Source: an uncultured bacterium (GTDB lineage Bacteria; Babelota; Babeliae; Babelales; Vermiphilaceae). Taken from it: a stretch of DNA of 64,000 nucleotides. Location of the stretch: assembly GCA_963702025.1 (NCBI GenBank), contig OY969699.1:1472001-1536000 (forward strand), written 5' to 3'. The notes under the pieces are model-generated. The model saw nothing but the letters and a program-made list of their open reading frames with translations. It ran no database searches and had not been told where the DNA came from. The translations under genes and the position numbers were made by a program. This document shows, piece after piece, positions 1 through 64,000 of the stretch. Numbering within the stretch: position 1 is the stretch's first letter; each line of letters starts with the position of its first letter.

Positions 1-1514
1 GGATACATGAGTTGGATCAATATATTTGCGAAGATGAATTACAAGTTCTCGCAGCTTTTTCAGGCGCATTGAAAGAACGAACATCGCACTTAATAGAGGT
101 TGGTTTAGATTATCTCACTCTGGACCGCACCCTTCCTTCATTATCTGCTGGGGAATCTCAAAGGGTAAGGCTCGCGAGTTTGCTTGGAAGCGGGCTAACG
201 GGAGTTTTATATGTTCTTGATGAACCAACAACAGGTCTTCATCCCCATGATAATGCAAAATTATTAAAAACATTAAGGATGATACAAGAACTGGGTAACA
301 CGGTTTTAATAATTGAACATGATAGGGATATCGTTAAAAATGTGGATCATATAATTGATATCGGGCCTGGTGGTGGAAGTAAAGGTGGTGAAATTATTGC
401 TACCGGTACACCATCTGATCTTATGGCGTGCGCAAAATCTATTACTGGAAAATATTTAGCTAAGAAACCAACTATAAATCTGAATCCTCATATCCGTAAT
501 AGCGGGGCACTCACTATCCGTGGCGCGCGCGAACATACTCTACAAAATATTGATGTTAGTATTCCGATAAAGCAATTCGTTGTTATGACCGGCGTATCCG
601 GTTCAGGAAAATCAACATTCTTATTTGATATCGTGGATAAGATTGCAAGAAAGCATTTTAACCATGCAAGTGAAGTTCCGGGTAAGCATGATTCAGTTGA
701 CGGATTACATTATTTTAATCGAGTAGTAACTGTTGACCAAGTTACAATAGGCAACTCAAAATCATCGCGATCTAATGTAGCAACCTATACCAAACTTTTT
801 GATTTAATTCGCGATTTATTTGCTAGCCTGCCTGAAGCAAAAGCGCGAGGATTTACTGCGGAAGATTTTTCTTTTAATACCTCGCCAAAGCGTTGCGAAA
901 ATTGTAATGGAGCAGGCGTGGTAGAAATCGATATGACTTTTATGCCTGATATTGAAACCGTATGCCCTGTTTGCAATGGCATGCGATTCACTGAAGAACT
1001 GCTCACAATACAATTTAAAGGACATACTATTGCCAACATTTTAGATATGACGGTAAGCGATGCCCTTCCCTTATTTAGACACGAAAATAAGATTTTCGCA
1101 CTCTTGGATTTAATAAAACAAGTTGGGTTAGATTACATGAAATTAGGGCAATCTACTTCAACATTATCAGGCGGAGAAGCGCAACGAATTAAATTGGCGG
1201 CTGAATTATCCAAACCGCAAACGGGAAATACGTTATATCTATTGGACGAGCCAACCACCGGCTTGAATCCACAGGAAGTGGAAAGGCTGCTTGAGACATT
1301 GAGAAAACTGGTATCCAAAGGAAATACCGTGGTAGCAATTGAACATAACTTAGATGTTATTTGTAATGCGGATACGATTATTGACTTTGGGCCAGGTGGC
1401 GGAGTTGCAGGTGGAACAATTGTTGCAATTGGTACGCCGCAAGAAATTGCTGAAAATAATTATTCATTAACGGGGCAAAGCTTGAAGACTTATATAGCGG
1501 AGAACCAATGCTAA
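1..1514 (+). CDS. uvrA: UvrA-like excinuclease ABC subunit A, C-terminal part (5' truncated by window)
   Basis: Two ABC signatures (LSAGESQR, LSGGEAQR), two LDEPTTGL Walker B motifs, GVSGSGKS Walker A, CENC..CPVC zinc finger; may be a second, class II-type UvrA paralog. Confidence 0.9.
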   Translation, partial: IHELDQYICEDELQVLAAFSGALKERTSHLIEVGLDYLTLDRTLPSLSAGESQRVRLASLLGSGLTGVLYVLDEPTTGLHPHDNAKLLKTLRMIQELGNTVLIIEHDRDIVKNVDHIIDIGPGGGSKGGEIIATGTPSDLMACAKSITGKYLAKKPTINLNPHIRNSGALTIRGAREHTLQNIDVSIPIKQFVVMTGVSGSGKSTFLFDIVDKIARKHFNHASEVPGKHDSVDGLHYFNRVVTVDQVTIGNSKSSRSNVATYTKLFDLIRDLFASLPEAKARGFTAEDFSFNTSPKRCENCNGAGVVEIDMTFMPDIETVCPVCNGMRFTEELLTIQFKGHTIANILDMTVSDALPLFRHENKIFALLDLIKQVGLDYMKLGQSTSTLSGGEAQRIKLAAELSKPQTGNTLYLLDEPTTGLNPQEVERLLETLRKLVSKGNTVVAIEHNLDVICNADTIIDFGPGGGVAGGTIVAIGTPQEIAENNYSLTGQSLKTYIAENQC

Positions 1515-1608
1515 TCATCAAACGTACCATAGAAATGCTTCTTGCAACTATTTATTAAAAAAAACATACTAACGATATTAACTCCTTGTTTTAATAAAAG
1601 AGACAACC

Positions 1609-2031
1609 ATGTATAAGCTACCGGCTTACGTCGGCATTATTCTTCAAAAAGATAACCAAGTTTTATTAGTCAAACGAACAAATACCGATTGGGCATCGGG
1701 ATGCTGGAATTTCCCCGGTGGATTATTAGAAGAGCATGAAACGCTCATGAATGCTGCCATTCGTGAGGCACAAGAAGAAATTGGTGTTATTATAAATGAT
1801 CTAGAATTAGTGCATGTTCTTCACGTACAAAAAAGTAAAACTAACACTAAAGACATTTTTGGATTTTATTTTCTAGTCCAATCGTGGCAGGGAATACCAT
1901 TAAATAATGAGCCGCATCGGCATAGTGAAATTGGCTGGTTTGACATCAATACTGTGCCAGAAAATATCACATCACATGCTCTGCAAGCATTAGATGGACT
2001 AAAAAAGAACATCCGGTATTCTGAAAATTAA
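1609..2031 (+). CDS. NUDIX hydrolase
   Basis: Nudix box GGLLEEHETLMNAAIREAQEEIGV. Confidence 0.9.
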   Translation: MYKLPAYVGIILQKDNQVLLVKRTNTDWASGCWNFPGGLLEEHETLMNAAIREAQEEIGVIINDLELVHVLHVQKSKTNTKDIFGFYFLVQSWQGIPLNNEPHRHSEIGWFDINTVPENITSHALQALDGLKKNIRYSEN

Positions 2032-2216
2032 AAATCATGAAATAGAAGCACGGTCCCTGCCTTTGAAGATCTGCCAGATGCGCCAATCTCCAGATTGGAA
2101 ATTTGCCAAATATATGCGATTGAGCTTTGAACGCATCTATTCATATAGTTTTTTTTCAGCAAAACTGTTATTATTTTTGGAATATCAAATATTAAAATCA
2201 ACAAAAGAGGCTCACA

Positions 2217-2933
2217 ATGACACAAATAATTTCTCAAAATGTTACTAAAAAAGGTTTCAGACAAGCCTTAGAAGTCCCTACACTTTCTATTACCGATAAA
2301 CCTACCTTCCTAACGGGCCATCCTCAAGAGATCATACAGCAAGCGGGAATATTATCCGATCTCGTTGAAGCAAATCCTAAGCAGGCAATTAAAGCACTAA
2401 ATCAATTGGCAAATAAATATCCACATAATTCATTACTCATGGTTTTACTTGCAAAAGCTTACGCAGCCAACAACCAAGAAGATCTTCAAAATAAAGTACG
2501 TACGGAAAATTATCAGCATAATCCCAATAATCTTATCTCGCGATGCGACTATGCAAGACTCTGCATAGAGCAACAACGTTTTAGTGAAGTCCCGGAGATA
2601 TTTAATAACATTTTTGATTTAACGGCTTTATACCCGGAACTAAAAGCTTTTAGTACTGAAGAAGCAGTATTGTTCTATTCAACTATTTGTGCCTATTTTA
2701 TAGGGGTTAAACAGTTTGGCAATGCAGAAATATGTATAGAAACATTAGAAAACGTTGATAAAGATGATCAATCGGCACAGGTTCTAGCAGCAATATTATA
2801 TACAAAAATTATTGAAAAATTAAGTCATTTACTTCCTGAAGAAGCCTTGAATGATATTTTTTCTGATGACGAAGAAGAAGATTGCGAAGAAGACGATGAC
2901 TGCGATGATGAAGATGATAGCATTCCATTCTAA
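2217..2933 (+). CDS. Helical (TPR-like) hypothetical protein with acidic tail ending DDSIPF
   Basis: 238-aa ORF with SD-like GAGG upstream, helical-repeat character and an Asp/Glu-rich C-terminus. Confidence 0.7.
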   Translation: MTQIISQNVTKKGFRQALEVPTLSITDKPTFLTGHPQEIIQQAGILSDLVEANPKQAIKALNQLANKYPHNSLLMVLLAKAYAANNQEDLQNKVRTENYQHNPNNLISRCDYARLCIEQQRFSEVPEIFNNIFDLTALYPELKAFSTEEAVLFYSTICAYFIGVKQFGNAEICIETLENVDKDDQSAQVLAAILYTKIIEKLSHLLPEEALNDIFSDDEEEDCEEDDDCDDEDDSIPF

Positions 2934-2954
2934 GTAACTTAACATTGAAGCAGG

Positions 2955-3467
2955 TTATTTTAGATAGTAATTTTTAACAAGCCACTCCAACCCAGTAGCA
3001 CATTTATCTCGCGCATTCATTTGTATTACTTCATCGGGAGTGAGCCACAACAGCTCACAAAAATCTGCCTTATTAAAATCGATGGTACGTTGCTGGACAG
3101 AAACCTCATAAATTGCTTTAAAAAAATCACTCTGCCAGCCCTCATTGGGCCCATGGTAGCCAAGATGCTTAAATGCATGTTCACCAACAATAATGCCCGC
3201 CTCTTCGGCTATTTCCCTTTTGGCAGCCCGTTCATAGGTTTCACCACTTTGGACCCCTCCGCCAACAATGGAAAGATGTAATGGGCTGCATGATTTATCA
3301 GCGGTTCGGCGTAATATTGCCAATTTGCCTTCATTATTTATGATAAACGCCAGAACAACACGACTATATTTTAGTTTTTTCTCAATAAATTCCAGCCGAT
3401 TAATAATGTTAATTATTTGGTCGTTTTCATTCACGAGATCTATCAGTTCGTCGTATTCATGGGGCAT
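2955..3467 (-). CDS. NUDIX hydrolase (IDI/YfcD-like)
   Basis: Nudix box GGVQSGETYERAAKREIAEEAGI; N-terminal DLVNENDQII and RRTADK typical of this subfamily. Confidence 0.85.
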   Translation of the reverse strand: MPHEYDELIDLVNENDQIINIINRLEFIEKKLKYSRVVLAFIINNEGKLAILRRTADKSCSPLHLSIVGGGVQSGETYERAAKREIAEEAGIIVGEHAFKHLGYHGPNEGWQSDFFKAIYEVSVQQRTIDFNKADFCELLWLTPDEVIQMNARDKCATGLEWLVKNYYLK

Positions 3468-3754
3468 ACAAAATCCTTGATGTGAAAACTGCTTTTTATT
3501 CTACTTGACGATAAAACTACGGCTTTTACTTTGGAAAACTCCATGTTCAGTATAGCATTTTTTAAGTGTAAATGTTGTATTTCTGCCAAATAAGCGTACA
3601 GTAATAATTGGGCCTTTATGAGGAAACCGGTTTTCTAAGACCTAACCATTGAAACCAAGAAATAGAAATTACTACAGTGATCTCATCTTGATTTCGGGTT
3701 GGATAGCATAACTACAATCTTTTTAACCGTTTTCTTTTAATAAAGGATATCTTT

Positions 3755-5146
3755 ATGGCATTATCACTTCTACAAAAAATCGTTAAACCCATTTTTGGCA
3801 CCTTTGAGGACGAAGAATTTAATAAGTTCTTACGCATGGGCGCGATTTTTGCTTTTATCATCGGCTCGTATTGGACGCTTCGTCCACTCAAAAAGGCAAT
3901 CTTTTGCACCCTTGTAGGCGCTTCAGATACCCCCATTGCCAAAATGGGATCATTATTCTTTCTCATCCCCATCATCATGATCTACACCAAAATGATTGAT
4001 ATCTATAAGCGAGAAAAAACGTTTTATATTATTTCAGGCACGTATGCTGTTTTAGCGCTCATCTTTACCGTGCTGCTTGCCTATGTGCCAACTCCAGAAG
4101 CCTGCAAAGCAGTGCAAACGGGATGGAGCATTAATAGCGCAACGCTGCTTGGTTATGCATTTTATATGTTTGTTGAAACCTACGGCTCAATGATTCCGGC
4201 GCTTTTTTGGTCGATCGCCGCCGATACCACCACGCCTGACTCTGCTAAAAAAGGCTTCTCTTTTATTGTGGCGATTGGGCAATTTGGGGGCATTGTGGGG
4301 CCCTATTTTATCGCCAGCCTGCCGCGCCGCCTGGGATTACAAACAAGCGCGCTCTCTCTTTTTATTTGTGTTCTAACAATCGGTTTATCAATGTTCTTTT
4401 TGCGCCGCTTTTTTACCAAAACACCGGCACATCTGCTGGCATCGTTTCATGGTGAAAATGAAAAAAAAGAAGAAGCAAAACAAGAACCGGGATTCTTTGA
4501 GGGTCTTAAACTCTTAGTGTCGCACAAATATTTATTGGGAATATTTGCCGTCGTCGCGTTTCCTGAAATTATCACTGCAGTTTTTGATCAACACTTTGAT
4601 ACGTTGGCTTCCCAGCAATATTCCGGCACCCATTTATTAGAATATCTGGGCACCTATGCAAGCGCGGTAAATATCATTGCCCTCACCTTTCTTTTATGCG
4701 GCATTGGGAATATCACGCGTATTTTTGGTCTGGGAATTTCACTGGTGTTAATGCCGGTTCTTTATTTGTTTGCAACATTTGGATTCATCAAGCTCAGTAG
4801 CCTCAGCTTTTTATTTATCTTGATGGCAAGCTCGAAAGCAATCAATTATGCGCTTAATGGCCCGGCGATTAAACAATTATATATCCCAACAACGCATGAT
4901 GTACGCCTTAAAACACAAGCATGGATAGAATCATTCGGTTCTCGTGGCTCAAAATTAAGCGGCGGAGCCATTAACTTAGGGCTCAAGCCATTACAAAAAC
5001 AATTGGGCGCAGTTGCCGGCCGCGCACAGCATGCTTATTATGCGAGCTATTTAATGTTTGGCTTTATCTTCTGCTGGTTCTTTATTGCACTCTTTTTAGG
5101 TAGAAAACATAAAAAAGCGATTGAAGAAAAGAAAGTTGTTTGTTAA
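3755..5146 (+). CDS. NTT/TLC-family nucleotide transporter (ATP/ADP translocase-like)
   Basis: Multi-pass membrane protein with YWTLRPLK, FWSIA, SKAINYAL..P..QLYIPT, K..IESFGSR motifs. Confidence 0.85.
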   Translation: MALSLLQKIVKPIFGTFEDEEFNKFLRMGAIFAFIIGSYWTLRPLKKAIFCTLVGASDTPIAKMGSLFFLIPIIMIYTKMIDIYKREKTFYIISGTYAVLALIFTVLLAYVPTPEACKAVQTGWSINSATLLGYAFYMFVETYGSMIPALFWSIAADTTTPDSAKKGFSFIVAIGQFGGIVGPYFIASLPRRLGLQTSALSLFICVLTIGLSMFFLRRFFTKTPAHLLASFHGENEKKEEAKQEPGFFEGLKLLVSHKYLLGIFAVVAFPEIITAVFDQHFDTLASQQYSGTHLLEYLGTYASAVNIIALTFLLCGIGNITRIFGLGISLVLMPVLYLFATFGFIKLSSLSFLFILMASSKAINYALNGPAIKQLYIPTTHDVRLKTQAWIESFGSRGSKLSGGAINLGLKPLQKQLGAVAGRAQHAYYASYLMFGFIFCWFFIALFLGRKHKKAIEEKKVVC

Positions 5147-5193
5147 TTGACGAGTAATTAATTTAAGATGAGAAAGCCTTGATTGATAAAAAA

Positions 5194-5721
5194 TTAAGGC
5201 TTTCCCTTGCTCATATCTTCAACCTTTTTTTGCAACACCGAGGCATCGTGCAGCCATCGAGCATATTGTGCCACGAGAAATTCCCGTTGGGCCTCAGAAA
5301 GCTTTTTGTGCATTTCTATATCTTTTTTTTGATCTGCCCGCTCCCGTGATTCTGAAAATAACAAAAAAGCTGCGTCACGCTGCCAAACTATCTTTTCTCT
5401 TTTTTGAACCTCAATGGCAAGCAAGGATTGCATTTGCCATGAGCCAACGCAAGTAAACTGCCCAGAAGCATAATCCTTGGTTATTGATAACTGATGAATT
5501 AATTTTATGGCGTCTTTAGCAAGATGCTGCGCGTACGCTTGTTTGATAATTATTTCATGATTCTGATTGAAAATTCGCCTATCTTCTTCCGATAGTTCAT
5601 TATACCGCACCACCTCCAGCATTTCTTGGAGTAATTGCTTTTTATCTTGAGCATGCAAGGCAATGCAAGAGAGCGTTAAGCCAATCATCACATATTTTTT
5701 AAAAAAAAACGTTCTATTCAT
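5194..5721 (-). CDS. Hypothetical secreted helical protein
   Basis: 175-aa ORF with signal-peptide-like N-terminus (..IALHA-QD). Confidence 0.6.
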   Translation of the reverse strand: MNRTFFFKKYVMIGLTLSCIALHAQDKKQLLQEMLEVVRYNELSEEDRRIFNQNHEIIIKQAYAQHLAKDAIKLIHQLSITKDYASGQFTCVGSWQMQSLLAIEVQKREKIVWQRDAAFLLFSESRERADQKKDIEMHKKLSEAQREFLVAQYARWLHDASVLQKKVEDMSKGKP

Positions 5722-5876
5722 AGTACGGGAGCCCTTCTGGCTTTAAACGATGAAGCGCACAACAGTTTTTTGACGAGTAGAATAAAAATCAACTATACCA
5801 ATCGCGATAAGAAAAACAATAAAATTCTTGTTGTTTTTGATGCGTATTGGATACCGTACTAAAAAAAGGAGCACCA

Positions 5877-6914
5877 ATGAAAAATTTAATTTTTGCCGGC
5901 ATACCCTCAGAAATCATTAAAAAAGCAAAAAAAGCACCTTTTCCAAAATTTATACCCCCGATGCTGGCAACGTTAACCACCGATTATTTTTCCAGCAATG
6001 ATTGGATTTATGAGCATAAATTTGATGGCGAGCGCTGTCTTGCCTTTAAAAATAATGGCAAAGTGTTGCTCATTTCCCGCAATAAACGAGTAATAAATAA
6101 TGAATATCCTGAACTTGCAGCGGCACTGGAAAAACAAAAGGCAGACAATTTTGTAATCGACGGGGAAATAATAGCCAAAAGTGAAGGCCTTTCCGATTTT
6201 GAGCTGCTCCAATCACGCATCAATTTGAAAAATGTCGCAGAGATCAAAGCAAAAACTAAAAAGATTCCTATTTCTTATGCCATATTCGATTTAATGTATG
6301 TCCATGGCTACGATATCCGTGAACTGCCATTGTTATCACGCAAAAAAATCCTTAAAAAACTTCTTACCTATAATAAATTGCTCACCTATACCGAACATAA
6401 AGTTGGCAATGGCATCGCTTATTTTAAAGATGCCTGCAAAATGCACTGGGAAGGACTTATTGCAAAAAAAGCCGATGGCATCTATGTAGGCAAACGATCA
6501 ACATCATGGCTCAAATTTAAATGTATTATGAAACAAGAGTTGGTGATTGGTGGTTACACCGATCCACGAAAATCAAGAACAGATTTTGGCGCGCTCCTTG
6601 TTGGCTATTATGATAAAGAAATGCGTCTTAAATTTGCCGGCAAAGTCGGCACGGGGTATACGGAACAAATACTCAGAATCCTAGGCAAAAGATTACGTGA
6701 ACTGGAAATTTCAAAATGTCCGTTTAGCAATTATGATGAATCGCAAGCAGGTGTACATTGGGTTAAGCCAATTTTAGTGGCAGAATTCCAGTTTGCAGAA
6801 TGGACCAGTGATAATAAGTTACGCGTTGGCCGCTATAAAGGTTTACGTGATGATAAAGCTGCCAAAGACGTGGTGAAAGAAATTCCCAAGGCGATCGCGC
6901 ATATTGCCAAATAA
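5877..6914 (+). CDS. ATP-dependent DNA ligase (LigD ligase-domain type)
   Basis: YEHKFDGER adenylation motif, DGEI, EGLIAK, WLKFK, GKVGTG; AAGGAG SD before ATG at 5877. Confidence 0.9.
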   Translation: MKNLIFAGIPSEIIKKAKKAPFPKFIPPMLATLTTDYFSSNDWIYEHKFDGERCLAFKNNGKVLLISRNKRVINNEYPELAAALEKQKADNFVIDGEIIAKSEGLSDFELLQSRINLKNVAEIKAKTKKIPISYAIFDLMYVHGYDIRELPLLSRKKILKKLLTYNKLLTYTEHKVGNGIAYFKDACKMHWEGLIAKKADGIYVGKRSTSWLKFKCIMKQELVIGGYTDPRKSRTDFGALLVGYYDKEMRLKFAGKVGTGYTEQILRILGKRLRELEISKCPFSNYDESQAGVHWVKPILVAEFQFAEWTSDNKLRVGRYKGLRDDKAAKDVVKEIPKAIAHIAK

Positions 6915-7676
6915 TTTTTTTATAAAGGATGACCCGAACGTGGATTGAAGTCTATTTTCAGTAAACGATTGGTAAAATGAACCGGTTTTATTCAACAATG
7001 AATCAATTTCATTATAATAAATCTTGATCGCCGGAAATCCGGCAGCAAAACAATCGATCTGATAGGGCTGGAAAAAGATTTTAAAGCCAGTTTTAGAAAT
7101 GATAAAACCATCTAATGGTAGATGCTCTTGGGTAACATGGGGAAATTCTTGCGCAATCTTTTTTTTAACGAGCGGAATAAGTTGTTCTTTAAAGTCAGTG
7201 TTCTCTTTAAACAGATCTTGGAGAGAGTAGTGCTGCCCCGTTAAGCTATCAATATGAAACATGGTAACGCCCGGCATGCCATGGGCCGCGCCGAAAGACC
7301 GGACATAATCATTTCTGGTAACAATAAGCAGATTATTAATCTTTTTTACGCTACCCTCGCACCAATAACATTCAATATTTTTCAAATCAGCATGGACATT
7401 CTGCGTGAGTGCATCTTGCGTGAATAATTTTTTAATGGTGCGATTTATGTGGTTTTCACTATTTTTGTCAGGTAAGCCACTCAACTGTGGATAGAGAATT
7501 ACCATTTTTTGGTTGGGCCTATATTCAATAAGTGTCACGAGCAAATTTTCATCACGCTCGTAGGCAAGCGACCCCTGGAAGGTGTAATCTTTAGATGGAT
7601 GAAGGTAATCTAAATGTTTTTGATAGCCAAGAAGTGAAAACGTTGCTGCTATTAGTCCCCAGATTATTCTATTCAT
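6843..7676 (-). CDS. RsiV/PdaC-like (DUF3298/DUF4163) exported protein
   Basis: GAAHG motif, TG..YSLQDLF, FQPYQI..FAAGFP; N-terminal hydrophobic segment. Confidence 0.75.
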   Translation of the reverse strand: MNRIIWGLIAATFSLLGYQKHLDYLHPSKDYTFQGSLAYERDENLLVTLIEYRPNQKMVILYPQLSGLPDKNSENHINRTIKKLFTQDALTQNVHADLKNIECYWCEGSVKKINNLLIVTRNDYVRSFGAAHGMPGVTMFHIDSLTGQHYSLQDLFKENTDFKEQLIPLVKKKIAQEFPHVTQEHLPLDGFIISKTGFKIFFQPYQIDCFAAGFPAIKIYYNEIDSLLNKTGSFYQSFTENRLQSTFGSSFIKKLFGNMRDRLGNFFHHVFGSFIIT

Positions 7677-8071
7677 TGTTTTGTGCTTGCTTCTTTTTTC
7701 AATATATCTCTAATTTCACGCAGCACCTTTACTTCTGAAGACGCTGCCTCACCGGTCAATTGCATTTCTTGCGAATTGAGTACTCGTTTTTCAAAAGCAT
7801 TAAAAGCTTTGATGATGATAAAAATTACCGCCGCGATAATTAAGAAATTAATTATCGCTTGAAGAAAGCTGCCATATTTAATAGCGGCACTGCCAATAGT
7901 TACAGATAAATTACTAAAATCTATGCCGCCTAAAAATATGCCAAGAATAGGCCCCACAATATCATTCACCAGTGATCGCACAATGCCGGTGAATGCTGAT
8001 CCCATTACCACGGCAATCGCCAAATCAATGGCATTGCCACGGCTAATAAATTTTTTAAATTCCTTAAACAT
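7673..8071 (-). CDS. mscL: Large-conductance mechanosensitive channel
   Basis: MFKEFKKFISRGNAIDLAIAVVMG ... LREIRDIL. Confidence 0.95.
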   Translation of the reverse strand: MFKEFKKFISRGNAIDLAIAVVMGSAFTGIVRSLVNDIVGPILGIFLGGIDFSNLSVTIGSAAIKYGSFLQAIINFLIIAAVIFIIIKAFNAFEKRVLNSQEMQLTGEAASSEVKVLREIRDILKKEASTKQ

Positions 8072-8073
8072 AA

Positions 8074-9177
8074 TTACTCCTGAGCTTTGGCTACTTGGTG
8101 CGCCAACTTTTTCAGTTCCGCAAGGCCTTCCAATGGTTTAAGCCACGCAGCTGGCAACTGGCCACAACCAACGCGTGCGCCAACAAGCGCGCCGGCCATT
8201 GATGCAATGCTATCGCTATCTCCCGGTGTATTAACGCCAGCCAGTATTGCATTGCGCAAATCATCGCTAAAACGAACAAAAATATAGGTTGCCGCCGCAA
8301 TTGCTTCATGCGCCGACCATCCTAAAAATTCCTCAAATACTCGCTGTGATGATACTGATCTATCATTCGCGTAAGCAACCGCTTTTTCTATCATGCGCGC
8401 TGTTGCGGTATCATATTTTGCTGCAGCTGTAATCATATCCTCAGCAACTTCAACCGGCGACTTAAAACCTTGCAAAGCCCCCGCAACACCTACTGCCATT
8501 GCTGCACACGCGGCCAAGGCAATCGGTGCTCCATGCGTAATTTTTGATTGTTCAACTGCCCATAACTCCGCTTTTGCCACGTCATTGGCAAAAATCAATC
8601 CAAACGGATGGGCACGCATCACCGAACCGCAACCACCATCATTGAGGCCACCCGCTTTCCACCAATTCGCAATATCATGAGTATCTTCGAGGGCTAACAT
8701 TTTCTTCTCTAATTTTTCAATATTTTTTAAACAGGCATTCCCTGGCGCTCGTTGTGCGCGGGCCCAGCCATAGGGATTATCCAAATCGTATACAAATTCT
8801 CGCGCTAATTGGTTCATGGCGCGACTAACCGATTTGTCTTTATTTTTTAATAGTGCCTTTAACACCACAATGCTCATAGCGGTGTCATCAGTATAAGGCA
8901 ATACTTTCTTGCCATCGGCATCATTGCCAAAACTGTTTGGCTTGAGATTATGGATTCCTTCAACGCCATTTGGCGGATACTGCTTTTTTATTTGAGCATA
9001 AGAAAGAAATTCAACCGGCGCACCCAGTGCATCCCCAATCGCTGCGCCCAGAATAGATCCTGCAATTTTATCATGAGAACAGGTACATTCATCGCCGGTG
9101 AATGTTGAATTACCGTGAGCATTTGCTGTGGTAAACATAATAATTAAAAAAGCCAGAAAAAACTTAGAATAAGTCAT
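8074..9177 (-). CDS. ADP-ribosylglycohydrolase family protein with signal peptide
   Basis: GAAIGDALG, YTDDT, GCGSVMR, DSDS motifs; Sec-type N-terminus (..TANA-H). Confidence 0.9.
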   Translation of the reverse strand: MTYSKFFLAFLIIMFTTANAHGNSTFTGDECTCSHDKIAGSILGAAIGDALGAPVEFLSYAQIKKQYPPNGVEGIHNLKPNSFGNDADGKKVLPYTDDTAMSIVVLKALLKNKDKSVSRAMNQLAREFVYDLDNPYGWARAQRAPGNACLKNIEKLEKKMLALEDTHDIANWWKAGGLNDGGCGSVMRAHPFGLIFANDVAKAELWAVEQSKITHGAPIALAACAAMAVGVAGALQGFKSPVEVAEDMITAAAKYDTATARMIEKAVAYANDRSVSSQRVFEEFLGWSAHEAIAAATYIFVRFSDDLRNAILAGVNTPGDSDSIASMAGALVGARVGCGQLPAAWLKPLEGLAELKKLAHQVAKAQE

Positions 9178-9337
9178 CGTGTGATCCCCACTAATAAAGA
9201 TTATCTATAGTTATATATGATAAACAGCTGAGTAATTTAGTCAAAACTAAAAAAATGCGTTTAGATTGCTTTAAAGCATAGAACTTAGTATGGTATTCAG
9301 GTTAAAAATCAACATCACCTTAAAGTAAGGAGCATTT

Positions 9338-10660
9338 ATGCTTACCCCCAAAGTAACAACAATAACTATTTGTGCGCTCTTATCAATTATGGCTTCATTT
9401 GCCATGGAAAATGAATCTGCGCACCTGAACAATCGTAAATTTATCTCATTAACCGATGCGCTGCTCAATGATCAATTTTTGGTAAAAGAAACAACCGTAC
9501 ACTTTCCCGATTATGAGGATCAGAGTCTGGTGTATCAAATAGCAACGGATAGTGCGACCAAAGAACTGTATAATAATGCCAATCATTTTGTAACAACGGT
9601 TGAACAAGACACTAAAAATGATACGGAAAAAGATCTGCAATTGAACCGCTTTATGGGCTTTCTTACCAATATAGATCTCAACGATCATAGAAAAAAACAA
9701 AAAAAAGATGAATTTAGCAATGAAAGAAAATCTAACTATAAAGCATTGATACAAGAAATCGAGGATATTTCATTAAATCGAGAACTCTTTAAATTAGCAT
9801 TGATGACCGGAAACCCGGAAATGATAAATGCCCAAAAACAAAAAAAATTGCACATTACTCCTTTTGAATCTTTTCCTGACTTAAAGAAAAAAATAGGGCA
9901 AGAATGCGCTTACAAATGTATATTGAATTCTTCCAACAAAGATTTGCCACCCGTAAACCTCGACTTCCTCGCTACGGGAGCAGAAATAAAAAAAGATGCT
10001 GCGCCCGAACAGATTGATAATCACTCATTTATTGCTCTTACCGATGCGCTTTTAAGCAATCAATTTATTGCAAGAGAAAACGCCATACATTATCCTGATC
10101 ATGAAAAAAAGAGCACGGTGCACAAAATTGAAACGAATGCTGCCGCACAAGAACTGTATAAAGAGTTCTATTGCTTTGTAGAAGATATTCAGCAAGCGAC
10201 TAAAAAAAATACTTGCTCCTCGGCTCAAAAAGTTAATAATAAATTAAGTGAGAATGCAGGCGCTCAATTAATTGATGAAGAAGAAAAGCAAATTCAATTA
10301 TCCCGCATACTGGGCTTTTTAATAAATCTCGATCTCCAAGATGAGAAGCGAAAGCAAAAAAGGGAAAAAAAAGAAAGTTACGGTTCAGTCAAACGCGAAA
10401 TTGAAACTGTTAAAGTAAATAGAGAGTTGTTTAAATTAGCGTTGATGACGGGGGACCCAATTATTATCAATAAGCAAAAAGAGAGAAAATTGCATGCCAC
10501 TCCCTTTGAATCTTTTCCCGAATTCATGGACAAATCAAGAAAAGGACTTACCATCGGGAGTCTACTCGGAACATTACCAAAGGAATCTTCTCCGCTCTTA
10601 ATGCTTGGCCTCCTGGCTGCTGCCGAGGATGACAAAAGCAAAGATTGCAGCATTCAATGA
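9338..10660 (+). CDS. Secreted hypothetical protein with tandem duplicated domain and C-terminal CaaX (CSIQ)
   Basis: Signal peptide; internal repeat FI.LTDALL..QF / NRELFKLALMTG.P / TPFESFP occurs twice; AAGGAG SD. Confidence 0.75.
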   Translation: MLTPKVTTITICALLSIMASFAMENESAHLNNRKFISLTDALLNDQFLVKETTVHFPDYEDQSLVYQIATDSATKELYNNANHFVTTVEQDTKNDTEKDLQLNRFMGFLTNIDLNDHRKKQKKDEFSNERKSNYKALIQEIEDISLNRELFKLALMTGNPEMINAQKQKKLHITPFESFPDLKKKIGQECAYKCILNSSNKDLPPVNLDFLATGAEIKKDAAPEQIDNHSFIALTDALLSNQFIARENAIHYPDHEKKSTVHKIETNAAAQELYKEFYCFVEDIQQATKKNTCSSAQKVNNKLSENAGAQLIDEEEKQIQLSRILGFLINLDLQDEKRKQKREKKESYGSVKREIETVKVNRELFKLALMTGDPIIINKQKERKLHATPFESFPEFMDKSRKGLTIGSLLGTLPKESSPLLMLGLLAAAEDDKSKDCSIQ

Positions 10661-10665
10661 ATTCC

Positions 10666-12009
10666 TTATTGCTTAGTAACATGCTCAACAGAACTAATTT
10701 CTGGCTTGCCAAATGCCACGCCACTTGTTTGTTCTTGATCGGTGTACATTTTGATAGAGCCGCCCAATAATGATAACTTGTTTTCCAAGCCATCATAGCC
10801 GCGGGTCCAGTGATGTATGCCAGTCATAATGGTGGATCCATGTGCGACTAATCCGGCTAGCACCAGAGCACATGAAGCGCGAATATCGCAAGCAATTACC
10901 GATGCGCCATATAAGCGATCAATACCGGTAATGATCGCTTTATTATGTTCCACTTTTATTTGCGCGCCCATTTTTTGTAATTCACGGACATGCACAAGTC
11001 TATTTTCAAATACTGTTTCTTCAACAACGCTCGTGCCTTGAGCTAACGTCAGCGCAGCCATCATTGGTGCCTGTAAATCGGTAGGAAAACTGGGATACGG
11101 CCCCGTTTTAAATGAAACTGCTTTTGGTTCTTTTGTTGCTTTGAGTGTGATGCCCAAACCGCCGGGGCCAACTATTATTTCATGCCCCATCTCTTCGAGC
11201 TTGAGTAAAAAGACATCCATTGTATAGGCAAGCGCCTGGGGAATGGCAATGGTACCGCCGGTTATGGCAGCAGCCAATAAAAGAGCTCCCGCTTCAAGAC
11301 GATCGGCAATAATGGCGTGTTCAATCGGCTGCAATGCCCCCACTCCTTCAATGTGCAGCGTTGCGGGTGCCTCTACAGAAATTTTCGCGCCCATTTTGGC
11401 GAGCACGGTAATAAGATCCATCACTTCCGGCTCTAATGCCGCATTAATAATGGTGGTGATGCCGGGAGTAAGTGTTGCAGCCATCACAATATTTTCCGTG
11501 GCTCCCACACTCGGGTATTCCAGCACGATACGATGCGCATGCAATAGATCTGCCCGTGCACTTATATAATCACTGGTTTCATCAATAGTGACGCCCATTT
11601 TTTTAAAATTTTTAAGATGATAATCGATCGGGCGCGACCCAATAACGCACCCACCCGGTGCGGCAATATCTGCCCGACCAAAGCGTGCCAATAACGGGCC
11701 CATCACCAAAATTGAGGCACGCATTTTTTTCATAATTTCAGGATTCACCTGCCATTTGGTCACCGTGCTGGTATCTACTTCTAACAAATGCTCATCGGGG
11801 TAAAAAAAGATCTGGGCACCTAAATTTTCCAGCAATTGTATCATATTCAATACGTCATCAGATGCGGGCACATTGGTTAGACGCGATTTGCCTTTGGTTA
11901 ATAAAAGTGATGCAATAATTACAAGCACCGCATTTTTTGCGCCATATAAATGAACGGTGCCATGTAATCCTGTTGACTGTTCAATTACAATATAATCGTT
12001 ATTACTCAT
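10666..12009 (-). CDS. murA: UDP-N-acetylglucosamine 1-carboxyvinyltransferase
   Basis: GAKNA, MRASI, PGGC.IG.RPID, SVGATEN, FPTDLQ, FENR. Confidence 0.97.
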   Translation of the reverse strand: MSNNDYIVIEQSTGLHGTVHLYGAKNAVLVIIASLLLTKGKSRLTNVPASDDVLNMIQLLENLGAQIFFYPDEHLLEVDTSTVTKWQVNPEIMKKMRASILVMGPLLARFGRADIAAPGGCVIGSRPIDYHLKNFKKMGVTIDETSDYISARADLLHAHRIVLEYPSVGATENIVMAATLTPGITTIINAALEPEVMDLITVLAKMGAKISVEAPATLHIEGVGALQPIEHAIIADRLEAGALLLAAAITGGTIAIPQALAYTMDVFLLKLEEMGHEIIVGPGGLGITLKATKEPKAVSFKTGPYPSFPTDLQAPMMAALTLAQGTSVVEETVFENRLVHVRELQKMGAQIKVEHNKAIITGIDRLYGASVIACDIRASCALVLAGLVAHGSTIMTGIHHWTRGYDGLENKLSLLGGSIKMYTDQEQTSGVAFGKPEISSVEHVTKQ

Positions 12010-12025
12010 ACTAATCTTTCGTAAT

Positions 12026-12754
12026 TTATTTTTTGTTTGATTTCAAATGATATAAGGCAGTAATTTCTTCATCATCCAAATAGCGCCATTTTCCTACCGG
12101 CAATCCTTTTTTGGTAAGTCCGGCATAACCGGTGCGATCAAGTTTGATCACGGTATAACCCAAATGATCAAAAATGCGCCGCACTATACGATTTTTACCG
12201 CTATGAAGCATAACCTTTACATGAATTTTGGTCTGCCCGGCAATGTAACCGGCAGCATCAATCTGTATAAAACCATCACTCAGTTGCAAACCTTTTTTAA
12301 GCTGGTCCATATCATCTTTTGCAAACGGACGGTTAAGCATAACCGTATAGATTTTTTGTACGCCAAAACGGGGATGCGCCAGCGATTGCGCCAACTGCCC
12401 ATCGTTGGTTATGATCAGCAAGCCAGTGGTGTCACGATCAAGGCGACCAATCGGATAAAGCCGAGATCCAAGATCACCAATAAGATCCATCACCGTTTTT
12501 CTGCCTTTTTCATCCGACACGGTAGTAATATAATTTTTTGGTTTATTGAGCATAATATATATTTTTTTTTGCGCGCGGATTTGCTGTCCTTGATACATCA
12601 CCGTATCTGAAGGCGTAATTTTATACCCCGGTTCTTTTATTACTTTGCCGTTAACTTTAATCAAACCATGTTCAATGAGATCGACTACCTTACGGCGTGA
12701 TGCGACACCGGCTTGCGCTAAAAATTTACTCAGTGAATTCGAGTTTGTTATCAT
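12026..12754 (-). CDS. rRNA pseudouridine synthase (RsuA/RluB family)
   Basis: N-terminal S4 domain, catalytic GRLD motif, GKNRIVRR. Confidence 0.92.
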   Translation of the reverse strand: MITNSNSLSKFLAQAGVASRRKVVDLIEHGLIKVNGKVIKEPGYKITPSDTVMYQGQQIRAQKKIYIMLNKPKNYITTVSDEKGRKTVMDLIGDLGSRLYPIGRLDRDTTGLLIITNDGQLAQSLAHPRFGVQKIYTVMLNRPFAKDDMDQLKKGLQLSDGFIQIDAAGYIAGQTKIHVKVMLHSGKNRIVRRIFDHLGYTVIKLDRTGYAGLTKKGLPVGKWRYLDDEEITALYHLKSNKK

Positions 12755-13181
12755 AATGGTATTTATCTCTATAAATCTGGCCCTCTAATGTTCTTAAGCG
12801 TTTCCTTTTAGATGGTAGCTGTCTGAATACTTCAGTTAAATATTTTTTTTCATTCTTAAATTTGCCAAGCAACGTATCAAATCTTTGACGAAGTTCTAAA
12901 AATTTTTGTTTTGTTATTTTCTCGTAGTCTTCTTCCGGAGTTTCACAGATAAGTCCATTGCTGAACTCGTACCCAAAATGTGTTCTAATTTGCAAGATTG
13001 CTATCTCAAAATAAATTAGTTTTTGCTCAGCAATTTTTTCTATTTCTTTTTGCTCTTGCCAACTATGATTCTCTTTTTTTGGTTCCGGCTGCTTAAAATA
13101 ATCGTAATCCAGCGCCTCTCGCCCGGCCCATAGATACGTCGAAATCAAAAGGAAAATATATAATTTTTTCATGGTCATCAT
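12726..13181 (-). CDS. Hypothetical secreted protein
   Basis: 151-aa ORF, MKK plus hydrophobic signal-like start. Confidence 0.55.
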   Translation of the reverse strand: MMTMKKLYIFLLISTYLWAGREALDYDYFKQPEPKKENHSWQEQKEIEKIAEQKLIYFEIAILQIRTHFGYEFSNGLICETPEEDYEKITKQKFLELRQRFDTLLGKFKNEKKYLTEVFRQLPSKRKRLRTLEGQIYRDKYHYDNKLEFTE

Positions 13182-13289
13182 TTTTTTTTATACATTTTAA
13201 TGTATGGTTAATATGACGATTTTTTTATGCAATGATATACTTTCTCATATTGAAAAAAAAAGATAAACAAAATTGTGAAAGAACTTTTT

Positions 13290-13865
13290 ATGCACGGAAT
13301 ATTAGAAGTAATTTGCGGGCCAATGTTTTCAGGAAAATCTGAGGAATTGATTCGCCGTTTGCGTCGCGCAAAAATTGCGCAACAAAAAGTGGTAACATTC
13401 AAACCGCATATTGATAACCGTTACGGCCTTGAATATATTGTTTCGCATGACGGCAACAAAGTTGAGGCAAAGCCGCTGGAAATGGTTAATCAAATAATTG
13501 ATATTGTTGCGCAAACGGATGCAACGGTAATCGGGATTGATGAAGCACAATTTTTTCCGCATGAACTGGTGAGCATTGTCTGCCAATTGGTTAATAGTGG
13601 CAAGCGTGTTATTGTTGCGGGTTTGGATCTTGATTTTCGCGGCGCACCATTTGGCTGCATGCCACTTTTGTTAGCCGTCGCCGATAAAATCTCTAAATTA
13701 CATGCAATCTGCACCGAATGTGGCAGCGATGCGCATTTTACACAACGGTTGGTTAACGGGCAACCGGCAAAGCATGATGATCCTATTATTATGGTCGGCG
13801 CGCAAGAAGCATATCAAGCACGATGCCGCGGTTGTTACAGCATAGATAAACAAATTTATTTTTAA
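13290..13865 (+). CDS. tdk: Thymidine kinase
   Basis: GPMFSGKSEEL, IDEAQF, AGLD.DFRG.PF, C..C zinc sites. Confidence 0.96.
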   Translation: MHGILEVICGPMFSGKSEELIRRLRRAKIAQQKVVTFKPHIDNRYGLEYIVSHDGNKVEAKPLEMVNQIIDIVAQTDATVIGIDEAQFFPHELVSIVCQLVNSGKRVIVAGLDLDFRGAPFGCMPLLLAVADKISKLHAICTECGSDAHFTQRLVNGQPAKHDDPIIMVGAQEAYQARCRGCYSIDKQIYF

Positions 13866-13876
13866 ATAAGAATCCG

Positions 13877-15226
13877 ATGAAACAAAAAACATCATTTAAT
13901 TGCACATCCTGCACCTACCAAACGGTTAAATGGATGGGATGTTGCCCGGAATGTAATGAATGGAACACATTCCAAGAACAAAAAATAACACCGGCCATTC
14001 CCGGTGCTAAAGTAGGAAAAACCGGCGGCGCCACCGCAACTATGATGCAATTGAACACGGTGGATACGGCACCTCAAAAGCGCATGTTTTCCGGCGTTGA
14101 TGAATGGGACCGTGTGGTTGGCGGCGGCATTATGCCCAGCTCATTACTCATTCTCACCGGTGATCCAGGTATTGGCAAATCAACGTTACTGCTGCAAATT
14201 TGCAATGGATTAGCGCAACATCATGTGGTCTATTATTTTTCAACTGAAGAATCATTGCAACAAGTCAAGCAACGGGCTCAGCGTCTTGAATGTATTAATG
14301 ATAATTTACTATTTTCCGATCAAGCAGACCTTGAAACAATTATTGCTACATCACAAGCGCATAAACCGGATATGGTAATTATTGATTCGATTCAAAATTG
14401 TTACACGGCCGCGGCAACCACATTTCCCGGAAGCGTTGGCCAACTGCGTGAATCTGCGTTCCATTTAATGCGCTTGGCAAAAGAAAACAATATTACGGTG
14501 ATTATGAGTGGCCACATCACCAAAGAGGGCACAATAGCAGGCCCCAAAACATTGGAGCATATGGTGGATGCCGTCTTTTATTTGCAAGGAGAGGACCGCT
14601 GGCAAACGCGGGTTTTGAGATCGGTTAAAAACCGCTTTGGTACCATTAATGAATTGGGTTTTTTTGAAATGCGAGAAAATGGCTTACAAGAAGTGCCAAA
14701 TATTAACGAACATCTCATTGCAGAACTTTCCCACGCACCCGGCTCGGTGCTCGTGAGCGTGATTGAAGGATCACGCCCTCTTTTAATTGAATTACAAGCA
14801 TTAACTATCGAATCAAAATTAGGAATACCACAACGGGTTGTTTCCGGCCTCGATCAAAAACAGGTGGTCTTGATTGCTGCTATTTTGGAAAAATATTTGC
14901 ACGTAAAATTTAGTACGCAGGATATTTTCTTTAAAGTTTCTGGGGGCTTTAAGATCAAAGGAAGCTCAACCGATCTTGGCATCGCACTAGCACTGTTATC
15001 GAGCTATTTTCAACAACCGTTACCTGATAAATCAATTGCACTGGGCGAAATAAGTTTAACCGGTGAAATTAAACCGATTAACCAAATTAATCTTTTTGTA
15101 AAAGAAGCAGAAAAATTTGGCATTAAGCAACTTCTGGTTGCCAAAAATCAAAAAATTGAGAATTCATCCTGTGTGCCCAAACGATTTACCAATGTATATG
15201 AATTGCTCGGCTTATTTAATGGATAG
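13877..15226 (+). CDS. radA: DNA repair protein RadA/Sms
   Basis: N-terminal C4 zinc finger, GDPGIGKST, KNRFG motif, Lon-like C-terminus. Confidence 0.97.
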   Translation: MKQKTSFNCTSCTYQTVKWMGCCPECNEWNTFQEQKITPAIPGAKVGKTGGATATMMQLNTVDTAPQKRMFSGVDEWDRVVGGGIMPSSLLILTGDPGIGKSTLLLQICNGLAQHHVVYYFSTEESLQQVKQRAQRLECINDNLLFSDQADLETIIATSQAHKPDMVIIDSIQNCYTAAATTFPGSVGQLRESAFHLMRLAKENNITVIMSGHITKEGTIAGPKTLEHMVDAVFYLQGEDRWQTRVLRSVKNRFGTINELGFFEMRENGLQEVPNINEHLIAELSHAPGSVLVSVIEGSRPLLIELQALTIESKLGIPQRVVSGLDQKQVVLIAAILEKYLHVKFSTQDIFFKVSGGFKIKGSSTDLGIALALLSSYFQQPLPDKSIALGEISLTGEIKPINQINLFVKEAEKFGIKQLLVAKNQKIENSSCVPKRFTNVYELLGLFNG

Positions 15227-15270
15227 CAATTTGCAATCATAAAATTAATGAATAAAAAACAAAATTATCA

Positions 15271-15299
15271 TTGACAAAAAAGCGAACCGCATCCATAAT
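15271..15299 (+). promoter_or_regulatory. Sigma70-type promoter for the 15348 gene
   Basis: TTGACA-17 nt-CATAAT. Confidence 0.6.
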
Positions 15300-15347
15300 T
15301 AATCACATTAACTTTATTAATACCTTCATAATATTGATTGGTTTTTT

Positions 15348-15863
15348 ATGAATAAACGTAATTCATTTTTTCTTTCGGCACTTTTTTGCACTGTTCTTTT
15401 CCATTCACTGAATGCTCATGAAGATTCAGCAACAATTGCTGATCGAGTTACTAAACTCGGTATTGGAACAACCATGATTTCATTTGGAGGATTAGCGGGT
15501 TGGCTTACTCACTTTCTGCTTAACGAGAATGATGCTAATCTCGGAGCATTTTGCGTAACTACCGTTTCTGCCGGGCTTTCAGCCAAATTAGTTTCTTTTG
15601 GTGTTAGTTCTATAGCCCATGGCATTAAAGGGAGTTCTATGAATCTTAAAAATCACGTTGCACCGGCAACAAGAATCTTCGGTGGCAGCAGCTTAATGGG
15701 TGCATCTGCATTTGGAATAAAGGCAATAAATGGAGACAAATCTATTCCTTTGCCCGCTTATTTTGCAACTCAGGCGATTAATGCTGGTATTTTTGCACTG
15801 GGAGCGGCACAAACGCTGAAGGGTGTCCTGCAAATAAAAAAAGAAATAGAAGAATCAAATTAA
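15348..15863 (+). CDS. Hypothetical secreted/membrane protein, Gly/Ala-rich helices
   Basis: Signal peptide followed by several weakly hydrophobic Gly-rich segments. Confidence 0.6.
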   Translation: MNKRNSFFLSALFCTVLFHSLNAHEDSATIADRVTKLGIGTTMISFGGLAGWLTHFLLNENDANLGAFCVTTVSAGLSAKLVSFGVSSIAHGIKGSSMNLKNHVAPATRIFGGSSLMGASAFGIKAINGDKSIPLPAYFATQAINAGIFALGAAQTLKGVLQIKKEIEESN

Positions 15864-15968
15864 ATTAAAAATTCCCTTAATTTTGCATACCCTTTCTTGG
15901 TAAAAACTCTAGTTCTTGTGCGGCCTCGCTCACCTGCGCTAAAGTAGATATCAAAGAAAGGGTGCTTT

Positions 15969-17126
15969 ATGGATTATGTCAAAAAAATAGTATTTTTGTT
16001 CCTACTGATCATTGCGGCAAATATCTACACTGATTCACTCTTCCCGAGACGCTCATCACATGCTCAATATGACGCCGAATGGGTGGTGGTTGGTGCCGGC
16101 CCGGCCGGTATTATTGTTATTGGCATATTACTTGACCTTGGCACCGACCCAAAAAGCATCATTTGGCTTGATCCTGAGTTTGGTTGCGGCCGACTCTGTA
16201 AATATGGTACCGTTCCGGGCAATGCAAAAACTTGGCAATTTATCGAATTTCTCAATTCATGCAAAACATTCCAAGAATGTAATTCACCTGCTGCGGCAAA
16301 ACTATTTGATCTCGATCAAGAATTTGAATATCCATTACAGGTCATCGTTGATCCGCTTATCGATATCTCCCACTATCTGTGCGGTCTGGTCAATTGTAAA
16401 AAAGAAAAACTGTGCGCACTGAATTATGTTAATGATGTGTGGAGCATTGGCACCGGTAAGGAATGTTTTACGGCAAACCATGTTATTTTGGCGACCGGCT
16501 CCCACCCAAAACGGCTTGATTACGACTGCAAAAATGAAATTCCTCTTGATGTGGCTCTTGATAAACCGGCATTGGCATCACAAATTTCTTTGAATGACAC
16601 TATTGCGGTTGTTGGCAGTGGCCAATCGGCAATCTTATTACTCAAATATCTTTCTGAACTTGCGTGCGGCAGAATTATTAATTTTTTCCGCAACCCGATT
16701 GAATTTGATGGCGAATCGGGATTAAAAGGCCAAACCGCACGCTGGGCACGTGATGTTTTATTAAAAACACCCCCGGCGAACTTATTGCGCATTTTTAATT
16801 CTTGTGATGCCTTAAAAGCATGGGTGCCAATTTGCACCAAAATTATTTATGCAGTTGGGTTTGAACGCAATGAAATACCAACGATCACCAATGCGCCATA
16901 TGTCAACTTTGAAGATCGGAATGGTGTTTTAGGGCCACGATTATTTGGTATTGGTATAGCGTTCCCAGAAAAATATGAAGATGAATCCGGCAAAATTGTG
17001 GGCCGCATCGGTTTAATGAGTTTTATGGAATATGCCCAAGAGATATTGCCCTATTGGATGGTTCAAAAATCGCCATTGGCCCGCTATAAGCAATTTGAGG
17101 ATCTATTTACTATTGATATCTTGTAA
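15969..17126 (+). CDS. FAD/NAD(P)-dependent oxidoreductase with signal-peptide-like N-terminus
   Basis: VVGAGPAG, ILATGS and VVGSGQSA Rossmann motifs. Confidence 0.8.
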   Translation: MDYVKKIVFLFLLIIAANIYTDSLFPRRSSHAQYDAEWVVVGAGPAGIIVIGILLDLGTDPKSIIWLDPEFGCGRLCKYGTVPGNAKTWQFIEFLNSCKTFQECNSPAAAKLFDLDQEFEYPLQVIVDPLIDISHYLCGLVNCKKEKLCALNYVNDVWSIGTGKECFTANHVILATGSHPKRLDYDCKNEIPLDVALDKPALASQISLNDTIAVVGSGQSAILLLKYLSELACGRIINFFRNPIEFDGESGLKGQTARWARDVLLKTPPANLLRIFNSCDALKAWVPICTKIIYAVGFERNEIPTITNAPYVNFEDRNGVLGPRLFGIGIAFPEKYEDESGKIVGRIGLMSFMEYAQEILPYWMVQKSPLARYKQFEDLFTIDIL

Positions 17127-17132
17127 TGATAG

Positions 17133-18572
17133 TTAATCGATAATCTCTTTGCCGGTCTCTGGATTTTTAAGGTGATAGTTTTTTACGATTCCGGTTAAAT
17201 CGGATTTATAATAAATCTTTAGCGGTAATTCAAAAAACTGATCATTCCAACTGATTCTTTTGCTATCGCCATCTCCCTGAGCAATCCAGATAAGGTCATT
17301 CACCTTACCATTGTATCGCGGACGATCCCCTGATCCTTTAATTTCCGGATGTTTTTTAAGGAAATTAAATATTTTATTCAATGCTTTTTGCGCGGCTTCT
17401 GTGCCATCATTACTATAGAATACAACAACCGGAAATTGATTTTTGCGAGATTCTTCATCATTAGATATTGCAACTTTAAATTCCTCAACGTAATTTTTAA
17501 GTTCCGGATCAGTGCTAAATTCATCAAAAATAAGAATAATTAATTTGGCCAAATTAGTTCCCGGTGCCGGCATAAGGTGAATTTTATAGCCATTGGCAAA
17601 CTCTTCTATCAACTTTTTCTTAAGCTCCTTATCGGCAGCATTCACCGCCTCCATTGCCATAACCTTGTTAATAACAACGGGAGACAATTTCCGTTGAACC
17701 TCTATGCTATTCTTCAACCGAGCCTTCTTATTTATCGGAAAAAAAACATAGCCGCTCGCAAAATATGATAAAGGTCTGCCCTGTTTATAAGTATCCCCGA
17801 TAAGCATAAACAGCTCCTTATTACGTTGAGCGTCATCTTTCTGATCCGCATCCAACTTTTTAAGCCATAAATCAGATTTTGATTTCAAGTATTCCAGAGC
17901 TCTTGCATAATATTCTTTTGGAAGTTCATTAAATAATAATGAAAAACGTTTTATTGTTGCCTCATCCTGAGGAGAAAATAAAGACTTTCTAGGTTGTAAT
18001 TCCGCAAGCGTCTTCGATTTTGCCGGCGCTACTTTTTGCATAGATGGTGCTACAAGCTCTTGGGTCAGTAACCGCAACTGTTGCTTTATTTCTCGTGGGC
18101 TCAATGTTAATTGTTGCGATTCTATGCGAGATAATGTTTTATCATCCATTTTATTTAATATTTGGTTGATTGAGTTGCTCAATAACATAGCATCAGCGGC
18201 AGAAAGTAGCTCTCCAATGGGTTGATTTTGTATCTTTCTTGTCAGCAATAAGGATATCCATGCAGCTTTTATTGACTTAATACTATTTTGAATCTCTCCC
18301 AGATATCCTTTTAGACTAGAAGGCGATAGAGCAAGATGCTGAGCAAATTGTACATTTTCTTGTTGATTCTTCTCATCCATAAGATGAATAATTTTGTCCT
18401 GCAGCTTTTGCAAATCAGCAAGATCATATGCCGCGAGTCCCATATCTTCATTATTTTTTTTAGCTGTCAACGCAGTCATTAATGTACCGCGCGGATGATC
18501 AACTTCCATTGCATTAACTAATAAGTGAGTGAAAAACATGACACTTATAAGAACTAGCTTAATAAAATTCAT
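17133..18572 (-). CDS. Secreted hypothetical protein; C-terminal domain resembles phosphothreonine lyase/LanL-lyase fold
   Basis: Signal peptide (..VNA-ME); GYKIHL, FKV and VVFY motifs in the C-terminal third. Confidence 0.55.
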   Translation of the reverse strand: MNFIKLVLISVMFFTHLLVNAMEVDHPRGTLMTALTAKKNNEDMGLAAYDLADLQKLQDKIIHLMDEKNQQENVQFAQHLALSPSSLKGYLGEIQNSIKSIKAAWISLLLTRKIQNQPIGELLSAADAMLLSNSINQILNKMDDKTLSRIESQQLTLSPREIKQQLRLLTQELVAPSMQKVAPAKSKTLAELQPRKSLFSPQDEATIKRFSLLFNELPKEYYARALEYLKSKSDLWLKKLDADQKDDAQRNKELFMLIGDTYKQGRPLSYFASGYVFFPINKKARLKNSIEVQRKLSPVVINKVMAMEAVNAADKELKKKLIEEFANGYKIHLMPAPGTNLAKLIILIFDEFSTDPELKNYVEEFKVAISNDEESRKNQFPVVVFYSNDGTEAAQKALNKIFNFLKKHPEIKGSGDRPRYNGKVNDLIWIAQGDGDSKRISWNDQFFELPLKIYYKSDLTGIVKNYHLKNPETGKEIID

Positions 18573-18687
18573 AAAATACTCTCCCAATTCTAATTGCTAC
18601 TTGTATTTTATCATTAAGAATACGACATAAGCAATAAGTTAAGGGAAAGTATTAAAAAAGATGAATTTAACAGTAGATTTTTATGTT

Positions 18688-18730
18688 AAAAGAAGAGCCT
18701 TGGGGAATTGATCCCCGAGGTTCTTCTTTT
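18688..18730. terminator. Intrinsic terminator hairpin with A/T tails on both sides
   Basis: AAAAGAAGAGCCTTGGGGA-ATTGA-TCCCCGAGGTTCTTCTTTT, just downstream of the minus-strand 18754 gene. Confidence 0.8.
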
Positions 18731-18753
18731 ACTTAGTAAGACAATTAGTCTAA

Positions 18754-19341
18754 TTAATTTAATGCGGAAGCAACGTAATCATACGCTTCAGTTGATTTTT
18801 TATGCACAAAAGTAGAGAATCGATCAAGATATGGTTTTGCCACTATATAACAGCCAACCCCTGATAATAAAAGAAACGCGGCTTTCTTTTCAGCGCTTCC
18901 CGCAGCTGCTTTTTTAACAATTTCTCCCATTCCAAAAGGAAGATGGTTGGCAAAAAATCCATTATTGCCAGAAATAGAATCTTTTGAAAGTACAGCTCCC
19001 ATAAACGTAATAAGCGGAGCGGTAATCGCCATACTTTGTAATGCTTTTGCACGCTTAGGATCGACAAAAAGCGATAAACCGATCAGAACGCTGCTTGCTC
19101 CTGCCCCAATCTCAAATCCTGTATCTTGAATTAAAGCTATCTGCGACACTTTGCTACCAAGAACACCAACAACCGCAGCGCCAAGTATTGAACCGGCAAC
19201 ATTTGCTTTCGCCGCGTCCATTTCCTGTTGCTCATCCTCTTTTGATATCTTTATTTTTTCATCATGGGGAGTATGAGCAAATGCTGGCACAGCGCATACA
19301 AGAAGCAAGCCATACGAAAATATATTATTTCTCAATTTCAT
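18754..19341 (-). CDS. Hypothetical secreted/membrane protein
   Basis: Signal peptide (..PAFA-H) followed by about four Gly/Ala-rich hydrophobic segments. Confidence 0.65.
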   Translation of the reverse strand: MKLRNNIFSYGLLLVCAVPAFAHTPHDEKIKISKEDEQQEMDAAKANVAGSILGAAVVGVLGSKVSQIALIQDTGFEIGAGASSVLIGLSLFVDPKRAKALQSMAITAPLITFMGAVLSKDSISGNNGFFANHLPFGMGEIVKKAAAGSAEKKAAFLLLSGVGCYIVAKPYLDRFSTFVHKKSTEAYDYVASALN

Positions 19342-19564
19342 TTGTATTCCTTAAACAATAAAAATTATATAACAACTACTAACTCATAATTTAAAATGCG
19401 CATTTTTATCATGTGAGTGTGATTAATTCTAAATTTTTACTTTTTTTTGTAAAGGATTAATTATACGAATTATTGTGCTATGCACAAGGCATGCATTATA
19501 ATTTTTAGAAAATGAAGCGGACGACGGCGGTTTTTCGTGCAAAGTAAAATAAGGAGTTCACCGT

Positions 19565-20491
19565 ATGGGCTATGGACTGTTGTTTATAAGCTTTTTCTTT
19601 GTGCCGTCAATATTCCCGCGTGCAATTACGTTCGACTTAAACGGTGGCCGGTTTGGTGATAATCTGAGCACCTACTGCAAAGCAAAATATTATGCACGGC
19701 AACACAAGTTAAAATTATTGTATAAGCCATTTAAAGACTCTGATCAACTTACCTTGCATACCGCCGAAGCTCTTTATACACCGGAGTTGAAAAATTCTTT
19801 TGATAAAATTATTCGTGTAAAAACGGAAAAAGATATTACGGAAAATAAAGATGATAATGTTTTGTTTGTCAGTGATTTTTATTCACAAACGCCCGGATTA
19901 TATGATTATAGTTTCAGAAACAATGCATTTGCTGCAGAGCTAAAAAAAATGCTCACCCCTATCAAACCGTTGCCATCATTAGAAAAAAATGACAACTCGA
20001 TTACCGTTGCACTCCATGTACGCAAAGGGGGAGGCTTTGACAAACCATTGGCATCAGATCAAGAAAATGCGGATCCGAATATAGCATATGCGGATAAAAT
20101 TTGGCCGACAAAATTTCCGCCGGACAGCTATTACATTGAGCAGATAAAAACGATACGCAGATTAATCAACGCAGAAAAATCGATTATTATTCATCTTTTT
20201 ACCGACGATCCCAATCCGGCATCAATTGCACAAAAATATGCGCAGGCCCTTAACGATTCATCTATAACATTCACCTATCGCAACAACAGCAATAGCCATG
20301 ATCATACTATCGTTGAAGACTTTTATTACATTTCTCAGTGCGATTGTTTGATCCGTTCCAGTTCGCTCTTTGCCACAGCTGCGCAACTACTGGGCAATCA
20401 TACCATTATTATCTATCCGATCTACGGAGTATGGCAGGAAAACAAGGCGGTAATTAATCCGGTCGGTATTATTATGAGAACTTTTAACTAA
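19565..20491 (+). CDS. GT11-like (alpha-1,2-fucosyltransferase-like) glycosyltransferase
   Basis: GRFGDNL, ALHVRKG, FTDD, DF..ISQCD.LI.S.S.F motifs; paralog of 59110-60099. Confidence 0.65.
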   Translation: MGYGLLFISFFFVPSIFPRAITFDLNGGRFGDNLSTYCKAKYYARQHKLKLLYKPFKDSDQLTLHTAEALYTPELKNSFDKIIRVKTEKDITENKDDNVLFVSDFYSQTPGLYDYSFRNNAFAAELKKMLTPIKPLPSLEKNDNSITVALHVRKGGGFDKPLASDQENADPNIAYADKIWPTKFPPDSYYIEQIKTIRRLINAEKSIIIHLFTDDPNPASIAQKYAQALNDSSITFTYRNNSNSHDHTIVEDFYYISQCDCLIRSSSLFATAAQLLGNHTIIIYPIYGVWQENKAVINPVGIIMRTFN

Positions 20492-20919
20492 AAGTGCTCC
20501 GAATAGTGTTTGCCTTGCTGAATATATCCCCAGACTTTGCGATGCGCAGGAATAATATTGTCTGGAAGATTGTCAAACTCTATCCAACGAAATTCCTCAT
20601 GCTTTTCTGGTTCTTTGTTAATTAGATCGCCTTGCCATTTTTTGCATTGAAAGACAAATGCAACCAATTCATCATCTGCGCCTTTACGATAAAAAGTATG
20701 TACAAACGCAAGATCATCTTCTTGAATTATAATACCTAATTCTTCTTTCACTTCACGCGCAACCGCTTGTCTAAATGTCTCATTTTGCTCAACACGGCCG
20801 CCAGGCAAAGAATAGGCGCCCGGCGCAAACTTACTCATGGTACTGCGTTTAAGCATTAAGACTGAATCCCCCCGAACCAACATAACTAATGCATATGCCA
20901 CTAAAGCATGAGAAGACAT
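20488..20919 (-). CDS. NUDIX hydrolase
   Basis: GGRVEQNETFRQAVAREVKEELGI; N.EP.KH motif shared with the 1609 gene. Confidence 0.9.
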   Translation of the reverse strand: MSSHALVAYALVMLVRGDSVLMLKRSTMSKFAPGAYSLPGGRVEQNETFRQAVAREVKEELGIIIQEDDLAFVHTFYRKGADDELVAFVFQCKKWQGDLINKEPEKHEEFRWIEFDNLPDNIIPAHRKVWGYIQQGKHYSEHF

Positions 20920-20953
20920 TTTTGCTCCTTTTATATCGACAAGATCACTTCAA

Positions 20954-21331
20954 CTAAACAAGTATCTGACAAACTTGGAATTTATTACCATCCCCATCAG
21001 TAAAAAATAACATTTTTACATGACCGGGCACTTCAACGATATCACCAAGCAGAGTAACGCCTTGTTTTTCAAACAATGCTTTAACCGCAACAATATCATC
21101 AACGGTAAAGGTAAGAATTGCATTTTCACCCGGCTTCACTTCTTTGCCGTACTGCGGATTATATTGTCCGACGCCCAAGGTACACCCGCCATCTTTTGCC
21201 GCAAGCTCGAGCCAGCCATATTCGGGTGTTTCAGTGCGAAGTTCAAGACCCACCACTTCGGTAAAAAATTTTTTTGCCTTGTTAATATCTGATACGGTGA
21301 TCCATGCAAGATCGGAACGTTTTGCGATCAT
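20954..21331 (-). CDS. VOC/glyoxalase family protein
   Basis: ITVSDINKAKKFF..VVGL, FTVDDI, FTDGDGN. Confidence 0.88.
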   Translation of the reverse strand: MIAKRSDLAWITVSDINKAKKFFTEVVGLELRTETPEYGWLELAAKDGGCTLGVGQYNPQYGKEVKPGENAILTFTVDDIVAVKALFEKQGVTLLGDIVEVPGHVKMLFFTDGDGNKFQVCQILV

Positions 21332-21382
21332 AAAATAACCTTTACAAGTAATGTATTAATAATGTTTAAAAAAATCTGCTCA

Positions 21383-22027
21383 TTACTCACTATCTTTAGG
21401 AAAATATGTCTCAACTATTTTTTTTGCCACTGCGCAAACTGATTTGAAGGCACTTGGCTTAGCTTGCTCTCTGGCAATTGCAGCTTTAGCAATCGCAGCT
21501 TTTTTTTCATTTGCTAGGTTATGCAGAGTCTCTAAAAAATGAGCCATTTCAGCTGTTGTCTGCGCAGGAGAATATCCTACTTCTTTGCATAAATGTTCGG
21601 AATGGTAATTTGGTTGCCAAAATTGGCAATCGCCAACGGCGCGCGTCCAATCATTATCAGAAGTATGACATTTTGCATAAGAAACTGATTTTTCAAAAAC
21701 TTCAGGAGAAGCATCACCATTTTTTATTCGCTCATTTGCATCTTTTGATTCCATCTCAGTTGCCGCATATTTAGCGCACCATAAAAATTCTTTCATTCTT
21801 TTGCAATGATAATCCACGCTTTCATTCTTAAAAATTAAATTCGTACATGCTTCACGTATTAGCGAACTTTGATTAAGAAAATGCATTTCATTCTCTGTAA
21901 ACTCGTGATTTTCTTCGTTTTTCATTTGTTCAGATTGCATCGGATGTAGAGAACATGCGCTCAGCAAACAAAGACTAAATAATAAATTTTTTTTGCAGCT
22001 ATTGGCAAACTTAAGAGCAGCGATCAT
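21383..22027 (-). CDS. Hypothetical secreted protein
   Basis: ATG at 22027 with GAAGG upstream; signal-like segment ending LHP-MQ. Confidence 0.55.
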   Translation of the reverse strand: MIAALKFANSCKKNLLFSLCLLSACSLHPMQSEQMKNEENHEFTENEMHFLNQSSLIREACTNLIFKNESVDYHCKRMKEFLWCAKYAATEMESKDANERIKNGDASPEVFEKSVSYAKCHTSDNDWTRAVGDCQFWQPNYHSEHLCKEVGYSPAQTTAEMAHFLETLHNLANEKKAAIAKAAIAREQAKPSAFKSVCAVAKKIVETYFPKDSE

Positions 22028-22085
22028 ACAAAACCCTTCATATATATAAAAAATTACAGCTCTTCTCAATAACAAAAAAACCATC

Positions 22086-22121
22086 AAAAAAAAAGCCTCG
22101 AAATTAATCGAGGCTTTTTTT
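22086..22121 (-). terminator. rrn operon intrinsic terminator
   Basis: A9-GCCTCGA-AATTAA-TCGAGGC-T7 immediately after 5S. Confidence 0.85.
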
Positions 22122-22122
22122 A

Positions 22123-22238
22123 ACCTGGCAGTACCTACATTTCCAGTCCGTTACCAGACAAGTATTCTCAGCGCTACAGACTTAACTGCCGTATTCGGGA
22201 TGGGAACGGGTGTTTCCCTGTAGCTATACCCACCAGAA
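22123..22238 (-). rRNA. rrf: 5S rRNA
   Basis: Reverse complement contains GAAACACCCGTTCCCATCCCGAATACGGCAGTTAAG; ends approximate. Confidence 0.95.
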
Positions 22239-22758
22239 ATTTTTCAATATTTGTCTCTTGTGTTCTTTGGTAATTTTTTAAATTCCATTTTTTTAAGATT
22301 AATGTGCGATTCACGCATGAACCACAGCTTATCTTATATTTTGTTAAGACAAAGGTAATGTAAATTAAGTACTCAAACTGAATAACCAAAAATTTAATGT
22401 GATAAAAACATTCGATCTATTAGTACTGGTTAGCTGAACACCTTACGGTGCTTACACATCCAGCCTATCAACCTTGTAGTCTTCAAGGGATCTTAATGTA
22501 TTGGCTTACGCCAATACGGGGTATCTTATCTTGGAGCGAGTTTCCCACTTAGATGCTTTCAGCGGTTATCTCTAATAAGCTTAGCTACCCAGCGTTGCTC
22601 TTGGGGAACAACTGGAACACCAGAGGCTTACTCATCCCGGTCCTCTCGTACTAGGGACAACCCTCCTCAAATACCCTGCGCCCACGGAGGATAAGGACCG
22701 AACTGTCTTACGACGTTCTGAACCCAGATCACGTTCCACTTTAATTGGCGAACAGCCA

Positions 22759-22792
<34 letters not shown>

Positions 22793-22844
22793 AGATCCGA
22801 CATCGAGGTGCCAAACCTCCTCGTCGATATGGACTCTTAGAGGA

Positions 22845-22881
<37 letters not shown>

Positions 22882-23388
22882 TAGCAATGGCCCTTCCATG
22901 CGGGACCACTGGATCACTAAGTCCTGCTTTCGCATCTGCTCGACTTGTTTGTCTTACAGTTAAGCTCTCTTATGCCTTTACACTCGACAGACGATTTCTA
23001 TTCGTCATGAGAGAACCTTTGAACGCCTCCGTTACATTTTAGGAGGCGACCACCCCAGTCAAACTACCCACCAGACACTGTTTTTCGCCCGGATTACGGG
23101 ACGAAGTTAGATCTTCGAACAAATAAGGGCGGTATTTCAACGTTGACTCCATCGCAGCTAGCGCCACAACTTCACAGTCTCCCGCCTATCCTACACAAAC
23201 CAATCCAAAAATCAATGTCAAGCTATAGTAAAGGTGCACGGGGTCTTTCCGTCCTTCCGCGGGTAACCGGCATTTTCACCGGTACTACAAATTCACTGAG
23301 TTTATCATCAAGACAGTGCCCAACTCGTTACGCCATTCATGCGGGTCAGAACTTACCTGACAAGGGACTTCGCTACCTTAGGACCGTT

Positions 23389-24134
23389 CATATTGTTAAC
23401 TCTTAAAAGTTAAGAGCTGTAAAGCCGAATGACTTTGGTGCTTTACACTCTATGTCGCCATAGAGATCGGACTATATCATCTCAATTGCTTGAGTCTGGC
23501 GTATAGTCTCTGAGGATTCTTCAATTTGATCAGCTTAAAGTTGCAAGAATTTCTTTATCGCTAAATTTTCTCTTGCCACCATAATTCATCTGATTTCTCA
23601 GATTCAAGATCAACTTAATACTTTCTTCAGAAATCGGCTTTTCGCATAAAATAATTTCTAAAATTTCACAAAATTTTGAAAAATCATTTTTCTTTTTATC
23701 TGATAAGAAAGGAAATCGCTTAAAAAAGGGCACAACATTATTAACTAAATGTTCAAGATTGTTAACCTCATAATACCAAACATTATCAGGCCTCGCTCTT
23801 AATGTGCCGCATTTTAAATACTCCTTGAATATCCGAAGAATTGCTATGTCTTTGTTTGAAACATTAAAGCAGGCAGAAACTTTCCATCCGCTTTTATAAT
23901 CACTTCTTCTTCTAAACGAGAAGTTAAAACTTCCTTCGCCATCAGTAAAACCAGCGATGTAGTAACCAATTTCTATCGGTATCATATTAGGATTGAACTG
24001 CATCAAATTAAAGCCTTTCCTGCTGATTGTCTCCACCTGCACATTGTCACTTACTATAAGTATAGCAAGTAGCACAGGATACACGAGATGTTCCAGCATA
24101 TAGCCAGATTTTACAACTACAATGGTCCAATATC
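23389..24134 (-). ncRNA. Group I intron in 23S rRNA at E. coli position 1917
   Basis: Splits GTAACTAT|AACGGTCC; P1 AACUAU/GUAGUU with U.G at the 5' splice site; core P (UAUGCUGGAA), Q (AAUCAGCAGG), R (UCAGAGACUA), S (GAUAUAGUCC); terminal G. Confidence 0.95.
23530..24003 (-). CDS. Single-motif LAGLIDADG homing endonuclease (intron-encoded)
   Basis: YIAGFTDGEGSF motif; lies between intron elements Q and R; GGAAAGG upstream of ATG at 24003. Confidence 0.93.
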   Translation of the reverse strand: MQFNPNMIPIEIGYYIAGFTDGEGSFNFSFRRRSDYKSGWKVSACFNVSNKDIAILRIFKEYLKCGTLRARPDNVWYYEVNNLEHLVNNVVPFFKRFPFLSDKKKNDFSKFCEILEIILCEKPISEESIKLILNLRNQMNYGGKRKFSDKEILATLS

Positions 24135-24339
24135 ATAGTTACGGCCGCCGTTTACCGGGGCTTCAATTCAAAGCTTTGCCTTACGGCTGACTTCTCCTAT
24201 TGACCTTCCGGCACTGGGCAGGCGTCAGACTCTATACTTCCTCTTACGAGTTTGCAGAGCCCTGTGTTTTTGTTAAACAGTCGGTTGGGCCTCTTTGTTG
24301 AAACCTAACAATGCTTTTAAAGTAAACTTTATAACATTA

Positions 24340-24386
<47 letters not shown>

Positions 24387-24960
24387 TAATGATAATTATC
24401 TCAACGCCTGAGCATACTCTGCTCATCTACCTGTGTCAGTTTGCGGTACGATCATTCAATAACTTGCTAGAAGCTTTTCTAGTCAGTGTGGGATCGATTA
24501 AATACATCTTTTACAAAGAATTGATGTACCCATCACGCTTCAAGGATAGCAGTCCTGCGGATTTGCCTACAGAACTCCTCTTTGCGCTTAGCTTAACTTC
24601 CAATCATCAAGTTAACCTACCCTACTGCGTCACTTCTTCACTCAAACGTTATTAAACGGTGCAGGAATATTTAGCCTGCTTTCCATCACCTACTCCAATT
24701 GGCCTCGGCTTAGGTATCGACTAACCCTGAGTGGATAAACCGTTCTCACGGAAACCTTAGATTTTCGGCGAACAGGAATTTCACCTGTTTTTTCGTTACT
24801 TATACCAACATACTCACTTCTGTAACCTCATAATCTGTCCTCGCGGTCAGACTTGTATCTATTACAGAACGCTCCCCTACCCCTGCAAAAAACGCGAAGT
24901 TTAATGCAAGCCATAGCTTCGGTAATTCATTTAAGCCCCGTTCGTTCTTCAGCGCAAAAA

Positions 24961-25023
<63 letters not shown>

Positions 25024-25593
25024 TTGTCTGTGTATTTTCACCTCTTTTACCACTTAATGAATATTTAAGGACCTTAGCTGATGGTCTGGGCTGTTTCCCT
25101 CTCGACTATGAAGCTTATCCCCCACAGTCTGACTCCTGTTTTCTAACGTTTCAGCATTCAGAGTTAGTAAAAATCCGGTAAACTTACGTCCCCAAAATTT
25201 CAACTGTGCTTTACCGCCAAAACGGATTCAACAGGGCTATACCTAAATATATTTCGGGGAGAACCAGCTATTTCCCAGTTTGATTGGCCTTTCACCCCTA
25301 TCCACACCTCATCCGAGCAGTTTTCAACCCACACCGGTTCGGGCCTCCATCTCATGTTACTGAGATTTCACCCTGGACATGGATAGCTCACTAGGTTTCG
25401 GGTCTACCCCACGTTACTAAACGCCCTATTCAGACTCGCTTTCGCTACGGCTCCGTTCTTTCTAAACTTAACCTTGCAACGTATGGTAACTCGTTGGCTC
25501 ATTATGCAAAAGGTACGTGGTTGCGCATACGTATATATCGCTTCCACCGCTTGTAGACATTTGGTTTCAGTTTCTATTTCACTCCCCTTCCGG

Positions 25594-25625
<32 letters not shown>

Positions 25626-26332
25626 GCACTATCGGTCATCAAGAAGTATTTAGCCTTACCCAATGGTCTGGGCAGATTCACACGGAATTTCACGTGCTCC
25701 ATGTTACTCGGGTGTATAAGTTATTGGTTTGTATATCGATTCGCGTACAAGGCTGTCACTTTCTATGGCTGTCCTTTCCAGAACAATTCAGCTTTGATAT
25801 ACTACACAACGCAAAAACTGCATTCTTTGCACACTTATATCCCACAACCCTTAAATCACAACGCATACAGGCTTTAACATGATTTAAGTTTAGGCTCTTT
25901 CCCTTTCGCTCACCACTACTGAGGAAATCACGTTGTTTTCTTTTCCTGGCACTACTTAGATGTTTCAGTTCATGCCGTTCGCCTTTTTACCTTATGTATT
26001 CAGATAAAAATACCCTGATTTTTTCAGGGTGGATTTCTCCATTCGGACACCTTCGGATCAATGCTTGATTGACAGCTCCCCGAAGCTTTTGGCAGCCTTC
26101 CGCCTCCTTCATCGCCTCTTGATGCCAAGGCATCCACCAAATGCCCTTTAAAATTAATCACAAATTTGCTGGTTACCCATTTAGCTTGAGTACTTAATTT
26201 ACATAAATTTCAAAGAACACAAGAAATTTTTTATTACTACTCGTAAATTTATTTATGAATTATATTTTACATGAAAAAAACAAACTGTCAATTTTTTCTC
26301 ATCGCTTGTGCGTAGAAAAATGGGTTTTAAAT

Positions 26333-26408
26333 TGGTGGAGGCAAGCGGATTCGAACCGCTGACCTTCCGCGTGCAAAACGGACGCTCTACCAACTGAGCT
26401 ATGCCCCC
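26333..26408 (-). tRNA. tRNA-Ala(TGC)
   Basis: GGGGGCATAGCTCAG...TTTGCAC...TTCGAATCC...CCA, with G3.U70. Confidence 0.97.
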
Positions 26409-26446
26409 GCATTCTTTCTGTCGCCCATGAGTCAAAGCACCAAAAT

Positions 26447-26523
26447 TGGTGGGCCTAAGTCGACTCGAACGACTGACCTCCCCGTTATCAGCGGGGTGCT
26501 CTAACCACCTGAGCTACAGGCCC
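26447..26523 (-). tRNA. tRNA-Ile(GAT)
   Basis: GGGCCTGTAGCTCAG...CTGATAA...TTCGAGTC...CCA. Confidence 0.97.
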
Positions 26524-26609
26524 AGAATTTAGAGCCCTACCAGCTCTATAAAAGTCCAAAACACACCTATGTTTAAAGAATCAATAAGATTCTTTAAGGT
26601 ATCTCCCTC

Positions 26610-28155
<1,546 letters not shown>

Positions 28156-28271
28156 AAAATATATAAAGAGTTTTGGATTCTCTCATTAGAACTGGTAGGT
28201 AATTTGTTTTCCATGTATTTCAAAGAATTTTCTTAATTTTTGCTCGATGTTTTATCGAAGATTCAGGTAAA

Positions 28272-28299
28272 ATTATACAAGCATTCGCAAGAGAGTCAA
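28272..28299 (-). promoter_or_regulatory. rrn promoter
   Basis: Minus strand TTGACT-16 nt-TATAAT with A/T tracts upstream. Confidence 0.75.
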
Positions 28300-28779
28300 C
28301 ACTTTTTTAAAAATATTTTAAAGTTTTTTTAAGTTGCCCTTAAAAGCCGAATTCATTTTAAATGAAAAAATGAATTTTATATTTTCGAATACATCGATTC
28401 AAACGTGGTTCTATTAAGCTTATAGTAAAATTAGTAAAAATGAAACTTCTGCCTTTTTATAAAAAGAGAACTTAAAGAAATGGGCATCAATTTCTACTTA
28501 TCTACAAAAAAAATGGTTTTATGGCTCGCACTGGTGAACGGTTTTTTCATATATATAATGGTAAGATTTCCTCGCGCCCGCCAAAAATACACTTTTCACC
28601 TTCTGCGTTCACGCCCGCTTGAGACCTAATTTAGTAGTTATGAAACCTTTTTCACCCTATCTCAGCAATTACTCAGGGGTGAGAACATCTCAAAACTAAT
28701 CTTTTGACAAAAATACAAAATGGATTAATATAATATTATTGTATTTGTAATTTTTAAATTGTCAAGTAAGGAATAAATC

Positions 28780-29988
28780 ATGAATAATCCTGCCTATATC
28801 ATACTCAGTCTTTTATCTTTCAGAGCTGCAATAGCTATGGAACTTCCTGATACAAAACTCAACAAAATCAGGAATCTTTTAGAAAACAATGCCTCGGAAG
28901 AGAAAAATGCACAATTTTTAGGCGAGAATTTTGGTTACCATCCTAAATTTGAAATAGTAAATGATGGCCTGAGCAGCCCCGAAGTGGAAACTATAACAAT
29001 TGCTCCTCATGGATATGGCGGCGATAAGAACCAGTTTGGAAGTAACTTTAATTATCAGGGGCATCGCATAATTTTTAATTTTAAAGATGCTAATCAAGGA
29101 GAAGGCCCAGGCTTAGCAAATACTAGTTTTGGGCAACTTTCAGAAATTAAACCATTTTTATATGCAATGTTAATGGCCACGCAAGCAGGATACAAAAAAG
29201 TTGACTGTATTGGCTATTCCCGTGGTGGCGCTGTAGTAATTAATGCAATTGGGTTACTCAATAACGATAATATTTTTACTGAAGCTAACAACACACAAAA
29301 AGAATTGGAATGCATCGGCATAAACAATGACAATCGAAAAGAGTTACTGAAATTGATTCAAGATGGCAAACTTATACTCATCTGCCCAATGTTAGAGTTA
29401 ACTACCGCAGTACAGGCAATAATTAAGACCGGGGCTAAGATAACCACTGATGCCATAATAGCATCAAGCCCAGTGCAATCATCACTTGAATCTCAGTATA
29501 TTCAACTGCCAACAAGGATGGCACAAGGCATATGGTATTATGTACCGGATTTCCTCAAAAATCTGTCGAAACTATCGTTCAATCTCGGTGCAAATGTTTC
29601 TTCAATCGGCGCAGACATTTCTGCACATGAAACAGCGGTATCCGCATCCGACGTGGCGCTGCCATTTATATCCCAATACAGACCATGGAGCTTTGCACCC
29701 ATGAAGTCAATCGAAAACTTTAAAGGATTAAAACTTGCCACATTAATCCATTTCGGAACCCATGACCCGGTTGTTGGCAACGCGCATGATAAAGAGTTTT
29801 TTAAGAGACTAAAAGGCATGAACCCAGAGACAACCTATGTACACAGAAGCGATAATGGTCACAATATGGGTAGAGAATTCTATGAGCTCATGGCTCTCTT
29901 TAATGCACGCCATGGTGCACAATCAAATTACCTTGGGGATACGTCCAAACTTGATGAATATAAAGATTGGAAAGATCTGACCAAATAA
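28780..29988 (+). CDS. Secreted alpha/beta hydrolase
   Basis: HGYGG oxyanion loop, GYSRGG nucleophile elbow, GTHDPVV Asp, GHN His; signal peptide (..AIA-ME). Confidence 0.75.
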   Translation: MNNPAYIILSLLSFRAAIAMELPDTKLNKIRNLLENNASEEKNAQFLGENFGYHPKFEIVNDGLSSPEVETITIAPHGYGGDKNQFGSNFNYQGHRIIFNFKDANQGEGPGLANTSFGQLSEIKPFLYAMLMATQAGYKKVDCIGYSRGGAVVINAIGLLNNDNIFTEANNTQKELECIGINNDNRKELLKLIQDGKLILICPMLELTTAVQAIIKTGAKITTDAIIASSPVQSSLESQYIQLPTRMAQGIWYYVPDFLKNLSKLSFNLGANVSSIGADISAHETAVSASDVALPFISQYRPWSFAPMKSIENFKGLKLATLIHFGTHDPVVGNAHDKEFFKRLKGMNPETTYVHRSDNGHNMGREFYELMALFNARHGAQSNYLGDTSKLDEYKDWKDLTK

Positions 29989-30015
29989 TACTATCATCGC
30001 TTGCAATCTTAAATT

Positions 30016-30053
30016 ATGGCCACATTAGGTATATTCCTTGTGGCCATCTTTTT
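30016..30053 (+). terminator. Intrinsic terminator
   Basis: ATGGCCACA..TGTGGCCAT stem followed by CTTTTT. Confidence 0.65.
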
Positions 30054-30121
30054 GCACATAGTTTCAAATAAGTAAAAAAAAATGAGTATACTACAATAAT
30101 AAATAACTCAAGGAATTTTAT

Positions 30122-31213
30122 ATGTTATTTGATGAACTACAAGAACAACTCAAAGCATTACTACCCGACATTGCCATAATAAAAAATTATTGGGAAAGCA
30201 GCTCGCTCGAAAAACGTTTTGAACAATTAGAGCAAGAAACGGTGCAAGAAGCTTTTTGGAAAAATCCAAAACAGGCAGATCTTTTAAAAGAGCTGCAACA
30301 GATTAAACAAATACGGGAAAACTATTTATATATCATCCGATCGAGCAACGATATTCCTGAATTACTACAATTATTTGCCAGTGATGAAAATGAACTGAAA
30401 AAATTGAGCGGCGATATACGCGCTCTTGCAAAAGCAGTCGCAGCCTTTAAAATAAATATTCTTTTGGGAAAATCTGAAGATGCTTCCGATGCATTTTTGA
30501 CCATTAATGCGGGAGCAGGCGGTACTGAATCGCAAGACTGGGCAGAAATGTTACTTCGCATGTACGTTCGTTTTTGTGAACGGCAAGGCTTTAAGGTTTC
30601 TATTCTTGATTACCAAGCCGGCGAAGGTGCCGGTATCAAATCTGCCACCTTATTTATACAAGGTAAAAACGTCTACGGTTTACTCAAAAGCGAAAACGGC
30701 ATCCATCGCCTCGTGCGAATATCACCCTTCGACGCCAATAAACGGCGACACACTTCATTCTCTGCTGTCTCGGTAACGCCAGAAGTGCCTGAACAAGAAA
30801 TTGTTATCGATCCCAGTGATTTGCGTATTGATACCTATCGTTCAGGTGGGGCTGGCGGCCAGCATGTTAATAAAACAGAATCTGCAATACGTATTACGCA
30901 TATTCCAACCAACACCGTGGTACAGTGCCAAATCGAGCGTTCTCAAGCACAGAATAAAGAAACTGCCATGAAAATGCTTAAAGCAAAATTGGTACAGAAA
31001 CAAAAAGAAGAACAAGAGGCAAAACAAGCATCAGTTGAAAAGAAAAAAATTGAATGGGGATCACAAATTCGCTCATATGTCTTACATCCGTATAAAATGG
31101 TTAAGGATCATCGCACTGATTTTGAGTCACCACAACCGGAATTGGTCCTCGATGGTGATATTATGGATTTTATTGAAAATTATTTGATATGGGCAGCAAA
31201 AGAGAATGCGTAA
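30122..31213 (+). CDS. prfB: Peptide chain release factor 2 (single uninterrupted ORF)
   Basis: SPF anticodon-mimic tripeptide, GGQ motif, WGSQIRSY. Confidence 0.96.
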   Translation: MLFDELQEQLKALLPDIAIIKNYWESSSLEKRFEQLEQETVQEAFWKNPKQADLLKELQQIKQIRENYLYIIRSSNDIPELLQLFASDENELKKLSGDIRALAKAVAAFKINILLGKSEDASDAFLTINAGAGGTESQDWAEMLLRMYVRFCERQGFKVSILDYQAGEGAGIKSATLFIQGKNVYGLLKSENGIHRLVRISPFDANKRRHTSFSAVSVTPEVPEQEIVIDPSDLRIDTYRSGGAGGQHVNKTESAIRITHIPTNTVVQCQIERSQAQNKETAMKMLKAKLVQKQKEEQEAKQASVEKKKIEWGSQIRSYVLHPYKMVKDHRTDFESPQPELVLDGDIMDFIENYLIWAAKENA

Positions 31214-31291
31214 CAAAATAATCATAGTATATTCTTGGATGTAATTTTTGTTATTCTAAAAAAATAATCCTACTTTACGCATGAGAGTTCA

Positions 31292-32335
31292 ATGAAAAAA
31301 ATAACGATAAGACAGTTAGTTGTTCTGATTATTACTTTTTTTATCTGCTGCGGCGATTCTCCTATTGATCAGGTACCCACACAAAATTACACCGATAGAA
31401 TTCTTCCCGAGAGAGTCAATAATAATTTATTCTTCAACACACAATTTTTAGGCCAATATGAGCAGGTTGCCAATACATTAATTTCGCAAAAAGGCTTTCA
31501 AGAAGTCTATTTTCTTTCTTCTGACAACGTCTGTTTAAACGGCTTATGGCGCCAGAGCACCGATTCTCCTTATACCATTATATTTTGCGCAGGCTTTTAT
31601 CCGGGCCGCAAAGAGGGATTAGCTTCATTTGTAGAAATTGCTCCACCCGATTGCAATATATTATTCTTCGACGCACGGGGGCACGGAAAAAGCAACGGAA
31701 GATTTTTTAGCAATATTCACAACTACGGCATTGATGAATATAAGGATATTATCGGCGCCGTTGAGTTTGTAAAAAAAGAAACAAATGGGCCGATATTTAT
31801 TCACGGCATTTGTGCCGGTGCATTTAACGCGGCACATGCACTCGCGCAAATAAGTGCGCAAGAATATCGGGTTAAGGGATTAATTTTTGATAGCGGAATA
31901 ATTTCAATCCCTGAAGCATGCCATGTACCCGAGAAATATTTTTGCCAAAAAATAATTCCCACAATGCTCATGAATTTTTTTCCAAAAGATACTAAGGAAA
32001 CTATAAAAGAACGATTCCTCTATAAAGTGCTGGCATTTACCACTGGCACTCTCATGAACCTTGCCACTATTTTAATTAAACCATTGCTCCAATCAAATGA
32101 ATCACAAACAAAACTCACTGCGGATCATTTGAATAAAATTCAATGCCCTATTTTCTTTATTCACTCAAACGATGATTCATATTGCCCATTACAAAACATC
32201 CAAGATCTAACGGAAAAAGTACCGTGCAAAACATGTTGGTGGATCAATCAATCAGAGCATGCGCTTAATCATATTAAACATAAAAATGAGTATCAAAAAC
32301 AGCTGAATATGTTTTTATCGAGTATGCTTGTTTAG
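31292..32335 (+). CDS. Exported alpha/beta hydrolase with Cys at the nucleophile elbow
   Basis: FDARGHGKS, HGICAGA, HSNDDS, EHA motifs. Confidence 0.8.
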   Translation: MKKITIRQLVVLIITFFICCGDSPIDQVPTQNYTDRILPERVNNNLFFNTQFLGQYEQVANTLISQKGFQEVYFLSSDNVCLNGLWRQSTDSPYTIIFCAGFYPGRKEGLASFVEIAPPDCNILFFDARGHGKSNGRFFSNIHNYGIDEYKDIIGAVEFVKKETNGPIFIHGICAGAFNAAHALAQISAQEYRVKGLIFDSGIISIPEACHVPEKYFCQKIIPTMLMNFFPKDTKETIKERFLYKVLAFTTGTLMNLATILIKPLLQSNESQTKLTADHLNKIQCPIFFIHSNDDSYCPLQNIQDLTEKVPCKTCWWINQSEHALNHIKHKNEYQKQLNMFLSSMLV

Positions 32336-33144
32336 TACAAATACTCATAGGCAAATATAATAGCTTTTTGCGTAGTGCCATTATTTTGATATTTGACCGT
32401 AACCGGAACATTTGCCGGAATCGAAGAAGCTCCTAATGAGGACTGTCCCAAAATATATGTTTGTGGTGGACCAAATTCAAAGTTAGATATCGGTCGGACG
32501 GTGAGACCTACAACCGTTGGCGTTGCTACCGCATAATTATTGGGCGATGCTACTTCCATTGTCACTGTATTATTAATCGTATCTATAGCAATTATCCTAC
32601 CCAGATCATCAGTATTGGTGCCATCACTTAATATAATACAATAACCAACCATACTATTTGTTATCACCGAAGGAGAAACATTAATTATGGTGTCGCCAAC
32701 ATTAACATCGTGCGTGATGGTACCAATGGGTAGATTTGATGGAATTTCAACAGTAACCTTGTCACCTTGATTAGTACTATCTGTGGTGAAGCTTGCTTGA
32801 AGTAATGAAACATTGAAGGGCCAGGACATTTGAGCTGTAGTCATCCCGGGTCCAGTAGCAGTCAGAGTAAACGTTTCAGCTCTAAAATTACCACCGGTAG
32901 GCACTGATTCTTGTTGAATTTTTACTTCATTACTCGCTATCTGATCCACTATTGATATGCTATTGGGGTTAATCACATGCGCGGTGTTATTTGGGCAAGT
33001 GGTTGGCGCAACGGTGTTCCATTCATACACGTTTTGAGCTTCAGTGATACAATAAATACGGTATTGATACACAACGCTCGGCGTGTCAGCAAAGCCTACA
33101 CTGATACCCAAAATAAATAACAATCCTATTTCTTTAAACTTCAT
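32332..33144 (-). CDS. Secreted beta-rich hypothetical protein, last gene of the fibre cluster
   Basis: Signal peptide; Thr/Asn/Val-rich; YRIYC..E....W...PTTCPNN.AH motif. Confidence 0.7.
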   Translation of the reverse strand: MKFKEIGLLFILGISVGFADTPSVVYQYRIYCITEAQNVYEWNTVAPTTCPNNTAHVINPNSISIVDQIASNEVKIQQESVPTGGNFRAETFTLTATGPGMTTAQMSWPFNVSLLQASFTTDSTNQGDKVTVEIPSNLPIGTITHDVNVGDTIINVSPSVITNSMVGYCIILSDGTNTDDLGRIIAIDTINNTVTMEVASPNNYAVATPTVVGLTVRPISNFEFGPPQTYILGQSSLGASSIPANVPVTVKYQNNGTTQKAIIFAYEYLY

Positions 33145-33154
33145 TGTAATCCCT

Positions 33155-34828
33155 TTATATATTGGTAATCTTTACCGTTGTATAAACTTCATCACCAAAA
33201 CCCCCTGCTATCCCAAAGCCATCATTTGCTTCAGTGACTGTGCACTGATGTTGTATGGCAAGAGTGGTAACCTTATTTATGAGTATATTCGTTTCAATCA
33301 GCGAATAGGTAGCACCGCCAGAGCTATTCGCAATTGCAGAAGAACCGTAGGCAATAGTTGATCCATCAGTTATATTTTGCAAACGTACTTGGTGTAGCCC
33401 TACTTTATATGCCGGAGCGCTAATTTGAATAGTATAGGTTCCTGGCTGCAAAGTAATTTGATTTGATCCAAGAGAAATAGTGCTTGCTATTGCGGATATG
33501 ACTGTTAAATCTCTTGTCTGCCAAGCCCCTGCGGTAAAAGTACCGCCATTTGTTCCAGTTGATTTTTGGTCAGAGATAAAAACAGGAACAGAACTATTGG
33601 CCCCCGCAGGATCATCAACCACTCCGAGCACCCCCCATGAAGTATCCAAAGCACCTGCTGCTGTATATCTGGCCACCATAATATCACTATCATTCATGCC
33701 GATGGCAACAATATCACCATCACTTTGAATCAAGCAATCAACCCCTTGCGCATTCGATAGCAGTGCTATACCGTTGCTCCCAAAAGAATTATCTAATGAG
33801 CCGGCAGTGGTATACTGCAACACAGCCAAATTACTATCGGAAAAACCAGTAACCACTAAAGATCCATCCGCTTGAAGTGCTACCGCATTTGCTAAAGCGG
33901 TAGATCCTACTGTTTGCAATGTGATCCCACTGGCTCCAAACGTTGTATCTAAAGAGCCACTCGAAGCATAACGGGCAATAAAAGTATTTGTGTCGGAATA
34001 ACCGACACCGATAATATTTTCATTTGCATCAAGCACAATACAATTTAAAGCAGATTCCGAACCCGAAACAGTAGTTACGATACCGTTGATTCCAAAGGAA
34101 TTATCTAGCGTTCCATCGGTATTATAACGAGCGAGTGCAACCTCCCATGCGGAATTTATACGTGCAAACCCACCCACAATAATTTGCCCATTACTCTGAA
34201 TTACCACTGATTGCGCGCAAGCGCCAATGCCAATCTGAGTAGTAACAATACCACCGGCACCAAACGTTGTATCAAGAATACCTGCAGAGGTAAAGCGCAT
34301 AAGAATAAATTGCGATACCCCATTAAGCACTCCTGCACCGGCAACAATAATATTTCCATCAGTTTGCAATGCGCAAGAATAGGCCGAACACCCTCCGCCA
34401 ACCGCTTGCGTTACAATGCCGCTGCTGTTTTGCCCGAAGGTAGTATCCAATGAACCGTCCGTATTATATCGCGCTACTGCAAACTGAGCGCTATTATCTA
34501 ATAATGCAAATCCTGCTACTACTAAGTTGCCATCGCTTTGCAGCGCAATAGAAGTTGCTTGCGCGCTTGATCCTATAGCAGTGGTAACAAGTCCATTTGA
34601 ATTTGAACTGAAGGAACTATCAAAAGAACCATCCGTATTGTAACGATTTACCAAGAACTGCTGGCTATTTCCAATTGTGGCATTTCCAACAACAACAACT
34701 TTGCCATCGCTTTGCAAGACCCCAGCCTGCGATTGTGCCACAGAAATAGTTGGCACCGCGCAATGAACTGAATTAAAAAAAAGCAAAACAAACAATTTTT
34801 TAATAATACCTTTGATCTTCATCGTCAC
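33155..34828 (-). CDS. Delta-60 repeat protein with phage-fibre-like C-terminal domain
   Basis: Repeats Q.DG.IV.AG..ARYN.DG.LD.TFG..G.V; C-terminus DQKSTGTNGGTFTAGAWQTRDL..ITLQPGTY. Confidence 0.85.
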   Translation of the reverse strand: MTMKIKGIIKKLFVLLFFNSVHCAVPTISVAQSQAGVLQSDGKVVVVGNATIGNSQQFLVNRYNTDGSFDSSFSSNSNGLVTTAIGSSAQATSIALQSDGNLVVAGFALLDNSAQFAVARYNTDGSLDTTFGQNSSGIVTQAVGGGCSAYSCALQTDGNIIVAGAGVLNGVSQFILMRFTSAGILDTTFGAGGIVTTQIGIGACAQSVVIQSNGQIIVGGFARINSAWEVALARYNTDGTLDNSFGINGIVTTVSGSESALNCIVLDANENIIGVGYSDTNTFIARYASSGSLDTTFGASGITLQTVGSTALANAVALQADGSLVVTGFSDSNLAVLQYTTAGSLDNSFGSNGIALLSNAQGVDCLIQSDGDIVAIGMNDSDIMVARYTAAGALDTSWGVLGVVDDPAGANSSVPVFISDQKSTGTNGGTFTAGAWQTRDLTVISAIASTISLGSNQITLQPGTYTIQISAPAYKVGLHQVRLQNITDGSTIAYGSSAIANSSGGATYSLIETNILINKVTTLAIQHQCTVTEANDGFGIAGGFGDEVYTTVKITNI

Positions 34829-34886
34829 CTACCCACATTATTACCTGCTGCTCGCCAGTTCAAGGCGAGCAGCAGCTTATTATTTC

Positions 34887-36962
34887 TTACGACCCTATTG
34901 CCACATAATTAAAGTTAGTATTTATTAATGCTGAGTTGCCAACAACCGCAGAAGTGCTGCCCACACTCGCAACGCTCAACGATCCTACGGCGCCGCCCAT
35001 TACTTGAGTAAAAATAAGTGGCGCATTTGCAAATCCGGCGGCAGTATAATCAATGGTAACGCTGCCCGACAAACCGGTATTTGCGCTGCCGGTAAATACT
35101 TTTACGAATGAATTTTGTGGTGAGCCAAGCGCATAGAGTGTTTCATTTGCCGTATTAAAAATGAGATCTCCGGTTGTAGTAATATCGCCGACCACCGATT
35201 CTCCACCACCATTTACCGCAAGACCAACACCAGAAAGTGGCGCTCCTACAGCAACGTTACCAGATGGATTTATCGAAAGGTAACCTGCCCCATTTGTACT
35301 CAATGTTAACGTATTGGACACTGAGGATAATCCCGAATTGGTGCTGCCGCTAAACTGCAGTGAAGGAACATTTGGAGTTCCGGCAGGCAAGATCAATGAA
35401 CCGGTCATAGTATCGCCAGCCTTTAAAAGATTGCCCGAAGCAGTGCCAAGAACGCTTCCTTGCAATGTTGCATAGACCCGATTGGCGTAAAAACTACCCA
35501 CTGCGTCACGAGCAACAATGGCACCGGCAGTATTTAAGTTTGTAGCGCTTGTTGCTTGGTTAAGAACTTTGCCCGGCGTTTGAATTATTCCTAATTTTGT
35601 ATCTTCAATTCCCGCATTCACATTAATATCCGAATCCATTATCGAGTTACTCAGATTTAATTTTGAATAGGCAATATTGGCATATTCATCAATATTAATA
35701 TCGGTTATGCCATAAATATCTGCTCCGGCATTGTTGGGAGCAATCACAATACCCTGCACGCCAAATGTAGTATCCAATGAGCCGTCGGTATTATAGCGCG
35801 CCAGACCATAGTTACTACCGGCAGAGCCCGCTGCAACTATCTGACCATCTGATTGAATAACAACTCCCTGTGCGGCATCAGGGCCCGCTAAAACTGTTGT
35901 AACATACCCGACTGATCCGAAATTTGTATCTATTGATCCATCAGTATTAAACCGCGCCACGGCAAAATAGGAATCAGAAAAACCTGCAGCTATAATTTGG
36001 CCATTTTCTTGTAAAGCAATGCCGTTAATTTGCGCATATGAACCAATGGGTTGTATAACAATACCATTATTGCCAAAACTGGTATCAACCGATCCGTCAG
36101 CGTTGTAACGGACCAGTCCAAAATTATTCCCGGAACTACCACCCACAATAATTTGTCCATTACTTTGCAATACCAGAGAATAAGCTTCATCACCAAGACC
36201 GGTTGGCGTTGAAACAACACCATTGTTTCCAAAATTGCTATCCAAAGAACCATCGGTATTCAAACGCACCAAAACAAAACTCTGCAAACCATTAATAACT
36301 GAAAAGCCACCAGTAATAATTTGTTGATTTGATTGAATTGCTATAGCATTAGACGCTGAAATGTTTCCAACCTCGACAATTGTACTGCCATTAGAGCCAA
36401 AACTGGTATCAAGGATCCCATCGCTAGTATACCGGGCAACTAATATCTCGGGAGTACCATTGACCACAACAGCACCCGCAACCACTAATGATCCGTCATC
36501 TTGCATCACCAAACCGTTCCCATTGGCACCATCACCAAATGCAGTAAATGTAGTACCACCGGTGCCAAATGTATTATCTAAATTCCCGCTTGTATCAAAT
36601 CGCGCAATGAGCAATTCGCTCACGCCATTCACAATACCGCTACCAACAATAACACTGTTATTATTAGAATCAATAAGCAAAGCATTGGCATTAACCTGCG
36701 TAGTGCCCAAAATTGTTGTTACAAAACCATTATTTCCATAGGTAAGATCAAGTTGACCGGATGTGGTGTAACGTGCTATACCAATTTCTGCGTTATTATC
36801 AATTTGCGCATTACCGGCCGCAACAATAGTGCCATCACTTTGCAAACCTATCGCTTGGGCATTGCCACTATCAAAGGTTGCTCTAAGATCTTTATTGACC
36901 AAAATGAATGATAGCAAGAAAAGTAATGTAGTTAAATTTTTCTTAAAAAACATTTTTTCCAC
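34887..36962 (-). CDS. Delta-60 repeat protein with tail-fibre-like stalk and tip
   Basis: About 7 delta-60 repeats, then IAYSKLNL / AIVARD / GDTMTG / PSLQF motifs; ends NYVAIGS. Confidence 0.85.
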   Translation of the reverse strand: MEKMFFKKNLTTLLFLLSFILVNKDLRATFDSGNAQAIGLQSDGTIVAAGNAQIDNNAEIGIARYTTSGQLDLTYGNNGFVTTILGTTQVNANALLIDSNNNSVIVGSGIVNGVSELLIARFDTSGNLDNTFGTGGTTFTAFGDGANGNGLVMQDDGSLVVAGAVVVNGTPEILVARYTSDGILDTSFGSNGSTIVEVGNISASNAIAIQSNQQIITGGFSVINGLQSFVLVRLNTDGSLDSNFGNNGVVSTPTGLGDEAYSLVLQSNGQIIVGGSSGNNFGLVRYNADGSVDTSFGNNGIVIQPIGSYAQINGIALQENGQIIAAGFSDSYFAVARFNTDGSIDTNFGSVGYVTTVLAGPDAAQGVVIQSDGQIVAAGSAGSNYGLARYNTDGSLDTTFGVQGIVIAPNNAGADIYGITDINIDEYANIAYSKLNLSNSIMDSDINVNAGIEDTKLGIIQTPGKVLNQATSATNLNTAGAIVARDAVGSFYANRVYATLQGSVLGTASGNLLKAGDTMTGSLILPAGTPNVPSLQFSGSTNSGLSSVSNTLTLSTNGAGYLSINPSGNVAVGAPLSGVGLAVNGGGESVVGDITTTGDLIFNTANETLYALGSPQNSFVKVFTGSANTGLSGSVTIDYTAAGFANAPLIFTQVMGGAVGSLSVASVGSTSAVVGNSALINTNFNYVAIGS

Positions 36963-37027
36963 CTGAAAAATCTTTCTTTTATTTTTTATTCAAAAACACA
37001 CACAAAAAATTAGTTAAGCAAACCCTC

Positions 37028-39142
<2,115 letters not shown>

Positions 39143-39294
39143 TTATAAAAGAGAAAAATTCCTTACTCTTATAATTATTAGCTTATTTAATGTTCATTGT
39201 GCAAGAGCAAAAGAAAGGGCAGCAACTTAACGCTGTGCCCGTACCCATTTGGGTTGCTCGAAATTAGCCTCAGAAGTAATTCACCCAGAAGATC

Positions 39295-41868
39295 TTAAGC
39301 AACTTGCCGAATTTTTGTCCCGAGATTTCCATAAGCGATACCTCCAAAGCCACCTGAGCTAATAGCAGCGTCAAGATTAGCCTGTGTTAATGATATGCTG
39401 GTGTTCCATACTCCCGGATTTACTGTTAAATTAAAAGCATTTGCTGTAGTAGCACCATCGAGAGTGAGTCCCGATAATTTTAATAATGCGGCACTCGCAG
39501 TGGTCCCTGAATATCCCAGATCTCCACCGACATGCACATTAATTGCTCCAGCACCCCAAAGGGCAGCTACTCCATAATATGCATCATTAGTAACATACAC
39601 TTGTGCGTTTCCACCGCCTATATTACTAATATTTGGAATATCCATATTACCATTCCAAAATGCAGTTCCGACAATTACAAGCCCTTGAATATTTTGAAAT
39701 GGCGCATTAATTGCAACATCTCCATCAAGTAAAAGACTTGAGCCTGATGAATTAGTATCAAATTCTGTTCCAACTGAACCACCAAACAAGTAGGCAGCGC
39801 TATAGATTTCTCCGCCACCGAGCCAGGAATTTGTTGCTACCGAACCGGATCCGGATAATCCAAGAAGTTGATTATAGGTTGTATCACAACGCGATTCCAG
39901 TAAAAAGGTGAATGTTTGTGTAAATGTATTATCATATCCGCCTAATCCGCTCGGACCGACGATCCAAAGATGAGATAGCATAGAGGTATATTGACTAATG
40001 CTGATTGGACTAAAATTAATCAAATATATTTTGGTAGGTTTATATATAACATAATTATCACCGGAATTAATGGTCACAAAAGCGGGCGATGAATTATTCA
40101 GTGATCCTTGCGCTAAAGGCTCAGTAATAACGGCTGTACTGGATCCTAAATCCGCATCGACCCAAAACCAAGCATTTGCTGTGGTATCATTCACAAGATA
40201 ACCAACCCACTGTGTCCAAAAATTTGTCGATTGTGAGCTATCAATTACATTCCACCGCTGTCCTGTCGTTCTATTTTTAGCAACAATACTTGAAAATGTA
40301 CCCGATGCAACTTGCGTAAGCTGACCCGTAAAAGTTAAAATTCCATCGTTTATCATCTGCCCGGTGAATGCAACCGGATCAGAAAAATCGGGTTGATCAT
40401 TTAAGAATGTTACCGTTGTGGATTGTGGCAGAATTGGATCCGTTCCCCCCCACCGAGTAAGAAGTTCTTTATAGGTTCTAATAGGGGTCACTGAGGTAAG
40501 TCCACTATTTGCATCATTGCCATTAACTGGGTCAATAAACCATGCAGCCTGTAATAAATTAGGATTTACTACAGGATTGAATGAATTGTTTCCCGCGATA
40601 ACGGTCTGTATGTTCACTAACGGCGGTTGAGTTGCTATACCATTAATGCCCCATGAATTATCAATAATACCAGAGCCGCCATATGCAACTAATAAATACT
40701 CCTCGCTTGCATATCCAACAATAAGAATATCTCCATTACTTAATATTTGTACGGCATTGCCAACATTTACATTTTGGTAGATTGATAGTGCGTATCCAAC
40801 CGTATTGAATGTTGTATCCAAACTGCCGGTACTGGTATAACGGAGTACTATCAAATAATTATCTGAAAATCCAGTAACAATCAGATTACCGCTTGAATCA
40901 ATGGTTACTGCATAAGCTTGCGCTTGACTGCCAATACCGGTAGTAACAATACCATTGGTTCCAAAAGACGAATTTAAAACTCCTGCACTGGTATAATTAG
41001 CAAGACAAATTGAATTGTCTGAATTGCCAACGACAATAATATCTCCATTCGATTGAATCGCTACCCCCTGCGCTTGGGAAATTGTACCAATTTGCGTAGT
41101 TATTACTCCCGGTTGTGCTCCGGAACTATTAAAAGTAGTATCCAACGAACCATCGGTATTAAAACGAGCCACAGCAATCTCATTATTGCCATATGAAGCA
41201 TAGCCCGCAACCACAATTTTACCATCCGCAGGTTGTAAAGCGATCGCGTTAACTTTAGAACGATTGCCTATCGGTAGCGCCACGGTTCCGGGTAATGACC
41301 CACTACTATTGAATGATGAGTCAAGAGCACCAGCGGTTGGCGTATAACGAGCAACAAAAAATTGTGGGGTGCCATTATCAGTAGTAACGCCAGCTACAAC
41401 GCTACTGCCACTTGAATCAATAGCAATTGCATTGCCACTCGATCCAGCGCCAATAGATGTTGTAACAATACCACCGGCACCAAATGATGTATCAAGAGAA
41501 CCATCGGTATTATAGCGAGCAAGCGCTACTTGAGTAGTTCCATTGGAAATAGTATAGCCAACAACAACACTTAGTCCATTTGATTGAAGGGCAATATCCA
41601 ACCCATTTGCCGTATCGCCAATAGAGGTAGTTGTTATTCCATTACCATTAAATGTTGTATCCAGTTTACCAGTACTTGTGTAGCGGGCAACTACAAATTG
41701 ATCAGTATTATTAATGGCCGCTGTTCCAGCTGCAAGAATACTTCCATTAGATTGAACGGCGCATCCTGACGCTTGAGCTCCGCTAACATAAGCTGCCGGT
41801 AGTTTTATGGTACTGACACACAACAAAATGCAAAAAATTTGAAAAAACAACTTTGATACCCTCATCAC
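39295..41868 (-). CDS. Delta-60 repeat protein with large beta-rich (tailspike-like) C-terminal region
   Basis: Delta-60 repeats, then WFIDPVNGNDANSGLTS..PIRT and about 400 Gly/Asn/Ser-rich residues. Confidence 0.8.
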   Translation of the reverse strand: MMRVSKLFFQIFCILLCVSTIKLPAAYVSGAQASGCAVQSNGSILAAGTAAINNTDQFVVARYTSTGKLDTTFNGNGITTTSIGDTANGLDIALQSNGLSVVVGYTISNGTTQVALARYNTDGSLDTSFGAGGIVTTSIGAGSSGNAIAIDSSGSSVVAGVTTDNGTPQFFVARYTPTAGALDSSFNSSGSLPGTVALPIGNRSKVNAIALQPADGKIVVAGYASYGNNEIAVARFNTDGSLDTTFNSSGAQPGVITTQIGTISQAQGVAIQSNGDIIVVGNSDNSICLANYTSAGVLNSSFGTNGIVTTGIGSQAQAYAVTIDSSGNLIVTGFSDNYLIVLRYTSTGSLDTTFNTVGYALSIYQNVNVGNAVQILSNGDILIVGYASEEYLLVAYGGSGIIDNSWGINGIATQPPLVNIQTVIAGNNSFNPVVNPNLLQAAWFIDPVNGNDANSGLTSVTPIRTYKELLTRWGGTDPILPQSTTVTFLNDQPDFSDPVAFTGQMINDGILTFTGQLTQVASGTFSSIVAKNRTTGQRWNVIDSSQSTNFWTQWVGYLVNDTTANAWFWVDADLGSSTAVITEPLAQGSLNNSSPAFVTINSGDNYVIYKPTKIYLINFSPISISQYTSMLSHLWIVGPSGLGGYDNTFTQTFTFLLESRCDTTYNQLLGLSGSGSVATNSWLGGGEIYSAAYLFGGSVGTEFDTNSSGSSLLLDGDVAINAPFQNIQGLVIVGTAFWNGNMDIPNISNIGGGNAQVYVTNDAYYGVAALWGAGAINVHVGGDLGYSGTTASAALLKLSGLTLDGATTANAFNLTVNPGVWNTSISLTQANLDAAISSGGFGGIAYGNLGTKIRQVA

Positions 41869-41942
41869 ATATCCTAAGATCTTAGAAGATTTAGCATTTT
41901 TTAGGGCGGTAGTCGTTTCAAACTACCGCCCCGATTTCATAT

Positions 41943-44054
41943 CTAAACACCTATAGCAAGATAATTAAACGGGACACTCAATACGGCACCACTTAATACT
42001 GATGCGGTCGTAGCCGTTATTGAATTGAGTCCCAAAATACCAACAATGCCACCTATTGAAGTAAGATAAATCAAAGGGGCACTGGTAAATCCTGCGGCAG
42101 AATAATTTATAGTTATCGTACCGGTGAGTCCTGTATTACCGGTTCCGGTATATATTTTAACTAAAGGTCCTTGAGTACTGCCAACTGCATTCAAGGTTGT
42201 TGCGCTCGTATTAAATAATATATTATCGGAACTTGACACATTGCCGGTTATCAGAGCACCACCACCATCAATAGTTAATCCTACTTCTGAAGAACCGGGA
42301 GTAGCAATGGTCACCGCCCCATTTGCATCTATGGAAAGCGCGCCAACACCATTAGTGCTTAGGGTTAAAATATTTGATGCAGCAGATAACCCAACATTAG
42401 TATTGCCAGTAAACTGCAGTGAAGGATTTGCAGCACTTCCGCCGGGAAGCACTAATGATCCGGTCATCGTATCGCCAGCGACAAGAACGTTATTGGATGC
42501 ACTACCCGTAACATCGCCCACCAAATCAGCCGTAATCACATTTGCGCTGAAATTACCTAAAGAATCACGCGCAACAATTGCGCCGGCAGTGTTTGTTGAA
42601 GTTGCCGTTGTAGCAGAATTTAAAACCTTTCCGGGCGTTTGGATCGTAGCCAATTTAGTATCCTGAATATTGGCACTGGTATTAATATCACTATCAACAA
42701 TGCTATTGGTAAGATCAAGCTGCGAATATTCAATGCCAGCGTTTGCTGCTAAATTGGCTGAAGTTAATCCAGTAATATCTGCCACTGAAGAACTATTTGG
42801 AAAAGCGGTAAAACCATTCGTTCCAAAAGTAGTATCGAGTGATCCATCGGTATTATAACGTGCAAGAAGAGCATTAGTGCTTGCATAACCACCAATTATA
42901 ATTTGACCACTGCTATTAAGCACCACAGTATTTGCAGCCGTACCCAAACCGGAGGAGTCCACAACAACACCCGGCTGATCACCACTACTATTAAAGGATG
43001 TATCCAGGGAGCCATCCGCAGCATTGTAACGAACAATTACAAATGAATTATCAGCAAGGCCGGCCGCAACGATATTTCCATCAGATTGAACCACCAAGCC
43101 ATTTACCTGAGCAAAAGATGCGCCACCAATTGCCGTTGTAACAATACCACTACTTCCAAATGCCGTATCAAGTGATCCATCAGAATTATAGCGAACCAAC
43201 ACAAAACTATTGCTGCCATTACCACCGCCAATAACAATTTGTCCATTGGATTGGATCACCAGAGCATAAGCGCCATTATTGCCGGCAGGGGTCAATACTG
43301 CTCCCGGCTGCACTCCACTCGAATTAAATGTTGTGTCCAATGAACCATCGGCATTATTAAATCGAGCAACGGTAAAACAAGAATTGCCGAATGTATCCTG
43401 CGCAAATCCGCCAACTAAAATCTGATCATCCGATTGCACAGCAACCGCGCGTCCGACTGATTGTTGCCCAATTTGAATGCTCACTACCCCACCTGAACCA
43501 AAAGAACTATCTAACGTACCATCGGTGTTACAGCGAGTTAGAGCGGTAACGGGAGAACCGCTCACTATAGCCACTCCTGCAGCAAGATATTGCCCGGTAG
43601 ATTGTAGAGCAACACCATTCGCTTGCCCACCATTTCCCACCAAATAAATATTATTTCCGGTACCGTTGAATGAAGTATCAGGGCTACCGTCAGTATTATA
43701 TAAAGCAATTGCAAAGTTCGTCGGAGGCACAATTGCATACCCTCCAACGAATGCTTCATTATTAGAAAGAAGAGTTAACCCATTGATTTCAGATTGGGTT
43801 GTACTTAATGCGGTGGCAACATAGCCGCTATTACCATAAGTAACATCAGGAATGCCAAAATTATTGTATCTGGCAATTGAAAATTGGACCAGGTCATTCA
43901 ATTCCACATAGCCGGCCCCAACAATGCTACCATCACTTTGAATTTGCACTGAAAAGATTTCAGCTGCGGTTACTCCCGGTGTCGCTGGTAGCTGAGAAGC
44001 AAAACCGGCAAGAAGGAGCAAAATAGACAATTTTTTTATCAAAAAAGTATTCAT
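41943..44054 (-). CDS. Delta-60 repeat protein with tail-fibre-like stalk and tip
   Basis: Full-length paralog of 34887 and 44077; ends NYLAIGV. Confidence 0.85.
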   Translation of the reverse strand: MNTFLIKKLSILLLLAGFASQLPATPGVTAAEIFSVQIQSDGSIVGAGYVELNDLVQFSIARYNNFGIPDVTYGNSGYVATALSTTQSEINGLTLLSNNEAFVGGYAIVPPTNFAIALYNTDGSPDTSFNGTGNNIYLVGNGGQANGVALQSTGQYLAAGVAIVSGSPVTALTRCNTDGTLDSSFGSGGVVSIQIGQQSVGRAVAVQSDDQILVGGFAQDTFGNSCFTVARFNNADGSLDTTFNSSGVQPGAVLTPAGNNGAYALVIQSNGQIVIGGGNGSNSFVLVRYNSDGSLDTAFGSSGIVTTAIGGASFAQVNGLVVQSDGNIVAAGLADNSFVIVRYNAADGSLDTSFNSSGDQPGVVVDSSGLGTAANTVVLNSSGQIIIGGYASTNALLARYNTDGSLDTTFGTNGFTAFPNSSSVADITGLTSANLAANAGIEYSQLDLTNSIVDSDINTSANIQDTKLATIQTPGKVLNSATTATSTNTAGAIVARDSLGNFSANVITADLVGDVTGSASNNVLVAGDTMTGSLVLPGGSAANPSLQFTGNTNVGLSAASNILTLSTNGVGALSIDANGAVTIATPGSSEVGLTIDGGGALITGNVSSSDNILFNTSATTLNAVGSTQGPLVKIYTGTGNTGLTGTITINYSAAGFTSAPLIYLTSIGGIVGILGLNSITATTASVLSGAVLSVPFNYLAIGV

Positions 44055-44076
44055 GGGATCCTTTTAATTATAAGGT

Positions 44077-46134
44077 TTAAATACCGAGAGCAATATAGTT
44101 AAACGGCACATTAAAATTTGCTGGACTCATTATTGTTGCTGATTGATTCGTAATCAAATTAATACTCAACGTTACTGAGGTTCCACTAATAGAATTGGCA
44201 CATATAACCGGTGGATTACTAAATCCGGCAGCACTATAATCTATGGAAACCTGCCCTCGAAGTCCTGTATTTGCAACTCCAGAAAAGATTTTAACAAATG
44301 GCCCCTGCGTGCTTCCTACCGAATTTAGATCCAATGAGCTTGTATTAAAAACAATGTTCCCAGAACCTAAAATATCACCCTTTATTAATGCTCCCCCACC
44401 ATTAATAGTCAGTGCAGTTCCGGCAGTAGGGGTATTGATGAGCAAAGCTCCATTGCTATCAATAGCAACACGCTCAATTCCCTGGGTACTTATTGATAAT
44501 GTACCCGCATCGGCCGATAATCCGGTAGTTAAACTACCGTCAAATTGTAAAGCCGGTTGAGCAAATGTTCCCGAAGGCAACACCAGCGAACCGGACATGG
44601 TATCACCCGATTTTAATAGATTTTGAGTTGCGCTCCCGATAACGTTTCCTAGCAAATCGGCTGATATTACTTGAGCGCTAAAATTACCCAGTGTATCGCG
44701 GGCAACGATGGCTCCGGAGCTATTTAACGCGGTCGCCGTTGTTGCGGAATTAAGAACTTTGCCGGGAGTCTGAATTGTTTGCAATTTGGCATCTGCAATA
44801 GCCGCAGCGGCATTAATATCGCTATTAATTATGCTGTTATTTAAATTGAGCTTGGCATATGCAATATTCGCATCAGCGGCAATGTTAACATCGGCAATTC
44901 CAAAAATATCCGGCGCATTATAATCATTAGGAAAATTGATCACGCCATTAACACCAAATGTAGTATCAAGAGAACCATTAGTATTATAACGTAAAACAAC
45001 TGTCCCGTTATTTGAACTTCCACTCACTATAATTTGGCCATTGGATTGCAATGAAACAGAATTGGCAAGGGCCGTGGTGCCTGCTTCTGTTATCACAATA
45101 CCGCCTGAACCAAATGTGGTATCCAGAGAGCCATTCCTAGTATAGCGCGCAAGGGCAATATCGTTTTGTGAAAAGCCAACGGCAACAATCTTGCCATCAC
45201 TTTGCAATACAATATCATTAATTTGCGCACTGCTGCCAATAGCAGTGGTCACAATACCACCAAATCCAAAGGTTGTATCTAAAGATCCATTCGCTTTATA
45301 GCGTGCGAGCGCAAATTTTGCATTGCTCACCCCTGCCGCAATAATATAATTATTGGATTGAACAGCGATTGCATAAGCGCAAGCATCAGATCCTATGGGC
45401 GTAACGATGGTGCCGACACTACCAAAAGTAGTATCGAGTGAGCCATCGGTATTAAACCGCACCAAACCAAATTCACGCGTTCCGGCATTCACCGTATACC
45501 CGACTGTAATAATTTTTCCAGTATTTTGAAATGCAAAATCATAAGCACCCGCATTACCAAAAATGCGTTTGGTTGCTATACCACTCTCGCCAAATGAAGC
45601 GTCGAGAGTTCCATCAGCCTTATAACGAACAACAGTTACAATCGGTGCACCGCCGATTATGGAGGTACCCGCAGCAACATATCGATTGCTCGAATCAACC
45701 ATAATGGCATGCGCGCATGCGCCAGTCCCTATATATTGAGTAACAATACCGCTACCATTGAATGCCAGATCAAGATCGCCATTCTTATTGTACTGCGCAA
45801 GTGCAAATGTGGTCCCTGCCGATAGCTGCGCCAAGCCCGCAACTACCGCTTGACCGCTATTCATTGTTAATGCGTTAATAATAGCATCGGTACCAAGCGG
45901 CGTTGCAACATAGCCGTTATACCCATATGCGGTATCAATCGTTCCAAATGGCGTATAGCGGGCGAGCATTAATTGCTGCAAATTATTTACCGTTACCGTC
46001 CCTGCCACAATAATTTTATTATCATTTTGTAGTTGAACCGCATTTCCTTGCGCATTGGTAACTCCTAACGTTGCCATTATGCATATATTATGAGATAGCA
46101 GAAAGAAAATACCTATTTTTAAAACAATCCTCAT
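44077..46134 (-). CDS. Delta-60 repeat protein with tail-fibre-like stalk and tip (start 46134 or 46140)
   Basis: AAGGAG SD upstream; IAYAKLNL..IINSDINAAAAIADAKL; ends NYIALGI. Confidence 0.85.
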   Translation of the reverse strand: MRIVLKIGIFFLLSHNICIMATLGVTNAQGNAVQLQNDNKIIVAGTVTVNNLQQLMLARYTPFGTIDTAYGYNGYVATPLGTDAIINALTMNSGQAVVAGLAQLSAGTTFALAQYNKNGDLDLAFNGSGIVTQYIGTGACAHAIMVDSSNRYVAAGTSIIGGAPIVTVVRYKADGTLDASFGESGIATKRIFGNAGAYDFAFQNTGKIITVGYTVNAGTREFGLVRFNTDGSLDTTFGSVGTIVTPIGSDACAYAIAVQSNNYIIAAGVSNAKFALARYKANGSLDTTFGFGGIVTTAIGSSAQINDIVLQSDGKIVAVGFSQNDIALARYTRNGSLDTTFGSGGIVITEAGTTALANSVSLQSNGQIIVSGSSNNGTVVLRYNTNGSLDTTFGVNGVINFPNDYNAPDIFGIADVNIAADANIAYAKLNLNNSIINSDINAAAAIADAKLQTIQTPGKVLNSATTATALNSSGAIVARDTLGNFSAQVISADLLGNVIGSATQNLLKSGDTMSGSLVLPSGTFAQPALQFDGSLTTGLSADAGTLSISTQGIERVAIDSNGALLINTPTAGTALTINGGGALIKGDILGSGNIVFNTSSLDLNSVGSTQGPFVKIFSGVANTGLRGQVSIDYSAAGFSNPPVICANSISGTSVTLSINLITNQSATIMSPANFNVPFNYIALGI

Positions 46135-46228
46135 CGGCACGGTAACTCCTTTAAATGTAACCTTACTTCTTTGACCATACAAACTACTTTAAATTAATAA
46201 ATCCCTTCTCAATTAATTATTTAAAGAC

Positions 46229-50575
<4,347 letters not shown>

Positions 50576-50578
50576 TCC

Positions 50579-51352
50579 TTAGGAAACACGTGTTATGGTG
50601 AGAGTAATACTCGGTTGCACACCATTGATTGGTGTCATAATACTGCTATTGCCACTATTTGCCTCTAATTGCACAAAATCTGTCCCACCGGTAAATTGCA
50701 GTTTAAGCACATCGTTCTCATTAATCGATGCAATAAAAGAACGCGTTAGCGATAATGGTTTATTATTTGTTGGTTGTTGAATTGTTCCTTGGCTGCCGGG
50801 TATCTCAACACCATTAAGCACCGCAATTATACTAACGTTTGATAGCTGGGAGTTGGTGATGCGGCAAATCGCATCATATTCAATTAAATAATTGCCCGTC
50901 TGCGCACAAAAAAACTCTGCCGACGGCGGTAAAATTACCCATCCATTGATGATCGGCGCATCGGTGAATATTATATCCTGAAACGTTGGTGCAGAAACGC
51001 CAATAGTTTGAGTTATTGCTCGGTAAGCAAAAACATAATTAGCCCCGATCGCCCCACTGTTATAGATGGTGCCGCACACTACAAGGTTTCCTTGAACCTG
51101 TAAATTCTGTCCAATACATGCATTATTTGATACTTGCAAACTACAAAACTGTGAGCCCGTTAATGAGCAGCCGGAAGCACAGGCGCAGGTGATACACGAA
51201 CGAATATGCGCTAAATAATCTTGCGAAAGACCGCTATTTTCATCCAGAAATGATATAGGTCCCTTTTTTTCTTGCGCATTGATATCGAATGATTCTAATA
51301 ATATGAGCAAGAAAAAAAGATAGTTTTGTTTTATAGAATAAATGTACCTCAT
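50579..51352 (-). CDS. Secreted BclA/C1q-like domain protein with Cys-rich neck, first gene of the fibre cluster
   Basis: C-terminal domain matches those of 37028 and 46229 (NYVFAY, C.QTG.Y, LNG.EIPGSQ, TITRVS). Confidence 0.75.
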   Translation of the reverse strand: MRYIYSIKQNYLFFLLILLESFDINAQEKKGPISFLDENSGLSQDYLAHIRSCITCACASGCSLTGSQFCSLQVSNNACIGQNLQVQGNLVVCGTIYNSGAIGANYVFAYRAITQTIGVSAPTFQDIIFTDAPIINGWVILPPSAEFFCAQTGNYLIEYDAICRITNSQLSNVSIIAVLNGVEIPGSQGTIQQPTNNKPLSLTRSFIASINENDVLKLQFTGGTDFVQLEANSGNSSIMTPINGVQPSITLTITRVS

Positions 51353-51584
51353 ACTACATCCCTTTTTTTTTATAGCATTACATTAGAGTTACTATATTTT
51401 TATATTCTACGCAACGAATTTTAACATGAACCCAAAAACAATTTAAGCAATAGTATTTAGCAATAAAATGAAGCATGCAAAAATTAATTTCCTTGCCAGG
51501 AACTGTTTTGTTGTATACCATATTCCGCGCGGATACAAAAAGTAAAAAAAATTCAAAATCAAAAAAATCATACGGAGTAGCATA

Positions 51585-53123
51585 ATGCGGCACATAAAAA
51601 TATCTTTGCAGCTAATAATCCTTTGCTTGGTAAACTCTAACGCATTTCCTCTGGTGAAAGTAAGTATAATAACTCACTTTGATAAAAATGATTCAATCGT
51701 TGATTTTTTGCATCAAGCAAGTGAGGAGGATTATGAAAATTGTCAGATATTGTTAGTTTCTAATAATGCCAGCCAACAACAAATAGCCGCAATTAAACAA
51801 TTTCAATATCTTTTGCATAATATAGTCTGTATTACTGATGAAACAAAAACTGTCGCAGCTCTTCTTAATGAAGCAATCAAAAATTCTTCAGGAAAATTCA
51901 TTACCCATTTACGCGTTGAGGATTATCGCCCGGCAGCATTGTTTAAAGCGCAAGCTAACGAGCTTGAAAAGAATAGCTCAGTTGATGTGGTATATGGCGA
52001 TTATTATATTACCTATGATAAAAATAAACCTACCAAGCAAGCAGATAAATGGTATTTAAGTGATCTACCTGAATTTAGTCCCCATTTACTTTATCGTGAT
52101 GTCCCGGGCCATCAAGCCATGTGGCGCAAATCACTGCACGAAAAATATGGTTATTTTAAAGAAGATTTTGAATTCCATTTTTTGTGGGAATTTTGGAACC
52201 GATGCGGCGCGCATGATGTTTTGTTTAAGAAGATAACGGGCAACCCGGGCACCTACTATTTTAACTATTTTAATCAGAAAAGAACAATGTTTGGCCCCGC
52301 CGATTTTGAAAAAAGCTATCAAGAAGAAAAATATATCCGCGACAGCTACTCCTCTTTGTGGAAACTCAAAGAGATTCAAAAGCCTTTTGTGATAGTTACT
52401 GCATCATATAAAAACAAGGATTGGTACAAATGGAACTTGGATATTATTTTATGTCAAAATTACACCAATTATCGCATCATCTATATTGATGATAAATCTC
52501 CCGATGATACCGGTAGATTAGTACAAGAATATGCCAAATCATTAGGCAAAGAAGACTTGATTGAAGTTATTATCAATGATCATAATGTCGGCGCCCTGGA
52601 AAACATATATAATGCTATTCATTCATGTAAAAAATATGAGATAGTGCTTCTTGTTGACGGTGATGACACGCTTGCCCATTATGATGTTTTGAAATATTTA
52701 AATACGGCCTATCAAGATCCTAACGTTTGGCTCACTTATGGCCAGTTTCAATGGTTCCCGGCGAACATTCCGGGATTTGCGCGTGAGATTCCGTCCGGTG
52801 TGCTTGAAAACAATACAATTCGCGAACATCGCTGGTTAACCACCCATTTGCGTACGTTTTATGCAGGATTGTTCCAGCTTATCAAGAGAGAAGATTTACT
52901 CTGGAACGATAGGTTTTTCCCCATGGCATGGGATCTTGGCATTATGTATCCCATGATAGAAATGGCCGCCTTTCGTACCAAATTTATTCCCGATATTCTT
53001 TATTTGTATAATACCGCAAATCAGATTAACGATAATAAAGTAAATCTTGACCTTCAAGGCGAAATTGATACTTTTATTCGGCATAAACAAAGATATCAAC
53101 CGATTTCAAGTTTCTTATATTAA
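51585..53123 (+). CDS. Two-domain GT2-family glycosyltransferase with signal-like N-terminus
   Basis: Degenerate N-terminal GT-A domain; C-terminal domain with IDDKSPD and VDGDD motifs. Confidence 0.85.
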   Translation: MRHIKISLQLIILCLVNSNAFPLVKVSIITHFDKNDSIVDFLHQASEEDYENCQILLVSNNASQQQIAAIKQFQYLLHNIVCITDETKTVAALLNEAIKNSSGKFITHLRVEDYRPAALFKAQANELEKNSSVDVVYGDYYITYDKNKPTKQADKWYLSDLPEFSPHLLYRDVPGHQAMWRKSLHEKYGYFKEDFEFHFLWEFWNRCGAHDVLFKKITGNPGTYYFNYFNQKRTMFGPADFEKSYQEEKYIRDSYSSLWKLKEIQKPFVIVTASYKNKDWYKWNLDIILCQNYTNYRIIYIDDKSPDDTGRLVQEYAKSLGKEDLIEVIINDHNVGALENIYNAIHSCKKYEIVLLVDGDDTLAHYDVLKYLNTAYQDPNVWLTYGQFQWFPANIPGFAREIPSGVLENNTIREHRWLTTHLRTFYAGLFQLIKREDLLWNDRFFPMAWDLGIMYPMIEMAAFRTKFIPDILYLYNTANQINDNKVNLDLQGEIDTFIRHKQRYQPISSFLY

Positions 53124-53372
53124 CGTGAACTCGACCTAAGAAAATTTTACCTATGTCCGCTCGTGGTGAGTGATTGCGAAGCAATCGTACCTGTCCTCCG
53201 AAGCTTTAGCGTAGGACGGATCGAACCATGCGGACAAAACACAATTGATTTTATTACTCAAAAGGCCGCATAGATTCGATATGCCTCATTTCATTCGGCT
53301 ACTCACTACGAGCGGCCTGAAGAAATTTACCTAAACTAAAGCTTTTTTATCAATTCTTAGGTCGAACTCGCG
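53124..53372. mobile_element. MITE-like non-autonomous element enclosing nested REP-like palindromes
   Basis: Terminal IR CGTGAACTCGACCTAAGAA / TTCTTAGGTCGAACTCGCG, flanked by direct repeat TTATATTAA (53115-53123, 53373-53381). Confidence 0.7.
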
Positions 53373-53393
53373 TTATATTAATTATTTTCTAAA

Positions 53394-53432
53394 AACTGAT
53401 TCGCCGCAAGTAACGCTTGCGGCGAATCAGTT
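53394..53432. terminator. Perfect 17-bp hairpin between convergent genes
   Basis: AACTGATTCGCCGCAAG-TAACG-CTTGCGGCGAATCAGTT. Confidence 0.7.
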
Positions 53433-53457
53433 AACTTATGAACTTTTTAGGGAATGT

Positions 53458-54834
53458 CTAGTAAATGCCAACCGAAACGATCACGTCTCCCGTTTGCGCG
53501 CCGGCGGTTGATGATATTTGCATACAGATATCATCACCTTGGTCAAAGTGAACAGATACCGTATCCATAATTGCGAAAGTTTCTAAATCGCTCAACGTTA
53601 TTGATAGGATGGTATCCAGAGGCACAAGATCAGTTGGCCGTTTACGCTGTAAGGTAAATGTAGTGGACTGCCCGAGCCCCGGTGGGTCAACAACACGAAC
53701 AGTCATTGATAGAGCAACAAATTTTTGCAAAGCACTAATTAAAATGGGAATAAATGAAGCAAACCCCGTACCCGGACGCAAATAAAGCGTATCTCCCGGA
53801 CCAACGGGATTATCTGAATCTGCCCAAATAAAAAATGATGGGTAATCTAAGGAATCAAATCCAAGACCATTTGCTGTAGAATTAAATAAATACGTTGAAC
53901 CTAAACCCAATGTTCCGGAAGTTTGAGAAATATCAGCAGTTGAACCGCTTACTTGAGAACTAAAGCAGGATATAATCGTTATACCCGACATACTATTGGT
54001 TTCGATCCCAATCGAATCAGTCCCGCCATCCACTTGAATTGATGAAGTAGTCATTACGATATATTGATCCGACTCGGCAAGGACCCCTCTGGATCTCCCG
54101 CTACTATTTGAAGTAACATTTATAATTACTACTCCAAAAAGATCATTTATCGTTGGTACTGACAAACCGGTATAATTAACACCAATAATATCTGAAGTTG
54201 TAGGGCCCGCTTCAGTATTATCTAAGATAATTCGCACATATGTGATAGTGGTTGTTTCAAGATCCGGCCCTCCGGGGCTAACATGAGTAATCCCACGGAT
54301 TTGAACATCAGCAGCAGCAGTTACTTTTAAATCCAAAAATAAAAGACTTCCGCCTTCTCCTAATGTTATTAAATCAGTCGGCTCAGTAACGTTCAATTGT
54401 TGAATAGTCACAGTGTTTATGGAAACGCCCGCTAAGGTAACCCCCTCCGGCACAACAAGGACCTCATTATATACACCGGGATAAACCAACACTAAATCGC
54501 CATCATCCGCTTGTGACAATGCGACACCAATTGTTTGAAAGCGCGGACCATTTGCAGCACCTATATCATCATCGCCATCCACCTGATCAACAATCAGCGT
54601 ATTGCCGTAGCCGCCAATGATCGGGGTGCCGTTCACACATAACTGGCCGGTAACATTTGCATTGCAAAAGTTAGCCACCGATCCGGTGAAAGAACAGGTG
54701 CGCAACAGTTGCTGTTGAATCATGGGATCACTCGGTAAAGATCGTGGAATTTTGGCATACGAATTGCCACATACCAATAAATAAAAAAACACTAATACGC
54801 AATATTTCCATTTATGAAAGAAATATGACAGCAT
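53458..54834 (-). CDS. Secreted beta-helix (pectin-lyase/tailspike-like) protein
   Basis: Signal peptide; VDQVDGDD..F.TI..AL..GD.VLVYPGVYNE..VPEGVTL.G entry motif; acidic, beta-rich body. Confidence 0.7.
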   Translation of the reverse strand: MLSYFFHKWKYCVLVFFYLLVCGNSYAKIPRSLPSDPMIQQQLLRTCSFTGSVANFCNANVTGQLCVNGTPIIGGYGNTLIVDQVDGDDDIGAANGPRFQTIGVALSQADDGDLVLVYPGVYNEVLVVPEGVTLAGVSINTVTIQQLNVTEPTDLITLGEGGSLLFLDLKVTAAADVQIRGITHVSPGGPDLETTTITYVRIILDNTEAGPTTSDIIGVNYTGLSVPTINDLFGVVIINVTSNSSGRSRGVLAESDQYIVMTTSSIQVDGGTDSIGIETNSMSGITIISCFSSQVSGSTADISQTSGTLGLGSTYLFNSTANGLGFDSLDYPSFFIWADSDNPVGPGDTLYLRPGTGFASFIPILISALQKFVALSMTVRVVDPPGLGQSTTFTLQRKRPTDLVPLDTILSITLSDLETFAIMDTVSVHFDQGDDICMQISSTAGAQTGDVIVSVGIY

Positions 54835-55008
54835 TGTCTACCTTTTTTTAGCGAAAACATAATTAACTATTACTCAACCAATTTGAGCCAATCAAAATAT
54901 CTTTGTCAAGAATTAAAATACTTCTGACAAATCACAAAGATGTGTGGAGTATGACTGAGAAAGGATTTAGCAAATCATTAGGAATTCTTGATTCCCCAAG
55001 GCAAAAAT

Positions 55009-56367
55009 TTACGGCAAAAGCTGATGCAACTTACTCATCAAGTAAAAGGGAATTGAAAATAATGTATATTGCACTTGTTCCCCTTGATGATTCTTTACAT
55101 TAACCGCGGTTTGACTTGGCAAATCAGAATTTATGCGGACCGCTGTAGTAAATTTCTTTAATCCCATAAAAAAATGCAATGATTTTAAACTACCGGTGCT
55201 CCCCGCTTTAACTTCCACCGGAATCACTTGATTACGATGTTGCATCACATAGTCAATTTCTGCATTCGAGCCTTTCTGATCGCGGTGCCAATAATAAAGA
55301 GCCGGTTCAACATAAAAAGGAGCAACAGTACGTAAAATCTGCCCCACTACTTGTTCGGCAATACCACGCTTGTTAACTAAATCAATTTCATCTATTGCGG
55401 ATAGCTGATCAAGAGATAACCCCAAAACTGTTGAACATAATCCAACATCTAAAAAAATTACCTTCATATATTTATCTTGAATTTCGGCCGCAAGAGGTAT
55501 TCCATTTGCGGCGCACCCGACCACACGATGACACACTCTCGCTTTGAAAAGTAAATCTAATGATTGCTTAATTGCGGGTATTTGCACAGAAGGATTTATT
55601 TTGCTATAAACAAATTTTTCGCCCAGATATAGGGGAACGGCCATCATAACTTCATCTAATCTTTGCGTGTTCATTCGCCCGCTATACTTGGCAAAATCAT
55701 CCCGATACGTAGCCATAAGATCATGATGCACTTGGCTAACTTCTTTGAGGGACCGTTTATGTATCCAATCATCTACTGCTTGCGGCATCCCTCCAATAAT
55801 TATGTACTCCTTAAAAAGCGTTAGAAGTTGCTCATGAATTTCTTGTGGAATTTCTGTCTCCCATTTAAAAGCGCTTATATATTCAACAAGCAAAGGCTTA
55901 TTGTTTGCCTGTAAAAATTCCTCGAAGGATAATGGCTCGAGATACATGTAATTGATACGGCCCACCGGCATACTAAAAGTATGCTCGGCAAGAACAAATT
56001 CCAAAAGGGACCCGGCAGCAATAACAGGCAACTCCGGCATATCCTCAGCGAACCATCGCAACTTAGCTAAAAGTTCGGGCGCGGCTTGAATCTCATCCAA
56101 AAATAATACGCATGTACTTGGATCAATAGATTCATTAAATGCCGCACTGAGATTGAGTATTATTCGTTGTGGGTCATTAGATGCAAAAAGAGATACTAAT
56201 TGCGGACGTTTTTCTAAATTTATTTCAATAAGTATCCGCTTCTGCCCTTTTGCCAACTCTCGCACGAGCCATGTTTTGCCAACTTGACGCGCACCGCGAA
56301 TCACTAGTGGCTTACGGGTAGTTGATGCCAACCATTCATTAAGAAATGGCATCCCTTTTCGATACAT
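55009..56367 (-). CDS. AAA_14 / DUF4143 ATP-binding protein
   Basis: GARQVGKT, LDEIQ, GGMP, D.GL, EIDY..PVEVK nuclease-like motif. Confidence 0.9.
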   Translation of the reverse strand: MYRKGMPFLNEWLASTTRKPLVIRGARQVGKTWLVRELAKGQKRILIEINLEKRPQLVSLFASNDPQRIILNLSAAFNESIDPSTCVLFLDEIQAAPELLAKLRWFAEDMPELPVIAAGSLLEFVLAEHTFSMPVGRINYMYLEPLSFEEFLQANNKPLLVEYISAFKWETEIPQEIHEQLLTLFKEYIIIGGMPQAVDDWIHKRSLKEVSQVHHDLMATYRDDFAKYSGRMNTQRLDEVMMAVPLYLGEKFVYSKINPSVQIPAIKQSLDLLFKARVCHRVVGCAANGIPLAAEIQDKYMKVIFLDVGLCSTVLGLSLDQLSAIDEIDLVNKRGIAEQVVGQILRTVAPFYVEPALYYWHRDQKGSNAEIDYVMQHRNQVIPVEVKAGSTGSLKSLHFFMGLKKFTTAVRINSDLPSQTAVNVKNHQGEQVQYTLFSIPFYLMSKLHQLLP

Positions 56368-56552
56368 TATAAGGCCTCCTTGATGGTAATTTTAATAATT
56401 CTAACTGGTTAAATTAAGCCAAGTCAATAAAAGAGGGGGTTCTTTTTTAGAACAATTAATAAAAAGAGACGGTTGTTTTTAATTATAATATATAAATAAT
56501 ATTGTCATAATATATAATATATGATATTTTGATAAGCAAGGAGTATAAAATC

Positions 56553-56780
56553 ATGAAAAAAATAAATGTTACTTTTTCAATACCTACAGAAACAAATGAG
56601 CTTTTACATGCCCTAATCGGCAAAAAAAAATTGAGTTCTTTTGTCGCATCAACACTCAATAAAGCCCTTGAAGAAAAAATGGAAGCATTAAAAAGGGAAT
56701 ATGCCGAAGCTGAAAGAGACCCTGACAGAAAAAAAACTATTGAAGAATGGAAAACTCTCGATGCAGAGGGCTGGGAATGA
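56553..56780 (+). CDS. Putative antitoxin (RHH-like)
   Basis: 75-aa ORF with AAGGAG SD and INVTFSIP beta strand; ATGA overlap with the toxin gene. Confidence 0.75.
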   Translation: MKKINVTFSIPTETNELLHALIGKKKLSSFVASTLNKALEEKMEALKREYAEAERDPDRKKTIEEWKTLDAEGWE

Positions 56781-57112
56781 GCAAATATCCAAAAAGAGGG
56801 GAAATCTTTTGGGTCCATCTTGATCCAACAGTCGGCTCAGAGATCACCAAAAATCGTCCCTGTGTTATTATATCCAATAATGCCGGCAACCAAACATCAT
56901 CGAGAGTTATCGTCGCTCCTATCACAAGTAGTGTAAAAAGAATATTTAGTTTTGAGGTTCCCATTGAAATTAAAGGGAAAAAAGGAAAAATTCTTTTGGA
57001 TCAGATCAGGGCAATCGATAAAATTCGGATTTCTAACAAAATAGAATCTTGTAATGATGATATCATGGATGCCGTAGAAGATGCCTTAAAGATTGTTTTG
57101 GCGCTCAATTAA
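56777..57112 (+). CDS. mazF: PemK/MazF family toxin
   Basis: RGEIFWV.LDPTVGSEI.K.RPCVIIS, VAPITS, DQIRAIDK.RI. Confidence 0.93.
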   Translation: MSKYPKRGEIFWVHLDPTVGSEITKNRPCVIISNNAGNQTSSRVIVAPITSSVKRIFSFEVPIEIKGKKGKILLDQIRAIDKIRISNKIESCNDDIMDAVEDALKIVLALN

Positions 57113-57229
57113 TGAAGTGCAGTGCTTAACGGCTCTTAAGAATAATCTTGCTTCTTCAAGAAATATTACGGAGCCCAAGAAGGAAATATACGCTCTACCA
57201 AAAAATAGATAAAATAAATCTGGCTGCGA

Positions 57230-58009
57230 TTAAAGCGCTGTCTGAAACTCTTTATGATTCTTAGAAAGTGCCAACAATCGTGGCACAAAAGGAAGATCCC
57301 AAAACTCCGGATAACAATAAGATGGGCAAAGAGCCACCGTTGGTGGATTATCAATAAAATAGCGATTTAAATGACTTTCATCATGCCATTTGGCGATAAT
57401 TTTTTGACCAAGATCCTGCACAATATGTTCGGCGCAGGTGGCTGTCAGCTTTAAAAATTCCTGGGTGGTGCCGCCATAAAATCCGCCGGCAAAATAGTAA
57501 AGCCCTTCACCATCACGCACGCAGGCGGTTGAGGCCGCATTTCTTTCATAGTCGTCATGCCGCTGATCCGGCAAAGTAAACCCCGGATGGCGCGTGGCAA
57601 CTCGTTCACCCAGAATTTCATCCCCCACCATGTTTACAAAAAGCATATCCGCATCACAGGCAAATAAATAATCAATCTCTTCAAAATAGGATGCGGCATT
57701 CCAATACACACTAAAACGCATCATGGTATCATAGGGCCAGCCAAGCCGTTTTTGTTCGATGCGGACCACGTTATCCGCTTGTGGCACGTGCCCATCAGTA
57801 AAAATAAAATAGGTGCGATGGTAACCGGGCAAAAAATAGGCATCGGCTGATTCCACTAATTCTTTAAGAAAAACCGTATATTTACCCGTTGCCATAATGA
57901 GCAAGCCAACGTTAAAACGCGGTTTTTCCGGATTTGCAGCATCGGATATATGATTCAAAAAAAGAATACCCATACTTAAATACAAAAATCTACGTAGTAA
58001 TTGGTTCAT
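57230..58009 (-). CDS. GT6 family (ABO-like alpha-1,3-Gal/GalNAc) glycosyltransferase with signal peptide
   Basis: ATGKY, FIFTD, WP..TMMRF, DAD, HPG, YER, YFAGGFYGG, WHDESHLNRY. Confidence 0.9.
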   Translation of the reverse strand: MNQLLRRFLYLSMGILFLNHISDAANPEKPRFNVGLLIMATGKYTVFLKELVESADAYFLPGYHRTYFIFTDGHVPQADNVVRIEQKRLGWPYDTMMRFSVYWNAASYFEEIDYLFACDADMLFVNMVGDEILGERVATRHPGFTLPDQRHDDYERNAASTACVRDGEGLYYFAGGFYGGTTQEFLKLTATCAEHIVQDLGQKIIAKWHDESHLNRYFIDNPPTVALCPSYCYPEFWDLPFVPRLLALSKNHKEFQTAL

Positions 58010-58025
58010 ATATCCTCAGTTTGTA

Positions 58026-58256
58026 CTCCTCCGTTCGCCTCGATGGAGCGCCCTTCGACAAAAAGCTCAGGATAAACTCCGCGCGAGTGCCTGTCCGCCG
58101 AAGCCTTGGCGAAGGCTGGAGAGAGGTCTCCATTCGGCCTTTCAGGCCTCTGGTTCGATGCGGCCAAAAGTGGCCTTACTCACCATAGACCTTCGACTGC
58201 CGCGGCCCCCGATTATCCTGAGCGAGAGAATCGAGTCGAAGGACCCGAACGGGGAG
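58026..58256. repeat. GC-rich nested palindromic (REP-like) element
   Basis: Outer IR CCGTTCG/CGAACGG; inner CCTTCGAC..GCTCAGGATAA / TTATCCTGAGC..GTCGAAGG; embedded CCTGTCCGCCGAAGCCTTGGCGAAGGCTGG. Confidence 0.75.
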
Positions 58257-58260
58257 AGGT

Positions 58261-58947
58261 TCACCCTACCATAATATGCAAAATACATTCATCTTTATTT
58301 TTGACTTCTTGCCAGCTAAAACTTTTCACTTTATCTATGGTTTTTAGGAACGCTTCCATTTTTAATTTGCTATAGCGGTTTTGATAAGTGGTGTAGCCGC
58401 CAACGTTCACCATCCCACCCTTATCTTTAGCGCTATTATCCGGCGCCATAAAGAATACTACCAAAACTTCCTTGCCGGCTACGCGAATCATCTCTCTCAT
58501 TGCATCTTGATATGAATCGAGATGCTCTAAGATATGCCGCGCATACACTATATCAAAACTAGAATCGGCATGCGGCATATTTTGAATGCGGGCCCTTTCA
58601 GCCGGAATTCCCTGTTCTTTAGCTTTGGAAACAAATGTTGAAGAGATATCTAAACCTAAGTAATGAAGATCAGGGCAACTTCTTTTTAAGGGAACATAAT
58701 CAACACAAAAGCCACAGCCGACATCCAATATTGAGGTATATTGCTTTTGGATTATATGCAGCCGTGCCAGAATGCGAGAAACAGCATTTGGATCTCCCCA
58801 CCACCCGGCAAATTCTGCCTGGTTTTTTTCATCGGTAGTTCTAAATTCCCAAATTTCTTCATATTTTTTTAACGGGCCGAAGTCAGCAAATGTAATGCAA
58901 TTAACTGTTACAAAAACCAGAACAAATAATTTTTTACTTAAATTCAT
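58261..58947 (-). CDS. Class I SAM-dependent methyltransferase with signal-like N-terminus
   Basis: ILDVGCG, GLDIS, FDIVYARHILEH; start MNLSKK at 58947 (the ORF-track extension runs through a repeat). Confidence 0.85.
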   Translation of the reverse strand: MNLSKKLFVLVFVTVNCITFADFGPLKKYEEIWEFRTTDEKNQAEFAGWWGDPNAVSRILARLHIIQKQYTSILDVGCGFCVDYVPLKRSCPDLHYLGLDISSTFVSKAKEQGIPAERARIQNMPHADSSFDIVYARHILEHLDSYQDAMREMIRVAGKEVLVVFFMAPDNSAKDKGGMVNVGGYTTYQNRYSKLKMEAFLKTIDKVKSFSWQEVKNKDECILHIMVG

Positions 58948-58983
58948 ATGTATACTCTTAATTTCAATAATGCAATCCGAAAA

Positions 58984-59080
58984 GCATGGTTCGATACGAT
59001 TGCTAACGCAATCACTCAGCACGAACGGACTCCACCACCGTTCGTGCTGAGTAGAAATCGAAGATTTCGTATCGAAGCAT
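58984..59080. repeat. REP-like inverted doublet
   Basis: TTCGATACG-hairpin-ACTCAGCACGAACGG / CCGTTCGTGCTGAGT-hairpin-CGTATCGAA. Confidence 0.75.
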
Positions 59081-59109
59081 CTTTTTACCTAATTCAATTT
59101 AAGAACTCG

Positions 59110-60099
59110 CTATTCTCTTCCCAGCCACTCCTTCACAATAAAAGGTTGATCACCAAATATGAGACTAATTTCATCTACAACCGTATCAGTGCCCGTAACT
59201 GTACCGTGCCATGGTGATATCTGCACTTTATAATCACCCAATTTCGACGCGATAAAAGAAAAATTTGAATCAGCACGAATCAAACAATCAAATCGTGTTA
59301 ATGCAAAAAAATCATCCAGCACATTAATAAATTCATTGTTTTCAGTAGTGCGGTAATCAAAAATCATGCGATCCGAGCGCACAGCCTCAGCATATTTTTG
59401 CGCAAGTTGGCCAGGATCATCATGATCGGTAAAAAGATAAACATATATGGTGCCGTGCTGAAACAATCGAGTAATTTTTTTAAGTTGTTCGATATAAAAT
59501 GAATCGGGGGCAAATCGTAATGGATGTGAAGCAGTGAGCTGCTCGGCCGTAATCCGATAAACGGGAATATCCCAACCCGTTCCCTTGCGCACATGAACCG
59601 CAACGGTAAGCTTATCAGCCGGCAGTGCCGGTATGCATGTCGGATTTAGTGGGCAAATCATTTTCTGCAACAGTGCTTTAAAACCGGGATCTTCCCAATC
59701 TACAAAGAATAAAAACGGGAAAATTTCATCATTACGATTAAATATCGATTCAGGAAAAAACGGAATCACATACAATGTGCCACTATCCGGATCAATAGTA
59801 GAATCGGCAAACGAATATTCAACAACCGCATCAAACTGCGCTTCAAGCTCTTGGCTATAATGAATCTCATAAAGATCAATCATTAACTGATCAGAGTAAC
59901 CAAATGGCTTATAGAGCAATGGAATTCTATATTTGTAAGAAATCCACTTTGCGTGGCAATAAGAAAGAAGATTGTCCCCAAATCTACCGCCGCTAAAGGT
60001 GTAAGTTACCGCGCTGGAGGTGCCCGATAGCGGAGAAACAAGAAACAAAATAATTATACTAAATAACATAATGCGCTGATAAGATACTGAAAAACTCAT
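59110..60099 (-). CDS. GT11-like glycosyltransferase with signal peptide
   Basis: GGRFGDNL, VAVHVRKG, FTD, DF..L..FD.LIRADSNFS. Confidence 0.65.
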   Translation of the reverse strand: MSFSVSYQRIMLFSIIILFLVSPLSGTSSAVTYTFSGGRFGDNLLSYCHAKWISYKYRIPLLYKPFGYSDQLMIDLYEIHYSQELEAQFDAVVEYSFADSTIDPDSGTLYVIPFFPESIFNRNDEIFPFLFFVDWEDPGFKALLQKMICPLNPTCIPALPADKLTVAVHVRKGTGWDIPVYRITAEQLTASHPLRFAPDSFYIEQLKKITRLFQHGTIYVYLFTDHDDPGQLAQKYAEAVRSDRMIFDYRTTENNEFINVLDDFFALTRFDCLIRADSNFSFIASKLGDYKVQISPWHGTVTGTDTVVDEISLIFGDQPFIVKEWLGRE

Positions 60100-60266
60100 A
60101 TGCTCCCTCTTTACGCTCCCAATGAATTGTAAAATTACTTGTAAAATATCCCAACTTTTTATTCTTCACAACTGTAATTTTTCTTTTTTTTATTCGATCT
60201 AGACAAAACAATAGAAAATTAGTAATTCTTGAGCATTACATTTTTTTAAAAAAGTATGGTATTAAA

Positions 60267-61251
60267 ATGAATACAAAAAATATTTCTTTAAGAAGTCTTG
60301 GCGTCTACACTCTTATTTGCAGCCAGGCACTCATAGCCGCTCCAACGTTTGAAAAACAGTGGCAATATGCAGCATGAATATAATCGCATATGCAATTCCC
60401 TTAAAAAGCAAGGTCTGGAAGAATTAGAAGAAACACATGTGCATCCGTATTGGCAAGCCGAGAAAGAAGAAATAAGAAATTTTATATTAGGCGCACCCGA
60501 AAGCAATTTTCTAAGTAACTGGCAAATCCGTTACAATATGGTCAGAAAAGAAATGGGGGCTGCTCAAACGTATGAAATATGTTACTTGGAACATTGCATC
60601 AGCGAAAAGACAAAAAAACAACTTGCGCTTTTTAAAGAAAGTGATTTCGCACAACTTGATATAGACTGTTATCAATTCAATTGTTCAAGCAATACGCTCG
60701 GACATCTTTTTTATGCTGCAAAAGTCTTGGAAAACAAAAAAGATTTACCCATTAATACTATTGTTGAATTTGGTTCAGGATATGGAAACTTGGCACATAT
60801 TTTTAAAACAATTTTACCCGACTCAACTATTTTCCTCATTGATTTGCCGGAAGTATTAGCAATTCAGCTTCTTTTTTTAAAAGCAACAATGCCAAATGTT
60901 CCGGTATATTTTCATTCGGAAGCATGTGCTACATACCAAGAAAAAGCGATCCATCTACTACCAATACACCTTATTAAACAACTTACTATTAATACCGATC
61001 TTTTCATTTCCACTTTTGCGTTAAGCGAATCCACACAAACCATACAAAGATTGGTCATAAAAAATAACTTTTTTAATGCCAAAATGGTGTATATTACCGG
61101 GCAAATTGATGGCTGGGGAAATCTCGATTTTGTATCTCACCCAATCATCATCAGCGCAGTAAAAAGCTATTGTAAAACAACGCAGTGCCAACCAATGCAT
61201 TATATTTTAGGAGATCGTGTTTCATACGAAATTTTAGGCACAACGTATTAA
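60267..61251 (+). pseudogene. Putative sugar O-methyltransferase, frameshifted near 60352-60366 (or sequencing error)
   Basis: Signal-peptide frame MNTKN..ALIA-APTFEK (60267-60377) is offset by one base from the catalytic frame (VEFGSGYG, IDLPE, DLFISTFALSE). Confidence 0.6.
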
Positions 61252-62022
61252 AATTGCATAAATAGAGAGCAGTAATGAGAATAATATCAAAAATTGGGAT
61301 CCAACAGCTCGGTTTTTTATTCAGCATTTTTTTTATTGCAGCACTAACGGCAAATCCCCTCGGGGCAACAACAAACCAAACCGATTTGATTATTTATTCC
61401 TATGATCGCCCCATGCAACTCTACGCGCTGCTTGAATCAATCGAAAAGTATGTCACGGGACTAGCAACTATTTCTGTTATTTACCGCACCAGTAATCACG
61501 CATTTGAAGAGGCATACAAAGAGGTTCAAATCCACTTTACCAACGCACATTTTTTCAAACAATCACCACCGTATGATGATCTTAAAACATTAACGTGCGC
61601 ATGTTTTGCCCAAGCCAAGAGCCCGTATATCCTTTTTGGCGTTGACGATATTATTGTTAAAGATTTTATTAATCTTAATGAATGCATAGATGCGCTCGAA
61701 GAATCACATGCTCATGGCTTCTTCTTTCGGCTGGGGAAAAATCTTGATTTTTGCTACGCAATGAATTGTTCTCAACCTCTGCCACTTTTAAAAAATGTCC
61801 GGCCATGCATATATTCCTGGCATTTTAATGAAGGGCTTTATGATTGGCACTATCCTCATAACCTTGATTTTACCCTGTACTCTAAATCAGATTTTGAAAA
61901 TCTGATTGAATCACTCGATTATAAAACTCCCTACTCATTAGAATCACAACTCATGGGCCATGTGGAGTATAGTAGGATTGGACTTTGTTATGAATCATCA
62001 AAGATTGTTAACTTCCCTCTTA

Positions 62023-62946
62023 GAGCCTATCTGAAAACTAAATTTTCTTGATAATGATTATCTGGAAGGCGAATTGCACTAATGCAAGAAAGTTAATGGA
62101 TAACTTTTCATAGCGAGTGAAAATGCGCCTAAATCGATTTATCCAAGAAAAAGTTCTTTCAACTACCCATCGTTTTAAATCTTTCTCAGAAGCAACACGA
62201 GGTTTGTTTTTCGGCTTCTTTGGAGGCATGACAGGAGTAAAATTTCTTTTGATGGCTTCGGCCTTATTTTTTTTAGAAACAAAGCCTTTATCTGTGCGAA
62301 GATAATGATTTTTGGATTGTGGTATTTGTTGTTGCAAATTATCAATAAGGCTTACAAATACTTGCGTATCATGCCGATTGCCGCTCGCAATAGTGGCTCC
62401 AATCGGGATTCCTGCTTCTTCAACAACAAGATTTAATTTTGTTCCTAATTTTCTTCGATCCACAGGACTTTTTCCTGTTTTATCACCTCCTAAAGGCGAT
62501 TTTTTATGGTTAGAGTCTATTGATTGATCATGAAGAGCTAGGCCTATTTTTCGATCATAAAGCATCAAAACTGTTTTCCAAATTTTTTGAAAAGCACCCG
62601 CTCGAATAAGTTCTTTAAATCTTTGATAAATAGTTTTTGATGGGCCAAAACATAATGGCAGAGCTTCCCATTGACATCCAGTTCTTAACAGATAATACAT
62701 TCCAGCTATTAATGGTTCGTTATCCACACGAGGCCGCCCTGTTTTTTTTGGCGGAATATTTGCTGCTATAAAGTTATGAAATTCTTGCAAAAGTGGTTCA
62801 GGTATGACATATTTTGATGGTATAATTTCTTTGTAATTTAAAAGCTTCATATGAAAAATCCCTCTTTGTTTGTGTTGCTACTACAAGAGGGATTGTATTT
62901 TTTCTATCTATTTTTTCAACTGCCTACAGAGTTTTCAGATAGGCTC
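62023..62946 (-). mobile_element. IS5 family insertion sequence (924 bp)
   Basis: Perfect terminal IR GAGCCTATCTGAAAACT / AGTTTTCAGATAGGCTC, TTA target duplication. Confidence 0.93.
62038..62850 (-). CDS. IS5 family transposase
   Basis: GRPR, LRTGCQW..LP, IDS, DKGF, RWVVERTFSW..RFRR. Confidence 0.95.
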   Translation of the reverse strand: MKLLNYKEIIPSKYVIPEPLLQEFHNFIAANIPPKKTGRPRVDNEPLIAGMYYLLRTGCQWEALPLCFGPSKTIYQRFKELIRAGAFQKIWKTVLMLYDRKIGLALHDQSIDSNHKKSPLGGDKTGKSPVDRRKLGTKLNLVVEEAGIPIGATIASGNRHDTQVFVSLIDNLQQQIPQSKNHYLRTDKGFVSKKNKAEAIKRNFTPVMPPKKPKNKPRVASEKDLKRWVVERTFSWINRFRRIFTRYEKLSINFLALVQFAFQIIIIKKI

Positions 62947-64000
62947 TTAATATCGTGCAAACCGATTGGCCAAACAATTGCGATAATAATTATGGCACCA
63001 CGCAATTACTCGAACTTTTTAACCAAGATCTCAAAATTGACATAAAGCCCATTCATGGCATTGCCAATAAATCGGCCCATATCTCCGGCAATACATTAAT
63101 TACCTTCGTACCCCGTAAACCGCTTGATGAGAAGCTTATTGTTATCGTAACCCCTTCGTATAATAATAAAGACTGGTGGGAGTGGAACCTTTCTTCTCTT
63201 TTGAATCAAAACTATAAGAATTATTACATTCTCATCACCGATGATTGCTCAACGGACGGCACCGGCGATGCATTGGAAAATTATATTACAAGCAACAATC
63301 TTGAACACAAAGTAAAACTGATAAGAAATAAAAAACGCCGTGGGGCATTATATAACCACTATATGATGATTCATGGTTGCCCTAATGAGGCAATAATTGC
63401 AAACGTTGATGGGGATGACAAATTACCAGATGATCCTGAAATATTAAATAGGCTTAATATGATTTATTCGTTGCAAGATGTCTGGCTCACCTATGGGCAA
63501 TTTGTAGAATATCCTAGTGGCCAAAAAGGATGGTGCTGCCCTATTCCTGAAAATATAGTTAAAAATAACTCTTTTAGAGAATTTACCCATTTGCCATCAC
63601 ATTTGCGAACCTATTATACGTGGCTTTTTAAATGTATAAAGCTTGAAGATCTCCTTGATCGCACCGGTAATTTTTATTCAATGACCTGCGATTATGCGAT
63701 GATGCTCCCCATGATAGAAATGGCCGGGGAACGGCATCTCTGCATACAAGATCAAATTATGTATGTCTACAATAGTAGCAATAATCTCAGCGATCACAAA
63801 ATCAGCAGACAACTCCAAGCTCATATTGCTCAAGTAATTTGCGCAAAAAAACGATACAACAGACTTCCTGAGAGTGCAGAATCTTTTGCTCAAAACCTTG
63901 AAAATGAAAAAGCTGATTGGATTATTTTTGCAGAAGATGCCAACCCTGAATTATTAGAACGATTTATCATATCAATACAACACAAAGTTACCGGAACCGG

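Follow-up and report, generated by a model that had tools for sequence, protein, structure and literature searches.

Nearly all the enzymes encoded in a sugar-chain gene cluster of about 40 kb in this bacterium, which is likely a parasite of single-celled eukaryotes, start with a leader resembling a signal peptide, and the sequence makes it probable that they are exported by Sec to a periplasm fed by the host, in which methylated glycans would be assembled by them with no need of lipid carriers. As a rule, the surface glycans of bacteria are made in the cytoplasm from nucleotide sugars and exported on lipid carriers, since the periplasm is devoid of donors. The cluster begins in the window (the whole stretch of 64,000 nucleotides analysed) and extends about 28 kb beyond its edge, where WecB, two Gmd, a sulfotransferase and two EamA transporters are encoded along with further glycosyltransferases (GTs) and methyltransferases. 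The Gmd (TIGR01472) and WecB (TIGR00236) scores exceed the curated cut-offs, and the cofactor and catalytic motifs are present. The features of the window are the following:

3755..5146, plus strand: ATP/ADP translocase of the TLC family (PF03219), one of three in the genome
19565..20491, plus strand: distant GT11-like paralogue (36% identity to the 59110 gene) with a hydrophobic leader at its N-terminus
32332..51352, minus strand: fibre operon of DUF5122 propeller, collagen-like and BclA_C proteins with leaders, candidate acceptors (Pfam, composition)
51585..53123, plus strand: two-domain GT2 (PF00535) with a signal-peptide-like leader (leader rule), divergent from the fibre operon
53458..54834, minus strand: surface-protein-like gene with leader, within the cluster, Ser+Thr 20% (weak NF047854 match)
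57230..58009, minus strand: GT6 of the DxD type with leader (PF03414, 6.6e-52; DAD at 119, WHDESHLN)
58261..58947, minus strand: class I SAM methyltransferase (PF08241), leader from the ATG at 58947 (leader rule)
59110..60099, minus strand: GT11-like putative fucosyltransferase with leader, from a large unnamed family (615 homologues; motifs)
60267..61251, plus strand: NanM-like sugar O-methyltransferase (TIGR04371, above cut-off), leader frameshifted from the body
61275..62016, plus strand: 5' part, with leader, of a multidomain GT interrupted by IS5 (weak TIGR04440; IS-free joint)
62017..62943, minus strand: IS5-family element (PF13340, PF01609), transposase at 62038-62850
62944..64000, plus strand: 3' part of the IS-split GT (GT2 domain, PF00535), the gene continuing past the window

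All leader counts rest on a rough home-made rule, which requires an uncharged 10-residue window with a mean Kyte-Doolittle value of at least 2.0, starting at residue 2-17, and a non-negative n-region. This crude criterion flags 20/23 E. coli signal-peptide proteins versus 9/188 cytoplasmic ones, and 45 of 4222 internal Met starts. Within the cluster, 27 of the 29 enzyme genes are flagged, among them the two Gmd and WecB, while the leader of a 28th has been severed by an IS. The six window enzymes to which the earlier note ascribed signal peptides all satisfy the rule, two of them from other starts than it gave: the genes with their 3' ends at 57230 and 59110 lie on the minus strand and start at 58009 and 60099. 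Its reading of the 19565 gene held for the hydrophobic leader, which, judged by eye, has no basic residues. Since the genome-wide background reaches 56% (797/1434 genes), the six window genes alone represent weak evidence; for the 27/29 against a 56-57% background the binomial P is about 1e-5 to 2e-5, with adjacent genes being non-independent and some starts picked by hand. The comparison with housekeeping homologues, just 4/82 of which score, favours export, as does the clean leader split among the sugar enzymes, where GlmS, GlmU, GalU and PGM have no leader and both Gmd, WecB and Ugd carry N-terminal extensions of 18-29 aa relative to their E. coli orthologues. The starts upstream of the hydrophobic segments are thus genuine extensions over the orthologues. 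Nevertheless, the export reading is weakened by the fact that half of the genome scores by a crude rule, and by the leaders on enzymes unrelated to glycans: GNATs, SDRs, kinases and one PLP enzyme carry them too, so a specific association with glycosylation is not supported. Among the leader calls that were examined, those on Pyr_redox (Rossmann strand) and on PPDK and MPG (probable start mis-calls) were discarded as false positives.

The anatomy of the leaders, assessed with our own rule and motif counts, is that of an n-h-c arrangement, with a basic n-region, an h-region of 7-15 residues and small residues at -3/-1. The n-region is net positive in 21/23 cluster proteins, 22/23 contain a small-residue cleavage motif, and none of the 23 has a lipobox or a hydrophobic core of 19 residues or more. 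The median of the best 19-residue hydrophobicity (W19) is 1.64, identical to that of 21 E. coli signal peptides, versus 2.15 and 2.61 for anchors; values of at least 2.0 occur in 2/23 cluster proteins and in 13/21 reference anchors, the ranges overlapping. In the alignment, leader columns are unconserved and catalytic columns invariant. The resemblance, as far as sequence can tell, is thus supported as being to cleavable signal peptides and not to anchors. Export, as proposed earlier, is supported at the level of sequence by leader anatomy, hydrophobicity and variable leaders preceding conserved domains, and is qualified by the many leader proteins without a role in glycans.

Leaders of this kind are also found in relatives. 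Within the phylum they occur in 55/99 Gmd, 24/51 Fcl and 10/37 ManC, in 6 of 7 MetK and on a PAPS synthase (ATP sulfurylase/APS kinase), and one chlamydial MAG has them on Gmd and Fcl. The nearest named relatives of the window GT6 include Dependentiae and Chlamydiae, and the GT6 leader is present in 23/26 Dependentiae, chlamydial and unclassified MAG loci versus 0/6 distant homologues. These GT6 relatives, together with the ATP/ADP translocases, the missing Lpx matches and the 50 ankyrin-like proteins of the genome, make a position in Ca. Dependentiae (Babelota), a phylum of small genomes, likely. Eight genomes combine one Gmd with a leader and one without, and polytopic membrane neighbours were seen at 15/36 leaderless-Gmd loci versus 6/49 of the others.

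A part of this distribution would also be expected if the leaders were tethers, leaky signals or neutral extensions, easily gained in the lineage, with catalysis remaining cytoplasmic, an explanation which we regard as quite unlikely. It accommodates the 56% background and the Gmd tree (built with FastTree), along which the leader was gained or lost between 3 (as a minimum) and 11 times and close paralogues differ. It likewise accommodates the hydrophobic leaders on single-copy UppS in 3/30 genomes, the present one among them; Adk has one in 4/29, and both weaken the export reading. Many leader-bearing Fcl retain the native Met behind the leader, which makes internal starts possible. In mixed operons, moreover, Gmd has a leader and Fcl does not (L011, L012, L119), or ManC has one and both Gmd and Fcl lack it (L086), so that under export the intermediates would have to pass the inner membrane. 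On the other hand, this explanation does not fit the 4/82 housekeeping homologues, the short hydrophobic cores, or the retention of the leader in at least 90% of the GT11-like and O-methyltransferase families. By the positive-inside rule, a basic N-terminus predicts the C-terminus to be out. Furthermore, neither a flippase nor another glycan export route was found in the genome, nor a polymerase or an initiating phosphoglycosyl transferase: there was no BLAST match to E. coli WecA, WcaJ, Wzx, Wzy, Wza or Wzc, a search which divergent membrane proteins can escape. Wzx/Wzy and oligosaccharyltransferase loci share enzyme families with the present cluster, whose genome gave no lipid-carrier genes.

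With regard to Sec export, SecA, SecY and the signal peptidase LepB are encoded, and TatC was not found in this genome, 95% complete. The cluster GTs, methyltransferases, sulfotransferase, Gmd and WecB would be translocated by Sec to the periplasm, with cleavage of the leader; given the lack of a Tat system, they would have to take up their fold and their NAD(P) or SAM only after export. Nucleotide sugars and SAM would likely be supplied from the host cytosol. The premise of a donor-free periplasm, from which the earlier note started, is not supported here, since the three inner-membrane ATP/ADP translocases (NTTs) must be fed in order to function and imply that host nucleotides arrive there; host metabolites would therefore enter the periplasm. 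Host-derived donors gain support for SAM and GDP-mannose, since neither MetK nor ManC was found in the genome, which has only two NTP-transferases. That no sugar-nucleotide synthesis is encoded proved correct inside the window, but the two Gmd and WecB, all with leaders, lie 9-20 kb past its end. No Fcl or other reductase was found in the genome despite the two Gmd, which leaves a gap in its deoxysugar route and counts against the preferred reading. Proteins rich in Ser/Thr and exported by Sec, including the fibres encoded next door, would serve as acceptors, and since they are already exported, a lipid carrier or flippase would be unnecessary. The resulting glycans would be methylated, likely deoxyhexose-containing, and built directly on exported surface molecules. 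One leaderless GT2 is encoded elsewhere in the genome.

In the Golgi, Leloir GTs also act beyond a membrane; here, unlike there, leaders of cleavable appearance are found on the enzymes that convert the donors as well. A Golgi-like arrangement, in which periplasmic enzymes receive the cell's own cytoplasmic UDP-GlcNAc and UDP-Glc through the EamA/DMT transporters of the cluster, would be in accordance with GlmU and GalU being leaderless and their downstream users (WecB, Ugd) leader-bearing, and would account for the mixed operons. Two EamA genes end the cluster. For one of them there is a weak match to nucleotide-sugar transporters (8e-5; PF04142 at 22.3 bits against a cut-off of 27), and a PDB sequence search with the EamA gave no match. 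However, the family occurs in 245/251 genomes and has visible glycan-type neighbours at 5/29 loci, all same-genus, so that a dedicated role in the cluster is unsupported outside the genus by direct neighbours. The supply of GDP-mannose or SAM would also be left unexplained, and a SAM/SAH importer like Chlamydia CTL843 would fit the missing MetK (PMC3104491). We consider this arrangement very unlikely.

Sec export might also be only the first step, followed by type II secretion, through which the enzymes would reach the vacuole or the cytosol of the host and there modify host molecules or build a coat from outside. The genome contains GspD, E, F, G and O homologues, every donor is available in the host cytosol, and exported MetK, ManC and PAPS synthase would be consistent with this route, as would two precedents, the glycogen enzymes that Chlamydia delivers to the inclusion lumen (PMC4829429) and the giant-virus glycogene clusters (PMC10117803). 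Nevertheless, a small-residue-Met-[EDQN] motif, which follows the leader in 225/663 other leader proteins, including 24 of the 50 ankyrin-like proteins of the genome, is present in 0/23 cluster proteins, hinting at a class unlike the presumed effectors, and a strain-variable cluster of 29 enzymes would seem closer to a surface-antigen locus. Such secretion is judged unlikely. As regards access to donors in relatives, B. massiliensis is described with three porins, in favour of the preferred periplasmic reading, and Babela with growth inside a vacuole (PMC4378268), which would be an additional barrier to host donors and speaks against it.

The GT11-like 59110 protein has no match in Pfam or NCBIfam and its profile has none among PDB sequences; the structure model reaches a pLDDT of 96, Atlas gives 0.96 against PF01531 clusters, and hhalign against one GT11 is weak (probability 3%). 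GxxGD and HxR are invariant in the homologue alignment, and 101 of the 107 full-length homologues carry a leader. The O-methyltransferase leader postulated at 60267 is present, but in a frame other than that of the body (60349-61251), ending at a stop after 36 codons, while it is in frame in 9/10 homologues; no public contig spans the frameshift at 60349, which is either a real lesion or an assembly error. The IS5 split of the GT was confirmed as real, a public contig connecting 62016 directly to 62944, and without the element the gene reads 783 codons in frame. Two IS insertions and one frameshift suggest relaxed selection on the cluster and weaken the export reading.

The link with the fibres, which had been proposed as the decorated target, holds only within the genus. 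Although Ser+Thr reaches 17-36% in fibre-operon proteins versus a genome median of 11%, the divergent layout recurs in 2/5 same-genus genomes, and DUF5122 goes unmatched in at least 10 genomes whose Gmd bears a leader, leaving fibres as a defined target unsupported. As obligatory partners they were rejected, DUF5122 occurring in 78/251 genomes and Gmd in 140/251. Among the matches listed (775 further ones exist), DUF5122 is distant from Gmd in G020, G027, G108, G162 and G213; in G146 about 16 kb separate it from a Gmd that has no leader.

The closest precedent is the inclusion lumen of Chlamydia trachomatis, where sugar enzymes that usually stay in the cytoplasm are exported by a bacterium living inside cells and act on host UDP-Glc (Gehre et al. 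2016, PMC4829429), much as proposed here. There, type 3 secretion, explicitly without signal peptides, serves a storage homopolymer and GlgC is kept inside; here, in contrast, Sec-type leaders are found on about 28 heteroglycan enzymes, donor-converting ones included. The fibril-glycan clusters of Megavirinae, protist parasites too, are likewise clade-variable and join nucleotide-sugar pathways with GTs in 6-33 genes (PMC10117803), but their enzymes need no membrane crossing, whereas in the present case a bacterium would have to export them. The DxD-type, metal-dependent PaGT6 of Parachlamydia acanthamoebae, a prokaryotic GT6 without the C-terminal membrane domain, belongs to the clade in which the PF03414 match and the DAD motif place the window GT6; the portion of that report available to us mentions neither a signal peptide nor an exported pathway (PMC3516806), and the window GT6 carries a leader. 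Among Dependentiae, C. destructans, which replicates in the host cytoplasm and has no LPS genes, presents a signal by Phobius in 44% of CDS (PMC6561590), and Lpx matches are missing from the present genome too. Type II secretion genes are known in the phylum (PMC4776705), and the Babela ankyrins fall within a large Sec-dependent secretome (PMC4378268). The main texts on C. destructans and Babela discuss no glycosyltransferases ('glycos' appears 0 times and once, as DNA glycosylase), although supplements may list some. A literature search, with subscription journals and supplements outside its scope, returned no description of such a system, and the terms sought are absent from the accessible text of PMC12172432.

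We propose, tentatively and with somewhat less than balanced confidence, that Dependentiae and some environmental chlamydiae may possess a host-fed extracytoplasmic metabolic compartment, where Sec-exported donor enzymes (ManC-Gmd-Fcl, Ugd, WecB, PAPS synthase, MetK) would sustain methylated and sulfated, carrier-free surface glycans, a bacterial glycosylation route without described counterpart. Since cultured relatives exist, the export claim is directly testable. If the leaders work, the periplasm of an energy parasite would be a host-fed workshop and represent a third route to surface glycosylation, telling what covers the LPS-less envelope of Babeliales. The large secretomes of these parasites would then be read as comprising not only effectors but also metabolic enzymes, and would be a source of soluble, export-tolerant glycosyl-, methyl- and sulfotransferases.

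Leaders were scored by a self-written rule rather than by an established signal-peptide predictor, requiring an uncharged 10-residue window of mean Kyte-Doolittle value of at least 2.0, starting at residues 2-17 behind a non-negative n-region. Applied to E. coli, this rule was positive for 20 of 23 proteins with signal peptides and for 9 of 188 from the cytoplasm; internal Met starts scored in 45 of 4222 cases. All six window enzymes of the glycan cluster scored positive, in agreement with the earlier note, and the distant gene at 19565 also has a hydrophobic leader, judged by eye. Some gene starts had to be revised, since GT6 and the GT11-like gene, which keep their leaders, are minus-strand genes with starts at 58009 and 60099 (not 57230 and 59110). 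The leader reported for the O-methyltransferase at 60267 is present but out of frame with the body, being in frame in 9 of 10 homologues. The split glycosyltransferase is indeed interrupted by an IS5 at 62016/62944, and a public contig carries the IS-free joint, in frame. Catalytic motifs are retained in GT6 and, past the window edge, in Gmd and WecB.

Other features were recorded in the window. The cluster contains a leaderless AAA_14/DUF4143 ATPase and MazE/MazF-like toxin-antitoxin pair (55009-57112), and a short intergenic repeat (about 59014-59084) recurs elsewhere in public contigs. Leaders are also borne by an FAD/NAD(P) oxidoreductase (15969-17126) and by the protein at 8074-9177, which resembles an ADP-ribosylglycohydrolase in its motif. 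The 23S rRNA match at 22399-26159 extends over 3761 nt, compared with 2925 positions in the model, and overlaps ORF 23530-24099, which from its motif we take to be homing-endonuclease-like, suggesting an intron.

The cluster exceeds the window, which covers G000:C1:1,472,001-1,536,000, and runs on to about genome position 1,564,300. The absence of sugar-nucleotide synthesis genes, noted earlier for the visible part of the locus, therefore holds inside the window only, WecB and two Gmd being found beyond its edge.

Genes of the cluster past the window edge (contig C1 of the source genome, G000)
G000:C1:1545260-1546519, plus strand, WecB
G000:C1:1549431-1550528, plus strand, first Gmd
G000:C1:1555651-1556766, plus strand, second Gmd
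G000:C1:1561609-1562565, plus strand, EamA transporter
G000:C1:1563238-1564290, minus strand, EamA transporter

GT2s, a GT4, a GT17, an Anp1-like glycosyltransferase, a sulfotransferase and methyltransferases (TylF, FkbM and others) are also present there. In total, 27 of 29 enzyme-like cluster genes scored as leader-bearing. One exception, the GT17, was scored from a start one base off and has a hydrophobic leader upstream of a second IS, which lies with a 10-bp duplication within that leader (L002:5891-7236); the other, a methyltransferase at 1542435-1543265, is leader-like by eye. Against the export reading, two IS insertions and a frameshift suggest decay or variation, and the deoxysugar route is incomplete in this genome, with two Gmd and no reductase.

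The cluster leaders look cleavable, matching signal peptides and not anchors in hydrophobicity: the median best 19-residue value is 1.64, equal to that of E. coli signal peptides, versus 2.15 and 2.61 for anchors. In a set of 23 leaders, which includes the surface-protein-like gene at 53458, the n-region is net-positive in 21, a small-residue motif occurs in 22 and a lipobox in none. Moreover, leader columns of the GT11-like family are free to vary while downstream catalytic motifs are invariant.

Outside the cluster, 225 of 663 leader proteins have a further motif, small residue-Met-[EDQN], behind the leader (peak at residues 19-22). It occurs in 20 of 637 proteins that lack a leader and in none of the 23 from the cluster. 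Mature proteins would then begin Met-Glu/Asp, N-termini resembling eukaryotic NatB acetylation substrates, and the motif may mark host-targeted effectors.

The genome-wide background is high, with leaders on 797 of 1434 genes (at least 100 aa, own gene caller), which agrees with the 44% signal fraction published for Chromulinavorax (PMC6561590). Against this background, enzyme class is the informative control. In fact, only 4 of 82 distinct best matches to E. coli cytoplasmic proteins scored, and GlmS, GlmU, GalU and PGM/GlmM share the start of their E. coli orthologues, whereas the two Gmd, WecB and a distant Ugd begin 18-29 residues earlier, and this extension forms the leader. Nevertheless, the leader habit is genome-wide, since non-glycan enzymes outside the cluster also carry leaders: a sample of 117 leader proteins from about 440 kb, 52 with the Met motif being excluded, included four GNATs, an SDR, an Adk-like paralogue, a CPT-like kinase, a PLP enzyme and a SET protein. 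Adk-like proteins have leaders in 4 of 29 genomes (loci L261, L265, L279, L286); in the source genome, the leader is on an extra paralogue (G000:C1:1107720-1108337) beside canonical Adk. In 3 of 30 genomes, the single-copy UppS is N-terminally extended by a hydrophobic segment (G000:C1:640238-641089; L229, L231), and operons of mixed leader status occur (L011, L012, L086, L119). Such a habit fits a host-fed compartment, yet easy leader gain as well.

Elsewhere in the genome, a second small cluster (G000:C1:165200-169081) combines a leader-bearing UDP-glucose dehydrogenase with two GT2; three oxidoreductases with a Rossmann motif and leaders lie nearby. A tandem Cys-rich leader-bearing family (G000:C1:134326-147834), with no Pfam matches at 1e-9, surrounds two genes without leaders, one of them a GT2, and possibly represents outer-membrane proteins.

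The leader pattern is real and widespread among relatives. Gmd is present in 140 of 251 phylum genomes, and 90 loci were examined, a non-random sample because 30 were best-scoring and 60 hand-picked across families from 150 listed. Leaders were scored in 55 of 99 Gmd, 24 of 51 Fcl and 10 of 37 ManC, truncated and edge frames (2, 1 and 3, respectively) being dropped. On a Gmd tree (FastTree), after visual correction of the labels (four leaders added, one removed), the trait required 11 changes versus 33 when shuffled, at least three being forced by well-supported branches; eight genomes hold both leader-bearing and leaderless Gmd. Polytopic membrane neighbours were found at 15 of 36 leaderless-Gmd loci versus 6 of 49 leader-Gmd loci, and soluble neighbours had leaders in 38 of 97 versus 105 of 161 cases. 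Leaderless gmd-fcl operons with manC nearby (L077, L092, L101, L129) adjoin a 6-8-helix membrane protein and one leader-bearing soluble protein, an arrangement which is a second, recurrent glycosylation layout.

Leaders were also found on 23 of 26 close and 0 of 6 distant GT6 homologues, on 101 of 107 GT11-like homologues, and on an ATP sulfurylase/APS kinase next to a sulfotransferase at one Dependentiae locus. MetK is rare (7 of 121 phylum genomes); six of the seven holders have a leader on their sole MetK match (L199-L204), as judged by the rule on the first Met of the frame and by eye. In one chlamydial MAG, a Gmd and Fcl have leaders, and a further Gmd has none. In the other two examined, no epimerase leaders were seen by eye, the rule's three flags being rejected as falling on the N-terminal Rossmann strand.

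The source genome (1.596 Mb, single contig, 39% GC, 95% complete) appears to belong to Ca. Dependentiae (Babelota), a phylum of small genomes, given its three ATP/ADP translocases, 50 ankyrin-like proteins, no Lpx matches, and a window GT6 whose closest named relatives include Dependentiae and environmental Chlamydiae. It encodes SecA, SecY, LepB and type II secretion homologues, while TatC was absent from the search of this 95% complete assembly. Its NTP-transferases are GalU and GlmU only, and searches of the genome gave no match for MetK, ManC, Fcl, WecA, WcaJ, Wzx or Wzy. Therefore, if the MetK and ManC absences are real, SAM and GDP-mannose must be supplied from outside. The earlier premise that the periplasm lacks donors likely fails here, because the inner-membrane ATP/ADP translocases would function only with host nucleotides in that compartment. 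In the simplest model, in which we infer export, cleavage, compartment and acceptor alike, the enzymes would cross unfolded by Sec, load cofactors in a host-fed periplasm, and there glycosylate and methylate exported acceptors.

The divergently encoded fibres, proposed earlier as one possible target, are Ser/Thr-rich (17-36% versus a median of 11%) and have collagen and BclA_C domains among them; BclA itself is a collagen-like glycoprotein. They are plausible but not defining acceptors, since DUF5122 gave no match in at least 10 of the genomes whose Gmd bears a leader; of five same-genus genomes, two (G155, G215) repeat the divergent layout. As for the transporters, EamA proteins occur almost throughout the phylum (245 of 251 genomes) and have glycan genes as direct neighbours within the genus only, with copies, among the matches listed, at 10-17 kb from Gmd in G006, G015, G104, G138 and G079. 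By analogy with the Chlamydia transporter of PMC3104491, SAM import would be at least as likely a role as nucleotide-sugar export.

The nearest known parallels are giant-virus glycogene clusters (PMC10117803) and the Chlamydia glycogen enzymes, which use a host donor (UDP-glucose) but are type-3-secreted and have no signal peptides (PMC4829429). The open-access main texts covered gave no description of a nucleotide-sugar pathway exported by Sec. Taken as a whole, export and function outside the cytoplasm are highly probable, and the periplasmic host-fed model is favoured with more modest confidence. If true, this would place the pathway outside the described routes of bacterial glycosylation.
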